Shown here one piece after another: positions 1 through 64,000 of a DNA stretch of 64,000 bases (positions are counted from its first letter, which is position 1; each line of letters starts with the position of its first letter). Source of the stretch: a virus. Lineage: Duplodnaviria > Caudoviricetes. The stretch is from the IMG/VR virus record IMGVR_UViG_3300035698_013504, positions 128,001 to 192,000 of that record. One strand, 5' to 3'. The position numbers and the translations under genes are program-made. The notes under the pieces are model-generated. The model was not told the DNA's origin and did not search any database. It saw only the letters and a list, made by a program, of their open reading frames with translations.

Positions 1-1528
1 TACATCGGCCATTGCCACAAAGGAAGCCGCGGAGACGGAACTCGCCACGATTGACGAGACAGCTCTTCGTAACCGGATGGCCGCCCACAGTAACGCCGAC
101 CTTGAGTTGCGTAAGCTACACACGCTCGTCAACGAGTTGAATGCCGCCAAATATGATCGTGTCAAGGCCAATGACATTGTTCAGTCGGTAAGTGATGCAG
201 TTACAACGCTTGAGTGTCAGCGTGACGAGATTGCCGGAGACCTACCAAAGCTCCAAGCTCGTTACCAGGAGCTTCTCGTCTTGCAGCGGGATCGTCAGAC
301 GCTCGAGTCCCTATCCGCAGAGGCTAAGACATTAGCGTCGTCTCGTCGTGACCCCCCGGTTCCGCCGGGTTATCCGCGGGACGAGGTACCTAAGGCGGAG
401 GACTTTGTACAGCAACTCTCCACCGACATCGAGATAAACCACAGATTCGTTACGGCGATACGGGCCGACGGCAAGTGTGCCTTCTGCCAGTCTGTTGTTG
501 ATCAGGCGCCGCAGAAGGTTGCCACAGCACAGTCACGAGCTGTCAAGCTTGCTGAGCAGCACAAAGCCTGTCTTGAGGAGTTCACGCGTCTTAGAGCCGG
601 TTGGAGCGAGTATGATATCTCGAAGTCCACACACGATGAGTGGGCTCGCAACTATCAGATTCGTTGTTCACATGTTATGGACCAGCTGAAGGCTATTGGC
701 GACGTTCCCCCAGTCTACGAAGAGCAGTTGACGGAAGTCGCTGCAGCGTTACAGAAGTATCGGTTGATCGAAGATGATCTTACGGTTCGTCGTCAGCAGT
801 TCAACACTGCGCGCGACCGCAGGGCGTCTTTGGATACCACGATCGTATTGCTCGAGGAGCGTAACAAGATGGCCCTTGAGTTGCATAAGCAACTTATGGA
901 CTCGGAGGCGTACGAGGAAGTTCGTCTGTCGCTGTTACGGGCCGACGAGTTGCGCCGAACTGTTGGTGAGTCGGAAGGTAAAATCGGCACGCTGACGCAG
1001 CAGCAAGAGACACAGGCGGCTAAGCTGGAAGACATGAAGCAGAAGGAGGCAGAGTCTGGCGCAAAGCGTAAGTACCAGGATCTGCTCACACGGTCACGAG
1101 TTGTTCTACACCGCGACCGTCTTCCCAATGTTGTCGCTCAGTCTTTCCGTGACGCCCTCAACAGTCGTCTCTTCAAATACCTGAGTCTCTTCGAGGCTCC
1201 GTTCAGCTGTGCCTTGCAGCAGGACTTGTCGTTCGTCTGTTCGTTCCCAGGCGGGTGGCAACCTGATGCTGGTCGGTTGTCCGGCGGCGAGCGTGTCGTT
1301 CTTGCGATCGCTTTTAGGTTTGCCGTCAACGATTTGTTCGCGTCACAGCTTGGCCTGCTGGCTCTCGATGAGCCTACTCGCTGGTTGGACGACGGGAACA
1401 TTGACCATGTTATCAACATCCTAGATCGTACCAAGAAGCTCACGTCCTCCGGGGCGTGGCAGGTGCTTGTTGTCACGCACGCTGACGCCCTTAAGTCCAC
1501 GTGCGACAATCGTATCGTTCTCGGGTAA
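1..1528 (+). CDS. SbcC/Rad50-like SMC-family ATPase, C-terminal part (gene starts upstream of the window)
   Basis: Frame is open from position 2. Long coiled coil with CAFC zinc hook, LSGGE signature, LALDEPT Walker B/D-loop, VVTH H-loop. Confidence 0.9.
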   Translation, partial: TSAIATKEAAETELATIDETALRNRMAAHSNADLELRKLHTLVNELNAAKYDRVKANDIVQSVSDAVTTLECQRDEIAGDLPKLQARYQELLVLQRDRQTLESLSAEAKTLASSRRDPPVPPGYPRDEVPKAEDFVQQLSTDIEINHRFVTAIRADGKCAFCQSVVDQAPQKVATAQSRAVKLAEQHKACLEEFTRLRAGWSEYDISKSTHDEWARNYQIRCSHVMDQLKAIGDVPPVYEEQLTEVAAALQKYRLIEDDLTVRRQQFNTARDRRASLDTTIVLLEERNKMALELHKQLMDSEAYEEVRLSLLRADELRRTVGESEGKIGTLTQQQETQAAKLEDMKQKEAESGAKRKYQDLLTRSRVVLHRDRLPNVVAQSFRDALNSRLFKYLSLFEAPFSCALQQDLSFVCSFPGGWQPDAGRLSGGERVVLAIAFRFAVNDLFASQLGLLALDEPTRWLDDGNIDHVINILDRTKKLTSSGAWQVLVVTHADALKSTCDNRIVLG

Positions 1529-1532
1529 CACA

Positions 1533-1566
1533 AGGGGTGGGGGTTCTATACGGCCCCCCACCCTCT
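1533..1566 (+). terminator. GC-rich hairpin after sbcC-like gene (possible terminator)
   Basis: AGGGGTGGGGG...CCCCCCACCCTCT stem; only a weak U-tract follows. Confidence 0.45.
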
Positions 1567-1611
1567 ATGTTGTAGTTGTCAAGAAATTTACCAATAGGGT
1601 TAATATTCTGG

Positions 1612-1640
1612 TTGACAACTAGACCCACTATTGATACACT
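1612..1640 (+). promoter_or_regulatory. sigma70-type promoter
   Basis: TTGACA (1612-1617), 17 nt spacer, TG-n-TACACT (1635-1640), upstream of ORF 1690. Confidence 0.75.
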
Positions 1641-1689
1641 GATCGAACCTCTGATCAGAACCACGATGGCCTAATATGGAACAGAAATC

Positions 1690-2211
1690 ATGATCGAAGT
1701 AGTGGCGAAACTGGAGTTCATTACGCCGTGCCTCGGGAGTTTGAGGCAGCGTAAGAACCAGACGGGCGTGATACGAATGCCTCGCGATTCACAGGGGCAA
1801 GTCATATTCATGCAGACGTGGTGGCGCGGCGTGCTGGAGTACGGCGCCAAGGCGATGACCCGCCACCAGGAACACGTAAAGAACATTCAGGTGGACACCG
1901 TTGTTGACGGCCCAGTCCGCCGGTTCACACGACACTTCCGTAACCAAGGGCGCCAGGGTACGCAGATTCACGAGGCGTACATCGCAGGCGCGGTTGTGGC
2001 GGTCAACTTCATGTTACCGTCAGACATATCCGTAGAAGCGTTTACGGAGATTTTGAGTATTGGCGGCCAGTACCTTGGAATTTCACCTTACGGATGGAGA
2101 GAGGATTATGGACGATTCCGCGTTGTCGACGTCAGCCCCAGATCAAGAGCAAAGTCCAGTGATCCTGATTCGCCGACAGGGCAACCTGATACAGGTGACC
2201 CCGAGTCTTGA
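1690..2211 (+). CDS. Small stand-alone RAMP-superfamily (Cas7/Csm3-like) protein
   Basis: N-terminal LEFITPCLG; RDSQGQVIF..WWRGVL (cf. RD..G.P.IPGSSLKG.LR); HEAYIAG (cf. E.V..G); C-terminal Gly-rich GGQYLGISPYGWREDYGRFRV. Confidence 0.6.
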   Translation: MIEVVAKLEFITPCLGSLRQRKNQTGVIRMPRDSQGQVIFMQTWWRGVLEYGAKAMTRHQEHVKNIQVDTVVDGPVRRFTRHFRNQGRQGTQIHEAYIAGAVVAVNFMLPSDISVEAFTEILSIGGQYLGISPYGWREDYGRFRVVDVSPRSRAKSSDPDSPTGQPDTGDPES

Positions 2212-3622
2212 ACCCTTGCTTGGACCAGAGTTGCGGTATTCTCATTTGAATCTGAACTTCACCCCTAGGGGTCGCCCCCGTCAGGAGTCTGACGGGGAAA
2301 AGGAAGACAAGCCCCCAGTGGAGCAGCGCCTTCTCTACACAATAGACGCCAGCGGGTCTCTCGTTTGTCCGGCCGGGTTGACGGAGCGTGTTTGTAGTAT
2401 CCTCACAAGGTTTCGTTATAGATACCGCATTGAGGACCTGCGCACACTTCCGCCGATCGAGCATGACTTATCACACCTTACGTCTCTGCGCCCCGGCCAG
2501 GACGAGTCGATCGCAGCGGTCATTTCCCATGATCACGGGCAGATCGTTGCCCCGACAGCCTTTGGTAAGTCACACCTAATGCGCCTTATCTGTGCGATAT
2601 ATCCCGACGTACCTATCGTTATATGCGTACCCGGTATATCTATCTTGCAGGGCCATTATCGTCAGCTACATCATTTCCTACCCGCATCGGAGATAGGCAT
2701 TGTAGGTGGCGGCAAGCGAGACCCTAAGCGCGTCACAGTATCGACGACCCAATCGCTTTTACATACAGATGTGGAGAAGTGTAGGTTGTTGCTCTTCGAC
2801 GAGGTCCACAAGGCCGCGGCCGAAGAGACGTCTAAGATGCTTGGCAAGTTCAGTAATGCCCGTATGTTTGGATTCACGGCATCGCCAGAAGGTCGGTCTG
2901 ATCGTGCAGAGCCTGTTATCGAGGCGCTGTTCGGGCCGGTTATCTACAGCATGCCATATCAGCGCGCGCTTCAGCTCGGGCTGATCTCACAGATATACGT
3001 GCACATCAACCCGGTGTCCGGTGACCCCATCGACAACGTGACCCGCGCCGGTAGGCTGCGTAATGGCGCCTGGTACAACAATGTACGGAACCGACGTATT
3101 GCTGAGGTAGCCCGTCGCTACGATAACGATACCCAGGTTCTAATCACCGTTGAGACCGTACAGCACGCTTTTGCGTTGAAACATCTGTTGCCGGAGTTCC
3201 ACGTGTGTTATGCCGGTATAGACGAGAAGTCTCAGAAGGCCCTCGCTAATCGTGGGTTTCTTCCTCCCGACTTCACACCCCTTGACGGTAACGGCCGGAT
3301 GCAGATGCAGGACATGTTCGAGCGTAGGCAGTTGTTGAAGGCTATCTCAACGCCTATCTGGAATACTGGTGTAGACTTTACAGGATTGGAAGTACTCATC
3401 CGTGCCGACGCCGGGTCTGGCGAGATTGGTAACATCCAGATACCCGGTAGGTTGTCTCGTATTTCCGAAGGTAAAGAGGGCGGTATCCTCGAAGACTTCG
3501 GCGACGAGTTCGACCCATATTTCCGTCGGAGAGCGCAGGACCGTCTCCGATCATACAAAAAACGAGGATGGGAGATCGTGAAATGCCAGGAGGGTCAGTA
3601 TCTTCAGCAGAGGGCGACATGA
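2159..3622 (+). CDS. Superfamily 2 DEAD/DEAH-type helicase (UvsW/Res-like); start uncertain (2108 or 2159)
   Basis: APTAFGKS, LLFDEVH, FTASP, WNTGVDF, IQIPGRLSR motifs. Confidence 0.9.
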   Translation: MILIRRQGNLIQVTPSLEPLLGPELRYSHLNLNFTPRGRPRQESDGEKEDKPPVEQRLLYTIDASGSLVCPAGLTERVCSILTRFRYRYRIEDLRTLPPIEHDLSHLTSLRPGQDESIAAVISHDHGQIVAPTAFGKSHLMRLICAIYPDVPIVICVPGISILQGHYRQLHHFLPASEIGIVGGGKRDPKRVTVSTTQSLLHTDVEKCRLLLFDEVHKAAAEETSKMLGKFSNARMFGFTASPEGRSDRAEPVIEALFGPVIYSMPYQRALQLGLISQIYVHINPVSGDPIDNVTRAGRLRNGAWYNNVRNRRIAEVARRYDNDTQVLITVETVQHAFALKHLLPEFHVCYAGIDEKSQKALANRGFLPPDFTPLDGNGRMQMQDMFERRQLLKAISTPIWNTGVDFTGLEVLIRADAGSGEIGNIQIPGRLSRISEGKEGGILEDFGDEFDPYFRRRAQDRLRSYKKRGWEIVKCQEGQYLQQRAT

Positions 3623-4155
3623 GCCAATCTGATGATCGTATCCGACAGACCGTAAGTGATCTGAAGGATGCCTATTTGGACTTGATGCGCATGTGGAAAC
3701 CAGATGCACGACGCATGGGCAATAAGTACGATAAGAGACTTTACAAGTTGGCGTCTGAGCTTGTAGAGGTAGGCGGGAGCCCATGGGGTTACATGCGCTA
3801 TATGCACCGGCTGTACGGTAATCGTACCGGGCAGGTGTGGCCAAACCAGTTCCTGTCTGCGATGGCATTGACTGCGTATGGGCAGGACTTTGAGAATGAG
3901 CAGCGTGTACGTCGTATCCTGTTGCGTGCTGGCGCCAGCGTCGTTGCTGTCGAGATGCGCATAGGCAGGAGTCTTGAGGACGCGCTGTTGGATGAGCGTC
4001 TGCGTATCCCGGTCGTACTTCGTTTCTGGCTGGGACGTAGTGAAGGGCTGCCGAATGTAACCGCTATGTATGCGGAGCAAGCAGAGGAGCTGTTACGACA
4101 GGAGCCCGATTACGGAGTGGCACTACGAGAGTTTGAGGAGGCGGCAGATGTCTGA
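3619..4155 (+). CDS. Hypothetical protein in the replication operon (possible helicase loader)
   Basis: ATGA overlap with upstream stop and overlap with downstream gene; no motif recognised. Confidence 0.6.
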   Translation: MSQSDDRIRQTVSDLKDAYLDLMRMWKPDARRMGNKYDKRLYKLASELVEVGGSPWGYMRYMHRLYGNRTGQVWPNQFLSAMALTAYGQDFENEQRVRRILLRAGASVVAVEMRIGRSLEDALLDERLRIPVVLRFWLGRSEGLPNVTAMYAEQAEELLRQEPDYGVALREFEEAADV

Positions 4156-5623
4156 GATGCAACAGGGCATGCCTCAGAGTAGTGTTCTACTCCTAGTCAT
4201 GTACCTTCTCCGCTGTCCAGACATAAGGTCTGACGCAGCGGGTCGTATCAAGCCGGAGGATTTCAACAGACCCAACGAGTATCACTACCGCTTACTGTGG
4301 TCCGTGATACTTGGGTTTATCCACAAGGGACAGTCGGAGCTAATTACGCCGCAGTACTTACACAACGAGGTTGACATCCAGGCGCCGTCTGAGCCCGAGT
4401 ATCAAATGCCGGGTCTGGTAACCAGCCTTCACGCCTTTATCGACAATTGCTTTGCGCAGGACGGCGCGTTTGTAGTCGATTACGGAAAAGATCTACTTCA
4501 GACATTTCTAGACGAGCGCCGGGTTCTTGACGATTTCCGTCAGAATATTTCTGCAGGAACGGACTTGCCAGCCCTTGTGGCGTCGTTGACGCAGAACTAT
4601 GCGACGACCCGGGTTCAACGTTCGGAGATTCTTTCTCCGATGAAGCCGGGTAACGAGGAGTTTGGTGTAGCGCCAAGGCGTCCGTGTGACGTTGAGTTCA
4701 TTGACGCGCTGCTCGGCGGCGGTATGAAGCCCGGAGCCGTATACGGGCTGCTCGGCCCGTCGAGTGGTGGTAAAACGCTGTTGGCTGTTCAACTCTTGGT
4801 TGCTTATGGTATGCGTCAGCGTCATTGTGTGATGATGACCTACGAGTCTCCGGCCGCGGGTGATATCAACGATCGTATCTACGCTTGCACCACGCAGTCT
4901 GATATCCGAGAGTTTGAGAAACAGCGGGACGAGATTGACCCGGCCATCATTAAGCGTCTCACAGCCTGTCAGGCCGTCTGTGGAGATTACATTCATGTAA
5001 TTGACATGAGCGGTAGAACTGAAGGCGGAGAGCGTGGCGGCTGCGGCGGACCTGACGAGATTGCAGGTATCATTGATTCAATGGAGAAGGAGGACAGGTT
5101 ACCCGAGCTGGTGATCATTGACTGGCTATGGCCCATGATGCTTCGCTGGGTTGTAGGGCAGGGCAGGAAGGTAGACGAGGCCAGACCACTCGTTACGCTC
5201 GCGATTGATCGCCTGTGTCAAGTCGCATCCAAACACGGTAACAACTTCTGGATCACACACCAGGTTGACACCCCCGGCGCGAAGGCCAAGTCGGGTAAAA
5301 TGTTGCACTGGACAAGCTCAGCTGAGGCTAAGAACTTTGCGTGGATGGTGAACACCTGTTTCGCCCTCTCGCCTATTGATCTTAGCAACCCGGCCGAGTT
5401 TCCACTGACTACGATCACAGCGTCTAAGACTCGGAATGGTCGGTCGGATCACCGGTTCATCGAGCTGCAAGGTAAGTTCAGCCGCTTTGTTGATAGGCAC
5501 CTTGAGTGTGAGCGCGACGAGCGTTCGGGCTCGATATGTCTTATTGATGATGTGGGCGCCATACCTACTGACGCTGATGATATATCCTCAGAGATGCAGG
5601 ACGACCCAATGGGAGGCCCATAA
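4148..5623 (+). CDS. Replicative DnaB-like (SF4/RecA-fold) helicase
   Basis: Walker A GPSSGGKT, MTYE, VIIDW Walker B, ITHQ, KTRNG; lies next to primase. Confidence 0.8.
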   Translation: MSEMQQGMPQSSVLLLVMYLLRCPDIRSDAAGRIKPEDFNRPNEYHYRLLWSVILGFIHKGQSELITPQYLHNEVDIQAPSEPEYQMPGLVTSLHAFIDNCFAQDGAFVVDYGKDLLQTFLDERRVLDDFRQNISAGTDLPALVASLTQNYATTRVQRSEILSPMKPGNEEFGVAPRRPCDVEFIDALLGGGMKPGAVYGLLGPSSGGKTLLAVQLLVAYGMRQRHCVMMTYESPAAGDINDRIYACTTQSDIREFEKQRDEIDPAIIKRLTACQAVCGDYIHVIDMSGRTEGGERGGCGGPDEIAGIIDSMEKEDRLPELVIIDWLWPMMLRWVVGQGRKVDEARPLVTLAIDRLCQVASKHGNNFWITHQVDTPGAKAKSGKMLHWTSSAEAKNFAWMVNTCFALSPIDLSNPAEFPLTTITASKTRNGRSDHRFIELQGKFSRFVDRHLECERDERSGSICLIDDVGAIPTDADDISSEMQDDPMGGP

Positions 5624-6708
5624 TGGGCGTGTTAAACGTCGCACTTTACTCCTCCCTGGTTCGTCGCTTTGGGGAGGTACGCATCGTTGGTGGAGGGCAG
5701 CCTGTACGTTATCACGTGCTGTCCGATACGCGTAAGAGCTGGAAGGAGAGGCTTATCATTCCTCCCGGCGGCGCTGGTGAGTACTATGTAGTGTGCTGCC
5801 CGTGGTGTAACGACCGGAAGTTCAGGTTGTACATTAACCACAGGTGGAACACAACATGGGTAGACCCGGTACACGGCGAGATTGAGTTCGGAGGTTGGTT
5901 GGCCGTCTGTTACAACGAGCGTTGCTGCCAGGTCTATTCAGACTTGAAGGATCAGCTCAAGGCGTACATCTACCGCAAGAACAAGAAGCTGTGGGTGCCA
6001 CCCAAGGCGGCAACTCAGGTAGAGTTTAAGACGGTTGGTCTGCCGGGTTCGTGTGTACCCATCAACTCGTTGCCCCCAGACCACAAGGCGGTGCAGTACT
6101 TAGAGAGTCGCGGTTTCAACGTCGACCACATGAGTGAGCACTACGCTGTACAGTACTGCTGGAAAGCGACAGAGAGCCCGAACTACAAGGCGTCTCTTGT
6201 CGAGGATCGTATCGTCTTCCCCATTTACCGAGAGGGCGCGTGCATCGGCTGGCAAGCGAGGTTTGTTGGCGACCCGCCGAGCAAGAAGATTCCGAAGTAC
6301 TACACCATGCCCGGGTATCCGGTTCACTGGTGGCTGTACGGTTACGACGCTGCAAAGGAGTACCCCTACGGCGTACTCGTAGAAGGAATCCCGTCCGTAA
6401 TTCGTCTTGGACCCCCCGCTGTTGCGCTGATGGGTAAGTTCGTGTCAGCTCGGCATAGTATCCTAATGCAGGAGGCGTGGGACTCTTTGGTGATTGCCCT
6501 TGACCCAGACGTATACGAGGACAAGTCTTACGTGGCAAAGTACGTCAACGCAAACCCGTGGGAAGATCCGTATGGATCGTTCAGCCGTGGGAAAACACGA
6601 ATAATGTTCCCCAAGGACACGGACCCAGCCGATTTCCCTCAAGAAGAGAGTTGGCGAATTATAATGTCGCAAGTGAAGGAGGCCACGCCAGATGCTAGAA
6701 TGGCATGA
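5623..6708 (+). CDS. DNA primase (Zn-binding domain + TOPRIM)
   Basis: CCPWCND zinc finger, RIVFPI/GWQAR, VEGIPSV, ALMG, ALDPD TOPRIM motifs. Confidence 0.85.
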   Translation: MGVLNVALYSSLVRRFGEVRIVGGGQPVRYHVLSDTRKSWKERLIIPPGGAGEYYVVCCPWCNDRKFRLYINHRWNTTWVDPVHGEIEFGGWLAVCYNERCCQVYSDLKDQLKAYIYRKNKKLWVPPKAATQVEFKTVGLPGSCVPINSLPPDHKAVQYLESRGFNVDHMSEHYAVQYCWKATESPNYKASLVEDRIVFPIYREGACIGWQARFVGDPPSKKIPKYYTMPGYPVHWWLYGYDAAKEYPYGVLVEGIPSVIRLGPPAVALMGKFVSARHSILMQEAWDSLVIALDPDVYEDKSYVAKYVNANPWEDPYGSFSRGKTRIMFPKDTDPADFPQEESWRIIMSQVKEATPDARMA

Positions 6709-8878
6709 GATAGAGCTTGATCCACAAGTCTTGGAGGAGAACCCCTTCACCGAGGAATTTGTTGCTCAGGCGGCGAAGATGAACTTCTCGCCTGAAGTCT
6801 ACATGCGCCATCTGATGGTGGAGCCGCTGTCAATGGTAGTTCACGACAAGTACAGTAACTCGACAGTAAGAACACACATCCCTGGCCATCTACTCGATTT
6901 TGCTAGCCCAGGGCCTCACCCCGCAGCGGTAATGATCATGGGCAAGATGCCCAACCGTGACGACGCGGCTGCAGGTAAGTACCTCGAGGGTCCTTCGGGC
7001 GATAAGCTCAAAGAGGCTTTCAAGGCTTGCAACATGAGTAGCTCTTACATGTACGCGACGAACGTCCTTAAGTTTCAGCTGCCGGAGAGTATGAAGAACC
7101 CACCGGCCGCGTTCTTAAAGTACGACCGTCCGATACTCATGCAGGAGATAGCACTCGTAAAGCCTAGATTCATCCTGTTGCTTGGTTCGATTGCTGTCAA
7201 GGCTGTCTTCGGTAAGAAGGCAACGATAACAAGGTACCGTGGAGCCCTCGTTGATTGGAACGGGGCCAGGGTGCTGGCGACAATTGATCCGGCGGTGTTA
7301 GTTCGTGACCCGAGCCTTTTACCCGGGTTCCTCTCCGACATTCGTAACTTCTGTGCAGCCATCGAAGAGGAGTCACAGGTAGAGGTAGAGCGCGAGCAGC
7401 TCAACTACTACTACATGGACACTGTTGAGAAGGTAGAGGCGTACTGTGATGTATGTGAGAAGCGTGGCGACAAGATTTTCGCGGTTGACTGTGAGTGGGC
7501 GGGCCAGAGCATATGGGATCCTGACGGATACCTACGGACCATCCAATTTTCAGCCAGACCAAGAGAAGCCGCTGTCGTTATTCTTCGAGACGAAGAAGGT
7601 CGGGAAATCCTGAGCCAACACGCTCTTCAGGTTTCTGACCGGTTACGTAAGATGCTGACGCGTGACGGCGTTGGTATCGTAGGACACTACATCCGTGCTG
7701 ACCTCCCGTGGCTTTACGACTTTGGCCTGGACCTCTTGTCGAGGGTTTGCTTCGACACGATCCTGGCGAGCCACTTGTTACAGGAGTCGCTGGACCACAA
7801 GTTGGAATCTTGCGCTGTCCGACACACTACGATGGGTAGATACGACTTGGCGGTAAAGCTTTGGCTGTCTGATAACAAGACCAAAGAGGATCTCAAGGCG
7901 GAGGGTTATCGGGACGTACCGGACGAGTTACTTCTTCCGTACGCCGCCGCCGATGCCGACGTTACACGTAGGATCTATGAGTTGTTCCACGCTGAGCTTG
8001 AGCGTGACCCGATGTTACACAACCTGTATTACAACGTGGTCATGCGAGCGACGTACCCTATTCTCGAGATGGAGATGAGCGGCATAGCTGTCGATAAAGA
8101 CAGGCTGCTGTTCATGCGCGATGTTTACGAGAAGCGCCTAAATGAGATGATAGACGAGCTACGCCAGATGATTGGTGACCCGGAGTTCAACGTGAGGTCA
8201 CCTCTTCAGGTACAGCAGCTTCTTTTCATGGAGGCTCCAAGAGGATTGGGCTTAACGCCCGTTAAGAGTACAGCCGCAACTCATAACATGGATTGGGAGA
8301 CCGCGGTTCGTAAGTTTGAGAAGCGTGAGATCTTCATCCCACCCCAGCCGTCGACGGATAGCGAGTCGTTGAGTATTCTTGCCGTGGAGTCTCCGATTGC
8401 CGAGTTGGTGCGGGATATCCGCATGGTGGACCAGGTAACGAAGAACTTCTTGCAGGGACCCGACGACACCGGCGAGTACAGCCGTGGCTTGATTGGGGCC
8501 ATTGACCCCGACGGCCGGATACGCACGAACCTAAGCCAGATGACGGAGACAGGCAGGCATAGATCGTTCAATCCTAATCTGCAGAACATCACGAAGGCAA
8601 AGGAAGATGATCTCGCTAAGATCATGGGACCCGGTGTCCCCACGATGCGTTCGTGCTTCATCGCCTCACCCGGGTGTGTATTGATTGAGGCAGACTACGT
8701 GTCAGCGGAAGTTATTGTGCTTGGTCACCTTTCTGGCGATCAGAGATTGTTAGCTGACGCTAAAGGAGATATCCACTCTCAGAATGCTGTGGATTTGATC
8801 GGAGCGCAGTGTAGTGTGGAGGAAGTGAAAGAAGCCTTCCCAGGGCTTCGCGTGGCAGCCAAATCCTTGACTTTCGGT
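6692..8878 (+). CDS. polA: Family A DNA polymerase, exon 1 (family-4 UDG-like domain + 3'-5' exonuclease + polymerase up to motif B)
   Basis: UDG-like EIALVKPRFILLLG; exo AVDCEW, GHYIRAD, YAAADAD; motif A EADYVSAE; motif B RVAAKSLTFG ends exactly at 8878 (729 codons). Confidence 0.9.
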
Positions 8879-9746
8879 CGAATGTCGAGTAGCATGGTTG
8901 CAGTTGTCACGCGTGATCGTAATCAAGGAGAGCAGCCATGCCCAGATCAATGTCTATCGAGAAGAACTGTGAACAGTGCGGTAAAAAGTTTTCCCCAAGC
9001 AATAGAGGTAAGCGCGGAAGGGAGCAGAAGTATTGCTCTTCATCGTGTGGACTTCGTGGCGCCAGACCGTCTAGAGAAGTGTGTTGCAAGTATTGTAAGA
9101 CAACGTTTCTCCACCGAGGTAGAGGCCGACGGCTATTTTGCGATCGTTGTATGGTCGTGCGTCGGCGGGAGTACACGCTGGAGTACCGTATACGCCAGGG
9201 TACTATTGAAAAACCAGGCGTTGGGTCAGGAGGTAACCAGTGGGGTGAGAAGAATCACAGCTGGAAGCCGGTGGATCAGCGGAAAACCACGAAGTACAAA
9301 GGAAACTATCGGACAAGATGTTTTCGTGTGTGGGATAAAACGTGTGTCGTCTGCGGATCAGAGGATCGCATACAAGCCCACCATATTGACGGAGACTCAC
9401 AGAACTTTAAGACAGACAACCTTGTGCCCCTTTGCCATGAGCACCACTGGGTGGTGCATCACGACAGACGAGCTACAAAGGAAGAGCTACTCGACGCTCT
9501 ATTCAAGATCTGGCCAAAAGGCCGAATCAAAATCGCGGAAAAAACGGGGATCTCCCACGTGGACAACCCGAGGTGAAGGCCGCTGTAAAGGCGCCCAGCC
9601 GCAACGACTAGGTGGTGAGGCCGGTGTTAGTGTTCCGGCGTATAATCTACCCACGAGGCCGCGACCTGGAAACAGGAAGAGATAGTCTGGCCTTACAGGT
9701 AACTGTAAGAAGCACCGGATAAAGAGCCGGTGCGATAACAACAGCG
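8879..9746 (+). mobile_element. Group I intron in polA carrying an HNH homing endonuclease
   Basis: Exon ends in U8878 with P1 pairing TTCGGT/GTCGAG (U.G at splice site). P10 pairing GAAT/ATTC. P7 strands CAACGACTA (~9604) and GAAGAGATAGTC (~9676). Terminal G9746. Removal restores KSLTFG|IPYSRG in frame. Confidence 0.9.
8938..9576 (+). CDS. Intron-encoded HNH homing endonuclease with N-terminal Cys-rich repeats
   Basis: CVVCG..IQAHHIDG..N..DNLVPLCHEHH; SD GGAG upstream; the 3' end overlaps the intron core. Confidence 0.88.
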   Translation: MPRSMSIEKNCEQCGKKFSPSNRGKRGREQKYCSSSCGLRGARPSREVCCKYCKTTFLHRGRGRRLFCDRCMVVRRREYTLEYRIRQGTIEKPGVGSGGNQWGEKNHSWKPVDQRKTTKYKGNYRTRCFRVWDKTCVVCGSEDRIQAHHIDGDSQNFKTDNLVPLCHEHHWVVHHDRRATKEELLDALFKIWPKGRIKIAEKTGISHVDNPR

Positions 9747-10340
9747 ATTCCGTATTCAAGAGGCGCCAGAGCGGTTGCCCGAGAAATTCAACGAAGAGGC
9801 GTACCCTGTACGCCGGAGCAAGCTCAAGGTTTTATCGATGCATACAATCTGAAGTACATGTATGTGGCGGAGTTTATGAAGGATGTGAAGTCCGCCGTCA
9901 CAGATCCTGGTTATGTTGTGAGTCCATTCGGTCGTCGCCGTCGTTTCGGTGGCGCCGAGATTAACGACACCTCAATCATTGCAGCAATGCAGCGTGAAGC
10001 AGGCAACTTTCCCATCCAATCTACGGTAGCAGATATCCTAAATAGCGCGGCGTATGCGCTATGGCTCTACAGACACTTTCATCCGGACGCTCCGGAGTTT
10101 AAGATAGTCCTAGCTATACATGACGCCCTTCTCGTCGAATGTGCCGCGAGAGATGCGCACCGTGTAGCAACGGCGCTGTCTATGTGTATGTGCAGCGTTA
10201 AGGTACCGCATTTTAATTTCTCGCTCGAAGTGGACGTAGACGTGTTCATGGAGTGGGGAATTCACCCAAGGAAGGAGGATCTCATAGCACGAGGAATGCC
10301 TGAAGAACATGCTTTGATGTATGCTGCAGAGGAAAAGTGA
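9747..10340 (+). CDS. polA: Family A DNA polymerase, exon 2
   Basis: IPYSRG completes motif B; FGRRRRF; AGNFPIQSTVAD; motif C AIHDALLVE; in frame with ORF 9858..10340. Confidence 0.9.
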   Translation: MPYSRGARAVAREIQRRGVPCTPEQAQGFIDAYNLKYMYVAEFMKDVKSAVTDPGYVVSPFGRRRRFGGAEINDTSIIAAMQREAGNFPIQSTVADILNSAAYALWLYRHFHPDAPEFKIVLAIHDALLVECAARDAHRVATALSMCMCSVKVPHFNFSLEVDVDVFMEWGIHPRKEDLIARGMPEEHALMYAAEEK

Positions 10341-10389
10341 CAATGACAATGGTCAACGTAAACGACAATGAGATCAAGGAGACGTACGT

Positions 10390-11829
10390 ATGAGTTACAA
10401 AGATCAACGCGGTGGCGGAGACGGCCTGGACACGATCCCCGGGTTTTCCGTCAAGCAGAAGGGTCAGCCGCATGACACGTTCTCGCCGACCTTCAAGGAT
10501 GGGCACGTCTTGACTTTCCGCCCGTTCCCCGAGGTTCTCAAGGACGGGACCGAAGCCGAGTGGCGTACCGGCCCTAACGAATTTGAGTTTGGCAACCAGA
10601 TGTGCGCCGTGAAGATGGTTCGCTACTGGGGCGCCAACGACAAGTTCACGTTCATCTGTACCCTGCCGGACAGCGAAGGTGGGCAGGAAGCCGCAAGCCC
10701 GGCCGAGATGTTCTACCGTGCCATCAAGCGCGCGGTGGACCAGAAGGACCCGCTCTATCCGATGCACTGGTACGAGTGGTTCGCAGGCGGTCAGAATCAA
10801 GGCGAGGCCCTTTCGGCTCCCAAGATTCACCTGATGCTTCAGGGCGCGGTCCTTCAGGACGGCCCGAAGCAGTACGTTGACCCCTCGACGGGCCAGGCAT
10901 CCCCTAAGATGCCCGCCATCCTCATGCTGCCCGTGTCTGCCCGCATGGAGATCGAGCGCAAGATGAACGAGGAAGTAAAGGGATATCAAGGTTCCTTCGA
11001 AGACTACGCGAATAAGTTTTCGATGGGTGACGTTTTCAGCTGTGCCGGTGGCCACGCCATCAGCATATACAAAGCCCCACCGGCCCCGAACGTTAGGCCT
11101 CACTATGAGGTGGTTCCCACCCCGACAGTGATGCCGATTCCGGTGAACTTGGTTGCCCAGCACTGGCGTCCGTGGGATGAGTTGCTTCATCACATGCCCG
11201 CCGCTGAGCAGGTTAGGCTCATCGAGAGAGCGTTCTCTCCCGAGGCCGTTGATTACGCGTTCTCGACGACCCCTCACGCTAAGCTTGTTAGCGACGGCGT
11301 GAAGGGCACGTGGGCAGCGTACAAGGCGACGAGGCAGCAATCGCAGCAGCCTCAAGGTGGAGGTTATGCGGCTCCCCAGCCGTACAGCCCGCCGATGTCT
11401 CCTCAGCAGGCGGCTCCCATGCAGCCCGTAGCTGCTCCTCAGGCGCCTCCTGCGACCTTTACCCCTCCCCAGGCACCCACGGCTCCCCCCGTGGCTCCTG
11501 CGGTCCCCCAGACGGCTTCCGGAGCGCCTGGTACGTTCGGTCAGCCGCTGCAAGCCCCAGCACTTGGAGCTATGCCGCCGGTTGATTGGGGTCAAGGTGC
11601 CCCCCAGGAGTCTACAGAGGCTCCAGCAGCTCCCGCAGCGCCCCCGGCGGCCCCGTCGGCGGCAGCTCAAGCTCAGGACTTTACAGCTAACCCCGTCGGT
11701 GACCCGGCGCAGGGCGATGCGATGATGTCCGACGCAATGTCGGAGTTGGGTAAGGCTCAGGCTATGGCCGGTGCATCACCTCCGGAGGCAACCCCTCCCG
11801 AGGCACCGACGCAGCCGACGCCGTTTTAG
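10390..11829 (+). CDS. Putative single-stranded DNA-binding protein with long Pro/Ala/Gln-rich tail
   Basis: Located between polymerase and RecA, strong SD (AAGGAG), biased codons, LTFRPFP motif reminiscent of phage SSBs; the function is inferred. Confidence 0.45.
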   Translation: MSYKDQRGGGDGLDTIPGFSVKQKGQPHDTFSPTFKDGHVLTFRPFPEVLKDGTEAEWRTGPNEFEFGNQMCAVKMVRYWGANDKFTFICTLPDSEGGQEAASPAEMFYRAIKRAVDQKDPLYPMHWYEWFAGGQNQGEALSAPKIHLMLQGAVLQDGPKQYVDPSTGQASPKMPAILMLPVSARMEIERKMNEEVKGYQGSFEDYANKFSMGDVFSCAGGHAISIYKAPPAPNVRPHYEVVPTPTVMPIPVNLVAQHWRPWDELLHHMPAAEQVRLIERAFSPEAVDYAFSTTPHAKLVSDGVKGTWAAYKATRQQSQQPQGGGYAAPQPYSPPMSPQQAAPMQPVAAPQAPPATFTPPQAPTAPPVAPAVPQTASGAPGTFGQPLQAPALGAMPPVDWGQGAPQESTEAPAAPAAPPAAPSAAAQAQDFTANPVGDPAQGDAMMSDAMSELGKAQAMAGASPPEATPPEAPTQPTPF

Positions 11830-11848
11830 TAGCACGTTACAGACGTAA

Positions 11849-11875
11849 GGGGGTCGGGCATTGTGCCCGACCCCC
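11849..11875 (+). terminator. Perfect 12-bp hairpin, probable terminator/stabiliser
   Basis: GGGGGTCGGGCA-TTG-TGCCCGACCCCC after the SSB-like gene. Confidence 0.6.
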
Positions 11876-11909
11876 ACCTCTTGGGTTGTTCATTGAGGAG
11901 GTTGTATAG

Positions 11910-12251
11910 GTGGTAGGCCGCGATAGAAGACTGTACATCGAGCTTTTCCACGGCCGTGAAGCCGGTGACGAGCTGGAGGATTGGGGAGAACCCGGGCCGG
12001 TTTTTGGTCCATGTTGTTGGGTACACACAACGTACGCGAACCACATTCGTGGTGGCGATGATGACGGTGAGATTTTTGAGGTCTTCACCGAAGACGATAT
12101 GATCTACTACGACGGGATGTGGTACGGAGACTGGTCGATCTTCCCTGTCGGAACGTTTGAGCAGGAGAGTGACCTACGCCAACGATTGACCATATTTGAC
12201 CCAGAGCTGGCTAAGATACCGGAGAAGACGCATGGCGAAGAAGAAGGTTAA
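11910..12251 (+). CDS. Hypothetical acidic protein
   Basis: ORF with SD GAGGAGG; no motif recognised. Confidence 0.6.
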   Translation: MVGRDRRLYIELFHGREAGDELEDWGEPGPVFGPCCWVHTTYANHIRGGDDDGEIFEVFTEDDMIYYDGMWYGDWSIFPVGTFEQESDLRQRLTIFDPELAKIPEKTHGEEEG

Positions 12252-13470
12252 CAAGATTGCCCCCGCGGACTTTGTGACGTCGATGTGTCAAAACGCACAA
12301 GCCAAGGCGGGAGCCGAGAAGGTGTACGTTGCCAGCGAGCACGAGAAGCGCGAGTGGGGCCTGCCGATACCATGGCTTGCTCTCCAGTGGCTTCTCCACA
12401 GCAATGTCTTCCTCCTCCAAAAGGTGTGGGGCGCTGCAGGTCTGCCTCACAGCTGTAAGTCCGCGTTTCTTTTCGAGCTCTTTCGTATTCACGCTATGTA
12501 CGGCGGCGTTGGAGCCCTGATTGAGACAGAGGGCAAGTTCTCCCACGAGTTGTTCAAGGCGATCCTCTGGGATCTCGAGGACAACATTATGTACCAACGT
12601 GCTGAGACCGTTGACGAGGTACAGTGCGCGGCAACAAACGTTCTCAAGTTTATCAAGAACAGTTCAAAGACCAAAGAGCAGATCGTTATGCTCGGCATCG
12701 ACAGCCTGACTGGCACGCTCGGCGAGGAGATGAAGAAGAAGATCGGAGAGGAAGGCCATGCCGACAGAGCTTTCCCCGAGACGGCGCTTAAGTATGCCCC
12801 CTACTTCCAGTATCTCACGGGCGAGCTTGTTGGCTGGCCGATTACAGCTGCGTTCACCAACCACCGTAAGAAGGATGTGGATGGCGGCGCCGACAGGACA
12901 CCCGGCGGGTCTTCGCAGAACTTCCACGCGTCGATCTACCTGTGGATGGACAAGCTTGGCCAGGACCGCCCTAAGGCCGACGGCACCGAGGGTCGTATGA
13001 TTCGCTTCCGCACGAAGAAGAATTCGTTTGGACCCAACGACCGGCGTATCGCTTGCGAGTTCAAGTGGTGGTGGGACGTGGATCCCGAGACCGGCTTAAG
13101 GTATCAACGTGCTATCTGGGATTGGGATGCGGCTACAGCACACATGCTTAGCCAGAAGCTGATTAAGACCGGCATGCCGACGAAGGTTGGCGACATCATC
13201 AACGTGAAGGCCGACGGGTTGAAGTACAGCTGTAAGCTTCTTGGCTTGAAGGATGTTACGGCTCACGAAATGGGCGTTGCTATCCACAACGACCCCGAGC
13301 TTATGCGGGAGCTTGGAGATGCCCTGGCCATACATCAGTATGAGTCGTATGGCGGTGTGCAGGCTATTCAGTCCGTGCTTGATGAGGAAGCAGCGAAGCG
13401 TGCAAACGCTGAGAATGTTGAAGGTGTAGTCGACTATGTGCCAGAGGAAGGTGAGAGTGTTGACGTTTAG
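12232..13470 (+). CDS. recA: RecA/UvsX-like recombinase
   Basis: P-loop GLPHSCKS, IETE, GIDSL Walker B, FTNH, TPGG...FHAS, KKNSFG. Confidence 0.8.
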   Translation: MAKKKVNKIAPADFVTSMCQNAQAKAGAEKVYVASEHEKREWGLPIPWLALQWLLHSNVFLLQKVWGAAGLPHSCKSAFLFELFRIHAMYGGVGALIETEGKFSHELFKAILWDLEDNIMYQRAETVDEVQCAATNVLKFIKNSSKTKEQIVMLGIDSLTGTLGEEMKKKIGEEGHADRAFPETALKYAPYFQYLTGELVGWPITAAFTNHRKKDVDGGADRTPGGSSQNFHASIYLWMDKLGQDRPKADGTEGRMIRFRTKKNSFGPNDRRIACEFKWWWDVDPETGLRYQRAIWDWDAATAHMLSQKLIKTGMPTKVGDIINVKADGLKYSCKLLGLKDVTAHEMGVAIHNDPELMRELGDALAIHQYESYGGVQAIQSVLDEEAAKRANAENVEGVVDYVPEEGESVDV

Positions 13471-13499
13471 TCTTGACACAGGATGTCCCTTCAGATAGC

Positions 13500-14123
13500 A
13501 TGGTGGTTGGTAAAACACCATACAAGTCGGAGGTACTCCAGGTGGAAGTTCAAGTCTTAGCAAAGCACGACATCATCACAGATGGCGGGTTGTACATAGC
13601 GGACACGGGCGCCACAGGTGTGGCGTTTGGTGACACGGCCCCTACCCAGGCACAGAATATCGGTAGGGTTGCGGTGCAGTGGGCCGGTAAGAGTCGTATC
13701 TACTGGGTTGATGCAGAAGACCTCGTAGTACCCGACGGCCTAGACCCAGAGGATCTCGTGTCACAGCCTTCGAGTAAAGTATGTCTTAGTCTGCCTAAGT
13801 ACCCGCCATCTTCGTTTCATTTTGGCACGAGCCTTCGGATGTTTCGTAAGGCGAGAGGCCTTGGCCAGAGTGCCCTGGCTGACAAGATGGGTGGTACTAC
13901 GGGCCAGACAACCATTTCATTCTGGGAGAGGAAGGCGCATTGTCCGTCCGGCGAGTTCATCAAAGCAGTAGCTAACGCGCTGGATGTTCCGCCGTTCTTC
14001 TTCCTTGTGAGTAACAGTGACGCTGACGAGTCCGAACAGGAGCAGTTCATGGAAAATCTTTGTGAGAGTATTTCGGACGGCCTTGAGTGTCTACAACGCC
14101 TAAGGTCTCAAGTTTGTGGCTAA
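13500..14123 (+). CDS. XRE/Cro-type helix-turn-helix protein with N-terminal extra domain
   Basis: LRMFRKARGLGQSALADKMG...TISFWER...P....IKAVANALDV. Confidence 0.75.
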   Translation: MVVGKTPYKSEVLQVEVQVLAKHDIITDGGLYIADTGATGVAFGDTAPTQAQNIGRVAVQWAGKSRIYWVDAEDLVVPDGLDPEDLVSQPSSKVCLSLPKYPPSSFHFGTSLRMFRKARGLGQSALADKMGGTTGQTTISFWERKAHCPSGEFIKAVANALDVPPFFFLVSNSDADESEQEQFMENLCESISDGLECLQRLRSQVCG

Positions 14124-14613
14124 CTTCTTTGAAGGGTTCGCCGATAAAGCAGCCCGCAGCGAGATTGACAGGCTAGACGTTTATGGCGTCAAGACCGTGC
14201 GCAGGATGCTTAAAGCCATGGGGGCAACTGATGCAGAACGTAAGGCCATCGAGTACAATTTAGGACCTGAGTACGCGATAGCTGACTTCTGTGAGCAGAT
14301 GGCTTTCCCCGTTCTTCTCATACCTTGTAAGGTTGAGCCTTTTCCGTTCCACAGGCTTGCCACCGCGTTCATTAAGACACCCGTGTATGACAGTCTTAGT
14401 GACGTTATCAGTTCCCTAGGCAGCGCTACGCGTGTCGGCATTGTCTTCTCCGCGTGGAGGAAACACTGGGTGGCACACACGTACTGGGAGGTTGTAGAAG
14501 TCCCCGGACACTCTCAGATGCGACGATGCGGTAAGACCGAGGGTATAGGTATGGTAGTTGAACTTGTTGACGGGTTCGCAAAAGCCGTCAGAACAGCGTG
14601 GAGTTACGAATGA
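14116..14613 (+). CDS. Hypothetical protein
   Basis: Coupled ORF in the + strand operon. Confidence 0.55.
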   Translation: MANFFEGFADKAARSEIDRLDVYGVKTVRRMLKAMGATDAERKAIEYNLGPEYAIADFCEQMAFPVLLIPCKVEPFPFHRLATAFIKTPVYDSLSDVISSLGSATRVGIVFSAWRKHWVAHTYWEVVEVPGHSQMRRCGKTEGIGMVVELVDGFAKAVRTAWSYE

Positions 14614-15062
14614 GTAACTTACGACCAGAGAAACAATACTCTGAGCCGGACATTCGGGTCAAAGACCTGATAGAGTTCGGGAAGGAGCTAATCGATAAAG
14701 GCGTCTCGGAGAAGACGCGTACGAAGTTCGCCCGACTCGCCGTAAAGCCGCCCATGGTCCGTCTTGCGATAAATCAACGTTCCCTAATAACATGTCTTTC
14801 GGGTACCAACAATTATCGTGACGTACTGATGGCTGGGCTTACCGAAGAGGAGAGGCAAGCTCTCGTTGAGCTGGACCTTCGAGGCGTCTCGTTACGGAGT
14901 CGCGAGATCGCGCATGGGTTACTTAATGTCCATGAGCGGTGGATGGTAGCCAGACGGATCGGCCCTGTCTTTCAAAGGGCTAGGTCACGTCGGCACGCGT
15001 ATGTAAATTTGCACCAGATGTTTGAACCGGAAGATTTTGATGGAGTAGATCATGAGCCCTAA
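14610..15062 (+). CDS. Hypothetical protein
   Basis: ATGA overlap with the previous gene. Confidence 0.55.
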   Translation: MSNLRPEKQYSEPDIRVKDLIEFGKELIDKGVSEKTRTKFARLAVKPPMVRLAINQRSLITCLSGTNNYRDVLMAGLTEEERQALVELDLRGVSLRSREIAHGLLNVHERWMVARRIGPVFQRARSRRHAYVNLHQMFEPEDFDGVDHEP

Positions 15063-16305
15063 ATTCGTTACTGGAGGCATCATGCTGCGGGGTCGTAGGA
15101 CTCCTGCGGAAATTCTTGAGGAGCTAGAACGTCAGAAGGCATCGGTGAAGGATTACGTGTTGAGTACCTCCGATGTTTCCTTTATGACACACCCCGTTAC
15201 GGGCGACCTGACCTTTGTGCTAGACATTGATGACGGCGATTTCCCCGAGCGGCTTTGTATGCCTCTCAACTCAAGGACGCATGCGCAGATTGCTCAGTAT
15301 GTCGGCCTACCTATGCGATCCGGGCTTTACAAGCGGTTCCGCACAGGCTCGTCGACGAATGAGCATCTCTATTATGAGACGTGGGCGATGCTTTACAACG
15401 AGGTTCTTCACAAAGAACCGTCGAGGCGGTTGTTTCGTACGGTAGAGGACAGCGGCGGTAACCGGTACCTTAGGGCATTCTTGTCCAACCGTTACATGAT
15501 TATCGACAACGCCGATGTCTTCTTTGCAGCGGCCGACGCGCTTGAGAATGTAGGCGCCGAGATCGTTCACGCGCGCCTTGACGACGATCACTTTCACATC
15601 TACGCCGTCGCGCCTGGCATTTGTGCTCAGGTGTCCCCGGACAGAGTGTTCACGGATGCAGACGGTAAGCGCGTCCGGTGGTCAGGCGATAAGGCCGACG
15701 TGCTTAACGCAGCGATCAGCATCTCCAACTCCGAAACCGGAGAAGGCCAGTGTGAGATCCGACCTGCTATCTTCCGCAGTGTTTCACAGACGTACTCAGT
15801 GTGGGACAGTGTTCTGTCCAAGAGGCACGCAGGCGGCACCGATGCCGCAGACGCTGCGATGCTGACGGACGATACTCGTAGGAAGAAGAACGACGTGTTC
15901 TACAGCGAGATCAAGGACTGGGTTGCTGGTACGTTTACACCGGAGACGCTCGAGAAGTACATCAAGATAGTTGAAGGCGCCGCGGTTGACGAGGTTGTTG
16001 ACCCCATAGCCGCCGTTGAAGGTTTGCGTGTTACATACGATATCACTGACGACCGGAAGGACGCTATCCGCGACCGGTTCCTTCGTCAGGGTGACAGAAG
16101 TCGATACGGGCTGGCTCAGGCTATTATGGATGAGTCTGCTGGTGACTTGGCGCCTTCGGAAGGCACCAACCTTGAGCGTATTAGTGCTAAGGTCCTGGAA
16201 ATCACCACGTCGGAAGAGCTTGCACACGTTGGACGTCGTGAGATCAAATCTCGTGAGAGTAAGGTACCGGCAACAGCAGTCGCTGTTGGCGATTTAGACA
16301 TTTAA
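15052..16305 (+). CDS. DUF932-like phage/plasmid protein
   Basis: RAFLSNRYMIIDN and ISNSETGEG motifs typical of this family. Confidence 0.55.
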   Translation: MSPKFVTGGIMLRGRRTPAEILEELERQKASVKDYVLSTSDVSFMTHPVTGDLTFVLDIDDGDFPERLCMPLNSRTHAQIAQYVGLPMRSGLYKRFRTGSSTNEHLYYETWAMLYNEVLHKEPSRRLFRTVEDSGGNRYLRAFLSNRYMIIDNADVFFAAADALENVGAEIVHARLDDDHFHIYAVAPGICAQVSPDRVFTDADGKRVRWSGDKADVLNAAISISNSETGEGQCEIRPAIFRSVSQTYSVWDSVLSKRHAGGTDAADAAMLTDDTRRKKNDVFYSEIKDWVAGTFTPETLEKYIKIVEGAAVDEVVDPIAAVEGLRVTYDITDDRKDAIRDRFLRQGDRSRYGLAQAIMDESAGDLAPSEGTNLERISAKVLEITTSEELAHVGRREIKSRESKVPATAVAVGDLDI

Positions 16306-16316
16306 GGAGAAGCAAG

Positions 16317-17006
16317 ATGGCGAAGGCGGCAACACCAGAGAAGACGGGCGCAGCACTCGTGAAGGCAGGCGAGGCGCGGTACGCATCAGTTGTGAAGGAG
16401 TTCCAAGGCCGGTTCACCAAGCTGTCCAAAGGCGTGCTTCAGATCTACTGGGACATCGGTATCCACCTGACCTCCCTGACGGACAAGCCCGGGTACTTCG
16501 GGTCTCATACGGTTGGCGACATCGGTAGAGACCTCAATCTCTCCGGCGAGACGCTTCGTGCGGCCATGCGGTTTAACCGCGCCTACACCAAGGTGCAGCT
16601 GGCTGGGCTTCAGTCCAGGCGTATCAGTTGGCACAACACAATCATCCTGTTGGCGGTTGACAACGTCGAGAAGCGTACAGAGATGGAGACGGACCTGGCC
16701 TCAGGTAAGTTGAAGTCTAAGGACCTGCCTGAGATGGTCAAGAAGATCACCACGGCGGAGCGAGAGGCCAACCCGGACAAGTCTCGTAGAGGTGGCAGCC
16801 CCCCAACTACCGTACTGCGTCAGGCGTCGAAGCTTTCGTCGTCGCTCGGGGACTTCCTTGGCGGCGAAGTGACACAAGCTCTCAAGGCTTTCGAGAAGAT
16901 GGACGCTGAGAAGAGTGAGAAGGCCGCGGAGTACCGTAAGGACCTGAAGCGAGGCCTGACGGTCTTGGCCAGGAAGGTATCTGGCGCCCTCTCGTACTTC
17001 GATTAG
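16317..17006 (+). CDS. Protein with DUF1016(YhcG)-N-like helical domain
   Basis: IYWDIG...YFGSHTVGDIGRDL...LRAAMRF...ISWHN; strong SD and codon bias. Confidence 0.5.
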   Translation: MAKAATPEKTGAALVKAGEARYASVVKEFQGRFTKLSKGVLQIYWDIGIHLTSLTDKPGYFGSHTVGDIGRDLNLSGETLRAAMRFNRAYTKVQLAGLQSRRISWHNTIILLAVDNVEKRTEMETDLASGKLKSKDLPEMVKKITTAEREANPDKSRRGGSPPTTVLRQASKLSSSLGDFLGGEVTQALKAFEKMDAEKSEKAAEYRKDLKRGLTVLARKVSGALSYFD

Positions 17007-17026
17007 TCGTTACCGGCACGTATCAT

Positions 17027-17066
17027 GAGGTCGGCGCTCTAATCGGCGTCGGCCTCTTTCGTTTTT
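17027..17066 (+). terminator. Rho-independent terminator
   Basis: GAGGTCGGCGC/GGCGTCGGCCTC stem followed by TTTCGTTTTT. Confidence 0.7.
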
Positions 17067-17079
17067 ACACGGAGTTGTT

Positions 17080-17502
17080 ATGGCCACATGGGAAAAAGAC
17101 GGACAGACTCAGATTCATTGTTCTAACTGCGGCACCATCTCCCCGCTTGACGCATGTTTCTTGTACCGCGCAGGATTTGGAGGAATAACCGCGGGGAGCG
17201 TAATGGATGTGGATAGGCTTGAATGTCCGTGCTGTCTGCAGATCATCGATGAAGACGCAAAGGTAACGATGGCCGATCACGATTACGTTTACGCTTCCAT
17301 AAAATCGGCCGGGGAGACGCTTATCAACCTAGCGCGCGCACATCACGGTCATGGTGTACGAAGGGTACTGCTTGCCCAAGACCCCGAGCAGCCTGGCAAG
17401 TGGTGTGTGACTATTGACAGTGAGCATACGCACGAGGTGTATCCTCTAGACATTCCGCCCCCGCCCGAGCACCCGGAGCTTGCGAGGCCAGATGGTAATT
17501 AA
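17080..17502 (+). CDS. Hypothetical Zn-ribbon protein
   Basis: CSNC and CPCC motifs; SD GGAG. Confidence 0.55.
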   Translation: MATWEKDGQTQIHCSNCGTISPLDACFLYRAGFGGITAGSVMDVDRLECPCCLQIIDEDAKVTMADHDYVYASIKSAGETLINLARAHHGHGVRRVLLAQDPEQPGKWCVTIDSEHTHEVYPLDIPPPPEHPELARPDGN

Positions 17503-17872
17503 CGTTGACAAAGATGACGAGCTTGGCTCCTTCACGTACGAGGTGCCGATTGTCGCGTCACTACAATTCCGCACGCGGAGGGAACTCCAACCGGCGGACA
17601 TCAATATGGTTTTAGAAATAGTACGCAGAGAGCTCGACAAACGCACGATGCACCCGATGGAAATCATGTTGGCCCACGGTGTAGATCCAGCTCAGGCTGC
17701 TCATCGTGTCAGAGCTCTATGTATGCCATCATGGTATGATTATCCAGGTGAGGACCCGCCGGGCGGTAACCTGGATGTGCAGGCGGCCGTAGTTAATCTT
17801 CGTCTCCAGGAGGAAGATAAGGATGTCTACTCAGGATCAGTGGTGGACGGACACGACATACCTCCAGTTTAG
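17492..17872 (+). CDS. Hypothetical protein
   Basis: Coupled ORF. Confidence 0.5.
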   Translation: MVINVDKDDELGSFTYEVPIVASLQFRTRRELQPADINMVLEIVRRELDKRTMHPMEIMLAHGVDPAQAAHRVRALCMPSWYDYPGEDPPGGNLDVQAAVVNLRLQEEDKDVYSGSVVDGHDIPPV

Positions 17873-18218
17873 CGCACACGTTCGTGTGAGCTACGAAGGT
17901 GTTGGCAATGGCCGCCGATGTTTTTGGCTGAAGGATTGTGACGGACGCAGGGCACGGGTGCTCGATGTTTTACAAGTCGAGCATACGCTACCCATCGAGA
18001 TCCTTGGCGGTTTACGCTTCCAGGGGTATGACCATAAGATTGACGAAGGGACAGGGCATCTGATGCTCCAGCCCTGTGAAGGTGGCGAGTGGGTAGACCA
18101 CGGCCCGTGGGATCAGTATGAGAAGGATAACGACATCAGTAAGAAGACTACACCTATCAATTTGAGTCGTAAACTCTCTACCCGTAAAGCTATCGAGGAG
18201 GCGCCTCTAGATCTTTGA
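17823..18218 (+). CDS. Hypothetical protein
   Basis: ORF in the + strand run. Confidence 0.5.
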   Translation: MSTQDQWWTDTTYLQFSAHVRVSYEGVGNGRRCFWLKDCDGRRARVLDVLQVEHTLPIEILGGLRFQGYDHKIDEGTGHLMLQPCEGGEWVDHGPWDQYEKDNDISKKTTPINLSRKLSTRKAIEEAPLDL

Positions 18219-18230
18219 GGCAAAAGTCTG

Positions 18231-18260
18231 TTGACATTTAAGCGACAGAGCTGGTAAACT
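18231..18260 (+). promoter_or_regulatory. sigma70-type promoter
   Basis: TTGACA, 18 nt spacer, TG-n-TAAACT. Confidence 0.7.
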
Positions 18261-18292
18261 TGTCACAACATAACTTGGAAGTGGGCTATCGC

Positions 18293-19321
18293 ATGCATCA
18301 AAATGAAATCCCGTTTACACCTAGAGTACCTCGCGCTGCGATACGTAAGTCGTACGCGAGTCCGGGGAGTAAGTTCATATCCGATCATGTTCCAAAGCAC
18401 CCAGAGATACCTTGCCACAAGTATTCAATACTGCACCAGTCTTACGGTTGTCCGGCCCGATGCGCGTATTGTTACCTGGTAGGGATCCTACAGAAGAAGA
18501 CGTTCCCCACGTACTACACCAACTTCGACCGCATGGTACAAGACGTAGAGACGTGGATGGCGCAGCACAAAAGTCCAGCAATTCTTAACGCAGGGGCGCT
18601 TTCAGATTCATTCAGTACATCAATGCAATGGCTAAAGCACATTGCCCCCCTCTTCGCCGAGCAGGATAAGCACACCCTTGTCCTCGTCACCAAAGGCTGG
18701 AACGCGAAGTGTACCGATATGCCCTGGGAGCTCAGGTGGCTTACAGAGCGTTACACGTGGCAGCAGCGATCAAAGATCCTCGTTGTCTATTCCCTCAATG
18801 CCCCCGATGTCACGATGATGTACGAGTCCGGTACTCCGATGTTGAAGGACCGGCTTGAACAGTCTTTTGAGTTGTGGCGAAGCGGGTGGCGTATGCGATT
18901 CCGTATCGACCCGATGATACCCGTGCCCAGCTGGAAAGAGCAGTACCGTCTTCTGGCTTGGCAACTCGGTGAGCTTGCAGGTTCGAGATCAGCGCTTCAG
19001 GACGACGGCGACCTGCATGGTGACCCAAAGTTTTGGAAGGCGTTTCCCTACCCTGAGCGTATTACACTCGGAGCTCTGCGCGGCACGAAGTCGCTGATCA
19101 CACTCTGTGATGAACGCAAGTGGCCGTACGAGCTTGATGAAGACTCGAAACTTGAGGATGGCAAGCTGAGGATCGCTGGCGCTGTTCGTGCCAGGATGTT
19201 TCAGCACATGCAGTTTCACCTCAGAAAGGCTTTACCGTCTATACCCGTTGCGCTATGCAAGGAGCCGGTAGAGCTGTGCAAGTCGTTCTCGAAACGACTA
19301 GAGTGTGTCTGCGTACCATAG
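18293..19321 (+). CDS. Spore photoproduct lyase-like radical SAM protein
   Basis: GCPARCAYCYL cluster motif, GALSDS, VTK, YSLN, RIDPMI match the SplB family pattern. Confidence 0.75.
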   Translation: MHQNEIPFTPRVPRAAIRKSYASPGSKFISDHVPKHPEIPCHKYSILHQSYGCPARCAYCYLVGILQKKTFPTYYTNFDRMVQDVETWMAQHKSPAILNAGALSDSFSTSMQWLKHIAPLFAEQDKHTLVLVTKGWNAKCTDMPWELRWLTERYTWQQRSKILVVYSLNAPDVTMMYESGTPMLKDRLEQSFELWRSGWRMRFRIDPMIPVPSWKEQYRLLAWQLGELAGSRSALQDDGDLHGDPKFWKAFPYPERITLGALRGTKSLITLCDERKWPYELDEDSKLEDGKLRIAGAVRARMFQHMQFHLRKALPSIPVALCKEPVELCKSFSKRLECVCVP

Positions 19322-19327
19322 GGCTAT

Positions 19328-19669
19328 ATGTTACTACAAAGCGAGAGACGCGACAGGCTATGTTTGGGCGGGTGCAGTCAGATATTTGACAGCGTAGGTC
19401 GGGGTAATCGCGTCTGTAAGGCCTGCGCCCGCAGGCATGCACGTGAGCCCTCGCCGCCCAAGTCTCATAGTGTCTCTGGTAGTAGTAGGAGCCCCATGGC
19501 TACTGACTCCCAGTCAGTATTCCTCGGGTCTGGCGCGTCTAAGGCGCCTAGTTCCGTTAATGGGAAGACCACGAAGTCTAAGGCGCCGCGAAAGTGTAAG
19601 CAACCCCCTGTGAAACGCACACGTAAGGCCAGACCGCTGTTGCAAGATACCGGCGCGCTGGATTTTTGA
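19328..19669 (+). CDS. Hypothetical protein (N-terminal Cys cluster, basic tail)
   Basis: CLGGC...CKAC. Confidence 0.5.
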   Translation: MLLQSERRDRLCLGGCSQIFDSVGRGNRVCKACARRHAREPSPPKSHSVSGSSRSPMATDSQSVFLGSGASKAPSSVNGKTTKSKAPRKCKQPPVKRTRKARPLLQDTGALDF

Positions 19670-19681
19670 GGAGATGTTGTT

Positions 19682-20335
19682 GTGATTATAGCCTCTACGA
19701 CTAAAGGAATCGTTTTCCGATTTGAGTGCGCCGACGAGGTAGACAGGCTTTGGCACGATCTGAAGCACCTGTACGACTGGTCATGCCAGAAGTCTAGGAA
19801 CGCGCCGTCGGGGTATGAGCCGCCGCTGGTCTTCTGTATTCAGCATTCCGATATACCTGAGGATGTATCTGGAGATCTGCTGAGACTCGGCAAGTCAGTG
19901 CTCGTCTCAGAGTCTTCCGAGGGCGCGCGTCTTGTACTGGTGACGACCCCGTCGGGGTTTTCAGTCAGGTTTCGTAACGCGCAGGACTTGAAGACTGTGT
20001 GGACCACTCTGGAGCGTATGGCTCGTGAGGGTAAACGCTCTGAGAAGCAGAAGTCCGAAGAGAGTCATGTCCTTGTTTACATCGTTCACGAGGACGGCCT
20101 TCCCCAGGAGGACCTAGACGATCTATTCGATGTCGGAAAAAGTCTTGCCCCATGGGAGTCTTCGGTTGTCAGATACGACCCCTCGGAGAGTAACACCATA
20201 CCGGGCATACCGGTGCCAACACTAGGAGAGAGACAGAGTGCCCCGCAAATCGAAGGGTTCAAAGTTATCCAAGGCGGACAAAGCAAAGAGACTCAAGCTT
20301 ATCAAAGCCCGCCACCAGATATTCCTGAAGCTTAA
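19682..20335 (+). CDS. Hypothetical protein with two internal repeats
   Basis: TKGIVFRF..L..L...PPLVFCI resembles the second half PSGFSVRF..L..L...SHVLVYI. Confidence 0.55.
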   Translation: MIIASTTKGIVFRFECADEVDRLWHDLKHLYDWSCQKSRNAPSGYEPPLVFCIQHSDIPEDVSGDLLRLGKSVLVSESSEGARLVLVTTPSGFSVRFRNAQDLKTVWTTLERMAREGKRSEKQKSEESHVLVYIVHEDGLPQEDLDDLFDVGKSLAPWESSVVRYDPSESNTIPGIPVPTLGERQSAPQIEGFKVIQGGQSKETQAYQSPPPDIPEA

Positions 20336-20499
20336 TCAAGAAGTAGAGCCGCCGCTGGACGACGTCGAGAAGCCCGAATGTGTCTACGTCGACGACGGAC
20401 TAAGCGACGAGGACCTGATGGAGGACGCGCGTACTGTGTAATTGTTACAGCTGTGCCTGACGTTTCGGGCGCAGCTGTTGTTTATTGTGGAGACTACAG

Positions 20500-21249
20500 A
20501 TGCATGAGACGGAACAAAGGTATGACGTGTACGCGTGTGAAATTGTGCACGTTAAGATTGAGGGTGTTGTAGCCCCGTCTATGGAGCGGGCTATCGAGCT
20601 GGCCTCTCGAAGGTATGACGCTCACCAGCTGTTTGGCTATGCCCCCACGGACGGCTATGTCAGATACACCAAGTGGGCTGAGGAGACCGATGGGTTTTTA
20701 GTCGATGCCGTGAACGATGACGGGTCCATACAGTCTCAGTGGTTCCATGGCGACGGGAAGACACGTGTAGCCGCGTGGATGCCCAGCACAAAGGCAGAGA
20801 CCCAGGACCTCATCGAGGTTGCGAGCGGCGCGAAGATGACACCGGACTTCATTGGTGACACTACCCCAGTTACCCAGTGCGACCTTATCGGGCACTACAA
20901 GGCCATGTATGAGGAAGTGCTACAAAGGTACGACGAGGTGGCGCAAGTCTTTGATCTCTCGACCGAGCTGTGCCCCACGATTAACGCCGCCCCGTGGACG
21001 CCGGAGCAGCTCCGCGAGTTTGCCGACTTCAACAACTATGTTGACGGGTTCGTTGAGGTCGACCTCAATGACCTTATCAGTAACGATCTGGAGGAGGTGC
21101 TTGACACCCTCTCAGTGAAGTTAACAGGCTCGTCTTTGCTTATGGACATTACCTATAAGGTCGTAGGCGGCTCATACGAACGAGGCACGGTATTCATGCG
21201 TGTCTCCGGTGACGCGACGGATATTTTGGAGGAGGCTTCAGGTGAGTGA
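20500..21249 (+). CDS. Hypothetical protein
   Basis: SD GGAG; acidic ORF. Confidence 0.55.
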   Translation: MHETEQRYDVYACEIVHVKIEGVVAPSMERAIELASRRYDAHQLFGYAPTDGYVRYTKWAEETDGFLVDAVNDDGSIQSQWFHGDGKTRVAAWMPSTKAETQDLIEVASGAKMTPDFIGDTTPVTQCDLIGHYKAMYEEVLQRYDEVAQVFDLSTELCPTINAAPWTPEQLREFADFNNYVDGFVEVDLNDLISNDLEEVLDTLSVKLTGSSLLMDITYKVVGGSYERGTVFMRVSGDATDILEEASGE

Positions 21250-21673
21250 CTACTATCAGATATGGGGTTCGTTGAGAGTGAACCCGTTTGAAGGTATGCA
21301 CGCGTTTCTCGACGACATGATTGATGAAGATGGTCCGTGCGCCTCGATTTCGGAGGTGCTTACGGACCATACAGTTCTCGTTGACATCACATACTCAAGT
21401 TTCGGTAGTCCTGAGACGGCGGAAGAGTTTGACGCCAAAATTCTCACGTTGGGCTTACACGCCGCCGAGTCGTCCGTATTCGAGTTCAATTATGACGGCG
21501 AGGAGGGGCACATAACTGCAGGCCCTTCTAATACAGCTAATGCCGCGGCGTTTTCCACCTGGACACTGGGTCGCATTATGGCCCTCACCCCCGATTTGAG
21601 GGGTGAAGATAGAAGGAGAGCAGCAAATGCCTGTCTCGGACAAGAGGGTTCAGATTCCCAAGTCAGCGGTTGA
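21242..21673 (+). CDS. Hypothetical protein
   Basis: GTG start with SD GGAGG. Confidence 0.5.
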   Translation: MSDYYQIWGSLRVNPFEGMHAFLDDMIDEDGPCASISEVLTDHTVLVDITYSSFGSPETAEEFDAKILTLGLHAAESSVFEFNYDGEEGHITAGPSNTANAAAFSTWTLGRIMALTPDLRGEDRRRAANACLGQEGSDSQVSG

Positions 21674-21905
21674 AGATGTCATTAAGGGTCTCCGCGTGGA
21701 GCTCGACCGTCGTACGAAGGAGAAAGGCGCCGGAGCGTTCCTATCAACGCACGAAGTACTTGGCGTCGTAAGTGAGGAGTTTCACGAGTTGGAACATGCG
21801 GTACGGAGTAACCGGCTGAAGGATGTCCACAACGAGCTTGTCGACATTGCTGTCGCGTGTATCTTTGGCGTTGCGTGTATCCAGGAAGAAAGGATGGACT
21901 GGTAA
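21627..21905 (+). CDS. MazG-like all-alpha NTP pyrophosphohydrolase
   Basis: HEVLGVVSEEFHELEHAV...NELVDIA (EExxE...ELxD pattern). Confidence 0.65.
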   Translation: MPVSDKRVQIPKSAVEDVIKGLRVELDRRTKEKGAGAFLSTHEVLGVVSEEFHELEHAVRSNRLKDVHNELVDIAVACIFGVACIQEERMDW

Positions 21906-22870
21906 TGGGCGCTGACATGCTTGGAATTACCATTAGTTGGCCGCTCGGCAAAACCCGAGAGGTCACTAACAGGAACGTTGACTGGCTGTTTAGCGTAGCG
22001 GCGGACCGTATCCCAGAGCTTACTGAAGACGACCTAGAGTACTTCTTTGATCACTGTTGGCATACTGACACCCAAGAGGTTGAAGGTTTGCCGCGGGATG
22101 AGATCGAGCGTGAGCTAAAGGATATCAGAGAGTCGCTGACTGTGTCGTTGCGGGAGGTTAAGTCTGCAGCGGATGGCCATCATCGTTACGCCTTCCTCGA
22201 TGTTGTTGGTGACCGAGAGGTTCTCTTCGCAGGCGGGCTGTCATGGGGTGACGAGCCGAACGAGTTGTACACCCACATGAACAACGTTGTTACGGCCGGT
22301 CTTTTTGACCAAGACTCTCCCAAGAGCTACGAGGAACATCTCTCCGAGTCGTACGTTGAGTCGGACGGCAATTGCCCAATCTGTGGCGATAGTGATATAG
22401 TTGGTGACAGCCTTAACGTGGACACGCAGTGCGTTACGCAAGAAATCTTCTGCAGCAACTGCGAGTCGAGATGGTACGATTTCTACAAGTTGCAGGGTTT
22501 GTTCAACCTGCATATCTGTGAGGAGGACGGTGACGTGAGTGAGAATCTTTCAGAGATCCCGGATCGGGAGTTTAACCTGGAGCACGCTGAAGGCACGCTA
22601 TTTGGTGTGCGCCTCAGGGGTAATGCTGACGGTAAGGACGCGGTCCGTGACGTAACTCGCGAGGACGCGATGGCGAGAGCTGTCGTAGCCAACAGCATCG
22701 CGAAACTTAGGCCGGAGTTGAAGGACAAGCTTCTCAACCAGGTTGGTATGATCATCGACGCGTGTAACAAGTCGCGCAAGCTTAACAACATGACGCCGTA
22801 CCAGTCTTCGTTTGTCCAGGCGATCCTTGCGGAGCGCGAGGATGAACGTATTGATGCTAAGCGCAAATAG
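21905..22870 (+). CDS. Hypothetical protein with Zn ribbon
   Basis: CPICG...CSNC. Confidence 0.55.
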   Translation: MGADMLGITISWPLGKTREVTNRNVDWLFSVAADRIPELTEDDLEYFFDHCWHTDTQEVEGLPRDEIERELKDIRESLTVSLREVKSAADGHHRYAFLDVVGDREVLFAGGLSWGDEPNELYTHMNNVVTAGLFDQDSPKSYEEHLSESYVESDGNCPICGDSDIVGDSLNVDTQCVTQEIFCSNCESRWYDFYKLQGLFNLHICEEDGDVSENLSEIPDREFNLEHAEGTLFGVRLRGNADGKDAVRDVTREDAMARAVVANSIAKLRPELKDKLLNQVGMIIDACNKSRKLNNMTPYQSSFVQAILAEREDERIDAKRK

Positions 22871-22890
22871 CCCTGTTCGTAATTTACCCA

Positions 22891-22931
22891 AAGCCGCGCG
22901 GTCCCTATAAACGGGTCGCGCGGTTTTCTTT
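22891..22931 (+). terminator. Rho-independent terminator
   Basis: AAGCCGCGCGG...CGCGCGGTTTT stem followed by T-tract. Confidence 0.7.
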
Positions 22932-22943
22932 GGAGATATACGT

Positions 22944-23453
22944 ATGAGCGTTGCAAGACCTGACTGGCCGGACCACGACTTTTCCGTTGCGTCCATCAAG
23001 AGCTTTATGGGGATGGACACGCTTGGCTACAACTGTTCTCTCCGCTGGGGCAATAAGAAGGTTGCTGATGTTGTCAACGACGGTAGTGGTGGAGAAACCA
23101 TAATCAGCTGGGCGCGGAACGATAACGCTGTTGCGGCCCGAGAGGCGGCGGAAGAATTGGTTACCAGACTTCCAGACCTTCCTCCTTTCGGTGGCTTTAA
23201 GGGGTCGTTGCCGATCGATTCCGCTGAGTTCTTTGTTGACCTCATCTATGAGGATGCGGAGCAGGTGAAAGAGTACAGACGTATTACCAAGAGCGACAAG
23301 CGCGTAGCGTTCCGCCTCATTGGTGATACGGAGGGCGAGTACCGCCTATACAGTATCCCGTATACGAAGGAGTTTGCAGAAAAGCTTCGCGCTAAGCACG
23401 GCGATGAGCTGGAGTGCATCCTTAACGAGAGTCCCCTATTGGAGGCAGCGTAA
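22944..23453 (+). CDS. Hypothetical phage protein
   Basis: SD GGAG; V.NDG.GG motif seen in phage hypotheticals. Confidence 0.55.
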   Translation: MSVARPDWPDHDFSVASIKSFMGMDTLGYNCSLRWGNKKVADVVNDGSGGETIISWARNDNAVAAREAAEELVTRLPDLPPFGGFKGSLPIDSAEFFVDLIYEDAEQVKEYRRITKSDKRVAFRLIGDTEGEYRLYSIPYTKEFAEKLRAKHGDELECILNESPLLEAA

Positions 23454-23698
23454 TGCTTTGGGCTGTTGTAGAAATCACACGAGATGAACCCTCTGTAGTC
23501 CTGTTCGGTACGAAGGGTGAAGCGATTGATGAAGCCATTTTGCGCCTGGAGGAGGGCAACGTCACAATAACTGAAAGCATCATTGATGACTTTGAAGCTG
23601 AGGGCTCGTACTGCGAGTCGTGTTGGGCGGTGCATGTTGTGCCTGCTGACCCTTGTCCTCAGTTGCTTAAAGCGGGGCCAACATGTCATTCGGCGTGA
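23453..23698 (+). CDS. Hypothetical protein
   Basis: TAATG coupling. Confidence 0.5.
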   Translation: MLWAVVEITRDEPSVVLFGTKGEAIDEAILRLEEGNVTITESIIDDFEAEGSYCESCWAVHVVPADPCPQLLKAGPTCHSA

Positions 23699-24108
23699 TG
23701 AAGACGGCAGCGCTGTATGCAAAGCGAATCAATTCTGCTTGTCGACTTTGTCGTCGTCGTAACGAGATAGATAGCCCCGTTATGGTTTCAGGTACAAATG
23801 TGCCGTTTCGGATTAAAGGCTCACAGGTAAAGGCCACGGTATTTGGAACCGAAACGCACTACTGTCTCCGCTGTTTTCGAGCGCTCGTTAGCGCCGCGAT
23901 GAAGTCGAGTCCGGAGATACGGGAGGCGGTAACGTCGAACGCGTCGTTCTCCAAGCTCTTGCTTGGGTATGGTATGGACCACCTTTGTGTTGGGCAGTCC
24001 ACCCTACTAGGTGGTCGTGATTGGGTGCTTGTGCCAAATGTGGTGTGCCCTGAAGATGACATGTTAAGACCCTTTTGGGATCAGGTTAGAGAGGAAGTAC
24101 AAGTATGA
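23683..24108 (+). CDS. Hypothetical protein
   Basis: CRLC/CLRC motifs; coupled ORF. Confidence 0.5.
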   Translation: MSFGVMKTAALYAKRINSACRLCRRRNEIDSPVMVSGTNVPFRIKGSQVKATVFGTETHYCLRCFRALVSAAMKSSPEIREAVTSNASFSKLLLGYGMDHLCVGQSTLLGGRDWVLVPNVVCPEDDMLRPFWDQVREEVQV

Positions 24109-24461
24109 TGCATATTACGGTTTTTGGTAAAGAAGATTGTTCGCTTTGTAAGGCGATCAAGGAGCTGTTCTCAAATCACATCGCTGGCGGGCGCCTTAAC
24201 GCGACGATTGATGTCTTTGAGTTTCCAACGTCGCTGGTAGGCACGTCGGTGGAGCAGCGAGGAGTTCTTGCGAACATCCGCGGGGATATGGCGTTTCATG
24301 ATCTTTATGAGGCTCCGGCGGTACTCGTTCGTTCTGCCCCTGAAGGTACTGTGATTTGGCAAGCCGGGGAGATCAAGAGTATTAAGACGATCCCCACAGG
24401 CAAGATCATTCGGGCGTCAAGTGGCGACGAGGACAGCCTCAACGCCCTGGCCCAAGGTTAG
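24105..24461 (+). CDS. Thioredoxin/glutaredoxin-fold protein
   Basis: ITVFGKEDCSLCKAIK N-terminal CxxC; APAVLV. Confidence 0.55.
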   Translation: MMHITVFGKEDCSLCKAIKELFSNHIAGGRLNATIDVFEFPTSLVGTSVEQRGVLANIRGDMAFHDLYEAPAVLVRSAPEGTVIWQAGEIKSIKTIPTGKIIRASSGDEDSLNALAQG

Positions 24462-24494
24462 CAACGCGTTGCTGAAATACCTCAAATAGTTGTC

Positions 24495-24523
24495 TTGCAT
24501 TTCAGCGGCTGTGTGGGTATAAT
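24495..24523 (+). promoter_or_regulatory. sigma70-type promoter
   Basis: TTGCAT, 17 nt spacer, TATAAT. Confidence 0.75.
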
Positions 24524-24554
24524 GTTTACAACTGGTAGGTGGAGGCAATGACCG

Positions 24555-25487
24555 ATGGATAGTGTTCATGACTACAAGTTGGGTAAGATTGCCCACCTTC
24601 GTAGGCAGATTCACGAGAAGGTTCACTTCTTGAAGCAGTACCTGGGAGAGGAGCTAAGCGGCGCTACCTTCCAGGCGTATGTTGACGCAATGAGGGCCTG
24701 CCTCCGCCTACCGGTTGCAAGCAGGTCCGTATTAGCCGCGTCGTTATCTCAGTTCGCCGGAGAGGTTCTCACAAGTGACATGGCACGCCAGATAGAATAC
24801 ATGATGGCAGGTGGCCGGGATATGTTAGAGCCATCGGCCCTGTCTATGAAAGACGAGGCGCTGGACTTTGACTCCTCGGAGTCTCTTACTGAGGTTACGC
24901 AGCGGCGGAAAGCCGGGCAGGTGATCTTACCGTTTCAAGGCGTGTTGAAGCCGCAGTGGTTTCCCGTCGAGATAACAGACGGTGTGTTGTCATCTGCAGG
25001 CCGTAAGAATACGGTCTTTGTTGAGTTCTCGTTCATCATCGCGGCTGGGCCCGGCTCCGGAGCAACGCTGAAGCAGAAGGTTCCTAAGGGCTTTGTGCAT
25101 CAGTTTGCTGTAGCGCTGGGCTTACCGAAGTTCAAACGGTACCACCACCGCGAGCTTGTACGCATGTGGTTTACAGGTCTATGGGACCTAGTAGACGATA
25201 AGCCGACGTTGCAGAAGCACAGAGTAGAGCCGCACCACGTAACGCACAACCAGAAGACCTACCGAGCTCGTAGCCGCGCATGTATTCGGGAATGGAACGT
25301 TCTGTGTCACAACTGTCATGTAGGCTTCGAGGCGTGCCCCAACGGTACGCACTGGTTGACCCACACGGCAAAGGAGTGCAGGAATGGCCATCGTGGGTGG
25401 TTCCTGAAAGAAGGTACATCACCGCTATGTCTTCGTTGTCAGGAGGCAGCAGTTCGAAGGAGGAGACGAAGTGCCGCTACAGCTTAG
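24555..25487 (+). CDS. Hypothetical protein with C-terminal Cys/His zinc-binding region
   Basis: CHNC..C, CRNGH, CLRC. Confidence 0.55.
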   Translation: MDSVHDYKLGKIAHLRRQIHEKVHFLKQYLGEELSGATFQAYVDAMRACLRLPVASRSVLAASLSQFAGEVLTSDMARQIEYMMAGGRDMLEPSALSMKDEALDFDSSESLTEVTQRRKAGQVILPFQGVLKPQWFPVEITDGVLSSAGRKNTVFVEFSFIIAAGPGSGATLKQKVPKGFVHQFAVALGLPKFKRYHHRELVRMWFTGLWDLVDDKPTLQKHRVEPHHVTHNQKTYRARSRACIREWNVLCHNCHVGFEACPNGTHWLTHTAKECRNGHRGWFLKEGTSPLCLRCQEAAVRRRRRSAATA

Positions 25488-25995
25488 ACCAACGGACGGG
25501 TCTGATAACAGACTGTACTGTCCGGATCGTGACGTCGTCTATTTGTTCCCGGCGCTTGTTCGTCGGATGATGCATTCGTTTGATGACCAGGACTTGGAGG
25601 AGGTTTGGTGGCTCAACTATCCGCCGGGTCTAATAGAGGCCGCGAAGTCAATGGCCTTGTTCTGGGACCTCGCGCGTGACGGCAACGTACCCGCGGAAGA
25701 CGTGCTGGACAGGTGCGGGTTTACGTCTTTGAGTCTTCAGATACGGCTTGCGGTCTCGCATAGGTTCTTCCAGCTGTTCTTGCAGTCGTACATCGTGTAC
25801 CTGCGTGATATCACAACGCCCGGCGAGCCCCTTCCGGACAAGATTGTCAGTGACTACAACCATCTGCGGTTTGCAGAAACCTATAAGTCGTGGGGGCCGC
25901 TAAGAAGGTGGACCCACCGAGCAGTGCGTTGTGTACGTCGGTGGTTTGAGGCCACGAAGTACGACGCTCCGGGAGAAAAATGTCAATCAGAATAG
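25471..25995 (+). CDS. Hypothetical protein
   Basis: Coupled ORF. Confidence 0.5.
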   Translation: MPLQLRPTDGSDNRLYCPDRDVVYLFPALVRRMMHSFDDQDLEEVWWLNYPPGLIEAAKSMALFWDLARDGNVPAEDVLDRCGFTSLSLQIRLAVSHRFFQLFLQSYIVYLRDITTPGEPLPDKIVSDYNHLRFAETYKSWGPLRRWTHRAVRCVRRWFEATKYDAPGEKCQSE

Positions 25996-26693
25996 AACTT
26001 CAGAGGCTGACAGGCATGTTGCAGCAGATCGCCAACAGCTTTGGACTTGAAGACCTTCCCCGTAAGTACCTCGTGTTGGACTGCGAGACTTCGGGCGTCG
26101 ATAAAAACAACGACAGTATCATTCAAGTAGGGTACTGCGCTGTTGATTATGGAAAACCTCAGCTGATGGGCTCGATTACCATAAACCGCCCGCCGGGTGT
26201 CGTACGGGACTGGCCTATTATCACAAAGATCACGGGACTTACGCAGGCTGACCTTGACGTTGCTATGTCCCCTGAGGCCATATTCCCTAGATTCATGGAT
26301 ATGATTAAGGATTGGCTGGACAAGGACCATTTGCTCGTTGGCCACAACTTCATACGGTTTGACCTGCCCTTCTTTAATCGGGCGTTCGCTTCGGTAGGTG
26401 ACACTAGACGGATACCGGCTGACCGGTGTCTTGATACGGGTATGATGGTGAAGGCGTCACGCCTGAACCTGTCTATGTTGCCCAAGGAGAGCTTCAGATC
26501 TTTTGCTACGCGGGTGGACAGTATCCGCCGTCGTGGCGTCTACTGGTCGCTTGACAGGTACTGCATTGATGCTTACGGCCTTGAGAAGCGCGGTGCGGAT
26601 AGGACTAAGGCTCATGATGCAGGCTATGACTGTTTCATGACTCACCTCTTGCTTGAGGCCATGCGAGAGCAGCATGAGGAGGCGCAGCAATGA
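25980..26693 (+). CDS. DEDDh 3'-5' exonuclease (DnaQ-like)
   Basis: LDCETSG, GHNFIRFDLPF, AHDAGYD. Confidence 0.85.
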   Translation: MSIRIELQRLTGMLQQIANSFGLEDLPRKYLVLDCETSGVDKNNDSIIQVGYCAVDYGKPQLMGSITINRPPGVVRDWPIITKITGLTQADLDVAMSPEAIFPRFMDMIKDWLDKDHLLVGHNFIRFDLPFFNRAFASVGDTRRIPADRCLDTGMMVKASRLNLSMLPKESFRSFATRVDSIRRRGVYWSLDRYCIDAYGLEKRGADRTKAHDAGYDCFMTHLLLEAMREQHEEAQQ

Positions 26694-27031
26694 GGTACTG
26701 CAAGAAGCCCGTTGCGGTAGAAGCCGTAAGGTGGTTTAAGAATGGGGACCACCCCGACGACGGGAAGGAAACCTTCACAGATGATGATGGTACTCATCTT
26801 TATGGGGGCAAGGTAGTTCGACGTTATCGCCATCCAGAGCATAGTGGGCTAAGCATGTGTGACCAGTGCGGGGTTAAGATGCATTACCACGGCTGGCTTG
26901 ACACACTTGAGGGTGGGCAGGTTGTCTGTCCGGGTGACTGGATTATCACGGTAGAGGGCGAAATGTGTCTCTGTAAACCGAGAGTCTTTGACGCGATGTA
27001 CGAACCTATGGAGGTAGATGACAATGGGTAG
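26690..27031 (+). CDS. Conserved phage hypothetical protein
   Basis: KKPVAVEAVRW..GDHP...TLEG...PGDWII pattern. Confidence 0.6.
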   Translation: MRYCKKPVAVEAVRWFKNGDHPDDGKETFTDDDGTHLYGGKVVRRYRHPEHSGLSMCDQCGVKMHYHGWLDTLEGGQVVCPGDWIITVEGEMCLCKPRVFDAMYEPMEVDDNG

Positions 27032-27617
27032 GCTACTTGCCCTAGACCCAGGAACGAAGTGCGGGTATGCGATTGTCGACTTCAGTGCCGACAACATGCC
27101 TAAGAAGGCCGACCCGAACCTTTGTGGTGTATGGGACTTGGCCGCTAAGCGCCACGAGGGCGCCGGGATGCGTTTCGTACGCTTCAAGAAGTTGCTGTTA
27201 GACACAGCCCCGACGATTGTTCTTTATGAAGAGGTACAGAGCCACTTCAAGTCGTCAGGAGCCGCACAGATGTACGGAGGTATCAGGAGTATCCTCGTGG
27301 CTTATTGCGAGGAGCATGAAGTACCGTACGCAGGTATCCCTGTGGGTACCATTAAGAAGCGCGCGACAGGTAAGGGTAACTGCGGCAAGGTTCCCATGAT
27401 CTCAGCGGCCATTGACTTCTTTGGCGCGATACAGCTCAATCCTGACCGAGCTGGTAAGGGTGACGACGACATCGCTGATGCGTTGTGGATCGCCCAGATC
27501 GGCGTTGAAGACTACATTGAGGGAGCAGTAGATGGCGGCCAGGAAGAAGTTCGAGACCAGGATGGTAGTCCGGATATCGCCGAACCAGGTGGTGCTGAGG
27601 ATTCTGGAGCGGTGTGA
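27018..27617 (+). CDS. RuvC-like Holliday junction resolvase
   Basis: LALDPGTKCGYA, LYEEV, IKKRATGKGN..K, DDIADALWI. Confidence 0.85.
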   Translation: MTMGRLLALDPGTKCGYAIVDFSADNMPKKADPNLCGVWDLAAKRHEGAGMRFVRFKKLLLDTAPTIVLYEEVQSHFKSSGAAQMYGGIRSILVAYCEEHEVPYAGIPVGTIKKRATGKGNCGKVPMISAAIDFFGAIQLNPDRAGKGDDDIADALWIAQIGVEDYIEGAVDGGQEEVRDQDGSPDIAEPGGAEDSGAV

Positions 27618-27870
27618 CTCGGTTGATGGTAAGGCCTGGTGGCGCCTAGAGGTGGACGACGGCATAACGCTGTCGACGCTGTACACGTGGATCGACAATA
27701 ACTTATTGAACGACTGCGGCGAGGTTAAGTGCGAGAGCGCCCGACAAGTGCTGAGTCTTATTGGTAAGGCGGTAGTCGCCCCGGGTTGTAGCGTTGACAT
27801 ATCTTCCAACATCAAGTGGCCAGTGTGGCGACTTTACATCAAGCACCTTATAACAGGAGGCTACGAGTGA
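27532..27870 (+). CDS. Hypothetical protein
   Basis: ORF with SD GGAG. Confidence 0.5.
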   Translation: MAARKKFETRMVVRISPNQVVLRILERCDSVDGKAWWRLEVDDGITLSTLYTWIDNNLLNDCGEVKCESARQVLSLIGKAVVAPGCSVDISSNIKWPVWRLYIKHLITGGYE

Positions 27871-28856
27871 GAGACCATCAGATACTTGGTTCAGATGGAC
27901 AGCCGATCACTGACCCTGAGGACATCAACGTCTTGATGATCGAGGCAAAGCGAGCGTTGCAGGACAACGAAACAGCGTTGTTGGTTCATGCAATGACTCA
28001 GGCGCATCAGATCTATCAGTTCGCTAGAGCTGAGCTGGAGACAAAGAACCTATCCCCCGACGTGTTACAGGTACTTGTTGAGTCTTCGACAGGTAAGGCA
28101 ACGAAGGGATTCACGATTCAGCAGTTGGTCAGAAGTCTTAAGAAGAAGACGGTTCCGTTTCTTGAGCACAAGATGGCCAACTTCCGCAAGGAAGAGAACA
28201 AGAGGAAGGAGCAAGCGAAGAAGATAGAACGCGCGCTTCCTCCTGTAGGTTTCCGTATGCCGCTGAAGTCTATGCAGGACAAGGTGGAGAGGTTTACGCT
28301 GTCGAGTGCCTTCGTCGTAGCAGGCAAGGATCATACTGGACAGATGGGTCTGCTTCAGCATACAGCGAAGCATTTCAAGGATCAAGAATACCGTGTTGCG
28401 TATCTTAGCGGCGCGGACTATACCCCTGACAAGGGCGGCGTACCGTGGGCTACAATGCTCATGCCTGCGTCTTGGTGGGCAGGGGCTGCGGCTAGTGCCC
28501 AGACGTTCGCAGAGGCGCTGGCCCCTGTTGCAGAGCAGGACATGCAGTTCCTTTTCGTCGAGAACCTCTCTGTGGCCTGTGGCGTACAGGACTCCTTCGA
28601 GTCTATGCGTGACTGGACGCAGCGTGCGATGGCTTTGCTCGTGTCGTGGTGTAAGTCGAAGCGGGTGGCCCTCTTTATGGGGCTGGACGTTTCACAGTGT
28701 GTGGACCCGGACAACCTCGAGACTGATTTCCCGTTTCTTGCTGACATACCCTATGTCGTAGCGAGATCCGGGGGTGTCGAGGGTACTGATGGTGTGTTGA
28801 TGCACGTCATCGTTGAGAATGACACAGTTCCACTGGAGGATGATGATGGCGAGTAG
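27867..28856 (+). CDS. Hypothetical protein with possible degenerate RecA-fold (P-loop-like) domain
   Basis: FVVAGKDHTGQ, VAYLSG, LFVENLS echo RecA-fold motifs but there is no GK[ST]. Confidence 0.4.
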   Translation: MRDHQILGSDGQPITDPEDINVLMIEAKRALQDNETALLVHAMTQAHQIYQFARAELETKNLSPDVLQVLVESSTGKATKGFTIQQLVRSLKKKTVPFLEHKMANFRKEENKRKEQAKKIERALPPVGFRMPLKSMQDKVERFTLSSAFVVAGKDHTGQMGLLQHTAKHFKDQEYRVAYLSGADYTPDKGGVPWATMLMPASWWAGAAASAQTFAEALAPVAEQDMQFLFVENLSVACGVQDSFESMRDWTQRAMALLVSWCKSKRVALFMGLDVSQCVDPDNLETDFPFLADIPYVVARSGGVEGTDGVLMHVIVENDTVPLEDDDGE

Positions 28857-29469
28857 TGAAGCTCCCCTATTTCTTGGCTTTGTTACTGAGGCCCTGCCGG
28901 ATTGGGCGTCGTACATTCCCCCGATTGTCGCCCCGTCGAATTACAAAGACGAGGTTAAGATCATGGCGTACATTGATAAGCGGCAGGACGAGCTGCTGTC
29001 TTCGGCGCACGTAGGTTCGCTTACCGGGCGTGTGACTGGCTTCTCGGCGGTCAATATTGATGGTGAGGTTATAGCCGAAGGATGTACCGCGGTTGACTTC
29101 ACGAACATATTTGGTTCTGGGGGCACCCGGGAGATTCAGTGTGAGCACGCGGAAGATAACTTCTTTGGGTCTTTTCAAGTCCATTACATTGCCCCTGCGC
29201 TCGTAGGCTTTGGGCTGAAGGACCGGCTGCGGCAACTATCTATCCAGTTAGCGGCTGACGGAATCCTGCCGCCCACGTGGATGTGGCAAGTACCGGTGTT
29301 CAACTCGTTCGCTTATGGTATCGTCGACCCGCTTCGTATAGCCGATTGTGGCATAGACGAGCTTCCGGCCTTGCTGTACCGTCTTGGTGTTGACCAGGAT
29401 CGGTTTGACTTTTCCACCCCTGTCGGTTACGCACAGGCGGCAAGGATTATCTATGGGAGGTTTGTGTAA
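28846..29469 (+). CDS. PolB-exonuclease-like protein, probably inactive
   Basis: P.NYKD..KI.AY...L..GRV pattern; the expected DIET motif is replaced. Confidence 0.35.
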   Translation: MASSEAPLFLGFVTEALPDWASYIPPIVAPSNYKDEVKIMAYIDKRQDELLSSAHVGSLTGRVTGFSAVNIDGEVIAEGCTAVDFTNIFGSGGTREIQCEHAEDNFFGSFQVHYIAPALVGFGLKDRLRQLSIQLAADGILPPTWMWQVPVFNSFAYGIVDPLRIADCGIDELPALLYRLGVDQDRFDFSTPVGYAQAARIIYGRFV

Positions 29470-29470
29470 C

Positions 29471-30097
29471 ATGACAGAGCCTGTACAGATGCGTCAGAAG
29501 GGCGAGCCTGACCCGGTGAAGTCCCCTGACAAGAGTATCAAAGGTGTTCGTACTCTCGCTGACCTTCGTAGCGAAGGTTACAGACCGTTCTCCATATCGT
29601 TGCTACACGCCTACGCTGGTGTGGACTTCGACATCGTTGCCCGGTTTGCCGAGGAGAGCAAGGAGACCGTAAGGTCTATGGCTATTAACTTTCCCTTCCC
29701 CCTCTTCAGTGTTGATAGCGAGTGGACTCGTCTATTGCATATCATCAACGAAGATGTGTGGGAGACGTTCAGGGCATTCATGATGGGTGTCGTGTTCGCC
29801 AATACTCCCGAGCAGGAGTATTGGAAGGCCACGCCCGCGCTGGGTACGCTTCAGGACCCGTTCGCGAGGATGACGAACCCGACGGAGGAGCCGGAACGTT
29901 GTTCGTTAGACGTGCTGCTCCCCATCGGCAACAAGCGGAGTCTTGGTATTATCCCCCACACCATTGAGGTTGAGGACGCCGAGGCGCCGGTCAGGATCGT
30001 ACAAATACCTACATCGATCACCTTGCAGTGGGGTCCGCCGGATCCCCGGGTTGTCGAGGAGGCTAAGGCCGTGTTTAGCACAGGAGACTTACAGTGA
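29471..30097 (+). CDS. Hypothetical protein
   Basis: Coupled ORF. Confidence 0.55.
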   Translation: MTEPVQMRQKGEPDPVKSPDKSIKGVRTLADLRSEGYRPFSISLLHAYAGVDFDIVARFAEESKETVRSMAINFPFPLFSVDSEWTRLLHIINEDVWETFRAFMMGVVFANTPEQEYWKATPALGTLQDPFARMTNPTEEPERCSLDVLLPIGNKRSLGIIPHTIEVEDAEAPVRIVQIPTSITLQWGPPDPRVVEEAKAVFSTGDLQ

Positions 30098-30381
30098 ACC
30101 TCGTTATCGCAATGCCGGACAGCATCGACGCTGGAAACGCCGTAGTTGTAAACCCCGACCTTGAGGCCGACAGTCAGGCTCTCGGGTCGCACCATGAAAT
30201 TCACATGGAGCCCATCTTCTACTCGAAGACGGCGCTTGTGAACGGGCCGTCTATCAGGCTGGTGGACGACGACGGTAAGATCATCTTTGCCGGTGTCCTC
30301 CGTATCTCTGGTAAGACTGGACAGATGTCTCTTGAGAGACGTATGAACCCGGTCAAGCCCGCGATCGTATCCGGCGAATGA
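30094..30381 (+). CDS. Hypothetical protein
   Basis: GTGA coupling. Confidence 0.5.
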   Translation: MNLVIAMPDSIDAGNAVVVNPDLEADSQALGSHHEIHMEPIFYSKTALVNGPSIRLVDDDGKIIFAGVLRISGKTGQMSLERRMNPVKPAIVSGE

Positions 30382-31022
30382 TCAAATACGCGCACGTGCG
30401 TGAGATCGACGAGGGGGTGGAGGTTGTCGGTATATCCGGCGAGCCACCCGATGAGACGTTCAGGGTGTTGTCTTCGTGGAAGACGGCAGACGAGGCCATA
30501 TCTATCCTAGAGCTTAATGGGTGGAGTCGTGTTTGGTCCTCAGGTAAGTCTACCGGCCTTGTAGGTCCGCGGCTGTGGTGTCCTCCGGTAATGGGCCCTT
30601 CATTGGGTTCTTTGCCGGGGGTGCCCACTGCCTGCGTTCCCGTATCGTTCCTTGAAGCTTGTCCGTTCCCTGTTCACTCCGTGCATATTCCAGAGGTGAA
30701 CCATACGTATGATATCTTCCCGGAGATTGTTGAAGTTTTGGATCGCCGGTATGGTGCTATGTTTGGGTTCACTTACGGCGTGTCATCACTTATGGACATG
30801 TCATCTTCACTTGGCTATGGCCCTGTGCTTAACGCTGTGAGTCAGCGTGTTGGTGTAGGTATTCGTGCGATTGGTATTTGGTTTCGGCCCGAGGATGCTC
30901 AAACGGCCGCGTATAAGTACTTTGACAATTTGATCAGGAGAGACACAGATGGGAGTTTCTATGCGGAGGTTCGTGCGTACATTCACCGAAACGCGTTATC
31001 AGACGCTGACCCCGGGGGGTGA
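30378..31022 (+). CDS. Hypothetical protein
   Basis: ATGA coupling. Confidence 0.55.
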   Translation: MIKYAHVREIDEGVEVVGISGEPPDETFRVLSSWKTADEAISILELNGWSRVWSSGKSTGLVGPRLWCPPVMGPSLGSLPGVPTACVPVSFLEACPFPVHSVHIPEVNHTYDIFPEIVEVLDRRYGAMFGFTYGVSSLMDMSSSLGYGPVLNAVSQRVGVGIRAIGIWFRPEDAQTAAYKYFDNLIRRDTDGSFYAEVRAYIHRNALSDADPGG

Positions 31023-31470
31023 CGAGCAGCAGTGGCGTACAGAGACGTCGACGGATTCGATTGACAACCAGGTCAACAAGTGGCTGTCTGAGGAGGATGC
31101 GATCATCATCTCGATTCAGCCAGAGACAAACATATCCGTCAGGAACACAGGTCCCGGCGAGATCGGGCAGAGGACAGTCAGGCTCCGGTATGTCGTATTG
31201 TACATGCCTGCTGACAAGTACTTTGAGTCCGAGACTCATCTGCGTCAAGCCACGCTGGCTGGTGTTGTTCAGGGCTTGCCTGTTGCACCACAGCCGCTAG
31301 CACCCATGACAGCCCCGGAGCGTACGGTAGTCGTATCGGACCCCGCGCCACCGCAGCAAGCCCCGAGGATGTTCCCCGGTATGCCCATCGAGGTTGTTCC
31401 CGTACCCTCAACGCCTCAGGCCCCCCCACCGCCGCTATCTACGCAAGGCGCTATCGTAGCGGGCGGGTAG
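30949..31470 (+). CDS. Hypothetical protein with Pro-rich tail
   Basis: SD AGGAG. Confidence 0.5.
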   Translation: MGVSMRRFVRTFTETRYQTLTPGGDEQQWRTETSTDSIDNQVNKWLSEEDAIIISIQPETNISVRNTGPGEIGQRTVRLRYVVLYMPADKYFESETHLRQATLAGVVQGLPVAPQPLAPMTAPERTVVVSDPAPPQQAPRMFPGMPIEVVPVPSTPQAPPPPLSTQGAIVAGG

Positions 31471-31509
31471 ATGTTCAACACCGCAATCTTTGTTACATGA
31501 GAAGGAGTA

Positions 31510-31851
31510 ATGATGGCAGACAAAAAGTTCTGGATGGTGCTCGTAGGCGATGATGACCCGGTGTGTATCGGGATCAACTCCGAGGAAGAGCTTCAGAAAG
31601 CTATACGTACTAGAGTGCTCGAGGCTGTAGAACCTCTGTGGGCATTTGTCTTTGACGGTGAGAAGTTAAAGATTCAGAATCCCCTGGCGTCCTGCACGGT
31701 TACCGGCGCAGGCGTTAACATGGAGATCAAAGGTGTAGGGGCCGGTCAAGCTGACGACGATTTGTTCGTCCCGATGAGGTATGTACGAGATGTTGCCACT
31801 AGAGAAGCCCCCGACGATGTCCCCCCTCCTGAAGACTCTGACGGAGAATAA
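31510..31851 (+). CDS. Hypothetical protein
   Basis: Strong SD AAGGAG. Confidence 0.6.
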   Translation: MMADKKFWMVLVGDDDPVCIGINSEEELQKAIRTRVLEAVEPLWAFVFDGEKLKIQNPLASCTVTGAGVNMEIKGVGAGQADDDLFVPMRYVRDVATREAPDDVPPPEDSDGE

Positions 31852-32665
31852 GATACGCGAGATAGCCGGGAGGTACACGGGGAACCGCCCCTTCCAAGTT
31901 CGAAGCTCTAAGGCGCGCGTCGACCCAGATGACCCAGACCGCGTTATTATCGATGTCGAGTTCATGCCCGTACTAGATCACATCACTGTCGATTTCACTA
32001 TAGATGAGCCTACCATGACAACATTCGAGGGAGTACAACCCGGCGAGCAATGCTGGATATCTCTAACGGAAGGATTTGGGTGGTATACGGCGCAGGTTGG
32101 TCCTCGTGCCGAGTCCCTAGCGACAGCAACGACGATGCATTTGGGGGAGGAGCGTGTATTGACATTACGCGATCTCCGCTCACAGATGCCCGGACGAACC
32201 CCGGAGACGAAGCTGTGGTACGACATATATGACAGGAGACTCGCTGAGGGCAATCAGCGAGACCCTTTCTCAGGATCAGATACTTTCCAGTACGAGAACA
32301 GGACCCTGAAGGTTTGGGTGAAGTGCGAGGATGAAACTGTTTATGTTTGCACGTGTCATGTATATGACATAGAGGGAAAGACTTTCGATGGCGCACAGCG
32401 GGTAGTTCTTATCGGCGGCCACCCGCTGGTTAGTAACTCGTCGTTGACTAATGGGATGTTTGACGATATGTCCGTTCCAGCGTGGGCTACTAACGCGTTG
32501 TCGGCGAACCAGAACTCGGTGTCGGATATGCAATCAACACCACGTAAGCGCAGCAACGTCTTTGCCGACTACTTTCGACAGGCGGCTAAGTCACGTCTGT
32601 ACCAAACGGTATTCGGGCCACCTAAGCTGGAGCGACAAGACCAACGAGTTAAGACAACTGAATAG
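31781..32665 (+). CDS. Hypothetical protein
   Basis: 294-aa ORF; start uncertain. Confidence 0.5.
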   Translation: MYEMLPLEKPPTMSPLLKTLTENKIREIAGRYTGNRPFQVRSSKARVDPDDPDRVIIDVEFMPVLDHITVDFTIDEPTMTTFEGVQPGEQCWISLTEGFGWYTAQVGPRAESLATATTMHLGEERVLTLRDLRSQMPGRTPETKLWYDIYDRRLAEGNQRDPFSGSDTFQYENRTLKVWVKCEDETVYVCTCHVYDIEGKTFDGAQRVVLIGGHPLVSNSSLTNGMFDDMSVPAWATNALSANQNSVSDMQSTPRKRSNVFADYFRQAAKSRLYQTVFGPPKLERQDQRVKTTE

Positions 32666-32788
32666 GAGTGCGGCTGGCCGTTACTATAGAGTGTAAAGGT
32701 CAGCTGTTAGCTCTGACCGTTTTCGCAGCCGCGGTGGTGGTCACCGTGGCTTCTCTTTTTGTTGTCGGTCTCTTGGAGGATGTTGCCT

Positions 32789-33847
32789 ATGCAGGATGTA
32801 CTGGATAAGGCCCGCGAGCTGTGCGCGGACGAGGCTCTCTTCGGCATTTACGAGCGAGATCCCGTGCCGGGCGCCAGCATCGTTCCGTGTCAGGACGTCG
32901 TTGTCGTTTGCCTCGAGAACTCGGTTGGGGTACCCAAGGTGCATTGCTACCCCTTCGTTAACTTGGGTGATCACGTGCTCGTCGGTGGACAAGCTGGCAA
33001 GATCCCCACCGGCAAGTACAAGGGCTGTTTCTTCGAGAAGGGCCGAGAGCCTTCCGATACTGGCGGCGCCAAGCTTATGGCCGCTGGCGTAACAAAGCGA
33101 CTCGCTATGGGCACGACCTCTGACTCGTTCAGAGAAAACTCCATGGCGGATAGTACGCTGTTCACGTGGGTGTACGACATGGTCGAGGAGCACCAAAACA
33201 CTCCCAAGGTCCGCGAGTTCTCGGTTCCAGAGTGCTACATCTGCGCTGATGACACCAACGACCTGATCCCGGGTCGTAGCGTCAATCACCGCGTGCTGCG
33301 GGCCTCGCAGTTCGGCACCGTCGATGGAGTGCCCACCGCACCCGAGGCTGGACTCATTGAAAAGCATACAAAGGCAGGCGTCGTCCTTAATGGTACGCTG
33401 ATCGAAGCTGATTCAAGCGTGCTTGAAGGTAGGGCCGAGCCCGTATTTGGCCAGACGTCTATCGCGCTGTACCCTCTGCCCAAGGTGGGCGAGCGGGTCA
33501 AGCAGGGTCAGGCGTTGTTCACGCCGTTCCCCACAGACCCCCAGATTCAGACGAGTGCCGAAGTTGACCAGATGCCGAACGCGAGAGTGTTACGGTGGTT
33601 GGTCATGCAGGACTCGTTGATCGGCTACGACGGCATGACGCTCGCGCCGTTATCGTGTATCAGCCCGGAAAGTTCTACCGGGGAGAAGTTCGTGGATGTC
33701 GAGTGTGCACGCCTGTCGCGTGTCAGCTTGTCTTTCAACCCTCGAACCGATCCGCTGTGGATGCGTGACGACGTTGGCGTTGAGATGAACTTCAGGTACC
33801 CCTGGCACCGTAAGTTCATCATTGCTGCAGACAGGGCGAAACGTTAA
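32789..33847 (+). CDS. Hypothetical protein (contains a KVGERVKQGQAL barrel-sandwich-like motif)
   Basis: SD GGAGG; strongly biased codons. Confidence 0.6.
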   Translation: MQDVLDKARELCADEALFGIYERDPVPGASIVPCQDVVVVCLENSVGVPKVHCYPFVNLGDHVLVGGQAGKIPTGKYKGCFFEKGREPSDTGGAKLMAAGVTKRLAMGTTSDSFRENSMADSTLFTWVYDMVEEHQNTPKVREFSVPECYICADDTNDLIPGRSVNHRVLRASQFGTVDGVPTAPEAGLIEKHTKAGVVLNGTLIEADSSVLEGRAEPVFGQTSIALYPLPKVGERVKQGQALFTPFPTDPQIQTSAEVDQMPNARVLRWLVMQDSLIGYDGMTLAPLSCISPESSTGEKFVDVECARLSRVSLSFNPRTDPLWMRDDVGVEMNFRYPWHRKFIIAADRAKR

Positions 33848-33918
33848 GCGCAGTAACCCTGCGCCTCTATGAAAGCAGGTCAACATTTTTGTTGGCCTGT
33901 TTTTTAGCTCTTGAGTTG

Positions 33919-33948
33919 TTGACATATTAGCATGGTTGCTGCTAAACT
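33919..33948 (+). promoter_or_regulatory. sigma70-type promoter upstream of the portal region
   Basis: TTGACA, 18 nt spacer, TG-n-TAAACT. Confidence 0.7.
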
Positions 33949-33984
33949 TGTCGAGTAGGGATACGAGTTATAGGAGATACAGGT

Positions 33985-34608
33985 ATGCCGAGCGGAGGCC
34001 CGGAACACTATTTTGGCGAAGAGCGTGAGACGACGTACGGTAAGGGGATAGCTGGTGGAACCCGAATACCCTCAGCCGAGCCCGGCACTGGCGGCGGATC
34101 TTTAGGGTTTGACCCGCACGTGGCCCAGCCTTATACGGTGGTTGATCTTAGTGGCGACGCCCCAAAGGTCGTTGCTACAGTTGACCGCACTACACCAGAG
34201 CCCCAACCAGAGCCTCAACCAGAGGCCGAGGCCGAAGACGCCCAGGAGGGGGTGTCGAGACAGTCTACAGCGGATGACCACGCCACATCTGTTGCTCCGC
34301 CCCCTCCGCCCCCTTTACCGGCTGTTCCCGCGGCGCAACCAGAGCCTGCGGCCGCACCTAAACAGGCGGAGAAGGTGACGTTTCTTGACTTCGGGGAACT
34401 CACGGTTCCGTACGACTCCGTCTTTATTGATGGCATGTGTCTGGTTTTGGTGTATGATAGGGGGAACGAGGTTACGTTTGATCCTCCGGTAAACGACGAA
34501 CCCCTTAGTCTGCGTTACGCCGGTCGAAATTTTAAGGCGTATTCGAGTGGTGTCCGCTTTGTGGAGCCTGGGACCAGTAGAGTTTTTACGGTCCTGTTGA
34601 TAGAATGA
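33985..34608 (+). CDS. Hypothetical protein with Pro/Glu-rich linker
   Basis: SD AGGAG; PEPQPEPQPE repeat. Confidence 0.6.
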   Translation: MPSGGPEHYFGEERETTYGKGIAGGTRIPSAEPGTGGGSLGFDPHVAQPYTVVDLSGDAPKVVATVDRTTPEPQPEPQPEAEAEDAQEGVSRQSTADDHATSVAPPPPPPLPAVPAAQPEPAAAPKQAEKVTFLDFGELTVPYDSVFIDGMCLVLVYDRGNEVTFDPPVNDEPLSLRYAGRNFKAYSSGVRFVEPGTSRVFTVLLIE

Positions 34609-34820
34609 GTATTGACAAAGATGGATCGACTCACGTCGGAGTAACTCCCTGCGAGGGTTGCGGTGAGCCCTCTACCGGCCGTGACGATAAAGGCCGGGCT
34701 CTTTGTGCCCGTTGTTTGACGCTTGAAAAATCCAGTGGCGTACTGGATGGACCCGCAGGTTCTTTGCGAACTGCGGGAGAAGACCTGGCCGTAAAACACA
34801 CCGAGGGAAGTAATGGCTGA
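34605..34820 (+). CDS. Small Zn-finger protein
   Basis: CEGC...CARC; ATGA coupling. Confidence 0.5.
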   Translation: MSIDKDGSTHVGVTPCEGCGEPSTGRDDKGRALCARCLTLEKSSGVLDGPAGSLRTAGEDLAVKHTEGSNG

Positions 34821-36657
34821 TAATTTCCCGCTGTTTTCAAACCAGTCGGGGGGCGAAACAAACGCGATTGATCGCTACTCCGCTGAGTTCGGTAACCCCT
34901 TTTACCACTACGCCACGAGCGCCATGCCCAACAAGCTCGATGACGTATTCAAGCTTGCCGAGCACATGTGGCTGACCGACGCTACCTTCAAACGCGGCAT
35001 GCAACGCGTTGTACGCTACTTCTTGACCTCTGTAGAGCTCAAGGATGTGGAAGCGGACGAGAAGGAGAAGTGGGACGAGTTCCTCTATGAAACCCTTGAC
35101 ATAACCTCGCAGGCTGCGCTCGTGGGCGATGACTTTGTGGGGTATGGCAACAGCTTTACCTCGATCTATGTACCCTTCCGCCGCTACCTTGTCTGCCCCA
35201 AGTGTTACGTTCACCGGCCAATTGAGCGCGTGGACTACAAGTTCACCAACTTCAAGTTCATGGCGACGTGCCCGGCGTGTCAGTACAAGGGCGCGCTGAA
35301 GCGTATTGATCGTAGGACGGCTGAACAGGACAAGCTCAAGGTAATCAGATGGCCGGTGCAAGAGATGCGCCTACTGCACAACCCGATCAGCCAAGCGACC
35401 TGTTACGAGTGGCAGGTAAGCGCCACGATGAAGAAGAACATCGAGGCTGGCACAAATCACTACATCAATACGACACCTTGGGAGATCATTGATACGGTCA
35501 GGCGGAAGAAGACTCTGTTCCGCTTCAACCCGAAGATCATCTATCATATGAAAGAGGACTCCCTTGCTGGCGTACCTCTTTACGGCTGGGGCCTACCGCC
35601 TATCCTGTCGAGCTTTAAGCAGGCATGGGTGCGCCAGATCCTCCGAAGGTACAACGAAGCCATTGCGATGGACTATATCGTTCCCTTCCGCCTGCTGACA
35701 CCCGGCAAAGGATCACCAGCCGCCGACCCCCTTATTCACCAGGACCTTGGTAATTTCGTCAATAACATCATGGGGCAGATCAAGCAGCACCGCAAGGATC
35801 CCACCTCGTGGCACGTTGTTCCTCACCCGGTTGACTACATGGCGATCGGCGGAGAAGCCAAGGACTTGGCCCCGACAGAACTCATCCAGTTTGAGGACGA
35901 CGAGCTCCTCAACGGTCTTGGTATCCCCGCAGAGCTTTACCGCGGTACGATCCAGGTGCAAGCGGCCCCTACAGCCCTGCGCCTGTTTGAACGTACATGG
36001 ACCTACTACGTCAGCGCGCAGAACGCATGGTTGCGCTGGTTGATCGATAGTTGTGCAGACCTTCTTAGCTGGGAACGTGTTGGCGGCAGATGGCAGCCGG
36101 TCACCCTTGCCGAGGACATGGAGAAGAAGCAGGTGCAGCTCCAGCTCGCCGCAGGTATGCAGATTTCACGCGGTACGGCCTATGCCCCGTTTGGCATCGA
36201 CTACCGCGAGGAGATCCGCCGGATGTTCCAGGAAGAGCGCTTCTACCAAGACGAACAGAAGCGGTTCGAAGAGGAACAGGGCCAGCGACAGGAGATGGAG
36301 CAGCAGATGTCCACAGGAGGCCAACAGGGCGGCATGGGCGGCGGTATGATGCCACCTGGCGGCGGTATGATGCCGGGTATGCCTGCTGGCGCACCGGGAT
36401 CGATGGGCGCACCCATGGGTGGAGGGGGAGGCGCAGTCACACCGGAAGCGCTTTCAGCCCAGGCAGAAGAGCTCGCATACCAAATGCTCGCCATGCCGTA
36501 TGAGTCTCGGCGGTCTCAGCTCTCCGATATCAAGGGGAGCAATCGTGAGCTACACGCCCTCACGATGGCTAAAATGCAGGAGATACGAGATCAGGCCGCA
36601 AGTGAGGGCAAGCAAGAGAAGTTACAGCAGCTTCAAGGTCAAGGCGCGGTTATGTAA
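34813..36657 (+). CDS. Putative phage portal protein
   Basis: 614 aa; portal-like GDDFVGYGNSF, LYGWGLPPI and DELLNGLGIP segments; Gln/Gly/Met-rich C-terminus; internal CPKC/CPAC insertion. Confidence 0.6.
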   Translation: MADNFPLFSNQSGGETNAIDRYSAEFGNPFYHYATSAMPNKLDDVFKLAEHMWLTDATFKRGMQRVVRYFLTSVELKDVEADEKEKWDEFLYETLDITSQAALVGDDFVGYGNSFTSIYVPFRRYLVCPKCYVHRPIERVDYKFTNFKFMATCPACQYKGALKRIDRRTAEQDKLKVIRWPVQEMRLLHNPISQATCYEWQVSATMKKNIEAGTNHYINTTPWEIIDTVRRKKTLFRFNPKIIYHMKEDSLAGVPLYGWGLPPILSSFKQAWVRQILRRYNEAIAMDYIVPFRLLTPGKGSPAADPLIHQDLGNFVNNIMGQIKQHRKDPTSWHVVPHPVDYMAIGGEAKDLAPTELIQFEDDELLNGLGIPAELYRGTIQVQAAPTALRLFERTWTYYVSAQNAWLRWLIDSCADLLSWERVGGRWQPVTLAEDMEKKQVQLQLAAGMQISRGTAYAPFGIDYREEIRRMFQEERFYQDEQKRFEEEQGQRQEMEQQMSTGGQQGGMGGGMMPPGGGMMPGMPAGAPGSMGAPMGGGGGAVTPEALSAQAEELAYQMLAMPYESRRSQLSDIKGSNRELHALTMAKMQEIRDQAASEGKQEKLQQLQGQGAVM

Positions 36658-36670
36658 GGCACTCGGTACG

Positions 36671-37774
36671 ATGCGTACTGATAGGAAAGTTATGGCACAA
36701 GACCTCCAAGAATGTCGGCAGGACATATCTGAACTCCGCGAGATATCTACACGGGTAGCCTCTGAGATGCGCCTGCGTAAAGAAGCTGAAGAGAGGTTTC
36801 GCGCCCTCTTTGAGCAGGGCGTGCACGCGATGGCTCTTATCAGCGTACCCGAGCTGAGGTTTGTCGAAGTGAACAGCACGGTGTCGACGCTGCTGGGGTA
36901 CACGAAGGACGAGCTACTGGGGCTGACCCTTTTCGACATTGAGGGTAATGAGACACCAGACGAGATCAAGGAGCACGCTAACTCTGTTGTCCGCATGGGC
37001 GGCCGTATTCGCGACTTCCAGACAAAGCATATACGCTCTGACGGCGACATTCGCGACGTACATGTTCGCGTGCGGTGTACCGAGTTAGGCGGGGTAGCGT
37101 ACCTCCAGGCAAGCTGGAAGGATATCACGGACATCAAGCGATCGTTGGGCAGACAGGAATTGGCGCTTGAGGTTCTAAAGGTGCTCAACAACTCACCTCC
37201 AACCAATGGTGCCATCCCAAAGCTCACGTTGCTTGTTAAGGACTTCATGAGCTTTGAGGCTGTGGGGGTCAGGCTGGTTAGTGGGGACGATTATCCATAT
37301 TATGCACACATCGGCTTCCCGCCAAAGTTCATTACGAAGGAGGACAGCTTATGCGCGATAGATTCTGACGGTAAGGTAGTTCGCGCGGAGGATGGCAGCG
37401 TCATGTTAGAATGCGTTTGTGGCGCTGTTATATCCGGCGATACGAAACAGCACTGCTGTGAATACTTCACAGTTACGGGTAGCTTTTTCACGAACAGCAC
37501 GACCGATCTTATTGAGAGCGGCGGCATACCTACATTGACGTGCGCGCGTAATACGTGTCACGAACACGGGTATGAGTCTGTTGCCGTTATCCCGCTTCGT
37601 CATGCTGGTGGTATCATAGGCGCGTTGCATATCGCGGATACACGCAGAGACCTGTTTAACCTCGAACTCATATTGTTCCTTGAGTCCGTGGCGAACTCAG
37701 TGGGGATTGCTTTCGCGAGAGATCAGTACATCTTGCGACTCCAAGCACAGTTAGACGCAATAAAGGGTGCGTAG
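36671..37774 (+). CDS. PAS + GAF sensor protein without output domain
   Basis: EERFRALFEQ..VN..LLGYTKDELLG PAS/PAC; GAF with CVCG, CC, CARNTC, ESVAVIPL..IIGALHIAD. Confidence 0.75.
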   Translation: MRTDRKVMAQDLQECRQDISELREISTRVASEMRLRKEAEERFRALFEQGVHAMALISVPELRFVEVNSTVSTLLGYTKDELLGLTLFDIEGNETPDEIKEHANSVVRMGGRIRDFQTKHIRSDGDIRDVHVRVRCTELGGVAYLQASWKDITDIKRSLGRQELALEVLKVLNNSPPTNGAIPKLTLLVKDFMSFEAVGVRLVSGDDYPYYAHIGFPPKFITKEDSLCAIDSDGKVVRAEDGSVMLECVCGAVISGDTKQHCCEYFTVTGSFFTNSTTDLIESGGIPTLTCARNTCHEHGYESVAVIPLRHAGGIIGALHIADTRRDLFNLELILFLESVANSVGIAFARDQYILRLQAQLDAIKGA

Positions 37775-37776
37775 TT

Positions 37777-38160
37777 ATGGCGCGAAGTACCGCAGCGGGC
37801 TCGGCCGACAATCTTCTAGAAACTTGGTTTAAGCGGGTTCTCGATCGCGTGGAGAAGCTGAGTGAGAAGTTCGGGGACCTCCGAACGGAGATCGCCGTGT
37901 TGAAGACTAAGATGGGTATCATGTGCGCGTGTATCGCACTGGTTATCAGTGTGATCTTTTCTGGTGTTACTCGCTACGTCGTAGTATCCTCTAACGATGC
38001 CCGGCTCACCGCGCAGCGTGTAGAGATAGGTAGGCTTCGCAAGTTGATCAATGCCGCGCCCTCACCGCACGCGGTCACACCGGCGGATGTCCGCCTTGAG
38101 ATAGAGAAGCTGAAAGAGATGATTATAGAGATGAGCAAGAAGAAGGCTGCAACTCCGTAG
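37777..38160 (+). CDS. Small single-pass membrane protein with coiled coil (holin/XhlA-like?)
   Basis: Coiled coil followed by hydrophobic MGIMCACIALVISVIFSGV. Confidence 0.45.
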   Translation: MARSTAAGSADNLLETWFKRVLDRVEKLSEKFGDLRTEIAVLKTKMGIMCACIALVISVIFSGVTRYVVVSSNDARLTAQRVEIGRLRKLINAAPSPHAVTPADVRLEIEKLKEMIIEMSKKKAATP

Positions 38161-38195
38161 CGGTGCGGACACCACGTACTTAGGAGGTCGACGGC

Positions 38196-39110
38196 ATGGC
38201 TCACAACGGTAACCGCTGGGTATGCGCCCAGATCATGACGACGTCGGTTTGTCCCGCCTCTTGCTTCTACTGCGCCTATCCCGACGGCTGGCACAAGGAG
38301 CACCCCGGCCGTATGACAGAGGAGACGTTCGAGAAAGTCCTTGAGGGCCTACAACAGGTCGGAGACTTCTCGGGCGGTAAAGTCTGTCTCTACCTGATGA
38401 ACGAGCCCCTCGCTGACCCCGACATCTGCTGCCGTATCGAGCGGGTCCAGGCGGTATTCCCTAAGACCCTCATCGAGATCAACACGAACGCTATGCTTCT
38501 CAATGAGGAGCGGGGCCAGCAGTTTGCTGAGGTGATGAGTAAGCAGCGCCACCAGATCCACATCCACCTGTCGGGCTACGACGAAGAGACCAGCCAGCGT
38601 GCGATGGGTCTCCCCTTCCAAGTACGGTACGACAACGTCGACCGCTTCCTAGGCCTTGTAGGTGAGTACAAACTCCACGTAGAGATCGAGGGCTTCTATC
38701 GTGCTGAGCCGAACAGTGGCCCTATTCTTTTTGACTACCACCCGTGGCGGGCGAAGATGAAAGAACTCAGCCGAGGCCGGGCCAAGAGTTATGACCTCTA
38801 CAGGTTCCACGACCGGGCGGGCACGATCAAGAGACATGGCAATGTGGACTTTGGTCTGCGTCGTGACTGTGACTGCGACAAAAATGGGCCATGTAGACGC
38901 GTACACGAATGGATACACACTGATTGGGAGGGCAGGTTGAGGATTTGTTGTAACGATTATCACCGGGAAATTACACTACCTCTCGTCAAAGACTTGCCGA
39001 ATCTCAAAACATACCTGGAGGGCCACGAGTGGCAATTCGTACAAGGGTTATCACAGGGGACAGACGCGCCACTAGACTTCATATGTATGCGATGTCGGGG
39101 CAATAGGTGA
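38196..39110 (+). CDS. Radical SAM protein with SPASM/twitch domain
   Basis: CPASCFYC; MNEPLAD; INTN; C...G....CCND...CMRC. Confidence 0.85.
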   Translation: MAHNGNRWVCAQIMTTSVCPASCFYCAYPDGWHKEHPGRMTEETFEKVLEGLQQVGDFSGGKVCLYLMNEPLADPDICCRIERVQAVFPKTLIEINTNAMLLNEERGQQFAEVMSKQRHQIHIHLSGYDEETSQRAMGLPFQVRYDNVDRFLGLVGEYKLHVEIEGFYRAEPNSGPILFDYHPWRAKMKELSRGRAKSYDLYRFHDRAGTIKRHGNVDFGLRRDCDCDKNGPCRRVHEWIHTDWEGRLRICCNDYHREITLPLVKDLPNLKTYLEGHEWQFVQGLSQGTDAPLDFICMRCRGNR

Positions 39111-39111
39111 A

Positions 39112-39861
39112 ATGAAAGCAAATGAACTAACCGGTCGCCGCTTTGGGGAGCTAACCGTTAAAAAACGGCTGGGCCCTCTACGTAAAGATACAGGCGATCG
39201 GCATGTTTATTGGGGATGTAGTTGTTCGTGTGGTAACACCGCGGCTGTAGCAAGTACACAGCTTACAAGCGGTAAGACTAAGAGCTGCGGCTGTTTGCGG
39301 GGCAGGAGTCCCAGCTCTGTTGCAGCATTCGCGCGAGCCACGAAGGATTTGACCGGGAAGGTCTTCGGTCGTCTTACAGTCATTAGACAAGCCCCGACGC
39401 GATGTAAGGGTAAGTCACGCTGGATCTGTAAGTGCTCGTGCGGTGAAGATAGGGACATACTTGGTCACAGCTTGGTAAGCGGCCACACAAAGAGTTGTGG
39501 GTGCTTGAGTGTGGAATTAAGGCGTGAGCGTAAAGGATCAAAGCACGGGTCTTGGAAGGGTGGCCGCAGCTTACAGCATGGTTACGTAATGATTCACCAG
39601 CCGGAACACCCTAACGCGAAAATCTCAGGGTATGTGCGCGAACACGCCCTTGTGATGTCGGAACATCTTGGTCGCCCTCTGCTATCCAACGAGAAGGTTC
39701 ACCACAAGAACGGCATCAGAGATGATAATCGACTTTGCAATCTCGAGCTTTGGACAGTATCGCACCCAACAGGCCAGCGAGTGGAGGACATTACAGCGTT
39801 CGCTATCAGACACCTGAAGCAATATGTGCCGAAGGCGTTAGCAACGCGCTACAGAAAATAG
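39112..39861 (+). CDS. Free-standing HNH homing endonuclease
   Basis: Two G..FG.LTV...C.CSCG...SG.TKSCGCL repeats; EH.LVM, VHHKNGIRDDNR.CNLELW. Confidence 0.85.
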   Translation: MKANELTGRRFGELTVKKRLGPLRKDTGDRHVYWGCSCSCGNTAAVASTQLTSGKTKSCGCLRGRSPSSVAAFARATKDLTGKVFGRLTVIRQAPTRCKGKSRWICKCSCGEDRDILGHSLVSGHTKSCGCLSVELRRERKGSKHGSWKGGRSLQHGYVMIHQPEHPNAKISGYVREHALVMSEHLGRPLLSNEKVHHKNGIRDDNRLCNLELWTVSHPTGQRVEDITAFAIRHLKQYVPKALATRYRK

Positions 39862-39871
39862 GAGAATACCG

Positions 39872-40243
39872 ATGGCGGGTTACCCAACAGAACTTGAAAG
39901 ACAGATTCAGCTACTTTGTGGCGGCAAGGCTCCGGCAGGTGAAGTCACGTCGCAGGACATCAAGATTCCCAAGATGACCGAGCGTATCCTGCACATGGCG
40001 CAGGAAGAGGCACAGTTGCACGGCATGCGGGAGCCGGGGTCTCTGCACGCCCTCAAAGAGAGTATACGACAGACACTGAATCAGCCACTCCGCAGCGTTT
40101 CTAACGATATTGACGAAGGTAAGCCGATGAACGCTGTGCGGATTGCCGTAGGCGAAGACTTGCTCGGCAAGCTGGCCCTCTACATGTACGCGACGATCAA
40201 CTTCGCAGCACAAGAGCCGCCGAACGACTGCGGGGTGTGTTAA
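39872..40243 (+). CDS. Hypothetical protein
   Basis: SD AGGAG. Confidence 0.55.
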   Translation: MAGYPTELERQIQLLCGGKAPAGEVTSQDIKIPKMTERILHMAQEEAQLHGMREPGSLHALKESIRQTLNQPLRSVSNDIDEGKPMNAVRIAVGEDLLGKLALYMYATINFAAQEPPNDCGVC

Positions 40244-40244
40244 A

Positions 40245-41174
40245 ATGCTACGAGGACCTTGCGGCGTCATGTTTCACCACTTCACCGGGGCAGGTCATAC
40301 TCATGGGCAGGGAGCTATTAGCTCTCGTACCTTCTCTGCATTCCTTGATAATATGGGCGATCGTATCATCGGTGCCACTAAATGGCACGACCTAGCTCTT
40401 AAAGGCGACCTGAACGATCAGGTGTGTCTTACGTTCGATGATGGGCTACAGTCACAGTACGCCATAGCCCGGTACGCCATGGTGGAGCGAAAGCTCACGG
40501 CTTTCTTCTTTATCTACACCGCCCCCATGTCTGGCCGCCCGGAGCGTATGGAGATCTACCGGAAATTTAGGTCGACGCACTTCTATCAGATTCAAGACTT
40601 CTACGATCAGTTCATCACGCGTGTGGCGAAGATCTTCCCGGATATGATGACACGTGAGAGTATGTTAGGGGCGCGTTACTACCTACGCGATTACACTTTC
40701 TACTCTGACGCTGATCGTGTCTTCCGTTATATCAGGGATATTCTCCTTGGTGCCGACAAGTATGTAGAGCTCATGGATACGTGGATTGTCTCTCAGGTAG
40801 GGGATATCGACGCTTACATGCACCACCTTTGGATGGGCGCTGACGAGATCAAGACGTTGTCTAACGAGGGGCATGTGATCGGTATGCACGCGCACACGCA
40901 CCCTACGACGTTCAGTGACTTCCAGCAACACTCCGAGTACTACGCGAACAGGGAGATCCTGCGCTCGGTGACGGGCGTGACTCCTACGGTCGTGTCCTAC
41001 CCTTCAGACCTTTTCAATTACCGCACGCGGGTTACGATGCAGGAGCTGGGGGTTACCCTCGGTTTCCGCGCAAAGCCGCAGCATAGTGGCACTGATCTGT
41101 TTCAGATGCCTAGAGAGGATTGCGCCACAGTATGCACATTACAGTCTTCACCAGCAACCAACCTCGGCACCTAG
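40245..41174 (+). CDS. Polysaccharide (N-acetyl sugar) deacetylase, NodB-like
   Basis: LTFDDG, TAFFFI, GMHAHTHP, SYP motifs. Confidence 0.85.
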   Translation: MLRGPCGVMFHHFTGAGHTHGQGAISSRTFSAFLDNMGDRIIGATKWHDLALKGDLNDQVCLTFDDGLQSQYAIARYAMVERKLTAFFFIYTAPMSGRPERMEIYRKFRSTHFYQIQDFYDQFITRVAKIFPDMMTRESMLGARYYLRDYTFYSDADRVFRYIRDILLGADKYVELMDTWIVSQVGDIDAYMHHLWMGADEIKTLSNEGHVIGMHAHTHPTTFSDFQQHSEYYANREILRSVTGVTPTVVSYPSDLFNYRTRVTMQELGVTLGFRAKPQHSGTDLFQMPREDCATVCTLQSSPATNLGT

Positions 41175-41959
41175 CACTGCTCTACTGCCTGCGAGAACAC
41201 TGCGACAGTATGACGGTAGTGATGGAGTGTAACACTATCTTTCCAGGACGTACTAAGGACTTCTTTCGCAAGTCGGATGCTATGCGGGCGTACTTTCAGC
41301 GCGTGATGATAGCGGAGAAGAGGGTATTCGGTCACTACCCTAAGGTGACACCGGACGACACGGATATTATCCCGCTGCGTATGGGCGATCTTACGCAGAT
41401 ACCTCTTTCGATTTTAGCTCCTATCCTCAGAGGTTCCGACCACTTTGTTGTGTTTGGGTCGTCGTACATCCGAGGGCCCCTATTCAACTTTTTGCCGGAC
41501 CGTACGATCAACATTCACATGGGTATTTCGCCGTATTACCGTGGGAGCTCATGTAATTTCTGGGCTATGTACGATAAGAACCCTCAGTTTGTAGGCGCCA
41601 CAATTCATTACCTTAGTGAGAAGCTAGACGGCGGCAATATCCTTCTCCATGCTATACCGCTGGCGCAACCTGTCGACCCCTTCACGTATGGCATGCTTTC
41701 CGTTAGAGCCGCCATTGAGGGGCTTGTCACTGAGGTCATAGCTCCGGGTATACGGCTTGACGAAGGCGTACCACAAGACAGCCTGCCGGATACGATTCGG
41801 TACAGCGTTAATAAGGACTTCACCGACGCGGTTGCCGACGAGTATCTTGAGCGTGCGGTGTCGCAGGAGGAGATGTTCGAGGCGGTGTGTCACCTACCGG
41901 ATAGGTTTGCTGATGTACCGCCGTACGTTGCAACAGAATGGGAAGAAGGCAAAGATTGA
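41132..41959 (+). CDS. N-formyltransferase (10-formyl-THF dependent)
   Basis: INIHMGISPYYRGS, GATIHYL...LDGG. Confidence 0.85.
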   Translation: MHITVFTSNQPRHLALLYCLREHCDSMTVVMECNTIFPGRTKDFFRKSDAMRAYFQRVMIAEKRVFGHYPKVTPDDTDIIPLRMGDLTQIPLSILAPILRGSDHFVVFGSSYIRGPLFNFLPDRTINIHMGISPYYRGSSCNFWAMYDKNPQFVGATIHYLSEKLDGGNILLHAIPLAQPVDPFTYGMLSVRAAIEGLVTEVIAPGIRLDEGVPQDSLPDTIRYSVNKDFTDAVADEYLERAVSQEEMFEAVCHLPDRFADVPPYVATEWEEGKD

Positions 41960-42717
41960 TTACCGCGGTTATCCCAATCAGACAGACGGAGGAGCATAGT
42001 CGGTCATGGGACCGGCTGGAGATAGGTATCAGCTCCCTCAAGAGGTTCGTACCCTCTGTGACGAGTATCTTCGTTGTTGACAGTAACTCTGATGAGCCGT
42101 GGGCTACCGAGCTTGTGGACATCTGTGAGCGTCTTGACGTTCACCTGTGGCGTATTGACGACCTAGATCATTGGAACAAGTGCAAGACGATGAATGCGGC
42201 GATGTATCAAGCTGTGACGCCGTACGTCATGCAGTTCGACGTGGACATGGTCATTACGACAGACGAGGTGGAGAAGGCGATTCAGGCGCAGCTTGAACCC
42301 AATATCTTCCTCACCTTCCTCATCCATAACTTATGCCACCAGTTGACGTGTGACAGGGTTATCGAAGAGGATGCCGATAAGCTCCACGAGTGGATGAAGT
42401 CACACAGCCTACTACGAGCTGGTGGCCGATCTACCGGCGGTATCCAGATCTTTGACCGTACTTGGTTCCTTAAGGTACGTGGTTACGACGAGGAGTACGC
42501 CTTGTGGGGCCGTGAGGACGATGATATGGTGAAGAGGGCTAAGTTGGACGGCCTGACCCATCTGCACGACCGTACGCTCGTGTTTCACATCGGCCACAAG
42601 AACCCCATCAAGACGAAGGATCAGATGAAGGCCAACGAGATCAGGTACAAGACGACAGAGACAGTCGTACGTAACGACGAAGAGTGGGGATCTGTCCCCA
42701 TCCGTAAACTAGTATAG
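41938..42717 (+). CDS. GT2/GT7-like glycosyltransferase
   Basis: NKCKTMN, QFDVD (DxD), GYDEEYALWGREDDD. Confidence 0.85.
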   Translation: MGRRQRLITAVIPIRQTEEHSRSWDRLEIGISSLKRFVPSVTSIFVVDSNSDEPWATELVDICERLDVHLWRIDDLDHWNKCKTMNAAMYQAVTPYVMQFDVDMVITTDEVEKAIQAQLEPNIFLTFLIHNLCHQLTCDRVIEEDADKLHEWMKSHSLLRAGGRSTGGIQIFDRTWFLKVRGYDEEYALWGREDDDMVKRAKLDGLTHLHDRTLVFHIGHKNPIKTKDQMKANEIRYKTTETVVRNDEEWGSVPIRKLV

Positions 42718-42742
42718 ACACCTTACGATAAGGAGAAGGACA

Positions 42743-43759
42743 GTGTTGAACCCCCCGATCAACCACAACGAGCGCGTTGTGCACCAGGGTGGCATGTATG
42801 ACGTTTGGAAATCAAGACGGAAGCCCGGGTACGACGAGTACCGTGCCGCGTGGGAGAACAACCCGGCCCAGCAGATCGTGGGTAAGTTCCCAATCCACCT
42901 CGACTGCGAGGTGACGAGCCGGTGTAACCTCGCGTGCCCGTTCTGTATGCGGACGAGTATGTTCCGCGAGGGGCATACCGCTAACTTCTGGCTTGGCGAC
43001 ATGAAGCCGGAGGTCTACTACAAGTGTATTGGTGAGGGAGAGACGAAGGGTCTCAAGTCCGTCAAGTATAACTTCCTCGGCGAGTCCCTTCTCATCGGGT
43101 CTGAGCGTCTCTATGACTACATCCACTACGCTACTGCGCTGGATGGTATCCAGGAGACCCTACTCAACACCAACGCCTGCCTGCTTGACCACGACATGAC
43201 GACGGCGCTGTTGGAGTCTCGTCTGGACAAGCTGATCATCTCGATGGACTCCCCCGACCCCGAGACGTATGAGAGTCTACGAGTTGGCGCCTCGTTCGAT
43301 AACGTGGTGGGTAACGTCCGTCACTTCATCGAGCAGCGTAACCGCGGTAAGTTCTTCGGTACGCTCGTACGTCTGCAGATGACGGTGGTCCCCGAGAACA
43401 AGGACCATGTCGCAGACTTCGTCGAGATGTGGAAGCCGTATGCCGACGAGGTTACAGCGAACGTCGCTTGTGCCGTCATCGAGAACGAGACGAAGGAACA
43501 GTTTATCAACGACCCCAACCGGCTGATGTCTTGCCCGGCGCCGTGGCAGCGCTTGATCGTGTTGGCTGACGGCCGAGTTGTACCGTGCTGTGGTGACCAT
43601 CACCACGTTTACATCCTCGGTGACGCGCTGGCCGACAACTTGTCGGATATCTGGGTCGGACGTAAGATGAAAGAGTTGCGCAAGGCGATCTCAACAGGTA
43701 GTATCGACGAGATGGCTGTCTGTAAGATCTGTAGTGGTAGGAGAATGCGACCAGTATGA
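42743..43759 (+). CDS. Radical SAM protein with SPASM domain
   Basis: CNLACPFC; GESLL; NTN; CPAPW...DGRVVPCC...CKIC. Confidence 0.88.
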   Translation: MLNPPINHNERVVHQGGMYDVWKSRRKPGYDEYRAAWENNPAQQIVGKFPIHLDCEVTSRCNLACPFCMRTSMFREGHTANFWLGDMKPEVYYKCIGEGETKGLKSVKYNFLGESLLIGSERLYDYIHYATALDGIQETLLNTNACLLDHDMTTALLESRLDKLIISMDSPDPETYESLRVGASFDNVVGNVRHFIEQRNRGKFFGTLVRLQMTVVPENKDHVADFVEMWKPYADEVTANVACAVIENETKEQFINDPNRLMSCPAPWQRLIVLADGRVVPCCGDHHHVYILGDALADNLSDIWVGRKMKELRKAISTGSIDEMAVCKICSGRRMRPV

Positions 43760-45198
43760 TTAAGACCTTGGCTGTAATCCCAGCGCGGGGAGGCTCCCAG
43801 AGAGTCCCCCGCAAGAACCTACGGATGCTTGGAGGTGTACCTCTAATCATGCACACGATTGAGTGTGCGAAGAGTGTGGACGGCATCGAGGATATCGTTG
43901 TGTCCACGTCCGACCCTGAGATCGCCAGTGTCGCTAAGGCGGCCGGTGTGCTCGCGGTTACACGTCCCGTAGAGCTTAGGGGCCCTGACGTATGGGCCTT
44001 TGCTGTCACAAAGGATGCAGTCAGTCAGACTGAGACGTTGACGGGTAAGACGTACACGCAGGTTGTGCATCTTCAGCCCACTTCCCCGTTCCGTAAGCCG
44101 GAGCTGATCAAAGCGGCACTTAGCTTGGCCGACGAGTTCAGTCCAAACATGGTGACGTCAGTGGCTCCGGTCCCGAAGTATCACCATCCCGCCATGTTGC
44201 TCTCAGATACGCAGAAGGGTGCGGTCCCGTGGATGAAAAGGTGGAAGCCAATCCCGGACGGTATTGAAGAACGGGTCAAGTGGTACGGCAACTATCCGGG
44301 GTTCTATCCTACGGGTAGTGTAGCTGTCTTGCAGCTTCCGTGGCTCATGACTTGTGATATAGGTCAGTTGACGAACATCTCGTGGCCAATAGGTACGAAG
44401 GCACGCTTTGTCGTTGAGGAAGACGAGATCGCTAATCTCGACATTGACACGGAGTTGGACTTCAGGTTCGCCGAGTTCATTAATGGCCTCGAGAGTGAGA
44501 GGGAGACGTCACACGTCGACCTGCACCCCTACGAGGGCCACCTCGACTACCTGACGGGTAAGCGTGTGGCTGTTGTGGGTAACTCGTCAGCTATGATTGA
44601 CACCGACTACGGTGAGCGTATTGACGGTTACGATGAGGTTGTACGCATGAACATCGCCGCGACCCGGGGATACGAGAAGGACGTTGGTACCAAGATGTCT
44701 ATCTGGGTTACCTGCTTGCCTCGGCGTGAGGCGTGGAAGGCGAACCAGCTCCGAGCGAAGGGTATCCACAGTGTGTGGCTCAGCAACGTAGGCCCATCTA
44801 GGCAGCGCAACGTGCGGCTGCGTCAGTATAAGACGTTCCCGGTCTATTGGTATGATTACGACAAGACTCAGAAGATGCGGGATGAGTTCGGGCAGATTCT
44901 TACGAGCGGCGGTGTCGTTCTACATGCGATCCTTACCCACAGTGCCCCGAGCGAGGTATTCTTGACAGGGTTCACCTTCTTGCGTGAGTTTCATCAGAAG
45001 GGTACTCCTATAGCATATGCCGCCCGCCCAGAGCTTCGCTACGGTGACGGCCGGGGTGAGCATAAGAATATGGCCCGAGAATTGGAGATGGTGCGCGACA
45101 TGATCCGGAATGCCACAGGCACGAAGTTCATTGTTGCAGCGCATACGAACGAGGTACTAAACCTCGAAGGCGAGGATCATGTGGAGGTTCTGAAATGA
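43756..45198 (+). CDS. neuA: Fusion: acylneuraminate cytidylyltransferase (NeuA-like) + GT29 sialyltransferase-like domain
   Basis: IPARGGSQRVPRKN, LQPTSPFR, DIDTELDF; then sialylmotif L (VAVVGNS...IDGYDEVVRMN.A...GYEKDVGTK), S-like (TSG...EVFLTGF) and VS-like (H....E). Confidence 0.85.
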   Translation: MIKTLAVIPARGGSQRVPRKNLRMLGGVPLIMHTIECAKSVDGIEDIVVSTSDPEIASVAKAAGVLAVTRPVELRGPDVWAFAVTKDAVSQTETLTGKTYTQVVHLQPTSPFRKPELIKAALSLADEFSPNMVTSVAPVPKYHHPAMLLSDTQKGAVPWMKRWKPIPDGIEERVKWYGNYPGFYPTGSVAVLQLPWLMTCDIGQLTNISWPIGTKARFVVEEDEIANLDIDTELDFRFAEFINGLESERETSHVDLHPYEGHLDYLTGKRVAVVGNSSAMIDTDYGERIDGYDEVVRMNIAATRGYEKDVGTKMSIWVTCLPRREAWKANQLRAKGIHSVWLSNVGPSRQRNVRLRQYKTFPVYWYDYDKTQKMRDEFGQILTSGGVVLHAILTHSAPSEVFLTGFTFLREFHQKGTPIAYAARPELRYGDGRGEHKNMARELEMVRDMIRNATGTKFIVAAHTNEVLNLEGEDHVEVLK

Positions 45199-46241
45199 AC
45201 CACAAGGAATTCTTAGGCGTATCGACAGAGGCGCGCCCGTTTATCGTAGCTGAGGCCGGGCACAACCATGAGGGCGACATTGATGTTGCCCGCGAGATGA
45301 TCTACAAGGCAAAAGAGGGCGGAGCTGACGCCATCAAGTTTCAGACAATCATACCGGGTCGACTTGTCTCACCCAGCTTCCCGATAACCGCCGCGTACGC
45401 AGCTGAAATGGCAAGGGCTTCCGCATTCTCCCTTCCGTTTGACAACTTCATTGCCTTAAAGGAAGAGGCAGAGAAGGTCGGCATCCTCTTCTTCTCGACG
45501 CCTTTTGATGTGCCGAGTGCAAAGATGTTGGTTAGTCTTGGCATCCCGGCTTTCAAGATAGGTTCGGGGCAGATCGACCTTTGGCCCATGGTAGATATCG
45601 TCGCGAGGGCGTGTAGGCCGGTGATCCTTTCTACTGGCGCGTCAACAATTGCGGATGTACGTACGGCCATTGGACGTATTCGTGCTGGGTGGGGACGTAT
45701 GAATTGGCAAGGGCAGCTCGTGTTGCTTAACTGCACCTCGATGTATCCCACACCGTCCGAGCACGTCCATCTTAGACGTATCCAGGAGCTACATAGGGTT
45801 ACGCGCCTTGTCGGCTTCTCGGACCACACCGAGGGTATACAGGCCTCTGTACTGGCTGCAGTGATGTTTGACACCTTCATGATTGAAAAGCATTTTACGT
45901 TGGACAAGAACTTCTCCGACTTCTGCGACCATAAGATCTCCGCGACGGCCGAGGACCTTAAAGATATGATCCGGCTGATCATGGAAGGTAAGGCGATGAT
46001 TGGGTCGGAGACCCGCCCGGTACTTGACGACGAGAACCAAAGCCTTATCCGCCACTCCGCGTGTGCGGCCAGGGCGCTGCCCGAGGGGCATACCTTGAAC
46101 CGGGATGACATTGTGTGGCTTCGGCCTCAGCATGGCGTTAAGCCCGGTGAAGAGCGGCAGATCTTCGGTAAGAACCTTAAGGTAGCTAAGGAAGACGGGG
46201 AAACCATCAAACTGGATGACGTATGTAGTTCAGTCGAATAA
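45195..46241 (+). CDS. neuB: N-acetylneuraminate/nonulosonate synthase (NeuB family) with C-terminal SAF domain
   Basis: AEAGHNHEGD, KFQT, KIGSG, ILSTG, GFSDHT, IEKHFT. Confidence 0.9.
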   Translation: MNHKEFLGVSTEARPFIVAEAGHNHEGDIDVAREMIYKAKEGGADAIKFQTIIPGRLVSPSFPITAAYAAEMARASAFSLPFDNFIALKEEAEKVGILFFSTPFDVPSAKMLVSLGIPAFKIGSGQIDLWPMVDIVARACRPVILSTGASTIADVRTAIGRIRAGWGRMNWQGQLVLLNCTSMYPTPSEHVHLRRIQELHRVTRLVGFSDHTEGIQASVLAAVMFDTFMIEKHFTLDKNFSDFCDHKISATAEDLKDMIRLIMEGKAMIGSETRPVLDDENQSLIRHSACAARALPEGHTLNRDDIVWLRPQHGVKPGEERQIFGKNLKVAKEDGETIKLDDVCSSVE

Positions 46242-46255
46242 AGGAGACCGATGCA

Positions 46256-47875
46256 ATGCTGGAACCTTATGTACCCACCAAGAGAGATGTGCTCGATGTT
46301 AACAGAGCATGCCAGGCCCGCTGCGATTTTTGTTACTACTTCCATAGCGGCGGCTCTGGGTCTTTCGGACATGACCCGAATTGGGTTATGCCTCTTCAAG
46401 GCGCTATCAACAAGTTGAACCGTATGAAAGAGATCGGGTGCGAGTTTGCCGACTTTACAGGCGGTGAGCCCACTCTCTATAAGGCGATGCCAGCGCTGCT
46501 TGAGCATTGCGCGGCCATCGATCTGACACCTTGTATTATCACCAACGGGTTAGCATCCCATGACAAGTTTGGGTCGTACCTGGAAGCCAACCCGAACACG
46601 CGGTTCCTCTTGTCGCTTCACGGCGCGTCTGGAGTAACCCACGACGCGGCGATGGGCGTTGACGGCGCTTTTGCGACCATGCTTTCACTTATGAGGTTCC
46701 TACTGGACCGTGGTGTGTTCTTTCGTACCAACACGGTGATCACACGCAGGAACTACAAAGAGCTTGAGGATATTGCGAGTATTGCTCGTTGCGCCGGGGC
46801 TCGAATGTCCAACTTCATCTTCTTTCAGCCCTTTCACGGTTGGGATAAGAATCAAAACGACGACGTGCAAGTAGCCCCCGACCTTGTGGGGCCGTACCTT
46901 AGCCGAGCTGTGCATGAGCAGCGCGCCCACAACTACTGGGTACAGATACGGTACTTCCCCTACTGTTGCATCGATGAGGACTGCTGGCAGAACATATGCG
47001 GTCAGACTCAGGTTAGGCTGGACCCCTATGAATGGCTGTATAATCCCCCTTCGATTGATATGGAGTTCTCTCTTCGTAAGTGTCGCGAGAAGGCCCGTGA
47101 CCGTTACGGTAAGGGTAATGATGTCTGTGACGCTTGTCAGATACGCGCTGTCTGTGGCGGCAACTACGAGACACGTACGAACATGTATGGTACGGCCGGG
47201 TTACGGGCTGTGACGGACAGATATACGGAGAACGTCTTTGAGTTCCGCGATGATCTCAAGACGGACATCATCATTCCCTCCTACAAGGCGGCGGCTCTGC
47301 CGGGCATCATAGATGAGGTGGTGCGCACGGCCGTACAGCCCTATCGTATTATCATCCAAGGAGATGAGACACACGCGACCATTAACCGGCAGAGGGGCCT
47401 TGATGCTTCAGACGCCGATTGTGTTATCATGGTAGATGACGACATCCGAGATCTACCGGAAGGGTGGAACCGAGCCTTTGTTGAAATCCTTCGAGCAAAC
47501 CCACAAGTCTGTGCCGTGTCCGCACGGCTGCTTGATCGTGATGGTCGGGCCGCCCCTAATTCAGCCGACAATTTCGATCTGTCCGAATCTCTCGTACGCG
47601 TGCCTCTCATACCTACTGCCCTCTGTGCCTTTAGACGACCTAGCAAGGCTCGCTTTGATCCACGGTATCGTGGAAGCGGGTTCGAAGACTCCGACTTCTT
47701 CTTGCAGCTAGCGGGTGAGTATAACCCCTGTAACGAGATCGCGATTACAAACGATATCCGAGTTATGCACCTACATGAGAAGAAGGAGCAAAGCCGATTT
47801 CATGACCACAATAAATCTCTCTTTGAAGCCAAGTGGGGTCCCATTCGTAAAATCATGCGAGGACAAGATGCCTAA
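46256..47875 (+). CDS. Radical SAM enzyme fused to C-terminal GT2 glycosyltransferase
   Basis: CQARCDFC, TGGEPTL, ITNG, C-terminal Cys cluster; then IIIPSY, MVDDD, FDPRY.GSGFEDSD. Confidence 0.85.
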   Translation: MLEPYVPTKRDVLDVNRACQARCDFCYYFHSGGSGSFGHDPNWVMPLQGAINKLNRMKEIGCEFADFTGGEPTLYKAMPALLEHCAAIDLTPCIITNGLASHDKFGSYLEANPNTRFLLSLHGASGVTHDAAMGVDGAFATMLSLMRFLLDRGVFFRTNTVITRRNYKELEDIASIARCAGARMSNFIFFQPFHGWDKNQNDDVQVAPDLVGPYLSRAVHEQRAHNYWVQIRYFPYCCIDEDCWQNICGQTQVRLDPYEWLYNPPSIDMEFSLRKCREKARDRYGKGNDVCDACQIRAVCGGNYETRTNMYGTAGLRAVTDRYTENVFEFRDDLKTDIIIPSYKAAALPGIIDEVVRTAVQPYRIIIQGDETHATINRQRGLDASDADCVIMVDDDIRDLPEGWNRAFVEILRANPQVCAVSARLLDRDGRAAPNSADNFDLSESLVRVPLIPTALCAFRRPSKARFDPRYRGSGFEDSDFFLQLAGEYNPCNEIAITNDIRVMHLHEKKEQSRFHDHNKSLFEAKWGPIRKIMRGQDA

Positions 47876-48236
47876 GTACCTCTACCGCAAGATACCGTTT
47901 CATGCATACCAGGTAGACGTAGACACGGATGTTACGAGTTCCCTCGGTGACGACGTCGCTCACCGGGGGGACTGGATTCTCCAGTACAGGGCTACAGGTT
48001 TCATGCTTGTCTTGAACGACGAGGAGTTTCAGGCTCACGTGACCCCCAACCCTAAGTCAGTTGATGATAAGGGGTCCGAGTCCGTACGAGCCGCCATTAC
48101 AGAGGAGTTCAAGAGGGGCGTTGCCGAGCTACGGACTTTTATGGATCCAGTACGCGCCGCAATAACCACGTCACAGGTACCAACCAATGAGAAACATACG
48201 GTCGCAGATATTCCGCGGTCAGCGGTGGCGGGTTGA
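47868..48236 (+). CDS. Hypothetical protein
   Basis: ATG overlapping the previous stop region; GDWIL motif. Confidence 0.5.
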   Translation: MPKYLYRKIPFHAYQVDVDTDVTSSLGDDVAHRGDWILQYRATGFMLVLNDEEFQAHVTPNPKSVDDKGSESVRAAITEEFKRGVAELRTFMDPVRAAITTSQVPTNEKHTVADIPRSAVAG

Positions 48237-48465
48237 GCACGTAAAGAAGCTTAAAGGTGCTGACGGCGACATAGACGACCCGTCGACAACAGGTAAGGTC
48301 TTGCGCCTGAAAGAGGGCCTGCCACCCGTTAGGGAACTGGAGTGCGCGATTCACGAGGGTCTCCACGGGTGCTTCTGGGACCTCGACGAGGCGGCTATCA
48401 CACAGTCCGCTACGGACCTGGCCAGGTGGCTATGGCGACTTGGCTACAGGAAGATACATCAGTAA
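48187..48465 (+). CDS. Small HExxH (metalloprotease-like) protein
   Basis: IHEGLHG. Confidence 0.5.
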   Translation: MRNIRSQIFRGQRWRVEHVKKLKGADGDIDDPSTTGKVLRLKEGLPPVRELECAIHEGLHGCFWDLDEAAITQSATDLARWLWRLGYRKIHQ

Positions 48466-48488
48466 CGTGCTACAGAAAGGACAACACG

Positions 48489-49319
48489 ATGTCTCACCAG
48501 CTTGAAGAAACAGTTGACTATGAGGACCTCAACCGTGTTGCCATGGTTGTCACGTGTAAGGGTAGACTCACCCACCTGAAGGAAACGATCGAGTCCAAGA
48601 TGGATGTAATGGGCGTCGACCACGTCGTTATCGTGGATTACGATGACCCGAGTGACTCTTTCGGCTGGGCCTGCGAGTTGGATGATCCCCGTATCACGGC
48701 GATTAAGGTGGAGGACCGCGAGTTCTACCACCATGGTAAGGCTCGCAACATTGGGCTTCGAGTAGCCATTGAACGTCTGAAGGCGAACGCCATACTGCTT
48801 ACTGATGCAGATGTACGGTTCCACCCGGCCTTTGTGGATCACTGTACGCGCGTGCTGGTCGGCCACCCCCACGAGATATGCGTGATCGGTAACTGCAAGA
48901 ACAAGTTCAGCGGTGGCGCAGGCACCGTATTCTCCTCCGCGCGCCTTGTAGCTGAGGTCCACGGTAATCAGGAGCTGCTTCAAGAGGCTTGGGGCGCCGA
49001 CGACACAGATCTGAAACGTCGTATGGAGCATCACGCTCACGAGACACGCGGTTACCCCCATCCCTGCCCTGAGTTCAACGGCGAGCTTCTGGACGTGATT
49101 GGACATGGCTCAGGTGATCGTACACGTCACTACGTGGTCAAAGCCATGGGTGAAGGCGAACGCCGTAACACCAAGATTGCCCTTGATTGGCAAAAGGAGC
49201 ACGGCTGGATAGCTAACCCCGACGGGTGGGGCCAAGCGATCGGACACATCCTTCTGCCGGGTCATGATGTGCAGAGATACGACAGCCGCTCGTCCACATT
49301 CCTGACTGAATACGCATAG
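48489..49319 (+). CDS. GT2/GT7-like glycosyltransferase
   Basis: IVDYD, GKARNIG, LTDAD, WGADDTD. Confidence 0.8.
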   Translation: MSHQLEETVDYEDLNRVAMVVTCKGRLTHLKETIESKMDVMGVDHVVIVDYDDPSDSFGWACELDDPRITAIKVEDREFYHHGKARNIGLRVAIERLKANAILLTDADVRFHPAFVDHCTRVLVGHPHEICVIGNCKNKFSGGAGTVFSSARLVAEVHGNQELLQEAWGADDTDLKRRMEHHAHETRGYPHPCPEFNGELLDVIGHGSGDRTRHYVVKAMGEGERRNTKIALDWQKEHGWIANPDGWGQAIGHILLPGHDVQRYDSRSSTFLTEYA

Positions 49320-49394
49320 GGCAAAGCGTTACTATAAGGTGACACCCCGCCTCCTAATATTTTGCGTTGGTTTCTTTTGTGGAGAGGATTCACC

Positions 49395-49646
49395 ATGGGC
49401 ATGTTCGACAGCTTGTATGTATGTTGTCCCGCTTGCGGGGCGCAGAACGAGTTCCAGTCTAAGGCTGGAGCTTGCACGCTTCATAACTACAGCGTGTCCG
49501 ACGTCCCCCCGTCGATAGCCGGGGACCTCAACGGCGACTATCAGGCCTGCGAAGGTCCGGGCTGCGACAAGATTATCACCCTTCGGGTTCAGACCATGCT
49601 TAGCGTTATGGTCTCCGACAGTCCGCCCGACGATGACGAAGACTAG
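49395..49646 (+). CDS. Small Cys-containing hypothetical protein
   Basis: MGMFD..CPACG..EFQSK..C pattern; SD GAGG. Confidence 0.55.
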   Translation: MGMFDSLYVCCPACGAQNEFQSKAGACTLHNYSVSDVPPSIAGDLNGDYQACEGPGCDKIITLRVQTMLSVMVSDSPPDDDED

Positions 49647-57570: not shown

Positions 57571-57620
57571 GACCGTCACCCACCCACCGCTGCACGAGTG
57601 GGTGGCGGTCTTCGTTGGTT
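57571..57620 (+). terminator. Hairpin/leaky terminator between Ubl and E2 genes
   Basis: GACCGTCACCCA/TGGGTGGCGGTC 12-bp stem with a weak TTCGTTGGTT tail. Confidence 0.55.
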
Positions 57621-57636
57621 CGTAATGGAGATTCTC

Positions 57637-59421
57637 ATGGAAGTAAGGTTAGAAGCTAGCGGACTCGCTATGTCCCCGGAATCACTTACCCAGCCGCTCT
57701 CCTTTCTATCGCACCAGGTAGGTAAGCCGGTGCGAGTCGTCGATTGGAATGACAGCATCATCAACGCGGACCTGGTAGACCGAAGTGAGCTTCTGGTCTG
57801 CTTCGTGCCGCCAGAGCGCAGTCGCCAGATGCGCGACCACCTCTACTACGGCACCACAGGTCACCGCGCGCTGGAACCAGCGACCTCATCGCGTCGGTCC
57901 GATCGGATACGAACCAGCAGCACGTTCTGTAACGCGCTGCTATTGGATACCGGTCAGGTCGTCGAGCAAACGATGTTGTCCGACGTTGTTCAATGCGCGA
58001 TCCCGGTCCTGGCCGACTTCTTCGACCACGAGGTCCAAACCGCGCAGACCCCCGAGTTTCTCAGGTCAATTACCCGGGGCATACAGCGATTCTTCCAGAC
58101 CAACACCAGAGACGAGCAGGTCATTTTGGCGCAGGCGCAGGAGAAGTACGAGAACCTGCGTGCCGAGATGTATGAAACAAACCGGACGATCATCCGGGCA
58201 CGCGCGATTGTCAACTCGATGCAATTCAGTGAGGAAAGTCTGGTTGACGGCAGGTCGCGTATTGCGGCCAACAGGCTGGCCTCGTTGGTTGACACTGGTG
58301 TGTACAAACGCATCAGGATCACCGAAGATAACGTCGAAGCCGAGACCGGCCATATCGATATCCTCTGGCAGAACTACGCCATTCCGATGGGCACGTACAA
58401 AGTGTACATCAGTTTGTCTACCGGCCGTCTCACCGTCAGAGCGGTTACGTTGTCGCATAACTCGCCTAACGGGTATACCCATCCGCACCTTAGTAGCGGA
58501 GATGTCTGTTGGGGTAATCTCAGCGTTGAGGCGAGTAGGGCTCAGACTCGTGGTAACTGGGGTGATGCTTTGATGTATGCCCACGCACTTCTCCAGTCTT
58601 ACTACCCGGACAACCCGTATATCGTCATCGGTCGTTTCAGCTCAGCCGAGGGGGTTCTCCCCAGCGAATTGATGCACGGCCCCGGCGACGAGGATCGGTG
58701 CGAAGGGTGCGATGATCGTAACTCGCCCTACTGTATCTTCAGCTGTGACCACAACGAGGACGGTGAAAGGTTCACGAGTGATGACTGCTGCGATTACGGC
58801 AACATCACGTGCTACACGACGTGTGACCACAACGCTGACCACTGCTGCATATCGCCGTGCGACAACTGCGACTACAGCAGCCCGACCGTAGCCGACTGCA
58901 TGCGTTGTCAGAATAACCCGCATTTCATGCACAACAACCCGTGTAGGGCCTGTACCGAAGAGTACGTAGACGCCTGCCGCGCCTGCGAGTTCCAATCCCG
59001 GGTCGACGAAGCCGTTAGACGCGGTGTCGAAGACGCCAGACCAACAGAGGAACGTCCAGATGATCCGACAGATTCCGACGGGCCCAGTGACTCCGGCGAC
59101 TCCGGCGAAGAAGCTGACCCCGCCAGTGACACCGGCGTCGAAAGCGAAGGAGCCGGAGGAGGAGGAGGACCTGTCCCAAATCGAGGGAACAGTGATCCGG
59201 TCCCTGTCTCAGCCGAAGCCTCCAACGATTCAGACGTCGGCGAAGCAGTCCGCAACCCCGGTGACGAAGCCAGACCCAGTCGTCGTCGGCAAGGTAGTGA
59301 CGCCGCCAGCATCAGCGCAGACGTCAACACCGGCAACTCTACCGAAACCGTTTACACCGGCAGCCCCAGCAGCGTCGGCTACCCCAGCGACAGCCCCGTC
59401 GGGAGCGAAGTCGACCGTTAA
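57637..59421 (+). CDS. E2/UBC-like conjugating enzyme with N-terminal coiled coil, Cys-rich region and acidic tail
   Basis: HPHLSSGDVCWGN (cf. HPNI.S.G.IC), followed by LLQSY.P.NPY. Confidence 0.8.
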   Translation: MEVRLEASGLAMSPESLTQPLSFLSHQVGKPVRVVDWNDSIINADLVDRSELLVCFVPPERSRQMRDHLYYGTTGHRALEPATSSRRSDRIRTSSTFCNALLLDTGQVVEQTMLSDVVQCAIPVLADFFDHEVQTAQTPEFLRSITRGIQRFFQTNTRDEQVILAQAQEKYENLRAEMYETNRTIIRARAIVNSMQFSEESLVDGRSRIAANRLASLVDTGVYKRIRITEDNVEAETGHIDILWQNYAIPMGTYKVYISLSTGRLTVRAVTLSHNSPNGYTHPHLSSGDVCWGNLSVEASRAQTRGNWGDALMYAHALLQSYYPDNPYIVIGRFSSAEGVLPSELMHGPGDEDRCEGCDDRNSPYCIFSCDHNEDGERFTSDDCCDYGNITCYTTCDHNADHCCISPCDNCDYSSPTVADCMRCQNNPHFMHNNPCRACTEEYVDACRACEFQSRVDEAVRRGVEDARPTEERPDDPTDSDGPSDSGDSGEEADPASDTGVESEGAGGGGGPVPNRGNSDPVPVSAEASNDSDVGEAVRNPGDEARPSRRRQGSDAASISADVNTGNSTETVYTGSPSSVGYPSDSPVGSEVDR

Positions 59422-61144
59422 GCCCGTAGGGACAACGGTCGTGAAGACCGTCGCCGTGCCGAAGCAGCCACGTAACGCTTTCGGCGCCTACGACAGCACT
59501 GTCTATGACGTTGACGACAAGGTTGATCCCCCTGTCAACATCACCATCACTCAAACCGCGTACCAGAAGATCCGGGCATTCACCAATGCCGGGAACAGCC
59601 TCGAGATCAGTACCTTAGGTCTCGTCGATGTGATAACCCACGGACAGACCGAGCCCACCGAGTTACAGGTGAGCGACGTGTTCTTGGTTGAACAAAAGGG
59701 TAGTATGGGTGACACCACGATGGATTCGGAGGCTATCGCCAAGCTCATGATGGAGCTTATTGAAGAAGGCGTTGACACCTCCCGTATCCGCTGTTGGCAC
59801 CACACCCATGGTACCGGCGGTGTTTTCTGGTCTGGAACAGACCACGACACTGCTTCGCGTATCTGCGCCGAGTGGGTCATCTGCCTGGTCACAAACGTGG
59901 CCGGTGACATGATTGCCCGTCTCGATCTCAATACACCCTTCCCCCTAACGGTCGATGAAGTCCCAGTCCGAGTGATATTGGACGGCGAGGACGACGTATG
60001 GGCCATTTGTAAGGAGGAAGTCGCAAAGAAGGTCACGAGTAGTTTCAGCGGAGTTGTCCGAGGTAACAATAAGTGGAACGGCAACTACGGTAACAGCTAC
60101 GGAGGTAGATACGGAGCAGCAGGCGGCGACGACGACGACTTTTCAGGCTGGGGAATGTGTGGTCACCGATCAATCGGTGCGACCGGCAATTCCGCAGCAG
60201 GACAGGACGCGTCGGGAGACCACGTTTACGCCGATCGCTTTGGCGATCCGGATGCGAAGTATGACGAGGTGGTCCACGAGTTAGGGGTCAAACCTGCGGA
60301 TCAGGTTAGTACCCTACCTACGGGCATCGAAATCTACTGTCCGGCCTGTTCGGAGCTGCACAGAGTCATTGACGTGTGCCGAGAGGGCGTTGGAGGCGCC
60401 ACTATCTCCAGCGTCTTCGAAGCCATGGCAAAGCTCATGGCGGAGAAAACGTACATCTGGTGCCCCAACTGTAGGGGTACTGGCGGTATTGCCACCTCAT
60501 GCGTTACCTGCATGGGTTACGGGTATCTCACGGAGCACGAGGTCGAAACTTTCCAGTTACTGCAAAGTGATAACCCCGAAGATCCCACTCCGATGGTCGT
60601 TGTTGAAGCTGACGACGATGACGATACGGCTAAGGCTCTTGCACTCTTTGATGCTCAAGCCGATATCGACGCGGAAGCGGAGATCGGCGAGCGTCTACGG
60701 ATTACCTCCGGCGAGTATGAAGAGATGGCCCTTCCGATGTGCCCGTTCGATCAGCTCCCGATGTTGCCGTACAGCCTACCCGTCTACTGTGCCCAATGTG
60801 ATAACACTCACACGGTTATGGACCCGTGCTTTGAGCCAACAGGGGTTAACGGTGACCGCGTAAGCAGTATCAAGAACACCATGGCTGCCCACATGTCGGT
60901 TCACAAGTTCTTGTGGTGCCCCAGCTGTGTTGGTACCGGCGGAGATAACATGAGTTGCACTGACTGTCAGGGCCTCGGTTATCTCACGCATGAGAAGTAC
61001 GCAGACGTCGAAGCTGACGCTGAAGGCCTGAAGGCTCTCCTCGCCACGCGACATGCCGCGGAGAACCCCAACGAAGAAACCAGTGTTCTGATTGTCAGTG
61101 TATTGGAGGACGAGACCGATGGAACCAGCTGTACAAACACCTGA
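59060..61144 (+). CDS. JAB/MPN+ metalloprotease (deubiquitinase-like) with two C-terminal zinc-finger repeats
   Basis: EISTLG Glu and exact JAMM motif HTH-x7-S-x2-D (HTHGTGGVFWSGTD). Confidence 0.88.
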   Translation: MIRQIPTGPVTPATPAKKLTPPVTPASKAKEPEEEEDLSQIEGTVIRSLSQPKPPTIQTSAKQSATPVTKPDPVVVGKVVTPPASAQTSTPATLPKPFTPAAPAASATPATAPSGAKSTVKPVGTTVVKTVAVPKQPRNAFGAYDSTVYDVDDKVDPPVNITITQTAYQKIRAFTNAGNSLEISTLGLVDVITHGQTEPTELQVSDVFLVEQKGSMGDTTMDSEAIAKLMMELIEEGVDTSRIRCWHHTHGTGGVFWSGTDHDTASRICAEWVICLVTNVAGDMIARLDLNTPFPLTVDEVPVRVILDGEDDVWAICKEEVAKKVTSSFSGVVRGNNKWNGNYGNSYGGRYGAAGGDDDDFSGWGMCGHRSIGATGNSAAGQDASGDHVYADRFGDPDAKYDEVVHELGVKPADQVSTLPTGIEIYCPACSELHRVIDVCREGVGGATISSVFEAMAKLMAEKTYIWCPNCRGTGGIATSCVTCMGYGYLTEHEVETFQLLQSDNPEDPTPMVVVEADDDDDTAKALALFDAQADIDAEAEIGERLRITSGEYEEMALPMCPFDQLPMLPYSLPVYCAQCDNTHTVMDPCFEPTGVNGDRVSSIKNTMAAHMSVHKFLWCPSCVGTGGDNMSCTDCQGLGYLTHEKYADVEADAEGLKALLATRHAAENPNEETSVLIVSVLEDETDGTSCTNT

Positions 61145-61865
61145 AGCCGTTGAAGAAGAAGTTGTCGAGACGGCGGAGGAAGAGGTTGTGGCTGATGACT
61201 TCGAGGCTCCCCCTTCGTACTTACGTCAGTTGGACATTTGCCCGCCCGATAAGCTTCAGTTCCCGATCACAGTGATCGGGGCTGGCGCCATCGGTTCTGC
61301 CGTCGTTCTCGCCATATCGAAGATGGGATGCCAAAACATCACCGTCTTCGACCATGACACTCTGGAGGCACACAACGTGCCCAACCAGATCTGTCTCTCG
61401 GCGGCAGTCGGAGAAGGTAAGGTCGAGGCCCTTGATGCCTTGATTAGGAATTTGTGCGGCTACGGACTCCAAGCCAAAAAGCCCTTCAAGTACACAGGGC
61501 AGACGGTTGAGGGAGTACTCGTACTTGCCGTTGACGACATGGATACACGCATCAACATCTGGAAGTGGATCCAGGAGAATAGCCGTCGTCAGCCGGACCT
61601 CATCATCGATGCTCGTATGGGCGCCGAGGTGGGTCGCATTCACTCAGCCTACATGAACGATACGTTGGGAGTCGAGGCATTTGATGCGAACCTTTACCCG
61701 AGCAGCGAAGCTCTTGAGCTTCCGTGTTCGGCACGTTCGATCATCTTCTGTCCGATCGTGTTGGGAGGCCTGGTCGCCGCGCTTATCAAAAAGCACGCGA
61801 TGGACCAGGACATTCCGCACAACCTGGCGCTCGACATGGAGAACCTGGGTATCGTGCGTTTCTAG
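61119..61865 (+). CDS. E1-like (ThiF/MoeB family) activating enzyme
   Basis: VIGAGAIGS, DHDTLEAHNVPNQ, GKVEAL, AVDDMDTR, IDARMG, candidate catalytic Cys in LPCSAR. Confidence 0.9.
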   Translation: MEPAVQTPEAVEEEVVETAEEEVVADDFEAPPSYLRQLDICPPDKLQFPITVIGAGAIGSAVVLAISKMGCQNITVFDHDTLEAHNVPNQICLSAAVGEGKVEALDALIRNLCGYGLQAKKPFKYTGQTVEGVLVLAVDDMDTRINIWKWIQENSRRQPDLIIDARMGAEVGRIHSAYMNDTLGVEAFDANLYPSSEALELPCSARSIIFCPIVLGGLVAALIKKHAMDQDIPHNLALDMENLGIVRF

Positions 61866-61908
61866 CACGTTAACGCCGTTCAACATATAGACATACGCAA
61901 GTGTGTAT

Positions 61909-61980
61909 GGGGCATAGACGGGAGAGCGAGGCCCGGTAAGGGTCTTTCTCTTCCGTCTTGCCCCCTCTGTTCCCTTTACT
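61909..61980 (+). terminator. Long hairpin after the Ubl operon
   Basis: GGGGCA-TAGACGGGA...TTCCGTCT-TGCCCC followed by a pyrimidine tract. Confidence 0.55.
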
Positions 61981-62057
61981 TTAGTAGTGAGGAGCCTAAT
62001 ACTGTGCTACGCGGAGACGAGTTGGAGAATGTTCTATCTCCGGAAGAACTTAGACGC

Positions 62058-62462
62058 ATGTTTACACAGCCACCGGAATCAATGAACCTTAACCAGCTAA
62101 TCGAATCCCTCGAAGCCCTCCGCGTTGAGTTGAAGGCTGGGGGCACGCCTGTTTCGCTCTCCCTCATCGATCGGCTGGTACTGGACGACGGCGCTGTTGT
62201 GACCCAGGGAGACATCAACGGGCACAAGATCGCCATGGTCGCGGCATGGGCATGCCCCGAAGATGGTAAGGAGGCTATCCTGCTGCGTATAGACCCCGAG
62301 GAAGCAAAGGACGACTTCGTCCATGTAGGAAATACCAACGACGTCGGCGGGAGGCTTGGGCCTCCCAAGATTCTGCGACTGGTTGCCATTTCCGAGTCCT
62401 GCGTCACGATGACCCTCAAGGAATACGAGGATCAGCCTGACGCACAAGATGGAGAGGGGTAA
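62058..62462 (+). CDS. Hypothetical protein (start uncertain)
   Basis: ORF track 62004..62462. Confidence 0.5.
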   Translation: MFTQPPESMNLNQLIESLEALRVELKAGGTPVSLSLIDRLVLDDGAVVTQGDINGHKIAMVAAWACPEDGKEAILLRIDPEEAKDDFVHVGNTNDVGGRLGPPKILRLVAISESCVTMTLKEYEDQPDAQDGEG

Positions 62463-62579
62463 ACACTACCCCGTGCACACACTATGTCCAGCGGACGAGC
62501 CGCGACCCCCAACGAGGACATGGACGCCATCTACGGCGAAGATGCCCCCTAACCTTAATACACAAAGGCGGTACCCTCA

Positions 62580-63329
62580 ATGCCTCTTAACAACGTTTCG
62601 AGCTTCTGCGCCAATCCCGAGAACTTTGCCAATATCCCCACAGCCCCGGCCCGTCAGCCGCATGACGGCCGCCTTATCGTTCATGTCGGGTTCCATTCGA
62701 GCGACAAAGACTTCTTCTGTGCATCCTACTCCCCTGACACTGGTATCTTCACGTGTTGGGAGCAGTACGGCCGGGAGGGCCGAGAGCGTACTGTCGCGGC
62801 GGACTACATCGCGCGTGACTCGGAAAACTACAAGTTGGACTTCACCGGCCCCACACCCATTCAGAAGTTGGCGTCGACCGCTATGAATGGCACTGACCTG
62901 CGCATGGATATCACAGCAACGTGCCCGGGGTGTAGCGAGTCTGAAGGGCGGGTCCACCAGATCGGCTGCGAGATGGAGATTTGTCCCTTCTGTGGTGGCA
63001 AGCTCTTCGGCTGTGCCTGTCGATTCAGGCTCTTGAGCCTTGTCGACCCGAGTACGTACGACGCGACGACGGGGTTTCTGCCCCCTGAGGTCTTCGCGGA
63101 CGGGCTTAACGACGAGATGCAGGCCCGCTGGAATCAGATACTCGCCGATAGAGGCCGATGCGTCTTTATCAAGTATCCGCCTCTCTGTTCGTACTGCGGC
63201 ACACCCAGGAACCTGATGTCCCCCCTTCCCGTAGAATGGGGTGCGTTCGTCGCACTGGATTATCAGGGTAAGCCTATGTGCCACCAGTGTTTCGCGCGTA
63301 TCAAGCATCTCACACTTCGCGCCAGATAA
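62580..63329 (+). CDS. Cys/His-rich hypothetical protein (paralogue 1)
   Basis: CPGC..G..H..GC..E.CPFCG...GC.C; CSYCG; CHQC. Confidence 0.65.
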   Translation: MPLNNVSSFCANPENFANIPTAPARQPHDGRLIVHVGFHSSDKDFFCASYSPDTGIFTCWEQYGREGRERTVAADYIARDSENYKLDFTGPTPIQKLASTAMNGTDLRMDITATCPGCSESEGRVHQIGCEMEICPFCGGKLFGCACRFRLLSLVDPSTYDATTGFLPPEVFADGLNDEMQARWNQILADRGRCVFIKYPPLCSYCGTPRNLMSPLPVEWGAFVALDYQGKPMCHQCFARIKHLTLRAR

Positions 63330-63353
63330 CCCGTTACGCATAGGAGGCATCGC

Positions 63354-64000
63354 ATGCCTAGGCCCGACCTTTCCAACTTCTGTCTTGGGGCGCGCGATTT
63401 AGATCGCATTCCGATCGTACCGATCATACAGTCGCATGACCCCCGCCCCATGGTCTATATCGGTTTCAACTACGAAGGCGTGGATTTCTTCTGCTTCTCT
63501 TACAACCCCGAGACAGGAGTCTTCGAGTGTTACGTAGATAATGATAGCAGCGGGTGGTACAGCTCTGTCTCCGTCCACTACATATCGCGGGACCCCGATC
63601 ACTACGTGTTGGACATCATGACCCCCATAGGGCTTCAGAGGGTCGCCCACCACGCCATGACGCCTATGGACCTCCGTATGGACACTAAGGCCACATGTTT
63701 TGCCTGTGGGGCCATAGAGGGACAGCGGCACTCTGAGACCTGTATCTTGGAGCTATGCCCCCTCTGTGGTAAGACTCTCTCCGGTTGTTTCTGCAATTAC
63801 GAGTTTCTTGGTCTTCTCAACCGGGATCTCTTCGACACGTCCACGAACTTCTTGCCACTAGAGATCTACCACAATGGGCTTAGCCAGTCTCAGGAGAGAG
63901 CGTGGTGCGATCATCTTGAGGACGTAGGGCGAATTCCCTTTATCAAGTATCCGTGCCTGTGTGGCTACTGTGGGACGCCACACAACCTCATTTACGACCA
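63354..64000 (+). CDS. Cys/His-rich hypothetical protein (paralogue 2, runs off the window; absent from the ORF track)
   Basis: SD AGGAGG; MPRPDLSNFC...DFFCFSYNPETGVFEC...CFACG..G.RH..C..ELCPLCG..SGC.C aligns to paralogue 1. Confidence 0.7.
   Translation, partial: MPRPDLSNFCLGARDLDRIPIVPIIQSHDPRPMVYIGFNYEGVDFFCFSYNPETGVFECYVDNDSSGWYSSVSVHYISRDPDHYVLDIMTPIGLQRVAHHAMTPMDLRMDTKATCFACGAIEGQRHSETCILELCPLCGKTLSGCFCNYEFLGLLNRDLFDTSTNFLPLEIYHNGLSQSQERAWCDHLEDVGRIPFIKYPCLCGYCGTPHNLIYD

Follow-up and report, generated by a model that had tools for sequence, protein, structure and literature searches.

In Ca. Kuenenia stuttgartiensis a Leg-type cluster holds a deacetylase and a formyltransferase gene beside neuB, and the CMP-nonulosonates of this bacterium carry one free and one formylated amine (SugarBase preprint 10.64898/2026.04.20.719630). 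Bacterial legionaminic clusters of this type combine NeuB with Formyl_trans_N and CE4 neighbours and with NeuA, and so does the phage locus described here. However, the bacterial clusters further have dehydratase, aminotransferase, GFO/IDH/MocA and acetyltransferase genes, all of which the phage lacks, whereas the phage has GT2s and three radical SAM enzymes in addition, and its NeuA is fused to a transferase.

Maf-dependent O-glycosylation of flagellin (Campylobacter, Helicobacter, Aeromonas, Magnetospirillum) is a soluble, cytoplasmic process in which CMP-nonulosonate serves to modify Ser/Thr of a structural protein prior to assembly. The phage resembles these systems in sequence in that it encodes a Maf-type protein (PF01973, two domains in tandem), but the gene is located ~150 kb from the nonulosonate cluster, there is no flagellin, and virion proteins with stretches of almost nothing but serine are the candidate acceptors.

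Among viruses, the mycobacteriophages Che8, Corndog and Myrna have glycosyltransferases near their structural genes, and capsid/tail protein glycosylation has been shown (Freeman et al. 2023, via PMC12363180). These phages draw on nucleotide sugars of the host and on simple glycosyltransferases, with no nonulosonate pathway, GT29, radical SAM or poly-Ser reported; their glycosylation is experimentally established, whereas the present phage is known from sequence alone. The particle of a hypersaline archaeal pleomorphic virus carries N-formylated legionaminic acid (PMC6137143). This glycan is N-linked and wholly host-made, whereas in the present case the late steps are encoded by the phage. Jumbo phages possess variable islands of sugar-nucleotide and glycosyltransferase genes, described as 'capsular polysaccharide modification' clusters (Iyer et al. 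2021, PMC7824862). The present cluster is likewise an island, but those were interpreted as host-surface modification, and the terms sialic, nonulosonic, NeuB and radical SAM occur nowhere in that paper. No description of phage NeuB/NeuA/GT29 modules was found in the searchable literature.

Layout and integrity of the cluster

The source phage has a complete genome of 201 kb, originates from a salt lake and probably infects a bacterium. The window, i.e. the whole stretch of 64,000 nt analysed, contains a tightly packed, co-directional cluster at 38196-49319 (Table 1). It encodes three radical SAM enzymes, a CE4 deacetylase-like protein, a formyltransferase, NeuB, a NeuA-GT29 fusion, one clear and two weak GT2 enzymes, as well as an HNH homing endonuclease and three small ORFs. 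Domain calls across this region bear out the nonulosonate glycosylation gene cluster proposed in an earlier sequence-only reading. Its description as mostly translationally coupled is fair as well, since the genes abut with 1-nt gaps or overlap by 4 nt (ATGA). The HNH gene is a mobile insert without a role in the pathway, and the small ORFs matched no family in profile searches of Pfam, NCBIfam and PHROGs. A hairpin downstream may represent the operon end. It is followed by a promoter-like site at 49751, both stemming from a consensus scan with counts not above shuffled controls.

Table 1. Features of the cluster and its flanks (positions within the window).
Feature	Position	Strand	Evidence
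Portal-like gene (context only, outside the pathway)	34813..36657	+	tblastn to phage portals
PAS-GAF protein without output domain	36671..37774	+	Pfam PAS_9/GAF; NCBIfam sensory_box, 63 bits
127-aa single-pass membrane protein	37777..38160	+	one hydrophobic segment
Radical SAM enzyme 1, small, Cys-rich SPASM-like tail	38196..39110	+	Pfam Radical_SAM 48 bits; CPASCFYC motif
HNH homing endonuclease, two Cys-rich repeats	39112..39861	+	Pfam HNH_3, 30 bits
123-aa ORF, familyless	39872..40243	+	no matches
CE4 (NodB-type) de-N-acylase	40245..41174	+	Pfam Polysacc_deac_1, 52 bits
Sugar N-formyltransferase (start uncertain, ATG at 41132)	41120..41959	+	Pfam Formyl_trans_N, 31.5 bits
GT-A glycosyltransferase, GT2/GT7-like	41938..42717	+	Pfam Glyco_transf_7C 45 bits, Glyco_tranf_2_2 35 bits
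Radical SAM/SPASM enzyme 2	42743..43759	+	Pfam Radical_SAM 46 bits, SPASM 47 bits; CNLACPFC motif
NeuA-GT29 fusion: CMP-nonulosonate synthetase (residues 1-242), GT29-type domain (~255-480)	43756..45198	+	Pfam CTP_transf_3 75 bits, Glyco_transf_29 52 bits
NeuB-family nonulosonic acid synthase	45195..46241	+	Pfam NeuB, 200 bits
Radical SAM enzyme 3 fused to GT2-like domain	46256..47875	+	Pfam Radical_SAM 53 bits; GT2 20 bits, sub-threshold
Two small overlapping ORFs (47871-48236, 48187-48465), familyless	47871..48465	+	no matches
Weak GT2-like glycosyltransferase (longest ORF from 48342)	48489..49319	+	Pfam GT2 17 bits, E 0.005, sub-threshold
Terminator-like hairpin	49681..49701	+	consensus scan

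The cluster had been placed beside the portal gene. A portal-like gene is indeed found upstream, but at a distance of 1.5 kb with the PAS-GAF and the small membrane-protein gene in between. Its product has no Pfam or PHROG match but aligns (tblastn) to gp204 of Salmonella phage Arash, annotated 'portal protein' (26% identity, E 1e-60), and to Vibrio phage D181 (31% identity, E 4e-78). Since it stands apart from the remaining structural genes, which are 50-100 kb distant, the former argument from portal adjacency to virion glycosylation is weak and we give it little weight.

The stretch 34000-51000 is no assembly artefact; it is tiled by identical short contigs without indels from four salt-lake metagenome runs (2017-2019). 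It is highly improbable that the cluster is a functionless remnant of a host polysaccharide locus in decay. Such an origin would fit the missing early pathway steps, the homing endonuclease inside the cluster and the absence of NeuA and Maf-like genes in the distant relatives Arash and D181. However, the tightly coupled ORFs are without exception intact, catalytic motifs are retained, the G+C content (0.53-0.55) matches the remainder of the genome, and the sequence is identical in runs from three years. Moreover the NeuB and GT29 parts are at most 40-43% identical to anything known, which argues against a recent capture.

Synthesis, activation and transfer of the sugar

NeuB scores 255 bits with NeuB_NnaB and 199 bits with PseI of NCBIfam, each under the equivalog cut-off, and its closest homologues show 40-43% identity. 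In the NeuB tree it falls into a 24-row group which holds all formyltransferase+CE4-linked NeuBs and is split from the remainder with a support of 100/99, though on a long branch (1.57) which renders the placement unsure. We compared 83 bacterial NeuB loci, 23 belonging to this group and 60 outside. Formyltransferase and CE4 genes are next to NeuB in 9 of the 23 but in none of the 60. The order NeuB, Formyl_trans_N, Polysacc_deac_1 occurs in all four metagenome contexts of the nearest NeuB relatives, which also hold NeuA, DegT aminotransferase and SDR genes. NeuBs linked in this way were found in MAGs of Planctomycetota, Thermodesulfobacteriota, Chloroflexota and Alphaproteobacteria.

The phage CE4 exhibits the motifs TFDD and HAHTH ~145 residues apart, a spacing as in the CE4s beside the nearest NeuB relatives, while its match to a profile of NeuB-linked CE4s is weak (12.6 bits). 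Its predicted substrate is the nonulosonate precursor, which would lose an N-acetyl or N-formyl group. Residues 5-180 of the formyltransferase match a profile built from four NeuB-neighbour formyltransferases (39.5 bits, E 4e-13). Both enzymes had been recognised before and are present, but not for later decoration of the glycan: because the same pair adjoins NeuB in the nearest bacterial subfamily, we assign them to the biosynthesis of the sugar itself. On these sequence grounds, and in view of the CMP-nonulosonates of Ca. Kuenenia stuttgartiensis, a formyl/free-amine legionaminic-type nonulosonate is the somewhat favoured product.

Genes of the NeuC, aminotransferase and dehydratase type (Epimerase_2, DegT, SDR) are not found in the whole complete genome. 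The host origin of the hexosamine precursor, earlier considered probable, is thus supported beyond the window too, as no NeuC/Leg/Pse early-step gene is encoded anywhere by the phage. Hence we infer a host-supplied six-carbon precursor.

Residues 4-242 of the fusion protein cover all of the N. meningitidis CMP-NeuAc synthetase 1eyr (E 2.5e-19). The C-terminal half matches Pfam Glyco_transf_29 with 52-54 bits; sialylmotifs L and S are visible, III and VS only partly retained and altered. The AF2 model of this domain (pLDDT 82.8) displays a sialyltransferase fold: its best 40 Foldseek matches in the PDB are all sialyltransferases, headed by ST6GalNAc2 (E 5e-8). The phage domain shares motifs L and S as well as the GT-A variant fold with bacterial GT29-like sialyltransferases (Petit et al. 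2018, PMC5811610) and with the animal enzymes ST6GalNAc2 (6apl) and ST3Gal1 (2wnb). Like the bacterial members, the phage domain has neither a transmembrane stem nor conserved disulfide cysteines. Unlike known GT29s it is phage-encoded, compact (~225 residues), altered in motifs III/VS and fused to its own CMP-sugar synthetase. This architecture was seen in no other protein among 5.8 billion, and the closest relative of the GT29 domain in 1.84 billion representatives reaches only 80 bits. The succession of NeuB synthesis, CMP activation by NeuA and GT29-like transfer, as read earlier, is therefore backed by domains, the 1eyr alignment, motifs and fold. We are rather confident that the module makes and transfers a nonulosonate.

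Candidate acceptors and site of action

None of the cluster enzymes has a TM segment, and the cluster holds no flippase, polymerase, ligase, polyprenol-phosphate transferase or membrane enzyme. As all enzymes are soluble, transfer would take place in the cytoplasm and could act only on cytoplasmic intermediates or proteins.

The virion as a target gains support from sequence features outside the window. At least six structural-module proteins contain poly-Ser tracts; one of them is a homologue of gp236 of Arash, which is annotated 'structural protein'. Among these genes lies a cassette of GT2, methyltransferase, GT9-like and GT2-like genes (genome 106894-111800), ending directly before the gene for a 174-aa protein that begins and ends in poly-Ser. 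The best NCBIfam match of the GT9-like protein is the Aah/TibC serine O-heptosyltransferase, at only 34 bits. The Maf-like protein (PF01973, 69 bits) yields a model with a pLDDT of 53, at which the fold is unconfirmed. Against the virion as a target stands the distance of 54-100 kb between the cluster and the poly-Ser genes.

Within the cluster, the clear GT2/GT7-like enzyme has a C-terminal 'WGREDDD' that aligns to beta-1,4-galactosyltransferase 1. The last gene shows a 'TDAD' DxD-like motif and an NCBIfam rhamnosyltransferase match of 21 bits. Of the three GT2-like domains reported previously, one exceeds the Pfam threshold; the other two are below it (20 and 17 bits), though with DxD-like motifs.

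The main rival to a virion target is remodelling of the host surface, whereby the CMP-sugar would be attached to LPS core, capsule, S-layer or flagellin of the host and thus mask receptors, block superinfection or change the surface of the infected cell. Given the reliance of the phage on a host precursor, a related sugar is probably displayed by the host already. Moreover, the cluster is outside the structural module, and the deposited phage LR756508.1 encodes NeuA, NeuB and five GT29-like genes but no poly-Ser tracts, hence the nonulosonate module is not tied to poly-Ser in general. We nevertheless regard host-surface remodelling as rather unlikely, given the lack of export and membrane enzymes; it also leaves the poly-Ser tracts and the structural-module cassette unexplained.

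Some phage DNA hypermodification pathways use radical SAM enzymes and glycosyltransferases. A sugar on the phage's DNA bases for restriction evasion, a target contemplated in the sequence-only reading, is nonetheless very unlikely because the complete genome encodes no thymidylate-synthase-like pyrimidine hydroxymethylase. Furthermore, no DNA glycosyltransferase family was matched, and the folds present among the transferases (sialyltransferase, GT2 and Maf) belong to enzymes acting on glycans or proteins.

Radical SAM enzymes and the proposed pathway

All three radical SAM enzymes noted earlier match Pfam Radical_SAM and carry CxxxCxxC. For enzyme 1, 83 of the 100 nearest ESM Atlas clusters are SPASM/Radical_SAM, and the top-ranked ones listed are mostly viral. 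The closest Atlas clusters of enzyme 2 are bacterial rSAM/SPASM proteins of ~340 aa. The rSAM half of enzyme 3 has the cytosylglucuronate decarboxylase BlsE as closest solved relative (7vob, E 2e-9). Since the four bacterial NeuB clusters examined are devoid of radical SAM genes, only position ties the three phage enzymes to the sugar.

It is also conceivable, albeit unlikely, that function is split, with NeuB, NeuA-GT29, CE4 and formyltransferase forming a sugar module and the three radical SAM/SPASM enzymes maturing virion proteins by cross-linking or oxidation, for instance at W/Y/D/N residues interspersed in the serine runs, instead of modifying sugars. Their absence from the bacterial clusters and the mostly viral relatives of enzyme 1 are consistent with such a split, as is a fourth rSAM/SPASM enzyme of the genome that directly adjoins a poly-Ser/Cys-repeat virion protein. 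Peptide maturases likewise figure among their NCBIfam neighbours, such as WgkB, the cyclophane formers FxsB/YhhB, maturases of sactipeptides and the anaerobic sulfatase maturase, although all score far below cut-offs. However, enzyme 3 is fused to a GT2-like domain, a fusion common in bacteria and in Atlas clusters, its relative BlsE works on a sugar acid, and the cluster shows no evident precursor peptide.

Taken together, cytoplasmic glycosylation with the phage's own virion proteins as acceptors is the most likely explanation. The host would supply a 2,4-diamino-2,4,6-trideoxyhexose-type or similar six-carbon precursor, which NeuB would condense with PEP. Editing of N-acyl groups by CE4 and formyltransferase would yield a nonulosonate of the legionaminic type with N-formyl and/or free amine. 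The NeuA half would form the CMP-sugar and the fused GT29-type domain transfer it directly. With roughly even chances, the acceptors are the virion proteins with long poly-serine tracts, which may be primed by the structural-module GT2/GT9-like cassette and the GT2 enzymes of the cluster. The Maf-like enzyme may separately place the nonulosonate straight on serine, and the three radical SAM enzymes may further modify sugar, glycan or acceptor protein.

A nonulosonate coating of its own virion has to date been demonstrated for no tailed phage. Judging from its genes, this phage may, with a chance slightly short of even, be one that makes a formyl/free-amine legionaminic-type nonulosonate and transfers it onto its own virion proteins.

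Genome context and integrity of the cluster

The source record, from an uncultured phage, is a single virus sequence of 200,903 bp that has direct terminal repeats and a completeness rating of 100%; the window comprises its bases 128001-192000. Nearly all genes lie on the plus strand, and a replication module with helicases, primase, family A polymerase and a UvsX-like recombinase is located at the start of the window. The only deposited relatives, all distant, are Salmonella phage Arash and the Vibrio phages D181, D148 and D69. Portal (26-31% identity), capsid protein, a fused RNA polymerase beta/beta' protein and a few structural proteins are common to them and this phage, but the gene order differs. 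An insertion of the cluster into a conserved backbone is not supported by synteny with Arash and D181, as matches are few and lie in a different order. Two overlapping frames together encode the homologue of the Arash major capsid protein; a frameshift, programmed or not, or a sequencing error may account for this split. Elsewhere the genome carries a series of ~14 consecutive ORFs of 123-172 aa each and a NADAR-domain protein (74 bits). Almost no PHROGs matches were obtained for the portal, the poly-serine proteins described below or their neighbours. Positions are summarised in the table.

Positions of the cluster genes and of other features in the window, the whole record (genome) and phage LR756508.1 (L003, local positions within 308000-340000); L006, L009 and L020 are other parts of the genome
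Feature	Sequence	Position	Strand	Remark
Portal-like gene	window	34813-36657		
Portal-gene stretches with variant contigs	window	35613-35700, 36142-36249		
PAS-GAF and membrane-protein genes	window	36671-38160		
Nonulosonic acid cluster	window	38196-49319		
rSAM1	window	38196-39110		
HNH homing endonuclease	window	39112-39861		two Cys-rich repeats; inside cluster
CE4 deacetylase	window	40245-41174		
Formyltransferase	window	41120-41959		
GT2/7C protein	window	41938-42717		
rSAM/SPASM 2	window	42743-43759		
NeuA-GT29 fusion protein	window	43756-45198		480 aa
NeuB	window	45195-46241		
rSAM 3 with GT2-like domain	window	46256-47875		
CxxC ORF	window	49362-49646		94 aa
Terminator-like hairpin	window	49681-49701		
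Series of ~14 ORFs	genome	5023-11594	plus	
Maf-type protein (PF01973)	genome	16241-17674 (L020:5241-6674)	minus	two tandem domains
NADAR-domain protein	genome	22216-22971 (L020:11216-11971)		
Split capsid homologue	genome	63060-63985 (63060-63611 and 63608-63985)		
Second glycosyltransferase cassette	genome	106894-111800 (with the adjoining 174-aa protein 106894-112340; L006:6894-10433, L009:610-2595)		GT2, Methyltransf_24, GT9-like, GT2-like; inside structural module
NeuA	L003	61-702		
GT29-like genes	L003	946-1878, 14025-14657, 16756-18846		five genes
GDP-mannose dehydratase and epimerase	L003	12030-14023		
NeuB	L003	14692-15591		
GIY-YIG enzyme	L003	15593-16738		
TCG/TCT repeat tract	OZ196140.1 (Vibrio phage D181)	7641-7738		

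All domains that a sequence-only reading had assigned to the cluster were found in their places using Pfam and NCBIfam, although of its three GT2-like domains only one passes the Pfam threshold while two remain below. A portal-like gene lies 1.5 kb upstream of the cluster, with genes for a PAS-GAF protein and a small membrane protein in between. The PAS+GAF protein has no output domain; after two bases its gene gives way to that of the small protein, a coiled-coil protein of 127 aa with a single membrane segment. Within the cluster the genes abut or overlap, minus-strand genes of note are not found and the G+C content is as in the remaining genome. An HNH homing endonuclease and three small ORFs of no known family are also located inside. 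The operon is closed by an ORF with CxxC pairs (zinc-ribbon-like, weak DUF7577 match), directly followed by a terminator-like hairpin. A promoter and terminator scan yielded counts no higher than shuffled controls.

Window positions 34000-51000 are tiled by identical short contigs without indels from four salt-lake metagenome runs (2017-2019). Hence the cluster and the NeuA-GT29 fusion are not assembly artefacts. Among the data sets listed as containing this stretch, none is an RNA data set. In the same runs, contigs ~80-90% identical to two stretches of the portal gene occur, differing mostly at every third base, which suggests that a related strain co-occurs. No such variants are listed within the cluster save near window 49038-49197. 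A decaying host fragment, the outcome that the sequence-only reading had itself set against its proposal, is unlikely, considering ORFs that are intact and coupled, native composition, deep divergence from any donor and a sequence stable over years.

Searching 50,697 GenBank phage records with megablast and tblastn, we obtained only three distant matches for NeuB and none for rSAM1, the GT2/7C protein or the cluster as a whole. Pattern scans of IMG/VR with the fusion protein, the portal, rSAM1 and rSAM-GT2 likewise returned no relatives. In the deposited, unannotated 484-kb phage LR756508.1, a single island combines five GT29-like genes with genes for NeuA, NeuB, GDP-mannose dehydratase and epimerase. 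A homing endonuclease is located in this nonulosonate island as well as in the cluster described here; it is a GIY-YIG enzyme directly after NeuB in LR756508.1 and an HNH enzyme in the present phage. In the literature searched, no description of phage NeuB, nonulosonate or GT29 modules was found.

NeuB and the donor sugar

NeuB is a full-length member of its family, matched in the catalytic barrel as well as in the C-terminal SAF-like part: the Pfam model (PF03102, 200 bits) is matched over positions 1-239 of 241 and TIGR03569 over 1-329 of 329, and 56 columns are invariant in an alignment of the phage protein with 16 relatives. The best relatives among 5.8 billion proteins are 40-43% identical. 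The NCBIfam equivalog models do not subtype it as Neu5Ac or pseudaminic acid synthase, since both cut-offs are missed (NeuB_NnaB 255 bits, cut-off 400; PseI 199 bits, cut-off 340).

More can be learned from the neighbourhood of related genes. In four of four loci of nearest relatives, genes for a formyltransferase (~230 aa) and a CE4 'polysaccharide deacetylase' (~300 aa) come after NeuB; these loci also hold NeuA, genes for a GFO/IDH/MocA protein, an SDR and a DegT aminotransferase and, in many cases, an Asn-synthase-like gene. Another 80 NeuB loci from named genomes were scanned, which brought the bacterial loci in the NeuB tree to 83. Adjacency of formyltransferase and CE4 is found in 9 of the 23 loci grouping with the phage NeuB and in none of the 60 others (split support 100/99), whereby the exact place of the phage NeuB is unsure owing to its long branch. 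In the phage all three genes lie inside 6 kb. Residues 5-180 of its formyltransferase fit the NeuB-linked formyltransferase profile (E 4e-13) more closely than the generic Pfam one. The CE4 protein matches the corresponding profile weakly, and it shares with the NeuB-linked CE4s the same unusual spacing of ~135-145 residues between TFDD and HxHTH.

For Ca. Kuenenia, CMP-nonulosonates bearing a formylated amine next to a second, free one have been described and tied to a legionaminic-type cluster with deacetylase and formyltransferase beside neuB, and it was concluded that these edits occur at the level of the nucleotide sugar (SugarBase preprint, 10.64898/2026.04.20.719630). Based on this preprint and on the bacterial NeuB neighbours, we assign CE4 and formyltransferase of the phage to sugar synthesis itself. 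Action of the pair on glycan-bound HexNAc, following a NodC/NodB/NodA-like logic, is less likely because the pair adjoins NeuB in bacteria and the edits are placed at the nucleotide-sugar level. By analogy to ArnA/ArnD, both enzymes may also constitute a cycle of formylation and deformylation. In comparison to the Kuenenia-type cluster, the phage has only the late half of the pathway. No match to PF01370, PF01041 or PF02350 (SDR 4,6-dehydratase, DegT aminotransferase and hydrolysing 2-epimerase of the NeuC/LegG type) is present in the complete genome, hence the six-carbon precursor must be supplied by the host. A host-derived precursor had been proposed from the absence of such genes in the window, and this absence now extends to the whole genome. 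Judged by its sequence, the cluster is a real, intact and phage-owned late-stage nonulosonic acid pathway, the product of which is probably a formylated or free-amine sugar of the legionaminic type.

The fusion protein and the radical SAM enzymes

The NeuA half of the fusion protein (PF02348) covers the entire domain of the N. meningitidis CMP-NeuAc synthetase 1eyr, with residues 4-242 aligning to 5-222 of the 228-residue chain. The N-terminal nucleotide-binding loop of the PARGGS-K/R type is visible as 'IPARGGSQRVPRKN'. Residues ~255-480 match Pfam GT29, and sialylmotifs L and S are kept: in an alignment to the consensus of 38 relatives, each of them matching PF00777, they correspond to 'RVAVVGNSSAMIDTDYGERIDGYDEVVRMN' and 'TSGGVVLHAILTHSAPSEVFLTGFTF'. 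At the aligned place of sialylmotif III the phage has 'A-Y' and not the expected 'H-Y', and at motif VS 'HKNMARE' (H-x5-E) in place of H-x4-E. When 1.84 billion representatives were searched exhaustively with HMMER, only distant relatives of this half emerged (best 80 bits), many of them compact (~200-250 aa) or tandem arrays. The AF2 model, built on 39 relatives, reached a pLDDT of 82.8. The top 40 Foldseek hits in the PDB are without exception GT29 or GT42 sialyltransferases (TM 0.5-0.57), led by ST6GalNAc2, ST3Gal1, ST8Sia3 and ST6Gal1 and followed by bacterial GT42 enzymes. The GT29 half is likely an active sialyltransferase, though not certainly so owing to the altered motifs III and VS. 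It lacks stem and disulfides, resembling in this the 23 bacterial GT29 sequences of Petit et al. 2018 (PMC5811610), a paper in which the word 'phage' does not occur. Among 5.8 billion proteins there is no second one with a NeuA plus GT29 architecture; the fusion is unique.

The three radical SAM (rSAM) proteins all exceed the Radical_SAM threshold (48, 46 and 53 bits) and show CxxxCxxC motifs at residues 19, 61 and 19. They may be protein maturases and not sugar enzymes, as their weak NCBIfam neighbours include peptide cross-linkers, a fourth rSAM/SPASM enzyme of the genome adjoins a poly-Ser/Cys-repeat protein and none of the bacterial NeuB clusters read holds an rSAM gene. Against this, one of them is fused to a GT2-like domain and nearest to BlsE, a sugar-acid enzyme.

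Candidate acceptors and biological meaning

Neither a membrane segment in the enzymes nor a gene for a flippase, polymerase, ligase or polyprenol-phosphate transferase was found in the cluster, which suggests direct glycosylation in the cytoplasm. As candidate acceptors, six proteins are encoded at genome 66-112 kb, downstream of the capsid gene, with stretches of up to ~80 residues in which serine runs (S6-8) are interrupted by single-letter breaks of W, D, N or Y type; one is homologous to Arash gp236, annotated as 'structural protein'. Read in one of its frames, a TCG/TCT repeat tract of Vibrio phage D181 would give a run of serines. The second glycosyltransferase cassette ends right before the gene of a 174-aa protein (genome 111816-112340) that begins and ends with poly-Ser; together they span genome 106894-112340. 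Glycosyltransferase genes within or beside the structural block, as in mycobacteriophage-type virion glycosylation, are present in the form of this cassette but not of the nonulosonate cluster. The best NCBIfam match of its GT9-like protein is TIGR04414 (Aah/TibC serine O-heptosyltransferase, BAHT) with 34 bits against a cut-off of 200, while Pfam Glyco_transf_9 scores 46 bits; any kinship to BAHT is putative.

Bacterial Maf proteins attach nonulosonates to serines and threonines of flagellin. The phage encodes a Maf-type protein (69 bits, cut-off 34.6), which has no sequence match in the PDB and whose model, from only three sequences, is too poor for a fold search (pLDDT 53). Relatives with 66% and 55% identity are found on metagenome contigs of 2-5 kb (L021-L024), where they adjoin a DUF7352 gene.

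Given the poly-Ser proteins, the cassette and the Maf-like gene, the virion is the most coherent target on circumstantial grounds, and we favour its poly-serine proteins as putative sugar acceptors. The nonulosonate cluster is located far from all three, and the sugar module of LR756508.1 comes without poly-Ser tracts. Jumbo-phage sugar islands have been interpreted as remodelling the host surface and thereby preventing superinfection (Iyer et al. 2021, PMC7824862), which fits the dependence on a host precursor. Such remodelling is the main rival of the virion reading here, though less likely, as it agrees poorly with a cluster devoid of membrane or export steps and leaves poly-Ser tracts and cassette unexplained. 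Modification of phage DNA by the sugar is unlikely, since the complete genome has no hydroxymethylase gene.

In its most far-reaching form, possible as a whole but doubtful, the virion reading is that a tailed phage would cover its particle with a mucin-like layer. Long serine brushes of its virion proteins would be O-glycosylated in the cytoplasm, and the glycans would end in a legionaminic-type sugar made by the phage, N-formylated or with a free amine. The enzyme adding this cap would be a reduced form of the animal sialyltransferases, joined in one chain to a CMP-sugar synthetase of its own, and the rSAM enzymes would add a sugar or protein modification of an undescribed kind.

Sialic-acid-like sugars are cell-surface caps in animals and bacteria, and viruses bind or cleave them. 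One-chain CMP-sugar synthetase/sialyltransferases have earlier been engineered for sialoside synthesis; the phage would offer a natural one, together with a late-pathway set for rare formylated or free-amine nonulosonates and three rSAM enzymes. Phages would join the short list of non-eukaryotic GT29 holders, which bears on the origin of this family. The closest known kinds are bacterial nonulosonate glycosylation and phage virion glycosylation, making the system of interest to glycobiologists and phage biologists. A sugar on the virion could alter how particles stick to mucus, other particles and cells, as well as their resistance to protease and salt and their recognition. For a tailed phage to synthesise, activate and attach a sialic-acid-like sugar of its own would, if true, represent a new kind of virus-encoded glycosylation.
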